From contig NC_091995.1 of assembly GCF_044704955.1 (NCBI RefSeq), positions 44,950,001 to 45,014,000 of the forward strand: DNA of 64,000 bases. The letters run 5' to 3'. The notes beneath the pieces are model-generated. The model saw only the letters and a program-made list of their open reading frames with translations, was not told the origin of the DNA and did not search any database. Below, one piece after another: positions 1 to 64,000 of this stretch. A program made the position numbers and the translations under genes. The stretch is from Pristiophorus japonicus. Lineage: Eukaryota. The first letter of the stretch is position 1; each line of letters opens with the position of its first letter.

Positions 1-135
1 AGTTTCATGCACAAGGACGGTTCAATGTTTTTTGTTTACTCCTAAAAGAGTTTAAAAAAAAAAAAATTCCCCCAGATCGGGGGGCACGGTTTAATGTTTT
101 TTGTTTACTGCTAAAAGAGTTTCATGCACAAGGAC

Positions 136-636
136 CACTAGGTCCCTCTGCACCGCAGCATGTTGTCATTTCTCCCCATTCAAATAGTATTCCTTTTTTT
201 TGTTTTTTTTCCCAAGGTGGATGACCTCACCCTTTCCGACATTGTATTCCATCTGCCAAACCTTAGCCCATTTGCTTAACCTATCTCAATCTCTTTGCAG
301 CCTCTCTGTGTCCTCTACACACCCGCTTTCCCACTAATCTTTGTGTCATCTGCAAATTTTGTTACACTACACTCTGTCCCCTCTTCCAGGTCATCTATGT
401 ATATTGTAAACAGTTGTGGTCCCAGCACCGATCCCTGTGGCACACCACTAACCACCGATTTCCAACCTGAAAAGGACCCATTTATCCCGACTCTCTGCTT
501 TCTGTTCGCCAGCCAATTCTCTATCCATGCTAATACATTTCCTCTGACTCCGCGTACCTTTATCTTCTGCAGTAACCTTTTGTGTGGCACCTTATCGAAT
601 GCCTTTTGAAAATCTAAATACACCACATCCATCGGT
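136..636 (-). mobile_element. CR1 LINE RT fragment
   Basis: ORF 315..632 [17 protein letters not shown]...[10 protein letters not shown]...FADDTK. Confidence 0.93.
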
Positions 637-730
637 ACTGAGGGCCGAGGGACCGGTTACTGAGGGCCGAGGGACCGGTTACTGAGGGCCGAGGGACCGG
701 TTGCTGAGGGCCGAGGGCCAAGGGACTGGA
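637..730. repeat. 22-bp minisatellite (TACTGAGGGCCGAGGGACCGGT)n, ~4 copies
   Basis: Direct tandem copies visible; related to the 50-bp array at 39411. Confidence 0.85.
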
Positions 731-1687
731 ATCTGCGGCCTGCTGGGTGAAGTAACTGGCCTGGCCTGTGGGAAGATGCCGACCGCCCTGAATTTCAGGA
801 ACAAGAGCTTGAGCCGGCGGCTGCCCAACACGAGCACCTTCCCCCTCCAGCACTTGGGTCAATATAAATAATGAGGAGAACTTGATGAAGTGCCTGAGAG
901 AGAGTAAGTTTGAGCATTGTGTGTGTGGGGAACAATCAGAGCAATACCTGCGGTGCACAATGGACAGGCCGCTGGTGACAAAAGGGCCCCTGGAGAAAGT
1001 CGCTGCAAAGATCTCCAACAGAAATGTCGCAGGAACAGAATCAGACGGTGAGCCGACAGAAGCACAGGACGTCGCAACTACAGACTAAAGGGTCATTGAT
1101 GGATATTTTCAGACCGAATTTCTACATCTTGTCAAATAAATTCCGTTTCTGGGTCAGAAATGTGGAATAATGATATTTAAAAAGGGAGAGGGGGAGCCTG
1201 GAAATAGAGCGGGAGCCGCTCGCGGGCCCGGGGGGAAAGAGAGGTGGGGAAAGCCTGGAAACAGAGCGGGAGCCACGAGGACAGGGAGGGAGCGGCGCGA
1301 GCACCAATCGCCGGCCCGCGCTCACCGCCTGCTGACCTCTCACCTCACCAGGGCGGCCAATCAACTGCCAGGAGCCGCTGGGAGCGCGGGAGAAAAGACA
1401 ATGGAGGAAGCCCCGCCCAACAACAACAACAACTTGCATTGATGCAGCGCCTTTACCGCAGTGAAACAGCTCAGGGGGCGAAATCAGACACAAGACTTCA
1501 TGTCTATTTCCCAAAACAGTTTCCCCCTCCTGTATTGTTTGCAATGCATCACCTCCAGATCTACATTTTTGAAAACATTTTGTATTATTATCAATTTCAA
1601 AAAGATTTAACCTCTTTGAAACCTTTCAAAATAAACTAACTCTCCTTTCCCCTCACCCACCGGGCCAGGTGTGGTTGACTCCTAAAT

Positions 1688-1910
1688 CATCATCATAGGC
1701 GGTCCCTCGAACGAGGATGACTTGCTTCCACATGAGTTCACGGATGTTAAATGAATGACCCAATATTCCAGGGGTGGAAGATGCCTGTGTGTGGATTTTT
1801 TTAACGTGTGCTGACCGTTGCACATCAGCCTCCACACGGGCTTGTCAGAGCTAAGCCTTTATCCAGTGACAAGGGTTAACCAGGATGACTGGAGACCTGC
1901 TCTGCTGCAC
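1688..1910 (-). mobile_element. RTE-mobilised SINE, 5'-truncated, 10-bp TSD ACTCCTAAAT
   Basis: TSD at 1678-1687 and 1911-1920, (ATG)n tail, 3' end shared with the RTE LINE fragment at 27365 and the element at 52978. Confidence 0.85.
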
Positions 1911-2070
1911 ACTCCTAAATAATAATAATAAAACTGGTTGGACCACCCGACATCGACCTCGCCATCGGATCCAGACACGATAACGGAAACCCAGCCCAGT
2001 CGACCCTGCAAAGTCCTCCTCACCAACATCTGGGGACTTGTGCCAAAATTGGGAGAGCTATCCCACAGGC

Positions 2071-2535
2071 TAAGAAAGAAAGACTTACATTTATATAGCA
2101 CCTTTCACGACCGCCGGATGTCTCAGTGCTTTACATCCAATGAAGTACTTTTGGAGTGTAGTCACTGTTGTAATGTGGGAAACACGGCAGCCAATTTGCG
2201 CACAGCAAGCTCCCACAAACAGCAATGTGATAATGACCAGATAATCTGTTTTTGTTATGTTGATTGAGGAATAAATATTGGCCAGGAGATCAGTGATAAC
2301 TCCCCTGCTCTTCTTCAATATAGTGCCATGGGATCTTTTACATCCACTTGACGGCAGACTTTCGGTTTAACATCTCATCTGAAAGACGGCACCTCCGATA
2401 GTGCAGCCACTCCCTCAGCACTGCAGTGGAGTGTCAGCCAAGATTTATGTGCTCAAGTCTCTGGACTTGGACTTGAATCCACAACCTTCTGACTCAGGGG
2501 CGAGAGTGCTGCCCACTGAGCCACTAGCTGACACT
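2071..2535 (-). mobile_element. tRNA-derived Deu-domain SINE (SacSINE1-like)
   Basis: Core ATAGTGCCATGGGATCTTTTACATCCAC...GAAAGACGGCACCTCCGA, tRNA-like head (minus strand TGGCTCAGTGG...GGATTCAAGTCC) and L2-like tail. Confidence 0.85.
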
Positions 2536-5479
2536 CAGGGATGGATTAAGGGTGCCTCGGGCCCCAGGCAGTACCTTGGCCATGGGCCCCCTACTCCCAT
2601 TCACATTCGGCAGTAAATGACATTCGTGAACTAAGTCACAGGGCACTATACTGAGTATGCATCAGGTCAAGGTCAGGTCAGTGTCTACATCTCAAGTTAT
2701 GTTCTCATTGATACTATGATGACACTCATTTAATATTTTATTCTGTTTCCAAACAATCAATCCCATACCTTGATGAAACCCTGTATAAACAGCAAACAAC
2801 AACGCTTTAATTTTTTAAAATCCCTACATTTTGAAACTGAATCGACAATGATGACAGCTTAGAACAAGACATTTTTGGAAGACCATCATTTGTCATTTAA
2901 TTCCATTTTCTCCACAGAGGCAATTACAAGTATAACATTACATTGGTATTTTTCTAGATTTTTGTCGGCTAAACTTGTCAATGATTTTCGAGAAGTCAGG
3001 TCCTCTCAGTATTTCGCTCCCGATGCTCACAATTGAAAGACTATTGTCGATCTTGTCCCATTCGGTTCCTGACCTCATCCTTGTTGAGTTTTAGTTTGGA
3101 GAAGGACCGCTCACCACTGCAATTTGAGACCATCATCGACAGATATATCCGAAGAGCTATTTCAATGTCATAAAAGGTTTGATTGAGGACGTGTGTATGG
3201 AGGTATTGGTATATTCTCAGCTCTGCTGACTTAGTTTGTTTGACACAAATTGAGGTTTGAAGCTCTGGTGAGGATGCCACCAAGCAAGAAAACTGGATAA
3301 ATTCACTTTCAATCACAGGTTCCAGATCTTTGGGAGAGGAGCAAGCAAGATTAGCTGCAGCTTGCTTGCTCTCATGAGTCGAGAGAGCGGCTAGCTTGGA
3401 CAGGAATCCAAACTTACAGTTGATTTCCTTGTATTCTTCAAGGCGGTGTTTTAAGGTACTGATTAGTTGATCAATGATGACAAGGAACACTTCAGTTTAG
3501 AATTTCTCCTTGGGTGACAGCACAGTGCTTTCAGCAGCTCCATCGTCATAGCGACAGTTGCGTACCCGGACGCGCCTCTGAGCTGAATTGTACTCGTTGT
3601 GGCCCACAGTTTAATCCCGAGGTCTTCGAAGTCCTCAAACTCTATCCGCTGGGTCTCGACAAAATCGACAGGAAACTCGAGTAAGGACACCATGACATTC
3701 AGATTCATGCCGGTCACTTGAAGCGAGAGATTGGTCAGGTGAAAGCGCTTCAAGACTGTGTTCCAAATAACAATGAGAATAGCTGAATCCAGTTTGCCCA
3801 AGTTTGTTAACGAGCAACTGAGTTTCATTTTGGCATTCAACTTTCTGTTCCATGTCAGTTGCCAGGGATTCCAACACTTTGCATATGGGAGTGTAACCTT
3901 TGAGTAAGGCTAACACTGCTTCATACCTTGCTTCATACCATCGAGTAGCTGAAAGCTGTTTGACGACAGACAGCCCTAAAGGCTTTCGTTTTTCATAAAC
4001 CAATCGCCAGTGATACGTCGATGCAAAGAGAAAAGTGTACAACTTTTGTACAATGTCAAAAAATCTGACAATCACTGGGCTGTATTCAGCACTGTTTTTC
4101 TCCACAAAGTTGAGTGAGTGATCTGCGCATGGTATAAATGTTGCATATGGGCATTGCTCTTTGATGATAGTTTGGACACCAATGTATTTCCCACTCATAT
4201 TTGAAGCATTATCATAAGATTGTCCGCGACAATTTTGTATGTTGATCCCGTTCTCATCCAGAAAGGCCAGTATTATGTCAGCCGATCTGAGTGTGTGACA
4301 TCTGGCTTTGACTCAACAGATATTGAATAGAACTTCACTGATTTCAATTCCTGGATGATCGTCTCAAGTAACTTGCCACCCATCAAACTAATCAGTTCTT
4401 CACTAGTGGTAGGAGACAAGTATGAAGTATGCCCCTTGCCTTTGTTGACGAACCGCTTGATGTGTTCAGCAAGAAATGCATCGTAGTTTGCGAGAACCTC
4501 CAACACACCCAGATTATTTGGAGACCCAACGATTTTGTCTCTGCCTCGCAATGAAAGATCTCGTTCACAGAGTAACGTTATCACACAGACAGCCCGCTCT
4601 AGCACCTTGCACCAGTATTGTCATTCATTTTCAAACTGGAAGACAATATGACCATCCACACAACCAGTGCCTGCTTGTCTAGTGCACATTACTACCATGG
4701 CTTCTCTATGCTGGTGGCTGTTTTTCTTAGTGAGATGAAATCCTCTCATCCCCATGCTTCCAGTCATTAAATCCATGAGTAAAGTGGCTACTTGTTCGTG
4801 CTGTGACCTTGTAAGCAGAGCAGTATACTCTACCATTTGATGGTGAATAACAGAGCCACGATCGCTCCACACGTTCCCCTGTCAGCGGGTGCACACGTGT
4901 GAAGAAGGACTTTGAACAGTATCGGCGACATCCTTCTTTGGCATGAATCACGCCGGAGTTTTGCGTGACTTCTGAGATATTGTCTCCCCACAGCCCAATG
5001 CCACTCATAAGTTGTGCCTCTTTCAGCTCAGTATGCACCAGTTGGTTTTCATCTTCTTCAACATTTGGACTGGGAGCTCCAAGTCGCCCAACTCCGGGTC
5101 TGGTGCCACTCGTGGTTTTGTTGTTGAAGTTGACTGCACAGCGTCGTCTTGGCCTTCGTCTTCATGATCTTGAGTTTTTAGTGAGAAAAAATTATCTAGT
5201 TTAAGCAGTTTAGCTACTTCTCGTCTCTTTTGCTCCTCACGTAGATGGTGCTCTTTCCTTTTTTTCGCCCCCGTTTTGTGTGTAGAATGCATCTCTAGAA
5301 AAAGGGCATCTAGAGTCTGTTTACATCGAGTCGAGAATAACATGCACTGAGCCCTCGCGGCTTCGCTCTTGCTACGTCACATGTCAATACTGTTTATCCT
5401 TACCCATAATCCCACCCTGTATGGGCCCCGCTCTAGACTGCCCCATCTGCCCCCGTGACCCCTCCTTAATCCGCCCCTG
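2536..5479 (-). mobile_element. Degenerate hAT DNA transposon (ZMYM1/DUF4371-type transposase, multiply frameshifted)
   Basis: TIRs CAGGGATGGATTAAGG (2536) and CCTTAATCCGCCCCTG (ending 5479). ORF pieces: TGAKKRK N-terminus, TTF zinc finger RSWLCYS..VYC, FYSISVESKPD, YDNASNMSGKY.GVQ, CADHSL, LSATRW, and dimerisation motif ALRIYLSMMVSNCSGERSFSKLK. Confidence 0.93.
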
Positions 5480-5484
5480 AACAT

Positions 5485-5845
5485 GCTGGTATTTGTTGGT
5501 CGCTGCGGGCCTCTGTTGGTATCGGCTGGTCTTTGTTTGTTGGTATCTGCTGGTTTCTGCCGGTCTCTGTTAGTCTCTACAGGTTTCTGCCAGTCTCTGC
5601 TTGCCTCTGCTGGGCTTTGACGGTTTCTGCCAGTCTCTGCTGGTCTATGTTAGTTTCTGTTAGTCTCTGCTGGTCTTTTATGGTCCCTGTAGTCTCTGCT
5701 AGTTTCTGCTGGTCTCTGTTAGTCTCTGCTGGTCTTTGATGATCTCTGTTGGTATCTGCCAGTCTCTGCTGGTTTCTGCCAGTCTCTGCTGGTTTCTGCC
5801 AGTCTCTGCTGGTCTCTGACGGTCTCTGCTTGTTACTGCTGGTCT
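5485..5845. repeat. Degenerate ~10-bp-unit tandem repeat (CTGCTGGTCT/CTGCCAGTCT) abutting the TM exon
   Basis: Visible tandem structure; the minus-strand frame reads roughly (QQRLAETNRD)n. Confidence 0.9.
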
Positions 5846-5848
5846 TGC

Positions 5849-5962
5849 CATTGTGCCTCTTGCTCCAGAGGCCAATTCCAGCGATGATAGCAAGAAGACT
5901 GAGTGAGATGGCTGCTGCTGCAATCATAATCCTGACCTTCAAGCCTCCTTGTGATGCTCTCT
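5849..5962 (-). CDS. MHC class I-like heavy chain, exon 5 (connecting peptide, transmembrane helix, basic stop-transfer)
   Basis: Acceptor gtctgcag|AG is phase 1 and in frame with alpha3, giving ERASQGGLKVR-IMIAAAAISLSLLAIIAGIGLW-SKRHNG. The 3' end is uncertain: a GC donor after 5849, a GT donor after 5837, or read-through to the stop at 5577. Confidence 0.75.
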
Positions 5963-6114
5963 CTGCAGACATGTACAGTGTACTTTAAAATAATATTGAT
6001 CAATAACAATTTCCGTATGATTTCATTATGTACTTCATTAAGTTGCGAACTAGCTCTGTACCTGCTTGATTGTAAAGAAATTCTTCGATTATGTCGAGTC
6101 TTTCAGAAACTCAG

Positions 6115-6320
6115 TTTAGTTTTGGATTGACACAGGGCAATGGGGAGAGAGCAGGGCAGTGTGATTAGTTTAGGATTGATACAGGGCTATGGAGAGAGTG
6201 GGCAGTGAGACTAGTTTTGGATTGACACAGGGCAATGGGGAGAGAGCGAGGCATTGGGATTAGTTTGGCATTACTCTAGCAAGGAGCATGGACACAACGG
6301 GCCAAATGGCCTCCTGTGTA
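6115..6320 (+). repeat. Tandemly reiterated CR1 3'-end segment (~50 bp, 3 copies)
   Basis: ggattgacacagggcaatggggagagagc...gattagttt is repeated and followed by the CR1 3' motif gggccaaatggcctcct. Confidence 0.65.
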
Positions 6321-6574
6321 GTAACCCTCTCTGCGCCGCCATTCTAACATGCCCTGTTGTACATTCTCTATTTAAGAACAGGACTGGCTCTCCAGTTCAA
6401 ACACTCCCACTCAGCACCGGCCCCGGGTTAAACCTGGGACTCTCTGGTCTGCATGTCTTAATTCTACATTGGGCAGTCCATTTACTAATTGTGTTATATG
6501 GGCAATTGAAGGGGTTTATCCTCAGTGTAACACAGTGAAATATTTACAAGGGAGGTGGAAATATGCTTTTGAAA

Positions 6575-6858
6575 GAAAGAAAAAAGAAAGATTTGCATTT
6601 ATATAGCAACTTTTATAACCTCAGGATGTCCCAAAGCACTTTACAGCCAATGAAGTACTTTTGAAGTGCAGTCACTCTTGCAATGTAGGAAATGCAACAG
6701 TTAATTGTGCGCACAGCAAGCTCCCACAAACAGCAATGTAATAATGACCAGATAATCTGTTTTAGTGATGTTGGTTGGGGGATAAATATTGGCCCCAGGA
6801 TACCAGGGAGAGCTCCCCTGCTCTTCTTCAAAGAGTGCTGTGGCTCTTTTACATCCAT
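6575..6858 (-). mobile_element. Deu-domain SINE 3' part
   Basis: gcatttatatagc...gcacagcaagctcccacaaacagcaatg matches the other copies. Confidence 0.85.
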
Positions 6859-7349
6859 TTGTTCATCTCACCGAATTGTTCCAATCCTCACCTCCCAAGA
6901 GTTCCTGGCCACGTTAATCAGTTGTCTAACCATCAGTGAGTGATTCTGGCTTGGAGTGAGCTCCGTGGGGCCTCTTTGGGTCGAGGTAGCTCCAAGATGA
7001 CAACCTAGTGGTGGAAGCTGGTTAGCCAGTGGTAGACTCGGTAACCTGATAACTCAACCAGGGAGTCCATCGCACTCCAGGCCCTGATGGCCATCGACCA
7101 GCCAGCCTGGTGACTGATCGAAGAGTAGATCTGACACAGAGGGTGGACATTTTTCCCAATTAGACCAAGGCCCTAACTGGTGAGACTGCCCTGGTTGGCC
7201 AAGCAACAGGAAGTTTACCAGTGCTCAGTACTGCTAGACTGTGTGGCTTTAGCTGGTTAAACTCCACCAGTGCTCCTGCACAGAACTGGGGCTCCCTAAG
7301 CCTTTGCTCTGTCAACCACATTTCTGGTCTTCATATTATAAAAATTATA

Positions 7350-7848
7350 GGTGCAAAAAAAAGGTTTACTAGAATGATACCAGAACTGAGAGATTATACC
7401 AATCAGGTGAGGTTTAACAGGCTGAGGCTTTTGACTTTAGAAAAGAGAAGGCAGAGGGGTGATCTGATAGAGGTCTTCAAAATGTTAAAGGGTTTTGTTA
7501 GGGTAGACATAGAGAAGATGTTTCCACTTCTGGGGGAGTCCAAAACTAGAGGCCATGAATAAATATAGTCACTAATAAATCCATTAAGGAATTCAGGAGA
7601 AACTTCTTTATCCAGAGAGTGGTTAGAATGTGGAACTCACTACCACATGGAGTGGTTGAGGCGAATAGTACAGATGCATTTAAGGGGAAGCTGGATAAGT
7701 ACATGAGGGAGAAAGGAATAGAAGGCTATGTTGATAGGGTGAGATACAGTAGAGTGGGAGGAGGCTCGTGTGGAGCATAAACACCGGCATGGACCAGTTG
7801 GGCCGAATGGCCCGTTTCTGTGCTGTACATTCTCTGTAATTCTATGTA
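7350..7848 (+). mobile_element. CR1 3' fragment
   Basis: RFTRMIPELR...LEKRRQRGDLIEVFK plus 3' tail. Confidence 0.88.
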
Positions 7849-8359
7849 ACCAGCACCAAATCTCTCTGGACGTGGGTAAGTGGCAGCTGTCCTTACAGGG
7901 AGAGAGCGCAGACTCCACAGTAGGCAAACAGAAACTCGAACTGGCTTTCTCAGTTTGGAGATGAGGCAGGGTGTCCACATGTGTCAGTCACCTGATTGGC
8001 CAAATATGATCTGAAGGCACTGGCTCCCTGTTGTGAGGTGATTCCAAGGTGCTGCCCACCCTCCAGTGTTTTATCCAAGTGGCCTAATCTGCGAATGTTG
8101 GCAGGTCATTGATAGGAGGGCAGGTCATCACCACCAGCACTTTCAGCAAGTGTCTGATTTCTGCATAATGGTTAGAAGCCAGAACCCTGTACAAGTGTCC
8201 CATCTAATCCAGGCCACACAACGAAGGAAGGTAGGAATATAGGAATCATTGGACATCAAGACCATCGAGTTCGCCTTCTACAATTCCAGTAGTCACATGT
8301 GACAGAGTTGTTGACAAACCAGAGAAATAAATCTCTTATCAATTAGTCCACAAGGCAGA

Positions 8360-8825
8360 GGTCAGAAGCTCGTGGGTTCAAGTCCACTCCAGAAACTTAA
8401 GGACAAAAAGTTAGGCTGACACTTCAGAGCAGTACTGAGGGAGCGCTGCATTGTGAGAGGGGCAGTACTGTGAGAATGCTGCACTGTTGGAGGGGCAGTA
8501 CTGAGGGAGTGCTGCACTATCGGGGGTCAGTACTGAGGGAGTGCTGCACTGTTGGAGGGGAGGTACTGAGGGAGTGCTGCACTGTGGGAGGGGCAGTACT
8601 GAGGGAGTGCTGCACTGTTGGAGGGGCAGTACTGGTGGAGTGCTGCACTGTCAGAAGATCAGTACTGAAGGAGTGCTGCATTGTCAGAGGGGCAGTACTG
8701 AGGGAGTGCTGCACTGTCGGAGGGAAAGTACTGAGGGAGTGCTGCGTTGTCGGAGGGGCAGTACTGAGGGTGTGCTGCACTGTCGGAGGGACAGTACTGA
8801 GAGAGTGCTGCACTGTCGGAGGGTC
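8360..8825 (+). repeat. SINE head with internal 33-bp minisatellite (GGGAGTGCTGCACTGTCGGAGGGGCAGTACTGA)n
   Basis: About 12 copies; source of the spurious (RECCTVGGAVL)n ORFs. Confidence 0.9.
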
Positions 8826-9145
8826 CCCTCAGCATCCTCTGCTCCAAGGAGTATCACAAGCACTGATCCTTGCGGTCCCCAACTAGTTACAGTCTGCCAA
8901 CCAGAAAAAGTTCCGTTTATTCCAACTCTCTGTTTTCTGTCCATTCACCAATCCTCAATCCACGCGATTATATTACCCCCAATCCCATGAGTCCTAATTT
9001 TGTGTAATAACCACGTGTGGCACCTTTTCGAATGATTTTTGAAAATCCAAATACACCACATCCACTGGTTCCCCCTTATCCATCCTACCAGTTACATCTT
9101 CAAAAAATTCTAACAGATTTGTCAAACACAATTTCCCATTCATTA

Positions 9146-10265
9146 AAGGGACTGCGTTTTTTCTGTCCTTCTGCGCATGTATCTGTCGAGACTCCGCCCC
9201 CGATGTCTCCCGCCCGGACCGGAAGTGCGGCCCCGAACCTGAATCATTCCGACCACGGTGTTACTGATCCTCCGCGAGCCTGCCGACGGACCTGGGCCCC
9301 CGAGTCCCCCGCTGAGCCTCCTGCTCCTCCCACAGTGCCGAGCCTCCGAGCAGCCGCCAGCGCTGAGCGGCCCCGACCCCCGAGCGGCCCCGACCCCTGA
9401 GCAGACCCGACCCGAGCGGCCCCGACCCCCGAGCGGCCCCGACTCGAGCGGCCCCGACCCGATCGGCCCCGGCACGAGCGGCCCCGACCCCCGAGCGGCC
9501 CCGACCCCCGAGCGGCCCCGACTCGAGCGGCCCCGACACCCGAGCGGCCCCTACCCCTGAGCGGCCCCGACCCGAGTGGCCCCGACCCCTGAGCAACCCC
9601 GACCCCCGAGCGGCCCCGACACCTGAGCGGCCCCGACCCGAGCGACCCCGGCACGAGCGGCCCCGACACCCGAGCGGCCCCTACCCCTGAGCGGCCCCGA
9701 CCCGAGTGGCCCCGACCCCTGAGCAACCCCGACCCGAGCGGCCCCGACACCTGAGCGGCCCCGACCCGAGCGACCCCGACCCGAGCGTCCCCGACCCCCG
9801 AGCGGCCCCGACCCGAGTGGCCCCGAGCGCTGAGCAGCCCCGGCCCGAGCGGGCGGCCGAGAGCGGGGGGGCAGGGAAGAGAGAGCCTAGAAATGGGGGC
9901 GGGGGTGGGAGGGAAGAGAAAGAGTCTGGGGTGGGAGGAAGGGAGAGAGCGAGAGATAGCATCTGGGAGGGGAGTGGGGCGGGTGAGAGAGAGCCTGGGA
10001 TGGGAGGGAGGGAGAGAGCGTCTGGGGGGAGGGGGGAGACAGAGTCGGTGGGGGGGAAGGGAGGGAGAGAGTCTGGGGGCAGGGGGAGAGAGAGCTTGAG
10101 GTGGGAGGAAGAGAGAGCTTGAGGTGGGAGGGATGGAGAGAGAGAGAGTCTGGAGGGGAGGGGGAGAGAGAGAGTCTGGAGGGGAGGGGGAGAGAGAGAG
10201 ACTGGGGGGAGGGAGAGAGAGAGAGAGACTGGGGGGAGGGGGAGAGAGAGTCTGGCGGGGGTGCG
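9146..10265. mobile_element. GC-rich composite element inserted in a CR1: CTGCGCATG head, (CCCGAGCGGCCCCGAC)n array, GA-rich array
   Basis: Flanked by minus-strand CR1 pieces; same architecture as 23500-24910. Confidence 0.6.
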
Positions 10266-10329
10266 GGGGTTACGTTTGCTATGTTCCAATCCTTGGGGAC
10301 TGTTCTCGGGAATTCTGGAAGATCAATAA

Positions 10330-11240
10330 TGAGTTGGACAAAGAGGCCGAGATACAAAGATGGGTGGGAAAGAAAATTGTGAGGAGGACACAAATAATCT
10401 GCAAAGGGATATAGACAGGCTAAGTGAGTGGGAAAAAATTTGGCAGATGGAGTATAATGTGGGAAAATGTAAGGTGGCAAAAAAAATAGAAAAGCAAATT
10501 ATAATTTAAATGGAGAAAAATTGCAAAGTGCTGCAGTCCAGAGGTTAGCAATGGTTAGTATGCAGGTACAGCAAGTGATCAGAAAGGCAAATGGAAAGTT
10601 GGCCTTTATTGCAAGAGGGATAGAGTATAAAAGCAGAGAAGTCCTACTACAACTGTACAGGGTATTGGTGAGGCCATACCTAGAGCACGGCATGCAGTTT
10701 TGGTCTCCGTATTTAAGGAAGGATATACTTTCATTGGAGGTTGTTCAGAGAAGGTTCACTAGGTTGATTCTGGAGATGAGGGGCTTGACATGTGGATAGG
10801 TTGAGTAGATTGGGCCGATACACATTCGAGTTCAGAAGAATGAGAGGTGATCTTATCGAAACATATAAGATAATGAGAGGGCTCACAAGGTGGATGCAGA
10901 GAGGATAATTCCACTCACAGGGGAAACTAAAACGAGGGGACATAGTCTCAGAATAAGTGGCCGCCCATTTAAAACTGAGATGAGGAGGAATTTCTTCTCT
11001 CAGACGGTTGTAAATCTGTGGAATTCTCTGCCCCAGAGAGCTGGGGAGGCTGCGTCATCAAATATATTTAAGACGGAGATAGACAGATTTTTGGGCGATA
11101 GGAATAAAGGGTTATGTGGAGCGGGCAGGAAAGTGGAGCTGAGTCCATGATCAGATCAGCCATGATCTTATTAAATGGCGGAGCGGCCTCGAGGTGTCAG
11201 ATGGCCTACTCCTGCTCCTATTTCTTATGTTTTTATGTTT
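10330..11240 (+). mobile_element. CR1 3' fragment
   Basis: RT C-terminal ORFs 10521..10799 and 10890..11150, followed by the 3' tail. Confidence 0.9.
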
Positions 11241-11249
11241 CTTTCCTTT

Positions 11250-14195
11250 TTCATATTAAGGTCACTCTTCCCTGAGGTCTCCTTTACTTCAATGTTATTA
11301 ATGAAACCTTTCTCATTGGACAATACTAGATCTGTTCCCTACTTGGCTCCTCAACATACTGATCTAGAAAACTATTTTGTTTACATTCCATGAGCTCGAC
11401 CTCCACATTATTACTGCAAATTTGGTTTGTCCAGTCTGCATGTAGATTAAAGTCCCCCATGCTTACTGTATTACCCTTGTTATATGCACCTCTAATTCCC
11501 TGATTAATACTGTGCCCTACATTACCACTACTGTTTGGGGGCCTATGAACAACTCCCACCCAATGTTTCCTCATGTTTCTTAGCTCCACCCAAACTGATT
11601 CTACTTCTTGGCTAGGATAGATTGGCGAATGATACTTAAGGGGTTGACTGTGGATGGGCAATGGCATATATTTAGACACCACATGGATGAACTACAACAA
11701 TTGTACATTCCTGTCTGGCGTAAAAATAAAAAAGGGAAGGTGGCTCAACCGTGGCTATCAAGGGAAATCAGGAATAGTATTAAAGCCAAGGAAGTGGCAT
11801 ACAAATTAACCAGAAATAGCAGCGAACCCGGGGACTGGGAGAAATTTAGAACTCAGCAGAGGAGGACAAAGGGTTTGATTAGGGCAGGGAAAATGGAGTA
11901 CGAGAAGAAGCTTGCAGGGAACATTAAGACGGATTGCAAAAGTTTCGATAGATATGTAAAGAGAAAAAGGTTAGTAAAGACAAACGTAGGTCCCCTGCAG
12001 TCAGAATCAGGGGAAGTCATAACAGGGAACAAAGAAATGGCGGACCAATTGAACAAGTACTTTGGTTCGGTATTCACTAAAGAGGACACAAACAACCTTC
12101 CGGATATAAAAAGGGTCGGAGGGTCTAGTAAGGAGGAGGAACTGAGGGAAATCCTTATTAATCGGGAAATTGTGTTGGGGAAATTGATGGGATTGAAGGC
12201 CGATAAATCCCCAGGGCCTGATGGACTGCATCCCAGAGTACTTAAGGAGTGGCCTTGGAAATAGTGGATGCAATGACAGTCATTTTCCAACATTCCATTG
12301 ACTCTGGATCAGTTCCTATGGAGTGGAGGGTAGCCAATGTAACCCCACTTTTTAAAAAAGGAGGGAGAGAGATAACAGGGAATTATAGACCGGTCAGCCT
12401 GACATCGGTAGTGGGTAAAATGATGGAATCAATTATTAAGGATGTCATAGCAGTGCATTTGGAAAGAGGTGACATGATAGGTCCAAGTCAGCATGGATTT
12501 GTGAAAGAGAAATCATGCTTGACAAATCTTCTGGAATTTTTTGAGGATGTTTCCAGTAGAGTGGACAAGGGAGAACCAGTTGATGTGGTATATTTGGACT
12601 TTCAGAAGGCTTTCGACAAGGTCCCACACAAGAGATTAATGTGCAAAGTTAAAGCACATGGGATTGGGGGTAGTATGCTGACATGGATTGAGAACTGGTT
12701 GTCAGACAGAAAGCAAAGAGTAGGAGTAAATGGTTACTTTTCAGAATGGCAGGCAGTGACTAGTGGGGTACCGCAAGGTTCTGTGCTGCGGCCCCAGCTG
12801 TTTACACTGTACATTAATGATTTAGACGAGGGGATTAAATGTAGTATCTCCAAATTTGCGGATGACACTAAGTTGGGTGGCAGTGTGAGCTGCGAGGAGG
12901 ATGCTATAAGGCTGCAGAGCGACTTGGATAGGTTAGGTGAGTGGGCAAATGCATGGCAGATGAAGTATAATGTGGATAAATGTGAGGTTATCCACTTCGG
13001 TGGTAAAAACAGAGAGACAAACTATTATCTGAATGGTGACAGATTAGGAAAAGGGGAGGTGCAAAGAGACCTGGGTGTCATGGTACATCAGTCATTGAAG
13101 GTTGGCATGCAGGTACAGCAGGCGGTTAAGAAAGCAAATGGCATGTTGGCCTTCATAGCGAGGAGATTTGAGTATAGGAGCAGGGAGGTGTTGCTACAGT
13201 TGTACAGGGTCTTGGTGAGGCCACACCTGGAGTATTGTGTACAGTTTTGGTCTCCTAACCTGAGGAAGGACATTCTTGCTATTGAGGGAGTGCAGCGAAG
13301 GTTCACCAGACTGATTCCCGGGATGGCGGGACTGACCTATCAAGAAAGACTGGATCAACTGGGCTTGCATTCACTGGAGTTCAGAAGAATGAGAGGGGAC
13401 CTATTAGAAACGTTTAAAATTCTGACGGGGTTAGACAGGTTAGATGCAGGAAGAATGTTCCCAATGTTGGGGAAGTCCAGAACCAGGGGACACAGTCTAA
13501 GGATAAGGGGGAAGCCATTTAGGACCGAGATGAGGAGGAATTTCTTCACCCAGAGAGTGGTGAACCTGTGGAATTCTCTACCACAGAAAGTTGTTGAGGC
13601 CAATTCACTAAATATATTCAAAAAGGAGTTTGATGAAGTCCTTACTACTAGGGGGATCAAGGGGTATGGCGAGAAAGCAGAAATGGGGTACTGAAGTTGC
13701 ATGTTCAGCCATGAACTCATTGAATGGCGGTGCAGGCTTTAAGGGCCGAATGGCCTACTCCTGCACCTATTTTCTATGTTTCTATGATTTTCCCAGCTAA
13801 GATCCTTTCTCTCGGTTGTCTTTATACTATCCTTTATTATCAGTGCTACCCCCTCCTCCTTTTCCATTTTGCCTATCTCTTTGAAAAGTTAAGTATCCTG
13901 GAATATTTAGTTCCCAACCTTGGTCACTTTGCAACCACGTCTCCGTAATGGCTATTAGATGAAACCTATTAATTTCTACCTCCGCTAATAATTCATCTAT
14001 TTTGTTGCGAATGCTTCGGGCATTCAGATATAGTGCCTTTAGCTTTTTTTTCTATTTTTCCCTGAAGCCACCTTAGTCACTGATGCCCTATTACCTTTGC
14101 TACTCTCTCTGTCCCTTCCTCACTCACTCTGCTTATTTTTACCCAAAACTCTGCTCTGCTCTAGACCCTTGATATTTCCCTTGCTGCTTTTAAAT
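11250..14195 (-). mobile_element. Older CR1 endonuclease region, split by a younger CR1 at 11608-13786
   Basis: EVESVWVELRN...RPPNS...MGDFN at 11326-11605 continues upstream at 13787 onward (GGVALI, ITET motifs on the minus strand). Confidence 0.75.
11608..13786 (+). mobile_element. Young 5'-truncated CR1; open 481-aa RT frame after one frameshift near 12250
   Basis: ORFs 11608..12264 and 12249..13694 ([29 protein letters not shown]); tail ttctatgtttctatg. Confidence 0.96.
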
Positions 14196-14199
14196 TTAC

Positions 14200-14865
14200 A
14201 TTGGATTACATGGGATATACAACACAGAAACAGGCCATTCGGCCCAACCACTCCATGCCGGCATTTATGCTCCACTTGAGCCTCCTCCCGTCTTTCCTCA
14301 CCTTAATCTATCAGCGTAACCCTCTATTCCCTTCTCCCTCAAATGCTTGTCTAATCTCCCCTTAAATACAACTGTACTATTCGCTTCAACCACTCCCTGT
14401 GGTAGTGAGTTCCACATTCTCACCTCGCTTTGGGTAAATACTTTTCTTCTGAATTCTCTATTGGATTTCTTGCTGACTATCTTATATTGATCGTATCTAG
14501 TTATGGTCTTCCCCACAAGTGGAAATATTCTCTCTGTCTACTCTATCAAAACCTTTCATAATTTTAAAGACCTCTATTGGATCACCCCTCAGCCGCCTTT
14601 TTTCAAGCGAAAACGGACCCAGCCTGTTCATCCTTTCCTGAAATGTATACCCTCGCATTTCTGGTATCATCCTTGTAAATCTTCTCTGCACCCTCTCCAG
14701 TGCCTCTATATCCTTTTTATAATATGGTGACCAGAACTGTGTGAAGTACTCCCAGTGTGGTCTAACCAAGGTTCGATACAGGTTTAGCACTACTCCCCTA
14801 CTTTACAATTCTATCCCTCTAGAAATAAACCCTCGTGCCTGATTTGCTTTTTTCTATGGCCTTTT
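14200..14865 (-). mobile_element. CR1 3' fragment
   Basis: LYRTLVRPHWEY...RRLRGDPIEVFK. Confidence 0.88.
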
Positions 14866-14960
14866 ACTCTTTCCTGAATCCCCCCACCACCCCGCTCCTT
14901 CATTAGTTCAAAACCGTGTCTCCTGCCCTAGTAACACAGCCCCCTCCAGCTGCCACTTAC

Positions 14961-15233
14961 CCCAGGGGACATCGAGCCCCTGAAGGAGGCTGGCGTGCTC
15001 GATGTGACAGGAGTATCTCTCCCCGTCGTCTCCACTTAGCTCAATGGTTTTCATCACCCGATACGTCTCCTCCTGGTTGGGCAGCAGGTCGCTGGTTTCA
15101 ACGTCGGGCACCTCCTGACCATTCCTCAGCCACGTCACATCGATAGGCCGTGGGTAAAAGCCCGTCACAAGGCAGGAGAGCCTCAGCACTTGCTCCCTGT
15201 TGCTCCTCTCCCCAATGAACACCTCAGGGGTGG
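14961..15233 (-). CDS. MHC class I-like heavy chain, exon 4 (alpha3 Ig C1 domain)
   Basis: 273-nt exon, acceptor ctctctcag|CC, donor G|gtaagt. Translation ATPEVFI...LSCLVTGFYPRPIDVTWLRNG...LLPNQEETY...YSCHIEHASL...VPW is a classic C1-set domain. Confidence 0.96.
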
Positions 15234-15374
15234 CTGAGAGAGTTAAACAAAGACTAAAATCAGTGACGGGTTCGGGTCAAAGGTCAGCGACCTGCAAGGT
15301 TACCTCTGTTTCCCTCTCCGCAGATGCTGCTGAGTATTTCCAGCCTTTTCTCTTTTTAGTTCCGCATCCATGGA

Positions 15375-16290
15375 AAGATTGGAGATACTGGGTCTGTTTT
15401 CTTTGGAGCAGAGGAGGCTGAGGGGAGACCTGATTGAGGTGTATAAACATATGAGGGGCCTGGATAGAGTGGCAGAGGGGTAAACAACCAGGGGGCATAG
15501 AATAAAAGTAATTGGGGGAAGGTTTAGAGGGAATTTGAGGGGAAATTTCTTCACCCAGAGGGTGGTTGGGGTCTGGAACTCACTGCCTGAAAGGGCGGTC
15601 AAGGCAGAAACCCTCACCACATTTAAAAGATACATGGGTGTGCACTTGAAATGCCGTAACCTACAAGGCTGCGGACCAAGAGCTGGGAAATGGGATTCGG
15701 CTGGATAGCTGTTGGTCGGCCGACGCGGACACGATGGGCTGAAATGGCCTCCTTCCGTGCTATAAATTTCTATGATTCTGTGGTATTTTGTGTTTGTATT
15801 AGTGAGAAGTTCACTATTTGTTCCTTTTTTTCCCCCACCCACCCACCATCAACTTTCTTCGCTGGAGGCAGGTGACTGATGCTGAGATACAGCACGAGGA
15901 AAGAGAACAAGAGAAGGCTGAGGGGTGAGGTCCTTAACATTATGAAGGGTTTTGATAGAGTCGATGCAGAGAGAATGTTCCCAATTGTGGGGAAGACCAG
16001 AACTAGGGGCCATCAATATAAGATAGTCACTAATAAATACAATAGGGAATTCAGGAGAACCTCTTTACCCAGAGAGTGGTGAGAATGTGGAACCCGCTAC
16101 CAGAGGGAGTAGTTGAGGCAAATAACACAAATACTTTTAGAGGGACGCTGGCTAAGCAGGTGAGGGAGAAAAGAATGAAGGATATGCTGAACTGGGGTGG
16201 GAGGAGGCTCGAGTGGAGCATAATCGCCAGCATCGACCAGTTGAGCCGAATGACCTCTTCCTATGCTGTACATTCGATGTAATTCTATGT
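15375..16290 (+). mobile_element. Two CR1 3' fragments (~15375-15780 and ~15910-16290)
   Basis: FFTQRVV-type C-termini and CR1 3' tails. Confidence 0.8.
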
Positions 16291-16444
16291 AAAGCCACAC
16301 TCTTGTACCACACACAAGTACCCAGTGTTCACGAGTGGGCCTACACAGTGAGGAAGCTATTCAACTAAGGGGGTATTACAGCTTAGTCTAATCCTATCCT
16401 CACCCGATGTCAACATGCATGCACTTTCCAGCCAAGGTGGCTGA

Positions 16445-16830
16445 AAGGAAGAAAGACTTGCATTTGTATAGCGCCTCTAATGACCACCAGATGTCTCTAA
16501 GCACTTTACAGCCAATGAAGTACTTTTGGAGTGTAGTCACTATTGTAATATGGGAAACGCGGCAGCCAGTTTGCACGCAGCAAGCTCCCAGAAACAACAA
16601 TGTGATAATGACCCAGATAATCTGTTTAATGATGTTGATTGAGTGATAAATATTGGCCCCAGGACACCACGGGTGACTCCTCTGTTCTTCTTCGAAATAG
16701 TGCCATGGGATCTTTTACATCCACCTGAGAGGGCAGACAGGGCCTCGGTTTAATGTCTCATCTGAAAGACGGCACCTCTGACAGTGCAGCCATTCCCTCA
16801 GCACTGCACTGGAGTGTCGGCGTAGATTTT
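16445..16830 (-). mobile_element. Deu-domain SINE
   Basis: Core and tail match the other copies. Confidence 0.85.
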
Positions 16831-17057
16831 ACTTACTTATCGGGTAAATAATCGGATTCAGGTCACCTGCCTGAATTCCTGCACCACCCCCGCCCCCCCA
16901 CCCGCTGCCTCGAAGCAAGTTGCAGTGCCACTTTACTGCTACCCTGTCCAAGAACAGCTGGCTCGGGATAGACCCGGAAATAAAAACCCGGTCTGTATCA
17001 CACTCCCCACCTGAGCTGTCGGGAGCACTCCCTCTAGTCGCCGGTCCCACAACGTAC

Positions 17058-17333
17058 CTCTCCTCTGCAGTGCTCCTCGCCCACACTCGACGTATGTCAG
17101 CAGCCATTTCACGCAGTCCTTCTCCAACAGAGCCTTGAAGTACTTGTTCATGAAGGAGTTGGCATTCCAGCGCTCTGCTAATGCCCGGAACTCTGGATTC
17201 AGCGCCATCCAACTCGTTGTGTCCTTGTCAAAAACATACGCATCCTCCCCACCATATCCCAACTTTATAAACCCGTCTGTGGAATTATCATCCATCACCT
17301 CACAGCCACACATTCCCTGGACAAAGAAAACAC
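17058..17333 (-). CDS. MHC class I-like heavy chain, exon 3 (alpha2 domain)
   Basis: 276-nt exon, acceptor ttttccccccag|GT, donor G|gtacgt. Translation VFFVQGMCGCEV...GYGGED...FDK..SW...ERW...LEKDCVKWLLTYVECGRGALQRR contains the conserved C101-C164 pair. Confidence 0.95.
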
Positions 17334-17607
17334 CTGGGGGGAAAATTAATACTCAAATCAATTTACAGTGTGAAAAAAGATTCAATCGGGTAGATCCAAC
17401 AACTTGCATTTATATAGCACCTTTAACATCATAATCCCAGGGCGCCTCACAGGAATGTTATCAAACAAGATCTGACACTGAGCCATATAAGGAGTTACTA
17501 GGGCAGATGACCAAAAGCATGGATGATGGGGTAGGTTTTCAGGAGCGTCTTAAAGGAGGAGAGAGAGGTGGAGAGGTTTAGGGAGAACCAATATCATCTG
17601 GTGGGGG

Positions 17608-19394
17608 TAGGGGTGGATTAACCATGGGGCGGATGGGGCTACAGCCCCATGCCCACCAAAGAACATAGGCCCACCAAATTGAGAGAAATTTGCATATATG
17701 TATAGGAATCTAGCACAGTATTGCAATGTTACCAGAACCAGAATATATACCTACTAAGGGGGATGCAGTATAAAAGCAGAGAAGTCCTACTGCAGCTGTA
17801 CAGCGTATTGGTGAGGCCACACCTGGAGTACTGTGTGCAGTTTTGCTCTCCATATTTAAGGAAGGATATACTTGCATTGGAGGCTGTTCAGAGAAGGTTC
17901 ACGAGGTTGATTCCAGAAATAAGGGGTTGACTTATAAGATCGGTTGAGTAGATTGGGCCTATACTCATTGGAATTAAGAAGAATGAGAGGTGATCTTATC
18001 GAAACATATAAAATAATGAGGGGGCTCACAAGGTGGATGCAGAGAGGATGTTTCCACTCATAGGGGAAACTAAAACTAGGGGGGCATAGTCTCAGAGTAA
18101 GGGGCCACCCATTTAAAACTGAGATGGGGAGAAATTTCTTCTCTCAGAGAGTTGTAAATCTACGGATACAGACTATAAGAGCACAAGAAATAAGAACAGG
18201 AGTAGGCCATTTGGCCCCTCGAGCCTGCTCTGCCATTCAATAAGATCATGGCTGATCTGATCATGGACTCAGCTCCACTTCCCCGCCTGTTCCCAATAAC
18301 CCTTTACTCCCTTATTGCTCAAAACTCTGTCTATCTCTGCCTTAAATATATTCCGTGACGCAGCCTCCACAGCTCTCTGGGGCATAGAATTCCATAGATT
18401 TACAACCCTCTGAGAGAAGAAATTCCTCCCCATCTCAGTTTTAAATGGGCGGCCCCTTACTCTGAGACTATGCCCCCTTAGTTTTAGTTTCCCCTATGAG
18501 TGGAAACATTCTTTCTGCATCCACCTTGTGAGCCCCCTCATTATTTTATATGTTTCGATAAGATCACCTCTCATTCCAATGAGTATAGACCCAATCTACT
18601 CAACCGATCTTATAAGTCAACCTCTCATTTCTGGAATCAACCTCGTGAACCTTCTCTGAACAGCCTCCAATGCAAGTATATCCTTCCTTAAATACGGAGA
18701 CCAAAACTGCACACAGTACTCCAGGTGTGGCCTCACCAATACCCTGTACAGCTGTAGTAGGACTTCTCTGCTTTTATACTCCATCCCCCTTGCAATAAAG
18801 ACCAACATTCCATTTGCCTTCCTGATCACCTGCTCTACCTTCATACTAACTTTATGTGTTTCATGTACAAGAACACTCAGGCCTCTCTGTATTGCAGCAC
18901 TTTGCAATTTTTTTCCATTTAAATTATAATTTGCTTTTCTATTATTTCTGCCAAAGTGGATAACCTCACATTTTCCCACATTACACTCCATTTGACAAAT
19001 CTTTGCCTATTCACTTAGCCTGTCTATATCCCGTTTGCAGATTTTTTGTGTCCTCCTCACAATTTGCTTTGTCACCCACCTTTGTATCATCAGCTAACTT
19101 GGCTACATTATACTCGGTCCCTTCATCTAAGTCATTAATATAGATTGTAAATAGTTGAGGACCCAGGACTGATCCCTGCAGCACCCCACTAGTTACTTTT
19201 GCCAACTGGAAAATGACCCATTTATCCTGATTCTCTGTTTTCTGTTAGTTAGTCAATCCTCTATCCATGCGAATATTTTTTCCCCCCAACCCTGTGAATC
19301 ATATACACGTAATGTAATGATCATGAACAAACATAACTATAGGCCCATTTGGATCAGTTTGCCCCAGGCCGATCGGGCCCTTAATCCAGCCCTG
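17608..19394. mobile_element. Non-autonomous hAT element with 8-bp TSD, carrying nested CR1 fragments
   Basis: Ends TAGGGGTGGATTAA and TTAATCCAGCCCTG resemble the TIRs of the hAT at 2536-5479. Flanks GGTGGGGG (17600-17607) and GGTGGGGA (19395-19402) match at 7 of 8 positions. Confidence 0.8.
17755..19290. mobile_element. Inverted CR1 pair: plus-strand copy ~17755-18165, minus-strand copy ~18175-19290
   Basis: Both encode [11 protein letters not shown]...RFTRLIPE and share unusual variants such as cttataagatcggttgagtagattgg. Confidence 0.88.
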
Positions 19395-19989
19395 GGTGGG
19401 GAAATCAAGAACAGTTTGGCATTATCTTAAAGTTACAGCTACGTCATCTAGAAGTCAGATCAGGAAGCACTTCTTCACACAAAGGGTGCTAGAAATCTGG
19501 AAATCTCTCCCCCAAAAGCCTGTGGATGCTGGAGGTCAATTGGAGCTTATAAAACTGAGATAGATCGATTTGTGTTCGGTAAGGGTAGTGAGGGGTAGGG
19601 AGCAAAGGTGAGGAAATGGATTGAGGTACAGATCAGCCGTGATCTAGTTGAGTGGTGGAGCAAACTCGAGGGGCTGAATGGGCTCCTCCGGTTCCTGTGT
19701 TGTGAAGCAGTTGTGTCACATTGAGGTTCTATTCATGTTCCGCTCTGCTCAACTTTAACCTTAGCAGTAGGTTAGATGCCAGGAGGTACACCTTTTCACA
19801 GAGTCATCGATCTCGGGAACATGTTGCCAGGACCTGCAGTGAGTGTGGGAATAGGCTGCAAGTGTTGCAAAGGGAGCTGGCCGATATAGAAGGTGGCTGG
19901 GGTTAACAGGCACCAGTGATGTCAGCCACAGGTGTCTCCTGCACCTTCCTCGATTCCCTGCGGGGGACAGAGCGGAATTTCCCAGAGAT

Positions 19990-20540
19990 TTTGCTTCCTT
20001 ACCGAAGAAAGGATATATTTGCCATAGAGGGAGTGCAGCGAAGGTTCACCAGACTGATTCCTGGGATGGTAGGACTGTCGTATGAGGAGAGATTGGGTCG
20101 ACTCGGCCTGTATTCACTAGAGTTTAGAAGAATGAGAGGGGATCTCATTGAAACGTATAAAATTCTGACTTGGTTGGATAGACTGGATGCAGGGAGAATG
20201 TTTCCCCTGGCTGGGAAGTCTAGAACAAAGGGTCACAGTCTCAGGATACGGGGTAGGAAATTTAGGACTGAGATGAGGAGAAATGTTTTCACTCAGAGGG
20301 TGGTGAACCTGTGGAATTCGCTACCACAGAAGGCTGTGGAGGCCAAGTCAGTGAATATATTTAAGAGGGAGATAGATAGATTTCTAGAAACAAAAGGCAT
20401 CAAGGGGCATGGGGAGAAAGCAGGAATAAGGTGTTGAGATAGAAGATCAGCCATGATCATATTGAATGGCGGTGCAGACTCGAAGGGTCGAATGGCCTAC
20501 TTCTGCTCCTATTTTCAATGTTTCTGTGTTTCTATGTTTC
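19990..20540 (+). mobile_element. CR1 3' fragment
   Basis: C-terminal part of ORF 19916..20437; tail gtttctatgtttc. Confidence 0.9.
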
Positions 20541-20654
20541 CTAATTGGCCGACAGTTCTTTCCTCTTTTTACTTTGTCTCTCCCAGGAGATTGTACGATT
20601 ATGGGAGGGAGAAGAAGCTGATGGGTTCACCGTGCCAAGACGGTGTTTCTGTCT

Positions 20655-21410
20655 GACAGTACTGAGGGAGCGCTGCACTGTGGGAGGGGCAGTACTGAGG
20701 GAGTGCTGCACTGTCAGAGGGGCAGTACTGAGGGAGTGCTGCACTGTTGGAGGGGCAGTACTGAGAGAGCACTGCACTCTTGGACAGGCTGTGCTGAGGG
20801 AGTGCTACACTGTCGGAGGGGCAGTACTGAGGGAGTGCTACACTGTCAGAGGGGCAGTACTGAGAGAGCACTGCACTGTGCGGGGGGCCGAACTGAGGGA
20901 GCTCCGCTGCACTGTCGAAGGTGCAGTACTGAGGGAGTGCTGCACTGTTGGAGGGGCAGTACTGAGGGAGCTCTGCACTTTCAAACAGGCAGTACTGAGG
21001 GAGCGCTGCACTATTGCAGGGTCAGTACTGAGGGATTCCTGCACTGTCGGAGCAGCAGTACTGATGGAGTGCTGCACTGTCAGAGGGGCAGTACTGAGAG
21101 AGTACTGCACTGTGGGAGGGGCAGAACTGAGGGAGCTCCGCTGCACTTTCGAAGGAGCAGTACTGAGGGCGTGCTGCACTGTCGGAGGGGCAGTACTGAG
21201 GGAGTGCTGCACTGTCGGAGGGGCAGAACTGAGGGAGCTCCACTGCACTGTCGAAGGGGCAGTACTGAGGGAGTGCCGCACTGTCGGAGGGGCAGTACTG
21301 AGGGAGCGCTGCACTCTCGGACAGGCAGTACTGAGGAAGTGCTGGAGTGTCGAAGATGCCATCTTTTAGATGAAACATTAATTCGAGGCCCCGTCTGTCT
21401 GTTGAGTTGA
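20655..21410 (+). repeat. 33-bp SINE-derived minisatellite (~21 copies) running into the SINE core
   Basis: Same unit as the array at 8430; ends in gatgccatcttttagatgaaacatta. Confidence 0.92.
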
Positions 21411-21689
21411 AAATAAATAAAACTTACCAAGGATTGTTCCTAGTTTCATTACACAGTTCAATGCACACCAACAAAAGCAGATGAACAAATCATTCATCTC
21501 ATTGCTATTTGCTGTGCACCAAATGCCTGCCTTGCTGCTCCCAGAAAGGGACAATCGGCAGCTAATTCCAAGTCAGTTATTGGGTGTGAGGTGGTGCGGG
21601 CCGTTTCTGAGAGACACGTAAGGCTCCGTATCGATACAAATCCCTTCCTACTGTCACAGGGTCGCTGCACCGTCTGTCAGGTCACTTAC

Positions 21690-21950
21690 TCGAGGCACCC
21701 TGGCGCTGGCGGTAAAATATCTCGGCGTTTCCTTTGACCAGGCCGTGGAAGCCCGCCATTGTGATAGCCATGGCGTCCCAGTGATCCCTCTGGAAGGAGT
21801 TGGCCATCCACCGCTGTCTGGGCACAGTCCGCTGCAACGTGCTGTCGAAATACGCGATCTGATAGTCATCCAGCATCGCCACAAAACTGTACTCGGGCAG
21901 CTCGGCCCGGCCATGGTTCAGGAGGTAGTAAAATGCCAGGATGTGATAAT
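21690..21950 (-). CDS. MHC class I-like heavy chain, exon 2 (alpha1 domain)
   Basis: 261-nt exon, acceptor ctagcag|AT, donor A|gtaagt. Translation DYHILAFYYLLNHGRAELPEYSFVAMLDDYQIAYFDSTLQRTVPRQRWM...HWD has the class I alpha1 hallmarks H3, LPE, LDD..I.YFDS, VPR..WM and W60. Confidence 0.93.
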
Positions 21951-22044
21951 CTGCTAGATCACAAACAGAAACCAGTCTCAAAAATGCCGCAGATTGTAAA
22001 GTAACTCAAAGTGGAATTAGCAGTGGTTGATGCTAAAACTGATT

Positions 22045-22592
22045 CGAACATAAGAATTAGGAGCAGGAGTAGGTCATACGGCCCTCGAGCCTGCTCCGCC
22101 ATTCAATAAGATCATGGCTGATCTTCTACCTCAACTCAACTGTCCCTCCCACGTCCCTTGATTCTCCGAGTGCCCAAGAATCTATCGATCTCTGTCTTGA
22201 ATATACTCATCGACTGGCCATCCACAGCCCTCTAGGGTAGAGAATTACAAAGATCACAGTTAGAACATTGTGTCCAATGTTGGACACTGTTTGTTCAGAG
22301 GAATGTCAAGGTCATGGAGAAGGTGCGGAAGAGATTTTCTCGGGTGATCCCCGGGTGTGAGCGGGTTGTGTTATGAGGACAGACTGGGATTATTTTCACT
22401 GGAACAGAGAAGGTCGAGGGGAGCTAATAGAGGGCTCCAAACTCTCAGGGTTTGATCAAGTCGAGAATCAACACTTCTCACTGTTTGGTGAGTCAGTAAC
22501 CGGAGGGCATAAATTTATCATCATCACCACAGGAGCAAAGGGGGTGATTTGGAGCAGTTATTTATAATGGAGAGGGATGTTGGGATATGGAA
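22045..22592. repeat. Local duplicate, copy 1 (two fused LINE fragments) in intron 1
   Basis: Near-identical to 28128-28655, including the internal junction gaattacaaagatcacagtt. Confidence 0.9.
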
Positions 22593-22815
22593 CCCCTTCC
22601 TAACCTTTTCTTTCCCTTTTCCCTCTCCCCTTACCCTCCCGCTTATCCCTTTCCCCTTTCCCCTTCCCTTTCCCCATTTCCTTCCCCATTCCCCTTCCCT
22701 TCCCTACCCTTTCCCTGTCCCATTTCCAAGCCTTCATTTCCCTTCCCTTTCCCATTCCTCTCCCTTTCCCTTTCCCTTCCTTCCCCTCCCCTTCCCTGTC
22801 CCTTCACTTCCCTTC
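22592..22815. repeat. Polypyrimidine/polypurine tract (TTTCCCC-like)n
   Basis: About 220 bp almost entirely C/T on the plus strand. Confidence 0.9.
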
Positions 22816-23116
22816 TGAGGTAGAGCTCTAATACTTCACACCCAAATGCCTATTCTTTGTGTGCGCGCCTTGACAATAATTGTCAGTCCATAAGAGAACT
22901 GCTCTGATCAAAGACTTTACAAACATATCTGTAACACAACTTCTGACAGTGACCCCTCCCCTGAACAGGGATTATCCTGACCCTGAATCGCTCACACACA
23001 CCCAAGGCAATGAAATACTCCATGCCCAGGGATCGCTCAGCACTATCTTGTGATACTCTCAGTCTCGGGGTCCCCTCAAATACTGCCCACAGATAGAAAC
23101 TGTTTGAATTGCTTAC

Positions 23117-23168
23117 CAGAGGAGACTGTGGGCACACAGTAAACATTCAGTAAAGTAACAAGCAGCAT
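23117..23168 (-). CDS. MHC class I-like heavy chain, exon 1 (signal peptide MLLVTLLNVYCVPTVSS)
   Basis: Minus strand reads agaacATG CTG CTT GTT ACT TTA CTG AAT GTT TAC TGT GTG CCC ACA GTC TCC TCT G|gtaagc. This is a 17-aa hydrophobic leader ending VSS with a strong phase-1 donor, in frame with alpha1 (G|AT = Asp). It is too short for the ORF track. Confidence 0.8.
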
Positions 23169-23219
23169 GTTCTAAAGGCATCCGAGACACTGATTAACCA
23201 GGAGAGAAGCTGCTGTAAC

Positions 23220-23325
23220 AGGAATTTAATCTCTTGTGCTTTTCAACACCACTCTGGCCTGAAGCTACTTATTGGTGCTCAGGTGCAGCAGATCTGGTAA
23301 CCCGATCCAGTGAGACTGAAAGGAC
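23220..23325 (-). promoter_or_regulatory. Putative proximal promoter of the class I-like gene
   Basis: Upstream of the ATG: ATTAAA (TATA-like, ~23225-23230), CCAAT (23271-23275) and an ISRE-like GAGACTGAAA (~23312-23321). Motif matches only. Confidence 0.35.
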
Positions 23326-23499
23326 TTGTTCAGGTCACTGGTTACCAGGGAGTGGAGTCTGCAGTCTGCCTATAACAGCAGGGGGTCACACTGAGGCCCA
23401 GCCCTTTATTAGCACTAAACCATCGCCCCTATTTACACCTTCTGTATTTCAATGGCATATTTTAGTGGAGTAACTATTTGTACTAAGTCTCCCGAAGCA

Positions 23500-24910
23500 T
23501 GCCCAGAAGCGAGAGTTGGGAAAAATATAACCAACTCCGCCCCCGCCAACCCCCACCCCAGCTCAATTCCCATTCACCTTTTTCTGCGCATATGCCCTCC
23601 TCTCCCATTCCCCACGCCACCCACAACCCCCCCGGCCCCGATCCAACACCACGTTGCCTCCGATTCATCCGGCAATAGCTCCCAGGCCGGAGCAACCGAA
23701 CGCATCCTCCACGCATCCACCAAGACCCAGAACCCCCTGAGCCCCGAACCGCCCGCAACCCTGAGCCCCACGCAGCCCCGAGCCCCCCGCAGCTCCGAGC
23801 CCACCGCAGCTCTGAGCCCCCCGCAGCCCCGAGCCCTGGGGCCCCACAGCTCCGAGACCCCCGCAGCCAGGAGCCCCAAGCCTCCCGCAGCCCCGAGCTC
23901 CCCCCAGCCCCGAGCCCCCCACAGGCCCGCAGCACCGAGCCCCCCGCAGCCCCGAGCCCCCCGCAGCCCTGAGCCCCACACCAGCCCTGAGCCCCCTGCA
24001 GCCCCAAGCCCCCTGCAGCCATGAGCCCCACACCAGCCCTGAGCCCCCTGCAGTCCCGAGCCCCCTGCAGTCCCGAGCCCCCTGCAGCCGCGAGCCCCCC
24101 GCAGCCCCGAACCCCAAGCCCCCCCGCAGCCCCGAGCCCCCAGGCCCCGAGCCCCCCACCAGCCCCGAGCCCCCCGCAGCCCCGAGCCCCCCGCATCCTC
24201 AAGCCTCCCAGGCCTTGAGCCCCCCGAGTTCCGAGCCCGCCCGAGCCCACAGCCCCGAGCCCCCGCGAGCTCCCAGAGCCCCCGCAGCCCCGAGCCCCGA
24301 GTGCCCCGAGCCTCCCGCAACCCCGAGCCACACACAACCCCGAGTCCCCCGCAGTCACAAGCCCCCCGCAGCCCCGAGCCCCCCGCAGCCCCAAGCCCCA
24401 AGCACCCGCAGCCCCGAGCCCCCCCGAGCCCACAGCCCCGAGCGCCCCAGGCCCCGAGCCCAGAGCCGCCTGCAGCCCCGAGCCCCCCACAGCAGGAGCC
24501 CCACAGCCCGAGCCCCCTGAGCCCCTTGCAGCCCGAGCCTCGAGCCCCACCCTCAGCCCCGAGTCCCCTACAGCCCTGAGCCCCGAGCCCTGAGCTCCCC
24601 CCCCACAGCCCCGAGCCCCCCACAGCAGGAGCCCCGCAGCCCGAGCCCCCTGAGCCCCTTGCAGCCCGAGCCTCGAGCCCCCACCCCAGCCCCGAGTCCC
24701 CTACAGCCCTGAGCCCCGAGCCCTGAGCCCCCCAGCCCCGAGCCCCCGCAGCCCCGAGCCCCCCGCAGCCGCGAGCCCCCCGCAGTCCAGAGCCCCCCGC
24801 AGCCCCGAGCTCCTAGCTGGTCTCTTTGGGACGGGGGTGGGGAAGAGAGAGAGAGCCTGCTTGCGGGGAGGATAGGACGAAAGCCTGTTTGAGGGAGAGA
24901 CAGGGTGGGG
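23500..24910. mobile_element. GC-rich composite element with (CCCCGAGCCCCCCGCAG)n array upstream of the class I-like gene
   Basis: CTGCGCATATG head, ~1.1-kb C-rich array, gggaagagagagagagcct tail as in 9146-10265. Confidence 0.6.
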
Positions 24911-25299
24911 GAGGAGAGAAGGAACTCAGAGAAGACAAATCATGTTCTTCCAATCTCCTTTACGCCCACACCCGACATCGTTGGAGTGGATGAAATCCTG
25001 AAGTCACGACACTAACACTTCATACCCAATAAACCTGTTAACAATCCACACACATCTGTGGCGGTTACAGAGGAGGTGGGGTGGGGTCATGCCGTTGCAC
25101 TGGGGTAAGGGACTTAGGCTGGGGGAGTGATGCACTTACACTGGTGTAAGGGGAATGCACTTATGCTGGGATAAAGAGGGACTTTGGCTGTGGGAGACAG
25201 CAGTTGTTCTTGGGTAAGGGTCTTCTGCTGGCAGAGGGATGCACTTACGCTGGGGTAATGGACTTCAGCTGTGCGAGGCAGCACATGTGCTGATGTAAG

Positions 25300-27013
25300 G
25301 AAATTTATAATGGGAAACAAAGAAATGGCGGACCAGTTAAACAAATACTTAGGTTCTGTCTTCATGAAGGAAGACACAAATAACTTTCCGGAAATACTAG
25401 AGGACCGAGGGTCTCATGAGAAGGAGGAACTGAAGGAAATCCTTATTAGGTGGGAAATTGTGTTGGGGAAATTGATGGGATTGAAGGCCGATAAATCCCC
25501 GGGGCCTAATAGTCTGCATCCCAGAGTACTTAAGGAAGTGGCCCGAGAAATAGTGGATGCATTGGTGATCATTTTCCAACAGTCTATCGACTCTGGATCA
25601 GTTCCTATGGACTGGAGGGTAGCTAATGTAACACCACTTTTGAAGAAAGGAGGGAGAGATCAGTAGTGGAGAAAATGTTGGAATCAATTATTAAAGATGA
25701 AATAGCAGCACATTTGGAAAGCAGAGACAGGATCGGTCCAAGTCAGCATGGCTTTATGAAAAGAGAATCATGCTTGACAAATCTTTTAGAATTTTTTGAG
25801 GATGTAACTGATAGAGTGGACAAGGGAGAACCACAGTGTATTTGGACTTTCAAAAGGCTTTTGACAAGGTCCCACACAAGAGATTGGTGTGCAAAATCAA
25901 AGCACATGGTATTGGGGGTAATGTACTGACATGGATAGAGAACTGGTTGGCAGACAGGAAGCAGAGAGTCGGGATAAACGGATCCTTTCCAGAATGGCAG
26001 GCGTGACTAGTGGGGTGCCGCAGGGCTCAGCGCTGGGACCTCAGCTATTTACAATATAGATGAAGGAATTGAGTGTAATATTCCAAGTTTGCAGATGAGC
26101 TGGGTGGCGGTGTGAGCTGTGAGGAGGATGCTAAGAGGCTGCAGGGTGACTTCGACAGGTTAGATGAGTGGACAAATGCATGGCAGATGCAGTATAATGT
26201 GGATAAATGTGAGGTTATCCACTTTGGTGGCAAAAACACGAAGGCAGAATATTATCTGAATGGCGGCAGATGAGGAAAAGGGGAGATGCAACGAGACCTG
26301 GGATTCATGGTATAGCAGTCATTGAAAGTTGGAATGCAGGAACAGTAGGCGGTGAAGAAGGCAATTGGTATGTTGGCCTTCATAGCTAGGGGATTTGAGT
26401 ACAGGAGCAGGGAGGTCTTACTGCAGTTGTACAGGGCCTTAGTGAGACCTCACCTGGAATATTGTGTTCAGTTTTGGTTTCCTAATCTGAGGAAGGATGT
26501 TCTTGTTATTGAGGGAGTGCAGCAAAGGTTCACCAGACTGATTCCCGGGATGGCAGGACTGACATATGAGGAGAGACTGGATCGACTGGGCCTGTATTCA
26601 CTGGAGTTTAGAAGGATGAAAGGGGATCTCATAGAAACGCATAAAATTCTGATGGAACTGGACAGGTTAGATGCAGGAAGAATGTTCCCAATGTTGGGGA
26701 AGTCCAGAACCAGGGAACATAGTCTAAGGATAAGGGGTAAGCCATTTAGGACTGAGATGAGGAGAAACTTCTTCACTCAGAGAGTTGTTAACCTTTCGAA
26801 TTCCCTACTGCAGAGAGTTGTTGATGCCAGTTCATTGGATATATTCAAGAGGGAGTTAGATATGGCCCTTACAACTAAAGGGATCAAGGGATATGGAGAG
26901 AAAGCAGGAAAGGGGTACTGAGGGAATGATCAGCCAAGATCTTATTGAATGGTGGTGCAGGCTCGAAGGGCCGAAGGGCCTACTCCTGCACCTATTTTCT
27001 ATGTTTCTATGTT
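25300..27013 (+). mobile_element. CR1 RT and 3' end, degenerate, inserted into a ~40-bp tandem repeat
   Basis: ORFs 25271-26921; the unit cacttac.ctggggtaatg occurs on both sides (25080-25270 and 27030-27060). Confidence 0.92.
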
Positions 27014-27099
27014 TCAGCTGGTGGAGGGATACACTTACACTGGGGTAATGAATTTCGGCTGGAACTTGGTGGCTTTTGGGGAGATTGATTCTCGGTGGC

Positions 27100-27280
27100 T
27101 TATGAAGTGAAAATGGATCGAATTACAACTTGGAAAGTCACTCAGAACTTGGGCTGGGCGGTTCCAGTTACATATTCCGGGGGAACTTCAGGGTATGGCT
27201 TATCCTCCAAGGGGACCAATCAGCAATAGGTCATGTGAAAATGGAGAGCCAATCAGAGAAACGGTTGAATTTCAGTTCGT
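27100..27280. promoter_or_regulatory. Candidate immune enhancer/promoter module
   Basis: GAAGTGAAA (IRF-like, 27104), GGAAAGTCAC and GGGGAACTTC (kB-like), GGGCGG, and two CCAATCAG (CTGATTGG Y-box on the gene's strand) at 27216 and 27249, 33 bp apart. Confidence 0.4.
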
Positions 27281-27364
27281 ACAACTAGACGCAGCCATTT
27301 GTATCGTGCCTTGGGACATCCCAAAAGGCTTTACAGGCAATTAAGTTCTGTTTGGAGTGTCAAC

Positions 27365-27870
27365 ATCATCATCATAGGCAGTCCCTCGAAATCGAGGAAG
27401 ACTTGCTTCCGCTCTAAAAGTGAGTTCTCAGGTGGCTGAACAGTCCAATATGGGAATTACAGTCTCTGTCACAGGTGGGACAGACAGTTGTTGAGGGAAG
27501 GTGTGGTGGGACTGGTTTTCCACATGCTCCTTCCGCTGCCTGCGCTTGATTTCTGCATGCTCTCGACGACGAGACTCGAGGTGCTCAGCACCCTCCCGGA
27601 TGCACTTCCTCCACTTAGGGCGGTCTTTGGCCAGGGATTCTCAGGTGTCGGTGGGGATGTTGCATTTTATCAAGGAGGCTTTGAGGGTGTTCTTGTAATG
27701 TTTCCTCTGCCCACCTTGGGCTTGCTTGCCATGTAGGAGTTCCGAGTAGAGCGCTTGCTTTGGGAGTCTTGTGTCAGGCATGCGAACAATGTGGCCCGCC
27801 CAACGGAGCTGGTCGAGTGTGGTCAGTGTTTCGATGCTGGGGATGTTGGCCTGATCGAGGACGCCAACGT
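27365..27870 (-). mobile_element. RTE-clade LINE 3' fragment inserted in a SINE
   Basis: QLRWAGHIVRMPDTRLPKQALYSEL...GGQRKHYK motif and (ATG)n tail; SINE halves at ~27300-27360 and ~27872-28125. Confidence 0.9.
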
Positions 27871-28127
27871 TAGTGTAGTCACTGCTGTAATGTAGGAAAC
27901 GCGGCAGCCAATTTGCGCACAGCAAGCTCCCACAAACAGCAATTTAATAATGATCAGATTATGTGATTTAGTGATGCTGGTTGAAGGATAAATCTTGGCC
28001 ATGACACCGGGGAAAACTCCATGCTCTTCTTCAAAATAGTGCCATGGAATCTTTCATGTCCACCTGAGAGGGCAGACAGGACCTTGGTTTAACCTCTCAT
28101 CCGAAAGATGGCACCTCCAACAGTGCA

Positions 28128-28655
28128 GGAGTACGCCATACGACCCCTCGGGCCTGCTCTGCCATTCAATAAGATCATGGCCGATCTTCTAAATCAATTC
28201 CACTTTCCCATCCTATCCCTTGACTCCCTTCGAGCCCAAGAATCTATCGATCTCTGTCTTGAATATACTCATCGACTGGCCATCCACAGCCCTCGAGGGC
28301 AGAGAATTACAAAGATCACAGTTCGAACATTGTGTCCAATGTTGGACACCGTTTGTTCAGAGGGATGTCAAGATCATGGAGAAGGTGTGGAAGAGATTTT
28401 CTTGGGTGATCCCTGGGTGTGAGCGGGTTGTGTTATGAGGACAGACTGGGATTATTTTCACTGGAACAGAGAAGGTCGAGGGGAGCTGATAGAGGGCTCC
28501 AAACTCTCAGGGTTTGGTCAAGTAAAGAGAATCAACACTTCTCATTGTTTGGTGAGTCAGTAACCGGAGGGCATAAATTTATCATCATCACCACAGGAGC
28601 AAAGGGGGCGATTTGGAGCAGTTATTTATAATGGAGAGGGATGTTGGGATATGGA
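28128..28655. repeat. Local duplicate, copy 2
   Basis: Matches 22045-22592. Confidence 0.9.
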
Positions 28656-29744
28656 AGCTGGGAAGCAGATATAATTGGAAAATTCCTCACCCTGATTCTC
28701 CTAGCACAGCTTGATGCAGTGGCATCTTCCGATATGCCGATTTATTCTAATTCAGTCACACCAACAACACAGTCAGTATTATTGCCTGTGGCACCAGCTG
28801 AAGTATTGAAGAGTCAGCAGCTAATTCTCCCCCATAATGGGACACAGAGTTCACTCCGGCCTTGCCTCACTCAGAGACTATAATTAACGGGCAGTGTTTG
28901 CTCAGAAATAAAAGTCATTCTGGGGCCTGAGCAGCACATTGGACAGTGCCAAAGTCCACGGTGTTTCTGTGAGGTGAAGGCGGGGCCGGGGGGCAGGGTT
29001 CGAATCTGCTTCCACCTCAGTGTCACCCTGCTGAAGTAGCACAATACGGTTTGGAAACAATTTACATTCATATAGCGCCTTTCACGACCTCAGGACATCC
29101 CAAAGCTTCACAGTCAATGATGTACTTTTGAAGTTTAGTCACTGGCCTAATGCAGGAAACATCATTAATTTTGTGAAATAGTTTGATACCAGGGCTGAAA
29201 GGGTTAACATATGAGGACAGGTTGCATAGACTGGGTTTGTTTTCCCTTAAGTATCGTAGATTAAGGGGCGCTGACATTCAGATGATGAAAGGATTTGATT
29301 GGGTGGATGGAGAGAAAGTATTTCCTCTGGTGGGTGGAATCCACAACAAGGGGACATCATCTTAAAATTAGAGTCAGGCTGTGCAATGAATTTGCTTCAT
29401 GTGTTCTTTGCTTAAGAATTCATGGCAACACATAGCTATTAAGAACTAGTTGGTTTATTAGCAAAGGTTTAACAATCACACTACACATTACTAGTTCATC
29501 CACCAGGCTCATTACCACCCGCCTCATCGTGGATCCCCTGTACCCAACTGGCTGGGGTTTTATTGAGTCTTGTGAACATCACGTGATGGGCTAACCTGTG
29601 AGCATACTCCCAGGTGCATACATTACAGGCTGTTCAGGGGTGTAGCCAGGAAACACATCTTCACACAAAGGGTCGTGGAATTCTGGAACTCGCTCCCACA
29701 AAATGCTTTTGGGGCTGGGGGTCAGCTGAAAATTTAAAAATATA

Positions 29745-30375
29745 AAAAATGTATTCGTTCATGTGATTCAGGCATCACTGGCAAGACCAGCATTTATTGC
29801 ACATCCTTAATTGCCCTTGAGTAGGTGGCGGTGAACCGTCTTCTGGACCCGCTCCAGTCCGTGAGGTGAAGGTACTACCACAGTGCTGTTGGGGAGGGAG
29901 TTCCAGGATTTTCACCCAGTGATGATGAAGGAATGGCGATATATTTCCAAGTCAGGATGGTGTGTGACTCGGAGGGGAACTTGTAGCTGGTGGTGTTCCC
30001 ATGCACCTGCTGCCCTTCTCATTCTAGGTGGTAGAGGTCACGTGTTTGGGAGGTGCTGTCGAAGAAACATTGGTGAATTGCTGCAATGCATCTTGTAGAT
30101 GGTACACACTGCAGCTACGGTACATCGGTGGTGAAAGGAGAGAATGTTTAGGGTAGTGGATGGGGTGCCAATCAAGTGGGTTGCTTTGTCCTTAATGGTA
30201 CCGAGCTTCTTGAGTGTTTTCGGAGCTGCACTCATACAGGCAAACTCCTGATTTGTGGAAAGGCTTTGGGGAGTCAGCATGTGAGTCACTCACCACAGAA
30301 TGCCCAGCCTCTGACCCGCTCTTGTAGCCACAGTATTTATGTGGCTGGTCCAGTTAAGTTTCTGGCCAATGGTGA
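29745..30375 (-). mobile_element. 3' fragment of a second LINE family (CR1/L2 group)
   Basis: LNWTSHINTVATRAGQRLGIL and HRCTVAAVCTIYKMHC; same family as 63375-64000. Confidence 0.8.
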
Positions 30376-30399
30376 CTGCTGGACAGAAGAGGAGGACAA

Positions 30400-33300
30400 G
30401 ACAAGTTGTGCAGGAGTATCCTGAGTCCATGTCACTCCCCAATTGGTACTCTGTTCTGAGAACCGGTGAGGACAATGGTGCCTCTGGGGAGTGCAGCCAG
30501 AGCCAAATCCACGGCACCACGGGTGGCTCAGCTGCACAGGGCGGGGAGGTAGAAGAATGAAAGAGCTATAGCGGTAGGGTATTCAATAGTCAGGGGAGCA
30601 GGCAGGCGTTTCTGCGGCTGCAGACAGACTCCAGGATGGTATGTTGCCTCCCTGGTGCCAGGGTCAAGGATGTCACTGAGCGGCTGCAGGGAATTCTGGG
30701 GGGAGAGGGTGAACCAAGAAATAGTGGGGGCTTGTAAAAAGGGAACAGCAATAATCATGGGTGATTTTAACCTCCATATTGATTGGTCAAATCAAATTGG
30801 TCAGGGTAGCCTTGAGGAAGATTCCATAAAGTGCATAAGGGATGGGTTCCTTGAGCAGTATGTAACAGAACCAACCAGGGGCAGGCTATCTTAGCTCTGG
30901 TCCTGTGTAATGAGACAGGATTAATAACCAATCTCCTGGTAAAGGATCCCCTTGGAATGAGTGATCATAGCGTGGTTGAATTTCAAATTCAGATGGAGGG
31001 CGAGAAAATTGGATCTCAAACCAGCGTAGTAAGCTTAAATAAAGGAGACTACAAAGGTATGAGGGGAGAGTTGGCTAAAGTGGACTGGGAAAATAGATTA
31101 AAGTGCAGGACGATTGATGAACAATGGCGTACATTTAAGGAGATATTTCATAACTCTCAAGAAAAATATATTCCAGTGAGGAGAAAAGGGTGTAAAAGAA
31201 AAGATAGCCATCTGTGGCTAACTAAAGAACTAAAGGATGGTATCTAATTAAAAACAAGGGCATACAAAGTGCTCAAAACAAGTGGGAGGACAGAAGATTG
31301 GAAAGCTTTTAATAACCAGCAAAGAATGACTAAAAAAATGATTCAGAAAGGGAAGATAGACTATGAAAGTAAACTAGCACAAAATATAAAAACAGATAGT
31401 AAGAGTTTCTACAGGTATATAAAAAGGAAAAGAGTGGCTAAAGTAAATTTTGGTCCCTTAGAGGACGAGACCGGGGAATTAGTAATAGGGAACATGAAGA
31501 TGGCAGAAACTCTGAAAAATATTTTGTATCAGTCTTTATGGTAGAGGACACTAAAAATATCCCAACAGTGGATATTTCAAGGGCCTAAACGGGGGAGGAA
31601 CTTAACATAATCACAATCACTAAGGAGGCGGTACTCAGTAAGATAATGGGCCTAAAGGCAGATAAGTCCCCTGGACCTGATGGCTTGCATCCTAGGGTCT
31701 TAAGAGAAGTAGCGGCAGGGATAGTGGATGCACTGGTTATAATTTACCAAAATTCCCTGGATTCTGGGCAGGTCCCAACACATTGTAAAGCTGCAAATTT
31801 AATGCTCCTATTTAAAAAAAGAGGCAGACAAAAAGCAGGAAACTATAAACCAGTTAGCCTAACATCTGTGATTGGGAAAACGTTGGAGTCCATTATTAAA
31901 GAAGCACTAGCAGGACATTTTGAAAAGCATAATTCAGTCAGGCAGAGTCAGCATGGATTTATGAAGGGGAAGTCATGTTTGACAAATTTGCTAGAATTCT
32001 TTGAGGATGTAACGAACAGGGTGGATAAAGGGGAAGCAGTGGATGTGGTGTATTTGGACTTCCAAAAGGCATTTGACAAGTTGCCACATAAAAGATTACT
32101 GCACAAGATAAAAGTTGGGGGTAATATGTTAGCATGGAGAGAGGATTGGCTAATTAACAGAAAACCGAGAGTCAGGATAAATGGTTCATTCTCGGGTTGG
32201 CAATCAGTAACTAATGGGGTGCCACAGGGATCAGTGCTGGGAACCCAACTATTTACAATCGATATTAGCGACTTGGATGAAGGGACCGAGTGTAACGAAA
32301 CCAAGTTTGCTGGTGATACAAAGATGGGAGGAGGAGCAATGTGTGAGTAGGACACAAAAAACATGCAAGAGGCTAAGTGAGTGGGCAAAAATTTGGCATA
32401 GAAACATAGAAAATAGGTGCAGGTGTAGGCCATTCAGCCTTTCTAGCCTGCACCGCCATTCAATGAGTTCATGGCAGAACATGCAACTTCAGTACCCTCT
32501 TCCTGCTTTCTGGCCATACCCCTTGATCCCCCGAGTAGTAAGGACTTCATCTAACTCCCTTTTGAATATATTTAGTGAATTGGCCTCAACTACTTTCTGT
32601 GGTAGAGAATTCCACAGGTTCACCACTCTCTGGGTGAAGAAGTTTCTCCTCATCTCGGTCCTAAATGGCTTACCCCTTATCCTTAGACTGTGACCCCTCG
32701 TTCTGGACTTCCCCAACATTGGGTACATTCTTCCTGCATCTAACCTGTCAAAACCCGTCAGAATTTTAAACGTTTCTATGAGGTCCCCTCTCATTCTTCT
32801 GAACTCCAATGAATACAAGCCCAGTTGATCCAGTCTTTCTTGATAAGTCAGTCCCACCATCCCGGGAATCAGTCTGGTGAATCTTCGCTGCACTCCCTCA
32901 ATAGCAAGAATGGCCTTCCTCAAGTTAGGAGACCAAAACTGTACACAATACTCCAGGTGTGGCCTCACCAAGGCCCTGTACAACTGTAGCAACACCTCCC
33001 TGCCCCTGTACTCAAATCCCCTCGTTATGAAGGCCAACATGCCATTTGCTTTCTTAACCGCCTGCTGTACCTGCATGCCAACCTTCAATGACTGATGTAC
33101 CATGACACCCAGGTCTCATTGCACCTCCCCTTTTCCTAATCTGTCACCATTCAGATAATAGTCTGTCTCTCTGTTTTTATCACCAAAGTGGATAACCTCA
33201 CATTTATCCACATTATACTTCACCTGCCATGCATTTGCCCACTCACCGAACCTATCCAAGTCACTCTGCAGCCTCATAGCATCCTCCTCGCAGATCACAC

Positions 33301-36300
33301 TGCCACCCAACTTAGTGTCATCCGCAAATTTGGAGATAACTACATTTAATCCCCTCGTCTAAATCATTAATGTACAATGTAAACAGCTGGGGCCCCAGCA
33401 CAGAGCCTTGCGGTACCCCACTAGTCACTGCCTGCCATTCTGAAAAGTAAAATTTACTCCTACACTTTGCTTCCTGTCTGACAACCAGTTCTCAATCCAC
33501 GTCAGCACACTACTCCCAATCCCATGTGCTTTAACTTTGCACATTAATCTCTTGTGTGGGACCTTGTCGAAAGCCTTCTGAAAGTCCAAATATACCTGGT
33601 TCTCCCTTGTCCACTTGCCTGGAAACATCCTCAAATAATTCCAGAAGGTTTGTCAAGCATGATTTCCCTTTCACAATTCCTTGCTGACTTGGACCTATCA
33701 CGTCACCATTTTCCAAATGCACTGCTATGACATCCTTAACAATTGATTCCATCATTTTACCCACTACTGAGGTCAGGCTGACCGGTCTATAATTCCCTGT
33801 TTTCTCTCTCCCTCCTTTTTAAAAAAGTGGGGTTACATTGGCTACCCTCCACTCCATAGGAACTGATCCAGAGTCAATGGAATGTTGGAAAATGACTGTC
33901 AATGCATCCACTATTTCCAAGGCCATCTCCTTAAATACTCTGGGATGCAGTCCATCAGGCCCTGGGGATTTATCGGCCTTCAATTCCATCAATTTCCCCA
34001 ACACAATTTCCCGATTAATAAAGAGTTCCCTCAGTTCCTCCTCCTTACTAGACCCTCTGACCCCTTTTATATCCGGAAGGTTGTTGGTGTCCTCCTTAGT
34101 GAATACCGAACCAAAGTACTTGTTCAATTGGACTGCCATTTCTTTGTTCCCAGTTATGACTTCCCCTGATTCTGACTGCAGGGGACCTACGTTTGTCTTT
34201 ACTAACCTTTTTCTCTTTACATACCTGTAGAAACTTTTGCAATCCGCCTTAATGTTCCCTGCAAGCTTCTTCTCGTACTCCATTTTCCCTGCCCTAATCA
34301 AACCCTTTGTCCTCCTCTGCCGAGTTCTAAATTTCTCCCAGTCCCCGGGTTCACTGCTATTCCTGGCCAATTTGTATGCCACCTCCTTGGCTTTAATACT
34401 AGCCCTGATTTCCCTTGATAGCCACGGTTGAGCCACCTTCCCTTTTTTATTTTTGCACCAGACAGGAATGTACAATTGTTGTAATTCATCCATGCGGTCT
34501 CTAAATATCTGCCATTGCCCATCCACAGTCAACCCCTTAAGTATCATTCGCCAATCTATCCTAGCCAATTCACGCCTCATACCTTCAAAGTTACCCTTCT
34601 TTAAGTTCTGGACCATGGTCTCTGAATTAACTGTTTCATTCTCCATCCTAATGCAGAATTCCACCATATTATGGTCACTCTTCCCCAAGGGGCCTCGCAC
34701 AATGAGATTGCTAATTAATCCTCTCTCATTACACAACACCCAGTCTAAGATGGCCTCCCCCCTAGTTGGTTCCTCGATATATTGGTCCAGAAAGCCATCC
34801 CTTATGCATTCCAGGAAATCCTCCTCCACCGTATTGCTTCCAGTTTGGCTCGCCCAATCTATGTGCATATTAAAGTCACCCATTATAACTGCTGCACCTT
34901 TATTGCATGCACCCCTAATTTCCTGTTTGATACCCTCCCCAACATCACTACTACTGTTTGGAGGTCTGTACACAGCTCCCACTAACGTTTTTTGCCCTTT
35001 GGTGTTCTGCAGCTCTACCCATATAGATTCCACATCATCCAAGTTAATGTCCTTCCTAACTATTGCATTAATCTCCTCTTCAACCAGCAATGCTACCCCA
35101 CCTCCTTTTCCTTTTATTCTATCCTTCCTGAATGTTGAATACCCTTGGATGTTGAGTTCCCAGCCCTGATCATCCTGGCGCCACGTCTCTGTAATCCCAA
35201 TCACATCATATTTGTTAACATCTATTTGCACAGTTAATTCATCCACCTTATTGCGGATACTCCTTGCATTAAGACACAAAGCCATCAGGCTTCTTTTTTT
35301 TAACACCCTTTGTCCTTTTAGAATTTTGCTGTACAGTGGCCCTTTTTGTTCTTTGCCTTGGATTTCTCTGCCCTCCACTTTTCCTCATCTCCTTTCTGTC
35401 TTTTGCTTTTGCCTCCTTTTGTCTCCCTCTGTCTCCCTGCATTGGTTCCCATCCCCCTGCCATATTAGTTTAACTCCTCTCCAACAGCACTAGCAAACAC
35501 TCCCCCTAGGACATTGGTTCCGGTCCTGCCCAGGTGCAGACCGTCCGGTTTGTACTGGTCCCACCTCCCCCAGAACCGGTTCCAATGCCCCATGAATTTG
35601 AATCCCTCCCTGCTGCACCACTGCTCAAACCACGTATTCATCTGAGCTATCCTGCGATTAGCAGATGGAGTCAAACGTTGTAAACTGTGAGGTTACGCAT
35701 ATTGGCAAAAAAAAAATCAAAGAGCAAGTTATGATTTAAATGGAGAAAAATTGCAAAGTGCTGCAGTACAGCAGGACCTGGGGTCCTGATGCATGAAACA
35801 CAAAAGGTTAGTATGCAGGTAAAGCAAGTGATCAGGAAGGCCAATGGAATCTTGGCCTTTATTGCAAAGGGGATGCAGTATAAAAGCAGGGAAGTCTTGC
35901 TACAGTTATACAGGGTATTGGTGAGGCCACACCTGGAATACTGCGTACAGTTTTGGTTTCCATATTTAAGAAAGGATATACTTGCTTTGGAGGCAGTTCA
36001 GAGAAGGTTCACTATGTTGTTTCCGGAGATGAGGGGATTGACTTCTGAGGAAAGGCTGAGTAGGTTGGGCCTCCACTCATTGGAATTCAGAAGAATGAGA
36101 GATGATCTTATCGAAACGTATAAGATTATGAGAGGGTTTGACAAGATGTATGCAGAGAGGATGTTTCCACTGATAGGGGAGAGTAGAACTAGGGGGCATA
36201 ATCTTAGAATAAGGGGCTGCCCATTTAAAACTGAGATGAGGAGGAATTTCTTCTCTCAAAGGGTTGTAAATCTGTGGAATTCGCTGCCTTAGAGAGCTCT

Positions 36301-36495
36301 GGAAGCTGAGTCATTGAATAAATTTAAGAGAGAGATAGACAGTTTCTTAACCGATAAGAGAATATGGGGTTATGGGGAATGGGCAGGGAAGTGGACCTGA
36401 GTCCATGATTGGATCAGCCATGATCGTATTAAATGGCGGAGCAGGCTCGAGATGCTGTATGGCCCACTTCTGCTCCTATTTCTTACGTTCTTATG
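30400..36495 (+). mobile_element. Older CR1 (ORF1 remnant, EN, RT, 3' end) split at ~32397/35658 by a younger antisense CR1
   Basis: ORFs 30655-32350 and 35789-36292; the RT sequence resumes across the insertion (aatttggca ... gcagatggag). Confidence 0.88.
32398..35657 (-). mobile_element. Young CR1: ORF1 SGNH-esterase C-terminus, 519-aa APE endonuclease frame, frameshifted RT, 3' tail
   Basis: KPDGLHL (35465-35657); CLNARSIRNK, ITETW, MGDFN and SDH in ORF 33819..35378; RT pieces 32489-33764. Confidence 0.96.
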
Positions 36496-38065
36496 TTGAT
36501 CGTGGAGTATTCGGCGATGGCAATGCCTTTGAATGTCAAGGACATGTGGCTAAATTCTCTCTTGTTTGAGATGGTCATTGCCTGGCACTTGCATGCCGTG
36601 AATATTACTTACCACTTATTAGTTCAAGCCTGAATGTTGTCCACTTCTTGCTGCATGCGGGCACGGACTGTTTTGTTATCTGAGGAGTTGTGAATGGAAC
36701 TGAACACTGCAATCATCAGCGAACATCCCCATTTCTGACCTTATGATGGAGGGTAGGTCATTGATGAAGCAGCTGAAGATGGTTGGACCTAGGACAGTGC
36801 CCTGAGGAACTCCTGCAGCAAGGTGCTGGGGCTGAGATGATTGGCCTCCAACAACCACAACCATCTTCACTTGTGCTAACTCCAGCCAGCGAATAGTTTC
36901 CCCCTGATTCCCATTGACGTCAATTTTACTGAAGCTCCTTAGTGCCACAGTCGGTCAAATGTTGTTTGTTGTCGAAGGCAGTATCTCTTACCTCACCATT
37001 AGAATCCAGCTCTTTTGTCCATGTTTGGACCAAGGCAGTGATGAGGTCTGGGCCAAGTGGCTCGAGCAGAACCCAAACTGAGCATTGGTGAGCAGGTTAT
37101 TGGTGAGTAAGTACCGCTTAATAGCATTGTTGATGACACCTTCCATCACTTTGCTGATGATTGAGAGTAGGCTGATGGGGCAGTAATTGGACGGATTGGA
37201 TTTGTTCTACTTTTGGTGAGCAGGCAATACTTGGGCAATTTACTACTTTGTTGGGTAGATGCCAGTGTTGTAGCTATACTGGAACAGCTTGACTAGTGGT
37301 GCGGTTAGTTCTGGAGCATAAGTCTTCAGCACTAGAGCTGGGATGTTGTCGGGGCCCATAGCCTTTGCTGTATCCAATGCACTCAGCCGTTTCTTGAGAT
37401 CACGTGGAGTGAACCGAATTGGGTGGAGACTGGGTTCTGTTTTGAGCTGCGAGATCTTTTCTGAATCTATCCCATTTAGCACGGCGGTAGTGCCACACAC
37501 CGCGATGGAGGGTGGTCTCAGTGTTAAGACGGGACATCATCTCCACAAAGACTGCAGTGGTCACTCCTGCCAATACTGTCATGGACAAATTAATCTGTGA
37601 CAGGTCGATTGCTGAGGATGAGGCAAAGTTCTCTCACCACCTGCTGCAGGCTCAGTCTGGCAGCTATATCCTTCAGGACTCGGCCAGCTCAGTAGTGGTG
37701 TTCTTTGTGATGGACATTGAAGTCCCCCACCCAGAGTACAGTCTGTGCCCTGGCTACCCTCAGTGCTTCTTCCAAATGGTGTTCAACATGGAGGAGTACT
37801 GATTCATCAGCTGAGGACGGGCGGTAGGTGGTAACCAGCAGGAGATTTCCTTGCCCATGTTTGACCTGATGCCATGAGACTTCAAGGGGTCTGGAGCCGA
37901 TGTTGAGGACTCCCAGGGTCACTCCCTCCCGACTGTATACCATTGTGCCGCCACCTCTGGTGGGTCTGTCCTGCCAGTGGGACAGGACATACCCAGGGAT
38001 GGGGATGGAAGAGTTTGGGAAATTGGCTGAAAGGTTTGATTCTGTGAGTATGACTATGTCAGATT
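36496..38065 (-). mobile_element. EN-RT portion of the second LINE family, degenerate
   Basis: DIVILTES, GGGTMVY, YRPS, VGDFN, KAMGPDNIP, GVPQGTVLGP, FADD. Confidence 0.88.
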
Positions 38066-39270
38066 GTTGCTTGATGTCAGCTCGTGGCTCAGTGGGTAGC
38101 ACTCTCACCTCTGAGTCAAATGGTTGTGTGTTCAAGTCCAACTCCAGGGACTTGAGCACATAAATCTAGGCTGACAGTGCAGTGCTGAGGGAGTGGCTGC
38201 ACTATTGGAGGTGCTGTCTTTTGGATAAGTCGTAAACCAAGGCTCCGTCTGCCCTCTCAGGTGGACGTAAAAGATCCCACGGCACTATTTCGAAGAAGAG
38301 CAAGGGAGTTATCCCCGGTGTCCTGGTCAATAATTATCTCTCAACATAACAACACAACAAAAAACAGATTATCTGGTCATTCTCACGTTGCTGTTTGTGG
38401 GAGCTTGCTGTGTGCAAATTGGCTGCCACGTTTCCCACATTACAACAGTGACAACACTCCAAAAGTACTTCATTGGGTGTAAAGCACTGTGAGACATCTG
38501 GCGGTCGTGAAAGGCGCTATATAAATGTAAGTCTTTCTTTCTTAGCCTGTGGGACAGCTCTCCCAATTTTGGTTCAAGTCCCCAGATGTTGGCGAGGAGA
38601 CTTTGCAGGGTCGACTGGGCGGGGTGTCCATTGTCCTGTACGGATCCAGTGCCGAGGTCGATGCTGGGTGGTCTATCCAGTTTTATTATTGTTATTGTTT
38701 TTCCTAGTGGCGTGATATAACTGAGTGGCATTTAGGAGTCAACCACACCTGGCCCGGTGGGTGAGGGGAAAGGAGAGTTAGATCCTTTTGAAAGATCCAA
38801 AGAGGTTCAATCTTTTTGAAATTGGTAATAATGCAAAATGTTTTTAAAAAAGCAGATCTGGAGGTGATGCATTGCAAACAATACAGGAGGGAGAAACTGT
38901 TTTGGGAAATAGACATGAAGTCCTGTGTCTGATTTCGCCCCCTGGGCTGTTTCCCTGCGCTAAAGGCGCTGCATCAATGCAAGTTGTTGTTGTTGTTGGT
39001 GGTGGTGGGCGGGGCTTCCTCCATTGTCTTTTCTCCCGCGCTCCCAGCGGCTCCTGGCAGTTGATTGGCCGCCCTGGTGAGGTGAGAGGTCAGCAGGCGG
39101 TGAGCGCTGGCCGGCGGTTGGTGCGTGCGCCGCCCCCTCCCTGTCTTCGCGGCTCCCGCTCTGTTTCCAGGCTCCTTCTCCCCGGGGCCCGCGAGCGCTC
39201 CCGCTCTGTTTCCAGGCTCCCCCCGGGGCCCGCGAGCGGCTCCCGCTCTGTTTCCAGGCTCCCCCCTCTC
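38066..39270 (+). repeat. Segmental duplicate, copy B (SINE, LINE 5' fragment, CpG-rich promoter-like block)
   Basis: Inverted relative to 1185-2535. Confidence 0.9.
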
Positions 39271-39410
39271 TCACGGGTCCCCGACATTTCACCAGTTTCA
39301 GGTAAAGCGGAGCATTTTCAGTTTCCATCCGAACAATTCTTTCTTCTCCGCCTGATGTTGCTGCAGACATTCCCTTTGGGTTGTCTGTCAGTCCTTGCTC
39401 ACATTGTCGG

Positions 39411-39572
39411 CCCCCGGCCCCCTGACCCTCAGTAACTGGTCCATTGACGCTGGGTCTCAGCCCCCGGCCCCCTGACCGTCAGTAACTGGTCCATTGACGC
39501 TGGGTCTCAACCCCCGGCCCCCTGACCCTCAGTAACTGGTCCATTGACGCTGGGTCTCGGCCCCCGGCCCCT
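39411..39572. repeat. 50-bp tandem repeat, 3 copies
   Basis: cccccggccccctgaccctcagtaactggtccattgacgctgggtctca at 39411, 39461 and 39511. Confidence 0.92.
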
Positions 39573-42049
39573 TGTCTCTCATTCCCCAGTTGCCCAGGCA
39601 CTTAATTTGTTTCCTTATTTCTCTTGTCTGGGTTTGATGGGATGTGAGAAGCTATTGAGTGAATTGTATTCGGTTTGGGAGCTGAATCAAAGACCGCTGG
39701 AGACCCTCGGACCATCCACCGCCCTCCTCCCCATCATCGCCCACAACTCTGACAGACGGCGGGCTGTCCTTCTCCAGTCTGGGCCATCTTCGAGAAATCC
39801 CATCACAGTCAGCAGCAGACCAGGGAGGGACGGCAGGTTCCCTTCCCTGGGGGACATCAGGTAGTATTTAAGGCAAAGATTCACAAGGCTGATACCAGAA
39901 CAGCGAGATTATATCCCTCAGAAAACACTGACCAGGCTGAGGCTCTTTTTGCTAGAAAAGAGAAGACTGAGGGGTGACCTGATAGAGAGGTATTTAAGAT
40001 TATGAGGGGGTTCAATAGGGCAGACTTAGAGAAAATGTTTCGACTTGTGGGGAGAGTCCAAAACTAGAGTGCATTAATATAAAGAAAGAACTGGCATTTA
40101 TATAGCGCCTTTGCCAACCAAACATCCCAAAGCACTTCACAGCTAATGGCTTACTTTCTTTTTGAAGTATATTCACTGTTGTAATGTAGGAACTAATAAT
40201 ACAAGATAGTCACTTGGGAATTTAGGAGAAATTCCTTTACCCAGAGAGTGGAGAGAATTTGGAACTCGCTCCCACAAGGAGTGGTTGAGGCAAATAGCAT
40301 AAATAAATTTAAGGGGAAGCTAGATAAACTCACAAGGGAGAAAGGAATACAAGGATATGTCAATGGGTTTAGATGTAGACGGGTGGGAGGAGGGTCGTGT
40401 GGAGCATAAACACCAACACAGACCAGTTGGGCAGAATGGCCTGTTTTTGTGCCAAACATTGTATGTGAGCTGGCAGATATCATGAGTGTTTTTGCTTGTG
40501 CAGCCCACCAGATTTATTCAGCTCAATTACACAACTTGCCATGGTGGGATTTGAGCTCGCAACCTCTGGGTTACTAGTCCTGGACCAGAACCGGTTCCTT
40601 CCTGTACCTGGGGGCGGGGGGAGGAGGGGGGACACATTGGAGAGGCCTCCACTATCATAACACTGCAAATCCTTTCAAACCAGTGCGGTGCTTTCAAATT
40701 CTGACCCGTGCCAGAGTCATCCAGTGGAGTGTGAAGGATAATCCTTTATTAGAATCATACAGCGTAGAAGGAGGGCTTTGGCCCATCGTGCCTCTGCCGG
40801 CTCTTTGAGTTATTCAATTCGTCCCACTCCCCCTATTCTGTCCCCAGAGCCCTGCAAATATTTCCCCTTCAAATAATTATCCAATTTCCTTTTGAAAGTT
40901 ACTATTGAATCTGCTTCCACCGTCCTTTCAGGCAACGCATTCCAGATCACAACAACTCGCTGTGTAGAAACATTTTCCTCCATCTCCCCCTCTGGTTCTT
41001 TTGTCAATGACCTTAAATCTGTGTCCTTGCCATTGGAAATAGTTTCTCCCGATCTACTCTGTCAAAGCCTCCAGAAAGCTGAAGGTCAGCTCTTGATTGA
41101 TCAGCTCCCTTCGCCCCCTGCACTGTGTTCCTTGGAAATATTTCAGAGAACCCAAACTGTGGTGGGCAGTTTTGGAGTGGGCATTGGGCACTGTGTGTCT
41201 CCAGTGTCACCAGCCTTCTCCTGCCCCTCTCCCGATGGTGCTGGGGAATGGGTTCCACCAGCTTCAAACGCCATTTGGCTGGTCAACCCAATAGACCCCT
41301 TTCTGGCCCATGCTATTGGCCCAAAGGTTGATCATGGGGACCTGTTGCAGGGCTCCAAGTAAAGGGATCCCATCTCTGGGCGCAAATTACGAGGGTGGTG
41401 GTGAAATTTATTTCCCCAGGAATCCTCCAGAGATCTAGCGAGTATTGAGAAGGAGGGCTGGAATGTTTGTCGGTACTGAAAAGGTTGCTGCCTTGATAAT
41501 CTGTCCCGGTGAACAATCTCTGACTGTAATTGCAGACTGAATCGAGCGGCCTGGGTTGTGGTCCCAGGTTGTTCATCAACAGGTCAGGATATGCATCAGC
41601 TGAACAAAGCTCGCTGTCCCATATACACAAGGAAACAAATCAACTCCGACCCCAAAACCAAATATTCAAATTCACTCACACCCCTCTGAAACATTTCAGT
41701 ATCATTCCCAGCTCCGCTCACTGGCTCCACACACTCTCCCCTCGCAGTCAGGAGATTTCACATCATAATCCAGGCCCACACACCCCAGTGCCAGTGCTGA
41801 GGGAGCACTGCACTGTCGAAGGTAGATGTATATACTCTAGGACTTGAGCTCCATAATTCAGGCTGGCACTCCTGGTGCCAGTAATGAGGGAATGCTGTAA
41901 TAGAAAGGGGCGTGATGGAGTGTGGCATGAGAGAGAGGGCCGCAATGGACCATGGCGTGATATAGAACTGCATGATGGAGCTCGGAGTGACGATTAATGG
42001 CATGACCAAAAGCGGCGCGAAGGAGTGCGGTGTGAGAATTATTATGCAG

Positions 42050-43130
42050 AGCAGGGTTTAGTATTATTGGGCAGGGGTTAGTATTATTGGGCAGGGGTTA
42101 GTGTTATGCGGCAGGGTTTAATATTATTGGGCAGGGGTTAGTGTTATTGGGCAGGGTTTTGTGTTATTGGGCAGGGTTTACTGTTATTGGGCAGGATTTA
42201 GTGTTATTGGACAGGGTTTAGTAGTATTGGGCAGGATTTAGTGTTATTGGGCAGGGTTTAGTATTATTGTGCAGGGGTTAGTATTATTGGGCAGGGTTTA
42301 GTATTATTGTGCAGGGTTTAGTGTTATTGGGCAGGGTTTAGAGTTATTGGGCAGGGGTTAGTGTTATCGGGCAGGATTTAGTGTTATCGGGCAGGATTTA
42401 GTGTTATCGGGCAGGGGTTAGTGTTATCGGGCAGGGTTTAGTGTTATCGGGCAGGGGTTAGTGTTATCGGGCAGGGTTTAGTGTTATTGGACAGGGTTTA
42501 GTGTTATTGGACAGGGGTTAGTAGTATTGGGCAAGATTTATTATTATTGGGCAGGGTTTAGTATTATTGTGCAGGGTTTAGTGTTATTGGGCAGGGTTTA
42601 GTGTTATTGGGCAGGGTTTAGTGTTATTGGCCAGGGTTTAGGATTATTGGCCAGGGTTTAGTGTTATCGGGCAGGGTTTAGTGTTATCGGGCAGGGGCTA
42701 GTATTATCGGGCAGGAGCTAGTATTATCGGGCAGGGTTTAGTTATCGGGCAGGGTTTAGTGTTATTGGGCAGGGTTTAGTGTTATTGGGCAAGGTTTAGT
42801 GTTATTGGGCAGGGTTTAGTGTTATTGGGCAGGGTTTAGTGTTATTGGCAGGGGTTAGTGTTATCGGGCAGGGGTTAGTGTTATTGGGCAGGGTTTAGTG
42901 TTATTGGGCAGGATTTTGTGTTATTGGGCAGGGGTTAGTGTTATTGGGCAGGGGTTAGTGTTATTGGGAAGGGTTTAGTATTATTGGGCAGGGTTTAGTA
43001 TTATTGGGCAGGGGTTAGTGTTATTGGGCAGGGTTTAGTGTTATTGGGCAGGGTTTAGTATTATTGGGCAGGGGTTAGTGTTATTGGGCAGGGTTTAGTA
43101 GCATTCTGCAGCGTTAAGTATTATTATGCA
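42050..43130. repeat. 20-bp satellite (GGGCAGGGKTTAGTRTTATT)n, ~54 copies
   Basis: Direct observation; G/T-rich strand asymmetry. Confidence 0.97.
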
Positions 43131-43139
43131 GGGTATATG

Positions 43140-43330
43140 TGTTTGATGGGACAATGTAGAGGGAGCTTTACTGTGTATCTAACCCGTGCTATTCCTGACC
43201 TGGGATTGTTTGATGAGACAGTGTCGAGCGAGCTTTGCTCTGTATCTAACCCGTGCTGTACCTGCCCTGGGAGTGTTTGATGGGACAGTGTAGAGCGAGC
43301 TTTACTGTGTATCTAACCTGTGCTCCAACT
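43140..43330 (+). repeat. ~67-bp tandem repeat, 3 copies (gtttgatgggacagtgtagagggagctttact...)
   Basis: Three visible copies. Confidence 0.8.
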
Positions 43331-45369
43331 ACCTTGGTAATACCTGGACTGGGAGTGGCTTGGGCTGCTTTGTGACATAAATCCTGGCTGCTCTTGTGAT
43401 TGGCTTAAGGCCAGCTTTTTCCAACATAATAGTTGAAATTAAAACATTTAAAAAATCTGTACAATAAGGTAAGGTTATTTTTAGCACCTTCAAAACATTT
43501 ACATTTATTTTTCAAAATAATTAAATTTTTGTTTTATTTAATTAAATGGCATTTTAATTAATTTTAGTTTCGCAATGTTTTTTTTATTTGATGTGTGCAT
43601 GTATTTTTGGGGTATTCCCATTCATACTTATGGTGTTTCTGTACATATGGAGTCCCCCGAGCAGGAATGGGGATCCCTTTCTTTCATTGGTTGGGCCAGC
43701 CCACGTGATCCCAGGGATGCTTGCGAACCACATGGACCTCTGGGATACGTGGGCCTTGACTGGCGCATACCAAGAGAGGCCCAGGAGCACGAGTCTCCGT
43801 GGATCCAGAACCATCAGGGAGGTCCTAGTTTTTTTGCCGGTCGTAGACGTCCGCCCCATGGGAAGCCTCCGACCACAAATTCAGGCCCATTGTATTTACA
43901 CAAGGGAGAGTGTAATTATAAGAACATAGGAACAAGAGTAGGCCACGTAGCCCCTCGAGCCTGTTGGGCCATTCAGTGAGATCATGGCTGATCTGTGACC
44001 TAACTCCATGTACCCACCTTTGCCCCATATCCTTAATACCGTTGGTTAACAAAAATCTATCAATCTCAAACTTAAAATTAACAATTGACCTTGCATCAAT
44101 TACCGTTAGCAGAAGAGAGTTCCAAACTTCTACCACCCTTTGCGTGTAGAAGTGTTTGCTAACTTCGCTCCTTCAAGGCGGGTCTCTAATTTTTAGACTG
44201 TTCCCCCAGAACACGATGGATATCCCGATCTTAGAGTGATTGAGCCCAGTTTTATACTTGACCTTCTTGTAGGCGTGGACAATTCACAAACAAAGTGAGT
44301 CGGTGTGAAGAGTGCAGGTCAGTTCGGTTATGACCTGTAACATGCGCAAATAAGAGGACTGCCCAGGTTGTGACTAGGACTCAAAGCTTACAAAGAGAAA
44401 ACTATTGTCAGAACAAGGCTAGCATAAGCAACGGGTCAACTGGGTACATGTACCCCATGAGATAAGGCAGTGGATATCACAGTAGAGAAGCATGAGACGT
44501 CTTAATGGAATGGGTATGTGGGGTCCGGAGAAAGCAGGCAGGGTGTCTGAGTCAGTGCCTTTTAACAGCGCGGAGGCATCTTGCAGGCTGCAGTCTATTG
44601 TTAGAAATCAGGGAATCCTAAAAATGTATCAAACTGTTATGAATATAATAAATTGATATGTATGCTTTGTTTAAATAGTTGTTTTGAATGGGAGACGAAT
44701 TGTCGATTGAAGATGCTCAGAAATGCTAATGTCTTTGTACCCTGCTGAGATATTATAGTATTGTGCACTATGACAACCATTAACTGTGGTTTTCAGGCAT
44801 TTTGCTATGCCGTAAAAACTAGTTGAGGTGACAAAGCTCTGGTTTGGGCCTCATAGTTCAAAGGACTAGGCTTTGTATTGAGGGAATAGGGAAAAGATAG
44901 ATGAAACATTTTCCAGAGGAAGAAATCCTGGGTTAGTATAAACAGAGAGATATCAAGTTGTTTGTGTACACTTGACTTGTGTCCTGAAACGTTAAACTAA
45001 TTAATAATTGTAGGCATCATTTCTTTACACGGAGAACTGGAACTAGCAAGATTTTTACTTGGTAAGTATTCAAGCAGAGTTGAAGATCTGATCTTAAATT
45101 CTCAATGACTGGGAAAAGCATTTGAACCATGCTGCCCGCTACTTGTCCTGTGGATTTTAGGGTGGTTTACTGCTCCCAGTTGGATTGATGAAAACTGCTG
45201 CAATCAACTTAATGCAAGGAAAGATCAGGACACAGTTAAAAAATCACGGGCATGATTTGCCCAATCAAGGGCATAGGAGTTCTGCTAAATTTCCGCTTCA
45301 ATAGATCGAGGCTACTCGGCTTTAATTTGAACTAAAGGGCCATTTTTTGAAACCGTTCAGACACTTGAG

Positions 45370-46010
45370 TGTGGAAATTCGATAGGGGCTCATTCGGGTG
45401 CAAATGGTGGCAGGACGGTAAGTTTTGCTGCAGGAAATGGTTTGCGTCTGCAGCCGAAAAATTCATCAGCTGGGCCCTGAGTGTGGAGCGGAGCGCTAAG
45501 GGAGGCGTTCCATATCTCTTTTAGGGCGCTGGGAAGGCTGAGCAACTGAAAATCCCCAGCTAAAGAGCCAGTCTCGGAGCGCCCAAAAAGAGGCTTCCCT
45601 GGGGAATAAACAAACGGCCAGAAAAACACAGAAACCATTCCCAATACCTTGCTCACCCCACATAAACATAAATCACAACAATTAAAAATAAAACATACAA
45701 TCGCAATTACCTTAGATAGTCATTCCTTACCTCACAGCCGCCGGTATAGCTGGGACAGTCCGCTTTCCCAGGCAGTCCCACTGGGGCAAGCAACAAGTCG
45801 CTACGGGTCCCCCAGAAAACAGATTTAATAACGGTGTCACAACCAGGGACGTTGCACACCGGCTCGCCTCTCCCGGGCGGTACTACTCTGCTACCCTGAA
45901 AAACCGGCAGCGAATGTCCCGGTGGGGCGCTGGAAGCTGGCCGCCCGCCCGGGAATGATTTCCGCCGCTCCGGGGCATGAACAGAAGCGGCAACGGACTG
46001 AAATTCCAGC
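45370..46010 (-). mobile_element. Non-autonomous interspersed element, homologous to 54401-55505
   Basis: Shares cagctgggccctgagtgtgg, taaagagcc, attcccaatacc and gcaacggactgaaa blocks in reverse complement. Confidence 0.75.
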
Positions 46011-46086
46011 GCAAAGTTTTTTTTTATTGTCTGTTGCTAGTTTCATAAAGATGAGTACAATACTTTTTTACTGGTATCATTACTAT

Positions 46087-46217
46087 GGGGTATGGTGAGA
46101 AAGCAGGAATGGGGTACTGAAGTTGCATGTTCAGCCATGAACTCATTGAATGGCGGTGCAGGCTAGAAGGGCCGAATGGCCTACTCCTGCACCTATTTTC
46201 TATGTTTCTATGTTTCT
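46087..46217 (+). mobile_element. Very short (~130 bp) young CR1 3' end
   Basis: Near-identical to 13660-13786, with (CTATGTTT)n tail. Confidence 0.9.
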
Positions 46218-46251
46218 AAAGCAACCGCAACACAGGTACAATATATAACTA

Positions 46252-46842
46252 CAGGCAACTCTCGATTATCCGGGTCCCTCAGGGATTGGGCTATGCCGGG
46301 TAAACGATTTCTCCGTTAGAGCGAGTTGACATTACAGTTAATGCTTACAGTACTGCAGGTGTGCTCTAACCAATAGCTGTAGTGTATCTTCTAATCCTTG
46401 AATTCTAGTCCTCCAAATCTAAAGACCATTAGGCTTGTTGATTACTTCCTGTAACTGTTCATGGCATTTTAATGAATTATGAGAGGCAGTGTACCTGTGT
46501 GTGAGCAGCAGCGGGAGCTGAGGCAAGGCAGAGCGCTTAAAAGCAGCACGGCAAGTGCAGGCTCGACAGAGGCAGTGGTCCTGTGTGTGAGCAGCAGCAG
46601 GAGCTGAGGCAAGGCAGAGCGCTTAAAATCAGCGCGGCAAGTGCAGGCTCGACAGAGGCAGTGGTCCTGTGTGTGAGCAGCAGCAGGAGCTGAGGCAAGG
46701 CAGAGCGCTTAAAAGCAAGGCTCAACAGGCAGCATTCAAAAGGAACATCAGCGTTTCAAAGTGACGTCACACACACAGAATTTTAAATGCCGTTACAACA
46801 GTTTCCCGTTGCATCCGTGTGCGGATAATCGAGAGTTGCCTG
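46252..46842. mobile_element. Tc1/mariner-pogo (Tigger-like) MITE, perfect 21-bp TIR, TA TSD, internal 86-bp repeat x3
   Basis: TA|CAGGCAACTCTCGATTATCCG ... CGGATAATCGAGAGTTGCCTG|TA; repeat units start at 46482, 46568 and 46654. Confidence 0.92.
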
Positions 46843-47889
46843 TACAAGTAAAGGAGTTCCAAAATTGGAAGATTTATAGAGAAAAAACACCTAAGTTGCA
46901 TCCTCAAGAAATGCAAATCTGATAAAATATTTTGTATCCTTCATGTAAGACTGTGCAAGGCAATCGTTTTTTTATTTGCTCATTGGATGTGGGCATTGCT
47001 AGCAAGGCCAGCATTTATTACCCATCCGTAATTGCCCTTGAGAAGGTGGTGATGAGCTGCCTTCTTGAAACGCTGCATTCCATGTGGTGAAACTTTTCCA
47101 TAGTGCTGTTAGGGCAGGAGTTGACAAATATAAAATATAAATAAAGAAAAGTCTTGTATTTATACAGCGCCTTTCATGACCTCGGGATGTCCTAAAGTGC
47201 TTTACAGCCAATGAAATACTTTTGAAATGTAGTAACTCTGTTGTAATGTCGGAAACATGGCAGCTCCACGAAGAGCAACGTGATAATGATTGGATAATCT
47301 GTTTTTTTAAGTGATTTTGGTTGAAGGATAAACATTGCCGAGAACACCGGGATAACTCCCTTGGTTTTCTTTGAATAGTGCCATGGGATCATTTGCATCC
47401 ACCTGAGAGGGCAGACGAGGCCGCGGTTTAACGTCTCATCCGAAAGACGGCATCTCCGACAGTGGAGGTGAGTGTGATACCAACTGAACCTTGGCTGACA
47501 CAATTTGTTTGTGTATCTCAGTAAAATGAAAGTATATTTCAGTGCCTGTATCATGCACATACACAGGATATACCAATGTATTTAATGTGTGTGTATATAA
47601 ATGTTGCACATTATTTCAGGTTGAATTCCAAAATTATTATTTTTTTCATTGGGGGTTGGAAGGAAGAAAATAGGAATACAGAAGTTGAGAATCCAAAGCT
47701 GTACAAAATAGTAATATTACCTTTGGTGCAGAGGGAGCTCATTCTAGCAGCACACAAGCACCCGACACACCAAAGATAGTCTATTTGTTCAAATTATATC
47801 CGATCCATGACACACCAGCTATGGAGCTATTCAGTGGGGAGGTGTTAAACCTTGAACATTGGATTTACTTGGATCTTACTTTGAGTATA

Positions 47890-49005
47890 GAAGATTGAGG
47901 GTTGTTTGTTTCAGATGATTTAAGGAGTTGATAGGGTAGATAGAGATAAACTATTTCCTCTGGTGGGGGAGTCTCGGACAAGAGGGCATTACCACAAATA
48001 TAGAGCTCGGCCATTAAGGTGTGAAGTCAGGAAGCACTTCTTCACCCAAAGGGTAGTAGAAATCTGGAACTCTCTCCCTCAAAAAGCTGTTGAGGCTGAG
48101 GGTAAATAGAAAATGTCAAAACTGAGATTGACAGATTTGTGTTAGGCAATGTTATTAAAGGTTACAGAACCAAGGGTTAAGGTGCAGATCAGCCATGATC
48201 TAATTAAATGGGGCGGAACAGTCTTGAGGGGCTGAATGGCTTACTCTTGTTCGTATGTTCAATTCAACCAATAAGGAAGGATATTGATGGCAAGGGAATA
48301 GGGTTATAGAACGGGAGTCTAAAAGATGGTTAAACATAAAGTGAGAGGAAATCCTTTTAAACATTAGTTAAACTGCCTGTACAACAATGCACACAGTATC
48401 CGTAATAAAACAGGGGAGCTGGAGACCATCATGCATTGCGAGGAACCAGATATAATCGAGATTACTGAGACATGGCTATGGCAAAATCAGAACTGGGAAT
48501 TAAACATTGCACGGTATAACATGTTTAGAAACAATAAAGAAGGGAAAAGGGGAGGTGGAGTTAGCTGTACCTATTAGTGATAAAATAATGGCTGTAGAAA
48601 AAAGTGATGCAGCTAGCAGCAAGACAAAAATAGAATCCATATTGAAAGAGATGAAAGATAATAAAGGATCAATCACATCAATAGGTGTAGTCTACAGACT
48701 ACCTGATAGTGGAAGGCAGATAGAGGAAGAAATATGCAGAAAAATTGGGGAAATGAGTAAAAAACATAGAATAATAATCATGGGGGATTTCAACTACCCC
48801 AATATTAATTGGACAGAAGAGGTAGGTAAAGGGGATAAGGGAATGGAGTTCCTACAATGTGTACAGGAGTCCTTTCTAACCCAGTATTTAAAACGCCAAA
48901 CAAGGGAGGATTTGCTATTGGATCTCGTAATGGGGAATGAACCAGAGCAGATAAGAGAAGTAAAAGTAGGGGAACTTCTCGGCAACAGTGACCATAATAT
49001 ATTGG
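47890..49005 (+). mobile_element. CR1 3' fragment followed by a CR1 endonuclease fragment
   Basis: YRLP, IIMGDFNYP, LLDLVMGNE, LGNSDH in ORFs 48507 and 48988. Confidence 0.85.
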
Positions 49006-49006
49006 A

Positions 49007-49400
49007 CGCGACTACTGCCAGCGACATTAAATCGTTGCACAAGCGCAGTTCCAATGGTCTCTTGGTTGTTCTTGCCGGACTTCGTAGTCAGCAATCATTT
49101 TGATAGGATGGAAATTGTGTTCGTTTTGCTGGTCACTAGAATAATTCACAGTCCTGCTTCTCAAATGTGGCCTCAGTCCCCAAAGGTTCAGGAAAGGACA
49201 GTTCATAAAATTCTAATGCGTGTAAAATGCTAATGACCATGATTCGATTCGATGTAAATATTAGGACACGAAGACGTTGCAGGTTTAACGGCGAAGTTGA
49301 GCATGCACCCTGTCGAGATGATACGAAAGATCTTTACAGGAAAGGCTGTGAACATTATCCTGCTAGTTGTGTGTTTATAAATCAAATTGCTAATGGAAAA
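49007..49400 (+). mobile_element. Possible degenerate piggyBac transposase fragment
   Basis: ATTASDIKSL..GLLVVLAGLRS and MIRFDVNIRTRRR..HAPCRD resemble the piggyBac motifs TT.EI..GLL.LAG..RS and LRFD..TR..R..APIR. Confidence 0.4.
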
Positions 49401-49509
49401 ATGTTGCGCGTTTTTAATTTGATTTGCATTTCTTTACAATAAAATTATTTCCAACAAGAGAAAAAAATGCTAGCGTTGGCATTTACGCTGCTCTCCGTCC
49501 GTTGTAAGG

Positions 49510-49800
49510 TCCCTCAGTACTGCCCCTCCGATAATGAGGTGCTACCTCGGCACTGCTCTTCTGACAGTGCAGCGCTCCCTCGGCACTGCCCCTCCGACAG
49601 TGCGGCGCTCCCTCAGCACAGCCCCTCCGACAGTGAGGTGCTCCCTCAGCACTGCTCTTCCGACAGTGCAGCGCTCCCTCGGCACTGCCCCTCCGACAAT
49701 ACGGCGCTCCCTCAGCACTGCCCCCCCGACAGTGCAGCGCTCCCTCAGCACTGCCTCTCCGACAATGCGCCGCTCCCTCAGCACTGCCCCTCCGACAGCT
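49510..49800 (-). repeat. 33-bp SINE-derived minisatellite
   Basis: (cctcagcactgcccctccgacagtgcagcgctc)n. Confidence 0.9.
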
Positions 49801-51217
49801 CTCTGGGGTGGAGAATTCCAAAGATTCATGACCCTCTGAGAGAAGAAATTTCTCCTCATTTCCGTCTTAAATGGGCGATTTCTTATTCTGAAACTAGGCC
49901 CCCTAATTCTAGATTCCACCACGAATGGGAAACATCCTCTCTGCATCTACCCTGTCGAGCCCCCTCAGAATCTTATATGTTTCTATAAGATCACCTATCA
50001 TTCTTCTAAACTCCAGTGAGTACAAGCCCAACCTGCTCAACCTTTCTTCATAAGACAATCCCTTCATCTCAGGAATCAGCCTCGTGAACCTCCTCTGAAC
50101 TGCCTCCAATGCAACTTTATTCCCCCTTAAATAAGGAGACCAAACTGTACGCAGTACTCCTGGTGTGGTCTCACCAACGCCCTGTACAGTTGTATCAGGA
50201 CTTCTCTGTTTTTATGCTCCATGCCCCTTGCAATAAAGGGCAACATTCCATACGAAGTTGTCAGGTCCCCTGGCGGTGGGTTTAGTGTGAGGCTGCTGCG
50301 ACACTGCCTGTTTGGCCCCACGGGCCGAGAGGAATTTCTAGGCCTAAATATCAATGGGGACCGATAGGTACATACACTGTGAATAAGGCCATCAGCTCAA
50401 CGTGGGATGATGTTATGTTTATCAGGCCGAGAGTAATCTTCAATCAATGCAGAGTTTTTTACAGCACAGAAACAGGCCATTTGGCCTGACAGGTCTACGC
50501 CGCTGTTTATGCTGCACACGTGCCTCAAACCAAGTTAACACATCCCACCCTACCAACATATCCTGTTATTCTTTACTCTCCTATGTAAAGAAACACTTGC
50601 ATTTATATAGCGCCTTTCACAACCACCGGATTCCCAAAGCGCTTTACAGCCAATGAAGTACTTTTTGGAGTGTCGTCACTGTTGTAATGTAGGAAACGCG
50701 ACAGCCAATTTGCGCACAGCAAGCTCCCACAGGCAGCAACGTGATAATGACCAGATAAACTGTTTTTGTACGATAACATAGTGGTTCTGTTGCTGGACCA
50801 GTAGTCCAGAAGTGTGGACTATTAATCCAGAGACATGAGTTCAAATCCCACCATGGCAGCTGGGGAATCTAAATTCACGTTAGTTAAATAAATCTGGAAT
50901 TAAAAAGTTCGTGTGACCATGAAACAACTGGATTGTGGTAAAAACCCAACTGGTTCACTAATGTCCTTTTGAGAAGTTAATCTGCTGTCCTTAACCGGTC
51001 TGGGCCTATATGTGACTCCAGACCCACAGCAATGTGGTAGACTCTTAACTTGAAATGGCCCAACAAACAGCTCAGTTGTGCCGAACCGCCATATCTTGCT
51101 ATTCCTTCCTCCCTCATGTACTCACCTAGCGGCCCAGCAAATCCAACTCTGAAATCCACCTCACGGCCACCATGTGGTAGTGTATTGTTCCACATGCACA
51201 GCACTCTCTGAGAAAAC

Positions 51218-52258
51218 GGGCCAGAAATTGTGGTCGGAGGCTTCCCGCGGGCAGATGTCTCCGACCGAAATGCTTTTTACAAAAGTACCTGGTGGTCCTG
51301 GAGGAACGAAGACTTGCACTCCGGGGAGGTCTAGACACGCACTCCACATATCCTGGGATCGTACGGGCATCCTGGGATCACGTGGGCCTGGACCACCAAA
51401 GAACATGGAGTATTCTCATTGATAGTAATAGTGAGTTCTGTTTGTACAGAGCTCCCATTTCTATCAATGGGAATACCCAGCAAAAACACAGAAACACAAC
51501 ACGCAAATTAAAAAAACACCTCACCGATTAAAATTAATTGAAATTGAATTAAATTAAATGTGTTAGGAAAATATTTATTATTTTGAAAATGTTTAAGAAA
51601 TGTTTTAACAGATTTAAACGGATGAGATGTTCAACCTAGACCCCATCTCCTCTCTTCGGTGGACGTAAAAGATCCCACGGCACTATTTCGAAGAAGAGCA
51701 GGGGAGTTATCCCTGGTGTCCTGGCCAATAATTATCCCTCAATCAACAACAAAAAAACAGATGATCTGGTCATTATCACGTTGCTGTTTGTGGGAACTTG
51801 CTGTGCGATAATTGACTGCCGCGTTTCCCACATTGCACTCCAAAAAGTACTTCATTGGCTGTAAAGCGCTTTGAGATGTCCGGTGGTCATGAAAGGCACC
51901 AAATAAATCCAAGTCTTTCTTTCTTTAAAAATAAACTTACCTTAATGGACAGCGTTTTTAATATAAAAATTTGTGATAAAACTTAATTCTTCTATCTTTT
52001 AAAACTCTTACGCTGGTAAAATCAGGCCCTATACCTGCTGTTACCAGGCGTAAGAGTTCGAAGGACATTCGCTGGGCAAGAGTTGGGCAAATAGCACTTC
52101 TCCTGGGGATGCGTTGGAACTGTCAAAAGAAATGTTGACAAATTGCAAGTGCTGGATTTCAGCGCGTGCACTTTGCGCATTTAACCCTGGAATCTGCGAG
52201 GGCTCTTCGGGCATGAGGTCACATCGTACGCATCCAGAGAGGCCGCACTATCAGGGCC
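51218..52258 (+). mobile_element. MITE-like element with nested SINE (~51620-51925); relatives at ~43420-43890 and ~55510-55800
   Basis: Start gggccagaaattgtggtcggaggcttccc matches the reverse complement at 43888; ends cagggcc. Confidence 0.65.
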
Positions 52259-52977
52259 AATAAGCTTCTCCTGAATTCCTTAGTTGATTGATTAACATCT
52301 ACCTTATATTTATGATCCCTCGGTTTAGCATAACTTCCTGGATTGTGTACTCCAAGCCTCTATTTATAAAGCCCAGGATCCCGCATGCTTTATTAACTGC
52401 TTCGTTACCCTGTCCTGCCACATTTCTCTGTAGTGACAACCAATCCTTTGGAGCTTTCTGCATGGAGTCATAGATGCCTTCTCCATATCCACTTGCATCT
52501 GCAATTTTTCGAATTGTTGAATTGACAAAAGGATTACATCGATATATGGCACGGAAACAAGCCAATCGGCCCAACCACTCCATGCCAGCGTTTATGCTCC
52601 ACTCGAGCCTTCACCCGCCTTTCCTCATCTAAATCTATCAGCATAGCCCTCTATTCCCTTCTCCCTCATATACTTGTCTAGCCTCCCCTTAAATGCATCT
52701 GTACTAGTTGCTTCAACCACTCCTGAGTTCCACATTCTCACCACTCTCTGGGTAAAGACGTTTATTCTGAATTCCCTATTGGGTTTCTTGGTGACTATCT
52801 TATATTGATGGTCTCTGGTTTTGCTCTTCCCCACAAGTGGAAACATTCTCTCTGCATCCACTCTATCAAAACCTTTCATAATTTTAAAGAGCTATTAAGT
52901 CACCCCTCAGACTTCTTTTTTAAATAGTAAAGAGACCCAGCCTGTTCATCCTTTCCTGATATGTATACCCTCTTGAC

Positions 52978-53536
52978 AGCGTGGCGGCCCCGACCTGCGA
53001 GGGAACATCTGCGGCAGGTCGGGGCCTTAAAAGGAGTGTACCACTCCAGGCAGCAGCACGAGCTAGTCCGGGGGACGACGGCAGCGAAGAGAGCGACTGG
53101 ATTGGACATCACCAAGGTCCAGGTCGCCGATTGGAGCGTGGGCAGGTACAGCAGGAGCAGCGAGGTCGGGGCGAAGGAGCAGCGAGGTCGGGGCGAAGGA
53201 GAGGTGTGAGTTCGGGGCCTAGAAGAGGCGAGGGCCCAGGAGCAGCACGGGCCAGCCCACATTGCATTATGTGTGCGCACTAAGTCTGTGCAGCAGAGCT
53301 AGTCTCCAGTCGTCATGGTTAATCCTTGCCACTGGACCAAGACCTCGTTCTGTCAATCCCGTGTGGTGGCTGGTGTTAAAAAATCCACACACAGGCATCT
53401 TCCACCCTGCAACATGGAGTTTGGGACCTGGAATATTAGGTCCTTCATGGAAACACCTGTGAACTCATCGAACTCTTCCCTTTTTGGCGTGGATGCAAGT
53501 CATCCTCGATTCGAGGGACTGCCTAAGACGAAGACT
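52978..53536 (+). mobile_element. Longer RTE-mobilised SINE with TSD CTCTTGAC
   Basis: TSD at 52970-52977 and 53537-53544; 3' half matches 1688-1910. Confidence 0.8.
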
Positions 53537-53769
53537 CTCTTGACGATTGTCATTTGATACGTGTTCAATTCTGCTGTGATACAGAAGCAGTTAGACATAA
53601 AAATAGGAACAGATGTGGTTTTAATGACGGAAATTTTGTCTGCCTGAGTTGCAGCTATATCTCACCCACATCCTGTCTGTCAGCAAGTAACTGGACACAG
53701 TGTCAGTCCAACATAGCTAATGCAGAAACAGAAATTAAACTGTTATTTTATATTTTATCAACGACAGTA

Positions 53770-54350
53770 ACTTGTATTTATATAGCGCCTTTAACGTAGT
53801 GAAATGTCCTGAGGCGCTTCACAGGAATATTATGAGATTTAAAAAATTTGACACTGAGCCGCATGAGGAGAAATTAGCGCAGGTGACCAAAAGATTGGTC
53901 GAAGAGGTCGGTTTTAACGTGCGTCTTGAAGGAGGAAAGAGAGGTGGAGAGGTTTAGGCAGGGAGTTCCAGAGCTTGGGGCCCAAGCAGCGGAAGGTACT
54001 GCCACCGATGGTTGAGCGATTATAATCAGGGATGCTCAAGAGGGCAGAATTTGAGGAGTGCAGACATCTCGGTGGGGAAGGATGGGGGGGGGGCGGTTTT
54101 AGGAGGAGGAGGTTACAGTGATAGGGAGGGGGCGAGGTGCCATGGAGGGATTTGAACAGGGGGATGAGAACTGTTGGGGCTGGAGGAGGTTACAGAGATA
54201 GGGAGGGGGCGAGGGGCCATGGAGGGATTTGAACAGGCGGATGAGAATTGGAGGGGCGTGAGGAGCTTACAGAGAAAGGGAGAATGTGAGGGCCATGGAG
54301 TGATTCGAAAACCAGGATGAGAATTTTGAAATTGAGGCGTTGCTTATTCA
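53770..54350 (-). mobile_element. L2-like LINE 3' end with internal reiteration
   Basis: Tail acttgtatttatatagcgcctttaac; homologous to 17398-17586. Confidence 0.75.
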
Positions 54351-54400
54351 ATTAAAGCTAGTAATTTTTTTGCAGGGCATATTTTTCCTTTCAAGACGCG

Positions 54401-55505
54401 GGGCTGGATTTTCAGTCCGTTGCCGTCCCTGTTAGCGCCCCGGAGGGTCAGCAGTGGCGGTGAAAATCATTCCTGGGCGGGTGGGCAGCTTCCAGCACCC
54501 CGTCGGCACATTGGGTGCTGGGTTTAGTGGGGGCGGGGAGCAGCACTGCCTGGGAGAGGTGAGCCGGTGTGCCGGGTGTGGGGGCGGGGAGCAGCACTGC
54601 CTGGGAGAGGTGAGCCGGTGTGCCGGGTTTAGTGGAGACGGGGAGCAGTACTGCCCGGGAGAGGTGAGCCGGTGTGCCGGGTTTAGTGCGGGCGGGGAGC
54701 AGTACTGCCCGGGAGAGGTGAGCCGGTGTGTCGGGTGTGGGGGCGGAGAGCAGTACTGCCCGGGAGAGGTGAGCCGGTGTGCCGGGTGCGGGGGCGGAGA
54801 GCAGTACTGCCCGGGAGAGGTGAGCCGGTGTGCCGGGTGCGGGGGCGGAGAGCAGTACTGCCCGGGAGAGATGAGCCGGTGTGCCGGGTGCGGGGGCGGA
54901 GAGCAGTACTGCCCGGGAGAGGTGAGCCGGTGTGCCGGGTGCGGGGACAGGGAGCAGCACTGCCCGGGAGAGGTGAGCCGGTGTGCCGGGTGCGGGGACA
55001 GGGAGCAGCACTGCCCGGGAGAGGTGAGCCGGTGTGTCGGGTGCGGGGGCGGAGAGCAGTATTGCCCGGGTACAGCGTCCCAGGTTGTGACACCGGCTCG
55101 ATATTTGGTCCGTGCCCGATCCATCGCGCCCCGCAGTGTGCCCTGGTGGGACCGCCTGTGAAAGCGGGAGGTCCGAGCTCTAGTGGCCGCAGTGAGGGAA
55201 GGAATGTCGCCCTGCGCTAAGTGTGAGTGTTCTTTATATTTTTATTTTTGGGACTCAGGTGGATGAGGCATCAGTGAGGTATTGGGAATGTTTTTGGTGG
55301 GTTTTGCTGATTTTCTTTTGTTCCACCGAAGCCTCTCTGAAGGCGCTCCGAGGCCGGCTCTTTACCTGGAGATTTTCCCACGCTCAGCCGGCCGAGCGCC
55401 CTAAGAGAGATGTGGACTGCCTCTCTTCGCGCTCCGCCCCACACTCAGGGCCCAGCTGGTGAACTTTGCGGCTGCAAACACAAACCTTTTCCCAGCGCAG
55501 AATTT
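54401..55505 (+). mobile_element. Non-autonomous element carrying a 51/54-bp minisatellite (~10 copies, 54520-55070)
   Basis: Unit gagcagtactgcccgggagaggtgagccggtgtgccgggtgcgggggcgga; flanks homologous to 45370-46010. Confidence 0.8.
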
Positions 55506-55887
55506 CTCATAAGCTTATGGGGATTCTGTTCATAAATGGAGTCCACATAAGCTTATGAGGAATCCTCCTTTCTAATTGGTTGGCCCGATACACGTGGGCC
55601 CAGGACGCTTCTGAACCTCCTGTGTCCCTGGGATCACTGGGCCTTTACACAGACGTTTGTCTATAGGCCCAGGACCCATTCCGGAGACCCCAGGTACTTT
55701 CGGATTTTGTTTTCGGGTCGGAGGCGTATTCTTCTGATGCGCCTCTGACCACAAATAAACGACACCTTGGAAACCAATATTTTCAGAGCGAAAAACCAGG
55801 CCACTGACATTCAGCACTTGTTATATTACATGCTCTTTCCTCCCCTGTTTAATAAAATAACTTGCCTTCCCTGTGAAACTTTCAAGC

Positions 55888-56560
55888 ATTTGCATTGGAG
55901 GCAGTTCAGAGAAGGTCCACTAGGTTAATTCCTGGAATGTTGGCCTTTATTGCAAGGGGGATGGAATATAAAAGTAGGGAAGTCCTGCTACAACTGTACA
56001 GGGTGTTGGTGAGACCACACCTAGAGTACTGTGTACAGTTTTGATCTCCTTATTTAAGGAAGGATATACTTGCATTGGAGGCAGTTCAGAGAAGGTTCAT
56101 GAGGTTGATTCCGGAGATGAAGGGGTTGTCTTATGTAGAAAGGTTGAGCAGGTTGGGCTTACACTCATTGGAGTTTAGAAGAATGAGAGGTGATCGTTTG
56201 AAACATAAGATTCTGAGGGGGCTTGACAGGGTAGATGTAGAGAGGATGACTCCCCTCGTGGGGGTATCTAGAACTATGGGGCATAGTCTCAGAATAAGGG
56301 GCCGCCCATTTAAGACGGAGATGAGGAGAAATTTCTTCTCTCAGAGGGTCATGAATCTGTGGAATTCTCTGCCCCAGAGAGCTGTGGATGCTGGGTCATT
56401 GAATATATTTAAGGTGGAGATAGATTTTGAATGATAAGAGAGTCAAGGGTTATGGGCAGTGGGCAGGGAAGTGGAGCTGAGTCCATGATCAGATCGGCCA
56501 TAATCTTATTGAATGGCGGAGCAAGCTCGAGAAGCCGACTCCTGCTCCTAGTTCTTTTAT
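55888..56560 (+). mobile_element. CR1 3' fragment
   Basis: ORF 56075..56434. Confidence 0.9.
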
Positions 56561-57129
56561 TCTTATTGTTCCACCCGGGATAACAACTGAATTGCACCTC
56601 ATGAAATATCGTTTTGTTGAACGAAGTGTCAGGGTCACTGCAAAACTTCTTCCCTAATTAGCTATTGCCGACTGCATACTTGGCACACTGCCAGTCTCCT
56701 TTCTCACACAGCTCAGACACTCAAATCACCAGGGCTGCCTGTGGCAGGAGGAAATTTATTCCAGTACCGATGCTGAGTAAAAAATAAATGAAGATTTGCA
56801 TTAAATGAGGTCCTGGTCACGTTTCTCTGAAACGCCTCAATATACTTCACATCGAGTAGATCTTAAATCGTACTGACACTTATTACATTGCGGGTTAGAC
56901 ACGGATGTGGTCGTAGATCTGGCTTGATATCCTTTGTGTTCCGCTTGAATGCATGCAGTGAAAGACGTGTTCCTCTTGATTCAGCAGAGCTTATTCGGAA
57001 GTCTTCATCAAAATACTGAACACAGTTCTGGTCTCCTTATCTAAGGAAAGACATACTTGCCTTGGAGGGAGTGCAATGAAGGTTCACTGCACCAGTTCCT
57101 GGAATGAGCAGAGATTGAGTAGACTAAAT

Positions 57130-57790
57130 AAGAAAGAAAAACTTGGATTTATATAGCGCCGTTCACGACCACCGGATGTACCAAAGCACTTTACAGCCAC
57201 TGAAGTACTTTTGGAGTATGGTCACTGTTGTAATGTGGGAAACACAACAGCTAATTTTCGCACAGCAAGCTTCCACAAACAGCAATGTGATAATGACCAG
57301 ATAATCTGTTTTAGTGATGTTGGTTGAGGAATAAATATTGGCCCCAGGACACCGGGAAGAACTACCCTGCTCTTCTTCCAATAGTGGCCGTGGGATCTTT
57401 TACGTCCACCTGAGAGAGCAGACGGGGCCTCGGTTTAACGTCTCATCCGAAAGGCGGCACCTCCGACAGTGCAATGCTCCCTCAGTACTACCCCTCTGAC
57501 AGTGCAGCGCTCCCTCAATACAGCCCCTCTGACAGTGCGGCCGGCGCTCCCTCAGTACTGCCCCTCCGACAGTGCAGCGGAGGCTCCCTCAGTACTGCCC
57601 CTCCGACAGTGTGGCACTCCCTCAGTACTGCCCCTGCAACAGTGCGGCCCTCCCTCAGCACTGCCCCTCCAACAGTGCAGCACACCCTCAGCACTGCCCC
57701 TCCAACAGTGCAGCACACCCTGGAGTGGGACTTGAACCCACAACCTTCTGACTCAGGTTTGTTTGCTACCCACTGAGCCACGCGTTGACA
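57130..57790 (-). mobile_element. Full Deu-domain SINE with the 33-bp unit amplified internally (57460-57720)
   Basis: Tail, core, minisatellite and tRNA-like head are present in order. Confidence 0.9.
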
Positions 57791-58099
57791 CTGTGACACT
57801 GACATTAAGATGAATAACAAGTGCTGGAGATCGCTCTTTGGGGTAAGTAGTTCCTTGCTTGGTTTGAATCGGCCAGTGAGACTGACTGACATCTTCATTG
57901 ACCAATTAGTTCATGGACCCAGTGCTGGCCAGATATCAGGGACATTCTGCACACTCACAGAGATCAGCACAAGAGTCCAAAACATCCTCATCAGAGGAGC
58001 TGATCCTGGAAAGGTGCAACACTAACTCTGACGGTCCATGAGCAACCTCTAGATATCAGCCCCTGAATGCTCTCACTGCACATGGTTTTCCTGTGGCTG

Positions 58100-58970
58100 C
58101 TGCTGGAATAGTTTTCAGTTTCTCTCTGATTTCCCCTCTTGACCTCTCCACACTCACCTTGTCCATGAGACCCACTTCCTGCTCCCTTAACCCTATTCTC
58201 ACTAAATTGCTGACCACCCAACTAACTTTTCTGGCTCCCATGTTCGCTGACATTGTTAACGGTTCTCTCTCCTCGGGTACTGTTCCCGTCTCCTTCAAAT
58301 CTGCCGTCATCACCCCTCTCCTCAAAAAAAACAACCCTTGGCCCCACTGTGCTTGCTAGCTATCACCCTATCTCCCACCTCCCTTTCCTGTCCAAAGTCC
58401 ACGAACAAGTTCTCGCCTCCCAAATCCATGATCATCTTTCCCGCAACTCCATGTTTGAATCCCTTCAATCTGGTTTCCGCCCCTGCCATAGTACGGAAAC
58501 TGCTCTCATCAAAGTCACAACTGACATCCTTTGTGACTGTGACAAAGGTAAACTATCCCTCCTCGTCCTTCTGGACCTGTCTGCAGCCTTTGACACGGTT
58601 GACCACTCTATCCTTCTCAACGCCTCTCCACCATCGTCCAGCTCGGTGGGACTACACTCGCCTGGTTCCATTCTTATCGATCTAATTGTAGCCAGATAAT
58701 CACCCGCAACGGCTTCTCTTCCCACTCCGACATCGTTACCTCCTTGGCCCCTTCCTATGTCTCATCTATAAGCTGCCCCTTGGTGAGATCATGCGATATC
58801 ATGAAGTCAGTTTCCACATGTACGCTGACAACACCCAGCCATAATTTCTTCTAACGTGGTTGGTGTCTAATTTACCTGTTTTGGCTCATTACACTGCTGT
58901 GAAGCACGTTGGGACGTTTTACTTTGTTAAAGGTGCTATATAAATAAAAGTTGTAGTTGTTGTTGGAATA
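58100..58970 (+). mobile_element. L2-clade LINE RT fragment and 3' tail
   Basis: [49 protein letters not shown]. Confidence 0.92.
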
Positions 58971-59281
58971 GTGCGGGTGCGTGACATCAAACTTAAGAAA
59001 TGTTCCACCTTTGACCTCTTCCAATTTTTTATTTCAGCTCATCAGAGATGATCAGGACTGCCCTTCAGATGACATGTAGTTCCTGACAGCATATTAGCAG
59101 GACTATACAAGAGACACGAGAGTGATGCTAAAGAGGTAGGACATGTTCAGCTACAATCTTCAATGTCCATCTTGCTCATGTTTCTAAAGGCACCAACGTT
59201 GCCCGTGGTCAATTCTTCCTCCATCAGCATCAGAACGTCTCTTTACAAAATCCTGCTTCAAAAATCAACCACCCAGATCTT

Positions 59282-59580
59282 TGTACACTGTAGTATTCTG
59301 TATTCGCTGCTCACGAAGTGGTCTCCTCTACATTGGGGAGACCAAACACAGATTGGGTGAGCACTTTGCCGAACACCTCTGCTCAGTCTGCAAGTGTGAC
59401 CCTGAGCTTCCGGTCACCTGTCACTTTAATTCCCTGCTCCACTCCCACTCCGACCACTCCGTCCTCGGCCTCTTGCACGGTTCCAATGAAACTTAACGCA
59501 ATCTCGAGGAACAGTACCTCATATCGTTTCGGCACTTTACAGCCTTCTGGACTCAACATCAAGTTCACCAATTTCAGACC
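59282..59580 (+). mobile_element. Penelope-like element GIY-YIG endonuclease fragment
   Basis: VVFCIRCSRSGLLYIGETKHRLGEHFAEH...PVTCHFNS. Confidence 0.85.
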
Positions 59581-60639
59581 AGAACCTCTGCCCATGTTTC
59601 CCTCCATTTCCTCCCTTTTTTTACAAGCCCCCCCTTTTTATTTATTTATTCTCTGTTTCCCATGGCAGCTGGTAATTATTCTGCCATTCACACCCTCTCT
59701 AGACTCATCTTTTGTTTCTTAACTTGTGCCATTACCATCTCATTTCTGCCCATCATCCCTTTTGTTTCTCAAATCTCTCCTGCCTCCCTCCCTATCACAG
59801 ACCTTTTGTTCTTTCCTCCCCACTTTCACTGCCCCTGCACTTGCTTAAGAATCTGTTACACCTTTGTACCCTCTCTGGTGCAATCACATCTTTCCTGTAA
59901 TGTGGTGACCAGAACTGCACGCAGTACTCTAGCTGTGACCTAACTAATGTTTTGAGTTTTGTCCATAGAAATAGGGAAAAGGGCAGAAAAGCACAGTTTA
60001 ATATTAAAGTAATTTCAGTGAATCTAACTGCCTGAAAGGGTGGTAGAGGCAGAAACTCTCATCACATTTAAAAAGTACTTGGATGTGCATTTAAAGTGCC
60101 GTAACCTACAGGGCTTTGGACCAAGAGCTGGAAAGTGGGATTAGGCTGGGTAGGTCTTTATCGGCTGGCGGGGACATGATGGGCTGAGTGGCCTCCTTCT
60201 GTGCCGCAAACGTCTCTGATTCTATGAGTGCTGCCTGCCTGCCATCTGCTTTGCCCAAGACAATGGATCATCTTGTCCCCATTCAAGAATGGTGGGTGTT
60301 CTCAGAGAGTTGCAATCCCAACTTCAACTGTAACTTGGTATTGAGAAATAACCAGAAACATATCACCACAGGGCATTCTTTTTATTTATTTACAGTCATG
60401 AATATCAGTAACTATACAATACAGCATGTGCTATACTTTGTCCCATTTCTATTTTCATACAAAATTGAAAAAGATACACGTATGAAAATGCTGAGTAGCC
60501 TCCAAATTCGTCAAAACCCTCTCGTGAAAAATGCACCACACTATACAAGAACATAAGACATAGGAGCAGGAGTAGGCCATAGGGCCTCTCGAGCCTCCTC
60601 CGCCATTTAATAAGATGAAGGAAGGGAGTGAGGGAGGAC

Positions 60640-61058
60640 GACTTGCATTTATATAGCGCCTTTCATGACTACCAGACGTCTCAAACTGCTTTACAGGCAA
60701 TGAAGTACTTTTGGAGTGTAGGCACTGTTGTAATGTGGGAAATGCGATAGCCAATTTACGCACAGCAAGCTCCCACAAACAGCAATGTAATAATGATAAT
60801 CTGTTTTTCTGTTATGTTTATTCAGGGGTAAATATTGGCCAGGACACCGGGGATAACTTTCCTTCTCTTCTTCGAAATAGTGTCATGGGATCTTTTACAT
60901 CCACTTGAGAGAGCAGACGGTACCTCGGTTTAACGTCTCATCTGAAAGATGGCACCTTCGACAGTGCAGCGGTCCCTCAGCACTGCACTGGAGTGTCAGC
61001 CTAGATTTTTTTTTGTGCTTAAGTCCCTGGAGTGGTACTTGAACCCACAACCTTCTGA
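60640..61058 (-). mobile_element. Deu-domain SINE
   Basis: Tail, core and head match the other copies. Confidence 0.88.
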
Positions 61059-62399
61059 AAGGGTTGTCCTATGAGGAGAGATTGAGTAGATTTGGCCTAT
61101 GCTCTCAAGTGTTGGGTAGAATGAGAGGAGATCTCATTGAAACATACAGGGCAGCAGGCGCATGGGAGCACCATCACCTGCAACTTCCCATCCAAGTCAG
61201 ACACCATCCTGACTTGGAAATATATTGGCCGTTCCTTCATCATCGCTGGGTCAAAAACCCTGGAACTCCCTCCCTAACAGCACTGTGGGTGTACCTTCAC
61301 CACACGGGACTGCAGCGGTTCAAGAAGGCGGCTCACCACCACCTTCTCAAGGGCGATTAGGGATGGGCAATAAATACTGGCCTTGGCAGTGACGCCCACA
61401 TCCCGGATCGAATAATAAAAAAGAAAAGATTCTGAGGGTGATTGACAGGGTAGATGCTGAGAGATTGTTTCCCATGGCTGGAAGGTGTAGAACCAGGGGT
61501 CACAGGCTCAGAATAAGGGGTCAGCCATTTAGGACTGAGATGAGGAGGAATTTCTTCATTCAGGGTGGTGTATCTTTGGAATTCTCTACCACAGAGGGCT
61601 GTGGAGGCTCAGACGTTTATATTCAAGGCTGAGATAGTTAGATTTTTGGACTCTAGGGGAATTGTGGGATATGGAGATCAGGCAAGGAAAGTGGAGTTGA
61701 GGTCGAAGATCAGCCATGATCTTATTGAATGGCGGAGCAGGATTGAGGGGCCGAATGGCCTACTCCTGCTCCCATTTCTTACATTGTTATGACAGGAATT
61801 TGACAAACAATAATTAAAAAGAAGACAGCTTTGAATACCATGAAATCTGCAGACCATGGAGAACAGACACAGCCCCGATTCTAACCCCCTCCGCCTGGCG
61901 GGAATATGGCAACCTTTCGGTCAAACCCGTGCTTTACATCCCAATCTATTTCAAATGGTGAATAAAATCGGAGGGAGGGCGTCCCAGACACATCTGCCCA
62001 GCAGATCGATTCGAATCGTGGCCAAGGGGAATTTGTCAACGTCAATGGTGCGAGAGAGGAACAACAGGGTTCTGCGGAAAGCTGGGAATTAAGGCATGCT
62101 TGGGCCCAGAGTTCTTTTGAGAAAGTGTTCTCCTGACATGAACATGCTGGGTGACTTTACCACTCCAGCAAACCAATATGGTAATAAGCTCTATTTTATA
62201 GTGGCATAAAGGGATGATTGTTCTCTCGTCAAAGGCCTACTTGACTCTGCGTTTAAATCCGTCAGACTGATCGCTTCATATGTATGTCCAAGCTGGAAGA
62301 TAAATACAAATTATTTCAGTTAGATAAAACTATACTGTTGCGATGAGTCACCTCGTTCTTTTTGCTGGTTGTGGTTTCTTCACATAAAACCTGTTGTGT

Positions 62400-63340
62400 C
62401 AAGATAAAGAAATTCGCAGATGATACAAAGATTGTCCGTGTGGTTGACAGTGAGGAGGAAAGCTGAGGAGGAAAGCTGTAGACTGCAGGAAGATATCGAT
62501 CAGGTGGGCAGAAAAGTGGCAAACTGAATTGAACCCGGAGAAGTGTGAGGTAATGCATTTGTGTAGGGGCAACAAGGCAAGGGAATACACAATAAATGGG
62601 AGGATACTGAGAAGTGTAGAGGAACAAAGGGACCTTGGAGTGCAGGTCCACAGATCCCTGAAGGTAGCAGGCCAGGTAGATAAGGTGGTTAAGAAGACAT
62701 ACGGAATATTTGCCTTTATTAGCTGAGGCATGGAATACAGGAGCAGGTAGGTTATGCTTGAACTGAATAAAACACTAGTTAGGTCACAGCTAGAGCACTG
62801 CGTGCAGTTCTGGTCACCACATTACAGGAAAGATGTGATTGCATTAGAAAGGCTGCAGAGGAGATTTACGAGGATGTTGCCAGGACTGGAAAACTTTACC
62901 TATGAAGAAAGATTGGATAGGCTGGGATTGTTTTCCTTGGAACAGAGGAGGCTGAGGGAAGATTTAATTCAGGTATATAAAATTATGAGGGGCCTGGATG
63001 GAGTGGATAGGAAGGACCTATTTCCCTTAGCAGAGAGGTCAATAACCAGGAAGCAGAGATTTAAAGTCATTTGGGGGAGATTTAGAGGGGATTTGAGGAA
63101 ACATTTATTCACCCAGAGGGTGGTGGGGGTCTGGAACTCATGGCCTGAAAGGGTGGTAGAGGTAGAAACCCTCACCACATTTAAAAAGTACTTGGATGTG
63201 CACTTGAAGAGCCGTAACCTACAGGGCTATGGACATAGTGCTGGAAGGCGGGATCAGGATGGATGGCTCTTTGTCGGCCGGCGCGGACACGATGGGCCAA
63301 ATGGCCTCCTTCTTGATTGTCTTTTTTCTATGATTTTATG
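62400..63340 (+). mobile_element. CR1 RT C-terminus and 3' end
   Basis: FADDTK; ORFs 62529..62726 and 62754..63362. Confidence 0.92.
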
Positions 63341-63374
63341 GTGGTCTCTCGCTCGTTCCTGAATGGAGTCAAAT

Positions 63375-64000
63375 GAAACAGTCGATGGCCACATGCAGCA
63401 AGACCTGGACAACATACTGGCTTGGGCTGATAAGTAGCAATTAACATTCACGCCACACAAGTGCCAGGCAATGTCCATCTCCAACAAGCGAGAGTCTAAC
63501 CACTGCCTCTTGACATTCAACGGCATTACCATCGCCGAATCCCCCACCATCAACATTGTGGGGATCAGCATTGACCATAAACTTAACTGGGCCAGCCACA
63601 TAAATACTGTGGCTACAAAAGCAGATCAGAGGCTGGGTATTCTGCGGTGAGTGTCTCTCCTCCTGACTCCACAAAGCCTTTCCACCATCTACAAGGCACA
63701 AGTCAGGAGTGTGATGGAATACTCTCTACCTGCCTGGATGTCTGCAGCTGCAACAACACTCAAGAAGCTCGACACTATCCAGGACAAAGCAGCCGCTTGA
63801 TCGGCATGCCATCCATCACCTTAAACATTCACTCCCTCCAGCACCGGTGTACCGTGGCTGCAGTGTGTACCATCTACAAGATGCACTGCAGCAACTCGCC
63901 ACGGCTTCTGGGCAGCACCTCCCAAACCCGCGATGTCTACCACCTAGAAGGACAAGGGCAGCAGGTGCATGGGAACACCATCACTTGCAAGTTCCCCTCC
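63375..64000 (+). mobile_element. Second LINE family, RT C-terminal fragment (runs off the window)
   Basis: QQDLDNILAWADK, LNWASHINTVATKA, YKAQVRSVMEY. Confidence 0.85.

Follow-up and report, generated by a model that had tools for sequence, protein, structure and literature searches.

Which class I lineage can an MHC gene belong to when most of its peptide-terminus anchors are missing, and what might its groove hold? The question was raised by a locus of the Japanese sawshark, Pristiophorus japonicus, at which a first-pass annotation had described a class I gene with a hydrophobic, non-peptide-like groove. Among living animals with an MHC-based immune system, sharks and rays are the oldest. 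In the 64,000-nt window (the whole stretch of DNA analyzed), this class I gene is nonclassical, intact and already annotated.

Gene structure and repeats

The gene lies on the minus strand and consists of five exons (leader, alpha1, alpha2, alpha3, and TM plus tail), all of which have canonical AG acceptor/GT donor borders; all introns are phase 1. The exons and the main repeats are as follows:

23117..23168, minus strand: exon 1, start codon and signal peptide (MLLVTLLNVYCVPTVSS plus 1 nt); 52 nt; donor GTAAGC
21690..21953, minus strand: exon 2, alpha1 domain; 264 nt, phase 1 in and out; Pfam MHC_I, 1.9e-4
17334..21689, no strand: intron 2, 4.4 kb, retroelement fragments
20657-21352: 33-bp minisatellite, intron 2
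17058..17333, minus strand: exon 3, alpha2 domain; 276 nt; Pfam MHC_I, 3.6e-17
14961..15233, minus strand: exon 4, alpha3 immunoglobulin C1-set domain; 273 nt; Pfam C1-set, 1.2e-19
5963..14960, no strand: intron 4, 9.0 kb, filled with repeats
12249-13694, plus strand: LINE reverse-transcriptase ORF inside intron 4; RVT_1, 1e-31
8429-8823: 33-bp minisatellite, intron 4
5577..5962, minus strand: exon 5, connecting peptide, transmembrane helix and entire cytoplasmic tail; TAG stop at 5579-5577
5484..5845, no strand: tandem repeat with a 10/20-bp period, encoding most of the cytoplasmic tail and running beyond the stop codon

Exons were searched singly, and a 416-aa P. japonicus protein, P0164, automatically named "MR1-like", stood in for the whole-protein steps. 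P0164 is 100% identical, end to end, to all five exon translations (residues 1-17, 19-105, 107-197, 199-288 and 290-416 for exons 1 to 5), and the exon lengths together with four split codons (A18, S106, A198 and E289) total exactly 416. Because of this identity, the gene model is not new. The splice sites, the Pfam matches and the identity to P0164 bore out the earlier description of five exons, joined by phase-1 GT-AG introns into an open leader-alpha1-alpha2-alpha3-TM protein. The exon sizes given there (52, 276 and 273 nt) were correct except for alpha1, whose 261 nt counted whole codons only and should read 264. In 11 orthologues the exons are joined at the same residues as in the sawshark gene. 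An alternative donor within the TM exon (GCA/GTAACA) was rejected because orthologue tails align in frame past it. No second class I gene was detected when the exons were searched against the window with tblastn.

The gene was also said to be spread through repeats, and its introns are indeed full of LINE, minisatellite and high-depth repeat sequences. Other long ORFs in the window were LINE endonuclease/reverse-transcriptase fragments or had no Pfam match. Four unrelated sequencing runs, examined over positions 17180-23179, covered the intron repeats alone, at very high depth, and gave 0 depth in the leader, alpha1 and alpha2 bins; these runs contain 5-8% of the sampled words and have no bearing on expression. 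The tail repeat is present in 30.6 copies at period 10 and 18.5 copies at period 20, and its units are QQRLAETxRD-like; the tail matches itself. Orthologue tails align via the same exon and carry one or two copies of the motif. The sawshark tail is a sawshark-specific tandem-repeat expansion of a motif shared among orthologues.

Lineage placement and closest relatives

The predicted product has the features of the MHC class I superfamily, to which sequence and model together assign it: an alpha1/alpha2 platform, a C1-set alpha3 domain, a transmembrane anchor, and cysteines at the positions of both disulphide pairs (C101-C164 and the alpha3 pair). In an AlphaFold2 model (pLDDT ~95 over alpha1/alpha2), each platform is built of eight strands and two helices, and an Ig domain and a TM helix are also present. 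The model's top structural matches were class I chains throughout (Z 24.7-27.8), the best being the shark UGA structure, PDB 9ch4, followed by chicken YF1*7.1, a lipid/lipopeptide binder (Z ~26). These Z-scores do not discriminate, because the values for many class I families differ by no more than 1-3 units.

In each of 12 elasmobranchs (sharks and rays) we found a single orthologue, and these proteins are separated from the next class I proteins by an E-value gap of 1e-104 to 1e-52. Clustering inside classical UAA had been named as one outcome that would refute the earlier proposal; in our tree the orthologues form a clade of their own (support 100/99), apart from classical class I, and the classical-type sawshark protein P0180 groups elsewhere. 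This lineage and UGA lie on one side of a branch with support of 96/87. The lineage is a paralogue sister to UGA, neither UGA nor UFA, and the split is older than the divergence of sharks and rays. The first-pass annotation had left open whether the gene came from a known nonclassical lineage or a new one: the nonclassical placement held, as a separate clade sister to UGA.

UGA is both the closest lineage to P0164 and, as PDB 9ch4 ('Crystal structure of shark nonclassical MHC CLASS I, UGA'), its closest solved structure (phmmer 5.1e-72, Foldseek 1.1e-29, VIA Z 27.8). The alpha1 exon also had its best solved match in 9ch4 (2.4e-23); in the alpha1 search, the long teleost proteins that outscored UGA were fused tandem gene models, and giant bacterial proteins in that list were spurious repeat matches (28% identity over 54 residues). 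Both lineages have G97, A123, L159 and, in sharks, Q84, and they have in common the alpha1 motifs NHG, VPRQxWMA and AGFHG and the alpha2 motif MNxYFKxLLEKDC. However, identity between 9ch4 and the lineage gene is 40-41%, whereas P0004, which together with P0002 represents UGA in the sawshark, matches 9ch4 at 1e-138. Domain by domain, the window gene shares no more than 38-49% identity with these sawshark UGA proteins. In addition, UGA has Y7, Y59, N86, K146, F99 and F143, in contrast to F7, H59, no N86, R146, C99 and L143 in the lineage. With ~40% identity to 9ch4 and a position in the sister clade, the gene falls outside UGA.

The first-pass annotation had mentioned UFA as a lineage described as CD1-like, but the window gene is not UFA. 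The UFA structure, PDB 8gm8, matches the basking shark protein P0028 at 4.3e-90, and P0072, automatically named 'CD1d-like', is the stingray orthologue; both sit on another branch, which is very divergent. UFA and the window gene resemble each other in the first half of alpha1 (LPE.S, MLDD.QI.Y.DS, PRQ.WMA), but 8gm8 hit the window alpha1 only at 3e-11 and was not among the top listed whole-protein solved matches. UFA also differs in its separate long branch, its very divergent alpha2, and the lack of a cytoplasmic tail, its proteins terminating in a short hydrophobic stretch. In little skate the lineage gene and UGA are on one 127-kb contig with consecutive accession numbers, and in Hypanus sabinus UFA and the lineage gene are reported on contigs of equal size; it is equal contig size that suggests linkage of the lineage gene with UGA or UFA. 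UFA and UGA have both been described as CD1-like (PMC10751288, PMC12562908), and a 2025 review states, via personal communication, that both bind lipids (PMC12562908).

Comparisons with CD1, MR1 and teleost molecules were based on scores against solved structures. After UGA, MR1 was the best-scoring named family (73.7 bits, E 1e-19, for the alpha2 exon; ~176-181 bits for whole P0164 against plain human MR1 chains), and a D-H-W motif at the Y59 position is common to both. The edge over a carp classical molecule was small (~178 vs 173 bits). MR1 captures its ligand through a Schiff base on Lys43, together with R9, R94 and an aromatic cradle of Y7, Y62, W69 and W156. In contrast, P0164 shows K43->T, R94->G, I96->C, W69->F and W156->L on the alignment, with Y152 kept, and manual alignment added R9->Y and Y7->F. 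MR1 orthology was thus ruled out, as Lys43 and other ligand-binding residues are missing; because the ligand-capturing residues of MR1 are absent, the database name 'MR1-like' is misleading.

The predicted mode of action resembles that of CD1: the heavy chain would be monomorphic, and its groove deep, apolar and devoid of the peptide-terminus anchors. However, among the listed solved-structure matches, CD1 chains hit alpha3 only, never alpha1/alpha2. CD1b, CD1c and CD1d use a YxxPhi endosomal sorting motif in the tail. No such motif was found in the window tail, which has no Tyr at all, or in the orthologue tails.

Classical UAA (PDB 6lup; sawshark P0180) shares the five-exon layout, the fold, both disulphides and the C1-set alpha3. 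Identity to P0180 is nevertheless 31-41% per domain, and a classical peptide presenter was rejected since the anchors are mostly lost, the N86 glycan is absent and the gene is placed outside the classical clade.

Other described class I lineages were also considered. UDA has been described as retaining 8 of 9 anchors, UEA as multicopy and restricted to sharks, UCA as restricted to squaliform sharks, and UBA as derived from UAA and multicopy. With two anchors, a single gene per species and members in both sharks and rays, the lineage studied here would match none of these four descriptions. No publication naming it was found in the literature searched, including searches on 9CH4, 8GM8 and UFA/UGA, and the supplement of PMC10751288 carries no UFA or UGA gene labels.

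Groove composition and predicted ligand

Anchor positions were re-derived on a 145-sequence alignment, in the HLA-A2-style numbering used in the first-pass annotation. The changes are Y7->F, Y59->H, Y84->Q, Y99->C, Y123->A, T143->L, K146->R and Y159->L, with N86 absent; W147, W167, Y171 and the C101-C164 pair are kept. All anchor losses proposed earlier were therefore real, and they are lineage-wide: the pattern F7 H59 Q84 C99 A123 L143 R146 L159, without N86, is fixed throughout. Only two of eight peptide-terminus anchors (W147 and Y171, of Y7, Y59, Y/R84, T143, K146, W147, Y159 and Y171) are retained, whereas the complete YYRN...TKWY..Y pattern is seen in the classical-type sequences of this alignment. 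As stated earlier, the only sequon is N-S-T, located in the first alpha2 loop; it is encoded, together with the C101-C164 pair and an extra groove-floor Cys (CGC), by exon 3.

The hydrophobic strings reported earlier (LAFYYLL, FVAML, AMAITMAGFHGLV and FFVQGM) were all present in the translation. When 43 groove positions were compared across 69 class I sequences, the 12 lineage members were the 12 most hydrophobic, with mean Kyte-Doolittle values of 1.27-1.63, compared to 0.30-0.85 for UGA and -0.1 to 0.44 for classical molecules. These 43 positions include 26-30 apolar and 3-4 charged residues in the lineage. Between sawshark and rays or other sharks, identity is 72-78% over alpha1/alpha2 and lower, 59-71%, over alpha3. 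In classical class I the order is the opposite, and the pattern seen here fits a fixed ligand. The groove residues were not significantly more invariant than the remaining alpha1/alpha2 (27/43 vs 64/136, Fisher p = 0.08). From the anchor losses, the top-12 groove hydrophobicity and the absence of MR1 ligand residues, we infer that presentation of a lipid or other hydrophobic ligand is the best reading of the groove. The lipid- or small-ligand presenter proposed earlier is thus supported by the nonclassical clade, the apolar groove and UGA as a relative, and the class of ligand stays at the level of a prediction.

Other explanations have to be weighed against this one. The molecule might present lipopeptides or very hydrophobic short peptides, with the acyl or side chain buried and the C-terminus held by R146, W147 and Y171, as in chicken YF1*7.1 or in macaque class I binders of N-myristoylated peptides. 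These three residues, including the conservative R146 in place of K146, are kept across the lineage, and YF1*7.1 entries with N-myristoylated or N-palmitoylated ligands were the second-best structural matches (Z 25.7-26.0). However, these Z-scores are tied with those of many classical molecules, the other two C-terminus contacts, Y84 and T143, have become Q and L, and of the four N-terminus contacts only one remains, with Y7, Y59 and Y159 lost; we consider this mode unlikely. It is also rather improbable that the protein presents no antigen and is a class I-shaped ligand or receptor, like ZAG, HFE, FcRn or stress ligands, with a groove that is collapsed, self-filled or occupied by a housekeeping lipid. 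Strong conservation of the whole alpha1/alpha2 surface would fit a fixed protein partner too, and ZAG entries were among the structural matches (Z 24.7-25.0). On the other hand, the groove-floor residues G97, C99 and A123 are small, so the cavity would be enlarged rather than filled; the transmembrane anchor and C1-set alpha3 are intact; and the sister molecule UGA has been crystallized and is a reported lipid carrier (PMC12562908).

A silent or decaying sawshark copy, whose reading frame is open by chance and whose repeat-encoded tail marks degeneration, would be consistent with the passage of the tail through a 10-bp microsatellite and with the presence elsewhere of a second, truncated sawshark copy (P0174). 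Such decay is hardly credible, as all five exons are open with canonical splice sites, the proximal tail aligns with orthologue tails, and alpha1/alpha2 have kept both an identity of 72-85% to distant orthologues and each lineage-specific groove residue.

We therefore return to hydrophobic-ligand presentation, which is the probable function: a class I molecule sister to UGA, CD1-like but probably not a CD1 orthologue. The sawshark product would pair with beta2-microglobulin via its normal alpha3 domain, and its deep, nearly all-apolar alpha1/alpha2 groove would hold a conserved hydrophobic ligand, either a lipid or a greasy small molecule. This ligand would be displayed to lymphocyte receptors, perhaps those of T cells, in a manner functionally resembling CD1.

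Implications for early jawed vertebrates

A more far-reaching interpretation, which we offer tentatively, is that these genes form a third, unnamed 'CD1-like' elasmobranch lineage: a UGA paralogue from before the shark/ray split, with one gene per species, the most apolar groove of the chondrichthyan molecules compared and a lineage-wide free Cys99, that could restrict its own semi-invariant lymphocytes. Recent structures of UFA and UGA have made the relative age of lipid and peptide presentation a testable question. UGA has an equally old sister lineage, single per species and with a groove that is still more hydrophobic. If lipid binding is also true, early jawed vertebrates would have had several specialized non-peptide presenters, not one; and if the third-lineage interpretation is true, a division of labor among lipid presenters would already have existed in the earliest jawed vertebrates.

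Exon structure, annotated protein and repeat content

The class I gene was found to consist of five minus-strand exons, all of which were open and bordered by canonical AG acceptors and GT donors, with every intron in phase 1. The leader-alpha1-alpha2-alpha3-TM arrangement with phase-1 GT-AG splicing proposed in the first-pass annotation was thus confirmed at all five exons. Its lengths of 52, 276 and 273 nt also held, but the alpha1 exon measured 264 nt and not 261 nt, a figure that counts whole codons alone.

Exons of the class I gene and LINE-type open reading frames (ORFs) in the window
23168-23117, minus strand: exon 1, leader, 52 nt, begins at ATG
21953-21690, minus strand: exon 2, alpha1, 264 nt, weak Pfam MHC_I match (1.9e-4)
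17333-17058, minus strand: exon 3, alpha2, 276 nt, Pfam MHC_I (3.6e-17)
15233-14961, minus strand: exon 4, alpha3, 273 nt, Pfam C1-set (1.2e-19)
5962 to stop codon 5579-5577, minus strand: exon 5, connecting peptide, TM helix and tail, open reading
12249-13694, plus strand: LINE-type reverse-transcriptase ORF
31646-32350, plus strand: LINE-type reverse-transcriptase/endonuclease ORF
33819-35378, minus strand: LINE-type reverse-transcriptase/endonuclease ORF
48507-49103, plus strand: LINE-type reverse-transcriptase/endonuclease ORF

Exons were searched singly, and the alpha1 query of protein representatives led through the little-skate protein P0001 to P0164, a Pristiophorus japonicus protein of 416 aa with the automatic name "MR1-like", as the referenced whole protein. 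P0164 was 100% identical to each exon translation over its full length, and the split codons predicted at the four junctions (A18, S106, A198 and E289) correspond to residues present in it. The proposed gene model therefore coincides exactly with an existing annotation, including the repeat-encoded tail. Neither the sequence nor the kind of gene (UFA, UGA, CD1-like) is new. Read from these exons, the gene is of the nonclassical class I type and intact. Comparison of the exon translations with the window revealed no second class I gene within the 64 kb. The alpha1 search also returned giant bacterial metagenome proteins (P0013, P0019, P0052 and P0073, 3300-5200 aa, E about 1e-15 to 1e-5). One of them, P0013, named 'gliding motility-associated-like', was treated as spurious, its match being 28% identity over 54 residues in one of many repeats, with the score summed over repeats. 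A second sawshark copy outside the window, P0174 (244 aa), was 93-98% identical but lacked the first half of alpha2; immediately beyond alpha3 it runs into a brief stretch of unrelated sequence and ends. A truncated duplication, decay to a pseudogene or an alternative haplotype may account for this copy.

The spread of the gene over 17.6 kb of repeats, as first described, was borne out by its introns, which contain the reverse-transcriptase ORF at 12249-13694, two 33-bp minisatellites and further repeats. Arrays of the 33-bp unit CAGTACTGAGGGAGTGCTGCACTGTCGGAGGGG were observed in two different introns, at 8429-8823 (12 copies) and 20657-21352 (21 copies). Unrelated sequencing runs carry this minisatellite at very high depth, and it is therefore a genome-wide repeat; in a search for RNA support, the runs retrieved shared few sampled words with the window and their assembled contigs overlapped the intron repeats alone. 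Outside the exons, the bulk of the window consists of LINE-type ORFs and simple repeats. A further cellular gene was not recognised anywhere in the 64 kb; the remaining long ORFs are LINE fragments or have no Pfam match.

In exon 5, the connecting peptide and TM helix are followed by a 92-residue tail, whose coding region crosses a tandem repeat (5484-5845, period 10/20 bp) that extends past the stop codon. Orthologue tails are 15-45 residues long and contain, in the same exon, one or two copies of a motif roughly QQxxAETSRDxQ. This shared motif rules out an artefact of reading into junk: the sawshark tail, about three times the length of any orthologue's, derives from an ancestral coding motif through a repeat expansion confined to this species, and the tandem repeat has kept the coding frame open. 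Inspection of the sawshark tail found no tyrosine-based sorting motif.

Relationship to other class I lineages

In a homologue search, close relatives of the gene were present as one per species in twelve elasmobranchs (Leucoraja, Pristis, Mobula, Hypanus, Heptranchias, Scyliorhinus, Stegostoma, Hemiscyllium, Chiloscyllium, Mustelus, Cetorhinus and Pristiophorus), followed by an E-value gap from 1e-104 to 1e-52 at the next class I proteins. The first-pass annotation had named clustering inside classical UAA among the outcomes that would speak against its reading. In alpha1/alpha2 trees the gene fell outside the classical type, in a clade of this lineage alone (support 100/99) with the batoids as one subclade inside, and the sawshark classical-type protein P0180 was placed elsewhere, among teleost U-type sequences. 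The nearest neighbour clade, joined with the lineage at 96/87, comprised P0004 and P0002 from sawshark and P0007, P0147 and P0150 from skates. It was identified as UGA because P0004 matches PDB 9ch4, titled "Crystal structure of shark nonclassical MHC CLASS I, UGA", at 1e-138. PDB 8gm8, titled UFA, is orthologous to a third, long-branched lineage (P0028, P0072).

Identity of the gene with either described molecule was rejected, as it belongs to a sister clade of UGA, and UFA forms a separate long branch. The sawshark's own UGA proteins differ considerably from it (38-49% identity per domain), and its place in the tree makes the gene a UGA paralogue. Since both lineages are present in sharks and rays, their split predates the shark-ray divergence. 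UBA, UCA, UDA and UEA, as described, are presumably a poor fit to a lineage present once per species in sharks and rays alike and with only two anchors. No name for the lineage was found in the literature searched, where it appears undescribed.

The best-scoring named family was MR1, both for the alpha2 exon (73.7 bits, E 1e-19) and for the whole protein (about 176-181 bits against plain human MR1). However, a carp classical molecule reached 173 bits against the whole protein, and the ligand-capturing residues of MR1 are replaced (K43→T, R94→G, I96→C, W69→F and W156→L). Given their absence and the small score lead, "MR1-like" is a misnomer. In the alpha2 exon (17059-17331, minus strand), human MR1 alpha2 scored above the sister lineage UGA (73.7 versus 61 bits) although MR1 functional residues are not kept, which may reflect slow evolution in both or old common ancestry. 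CD1 chains, among the matches listed, matched the gene in the alpha3 domain only.

In little skate, a single 127-kb contig carries both the lineage gene and a UGA gene, whose accessions are consecutive. In Hypanus sabinus, the lineage gene and UFA are reported on contigs of equal size, and in four sharks the lineage gene is reported on a contig equal in size to that of many other class I genes. The UFA-lineage proteins P0028 (Cetorhinus) and P0072 (Hemitrygon) lack a cytoplasmic tail and terminate in a short hydrophobic segment resembling a GPI-anchor signal; stingray UFA copies carry the NCBI name 'CD1d-like'.

Groove composition, predicted structure and proposed function

Anchors were read from a 145-sequence alignment (HLA-A2 numbering). 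The gene has F7, H59, Q84, no N86, C99, C101, A123, L143, R146, W147, L159, C164, W167 and Y171, whereas classical-type sequences have Y-Y-R-N-Y-C-F-T-K-W-Y-C-W-Y at the matching positions. All anchor substitutions reported earlier were recovered, and Y99→C was added. The pattern is essentially fixed in the twelve species. Stegostoma departs from it by W167→Q and the three orectolobiforms by W147→L; the N86 equivalent varies yet is never Asn. Throughout the lineage, the first alpha2 loop keeps the sole glycan sequon, D-N-S/T-T. The free Cys that replaces classical Tyr99 on the groove floor (codon 17308-17310, minus strand; first Cys of MCGCEV; P0164 residue 114) is kept as a CGC motif in 12/12 orthologues, and UGA carries Phe there.

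Groove composition was scored at 43 positions lining the HLA-A2 groove, which we mapped via landmark residues (38-43 scored per sequence). In the lineage, 26-30 of the residues at these positions are apolar and only 3-4 carry a charge, and its mean Kyte-Doolittle values (1.27-1.63) occupy ranks 1-12 among 69 class I sequences, compared with 0.30-0.85 in UGA and about -0.1 to 0.44 in classical class I. The hydrophobic groove first noted from sequence alone is thus the most hydrophobic of this set, and the small floor residues G97, C99 and A123 should make the cavity deeper. Identity between sawshark and rays or other sharks was 72-78% in alpha1/alpha2 and 59-71% in alpha3. Better conservation of alpha1/alpha2 than of alpha3 is the reverse of classical class I and typical of fixed-ligand molecules. 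Invariance of groove positions was somewhat above that of the remaining alpha1/alpha2, a difference that was not significant (p = 0.08). Judged by these residues, the groove is peptide-incompatible, exceptionally hydrophobic and deeply conserved.

From a 70-sequence alignment, AlphaFold2 predicted the class I fold with high confidence (pLDDT near 95 across alpha1/alpha2) and placed a TM helix at 296-324. The top structural match was 9ch4 (Foldseek 1.1e-29, VIA Z 27.8, 41% identity), followed by chicken YF1*7.1 (Z 26) and by MR1, classical molecules of birds and fish, and ZAG (Z 24.7-25.8), predicted-model scores that are too tightly spaced to tell ligand type apart.

The hydrophobic groove and the sister position of UGA support the lipid or small-ligand reading of the first-pass annotation as far as sequence allows. 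If expressed, the gene would encode a heavy chain that pairs with beta2-microglobulin and whose groove would display a lipid or other hydrophobic ligand. Such beta2-microglobulin-associated display is, with moderate confidence, the most likely mechanism for this gene, and lipid binding has been reported for its sister UGA (PMC12562908, there credited to personal communication).
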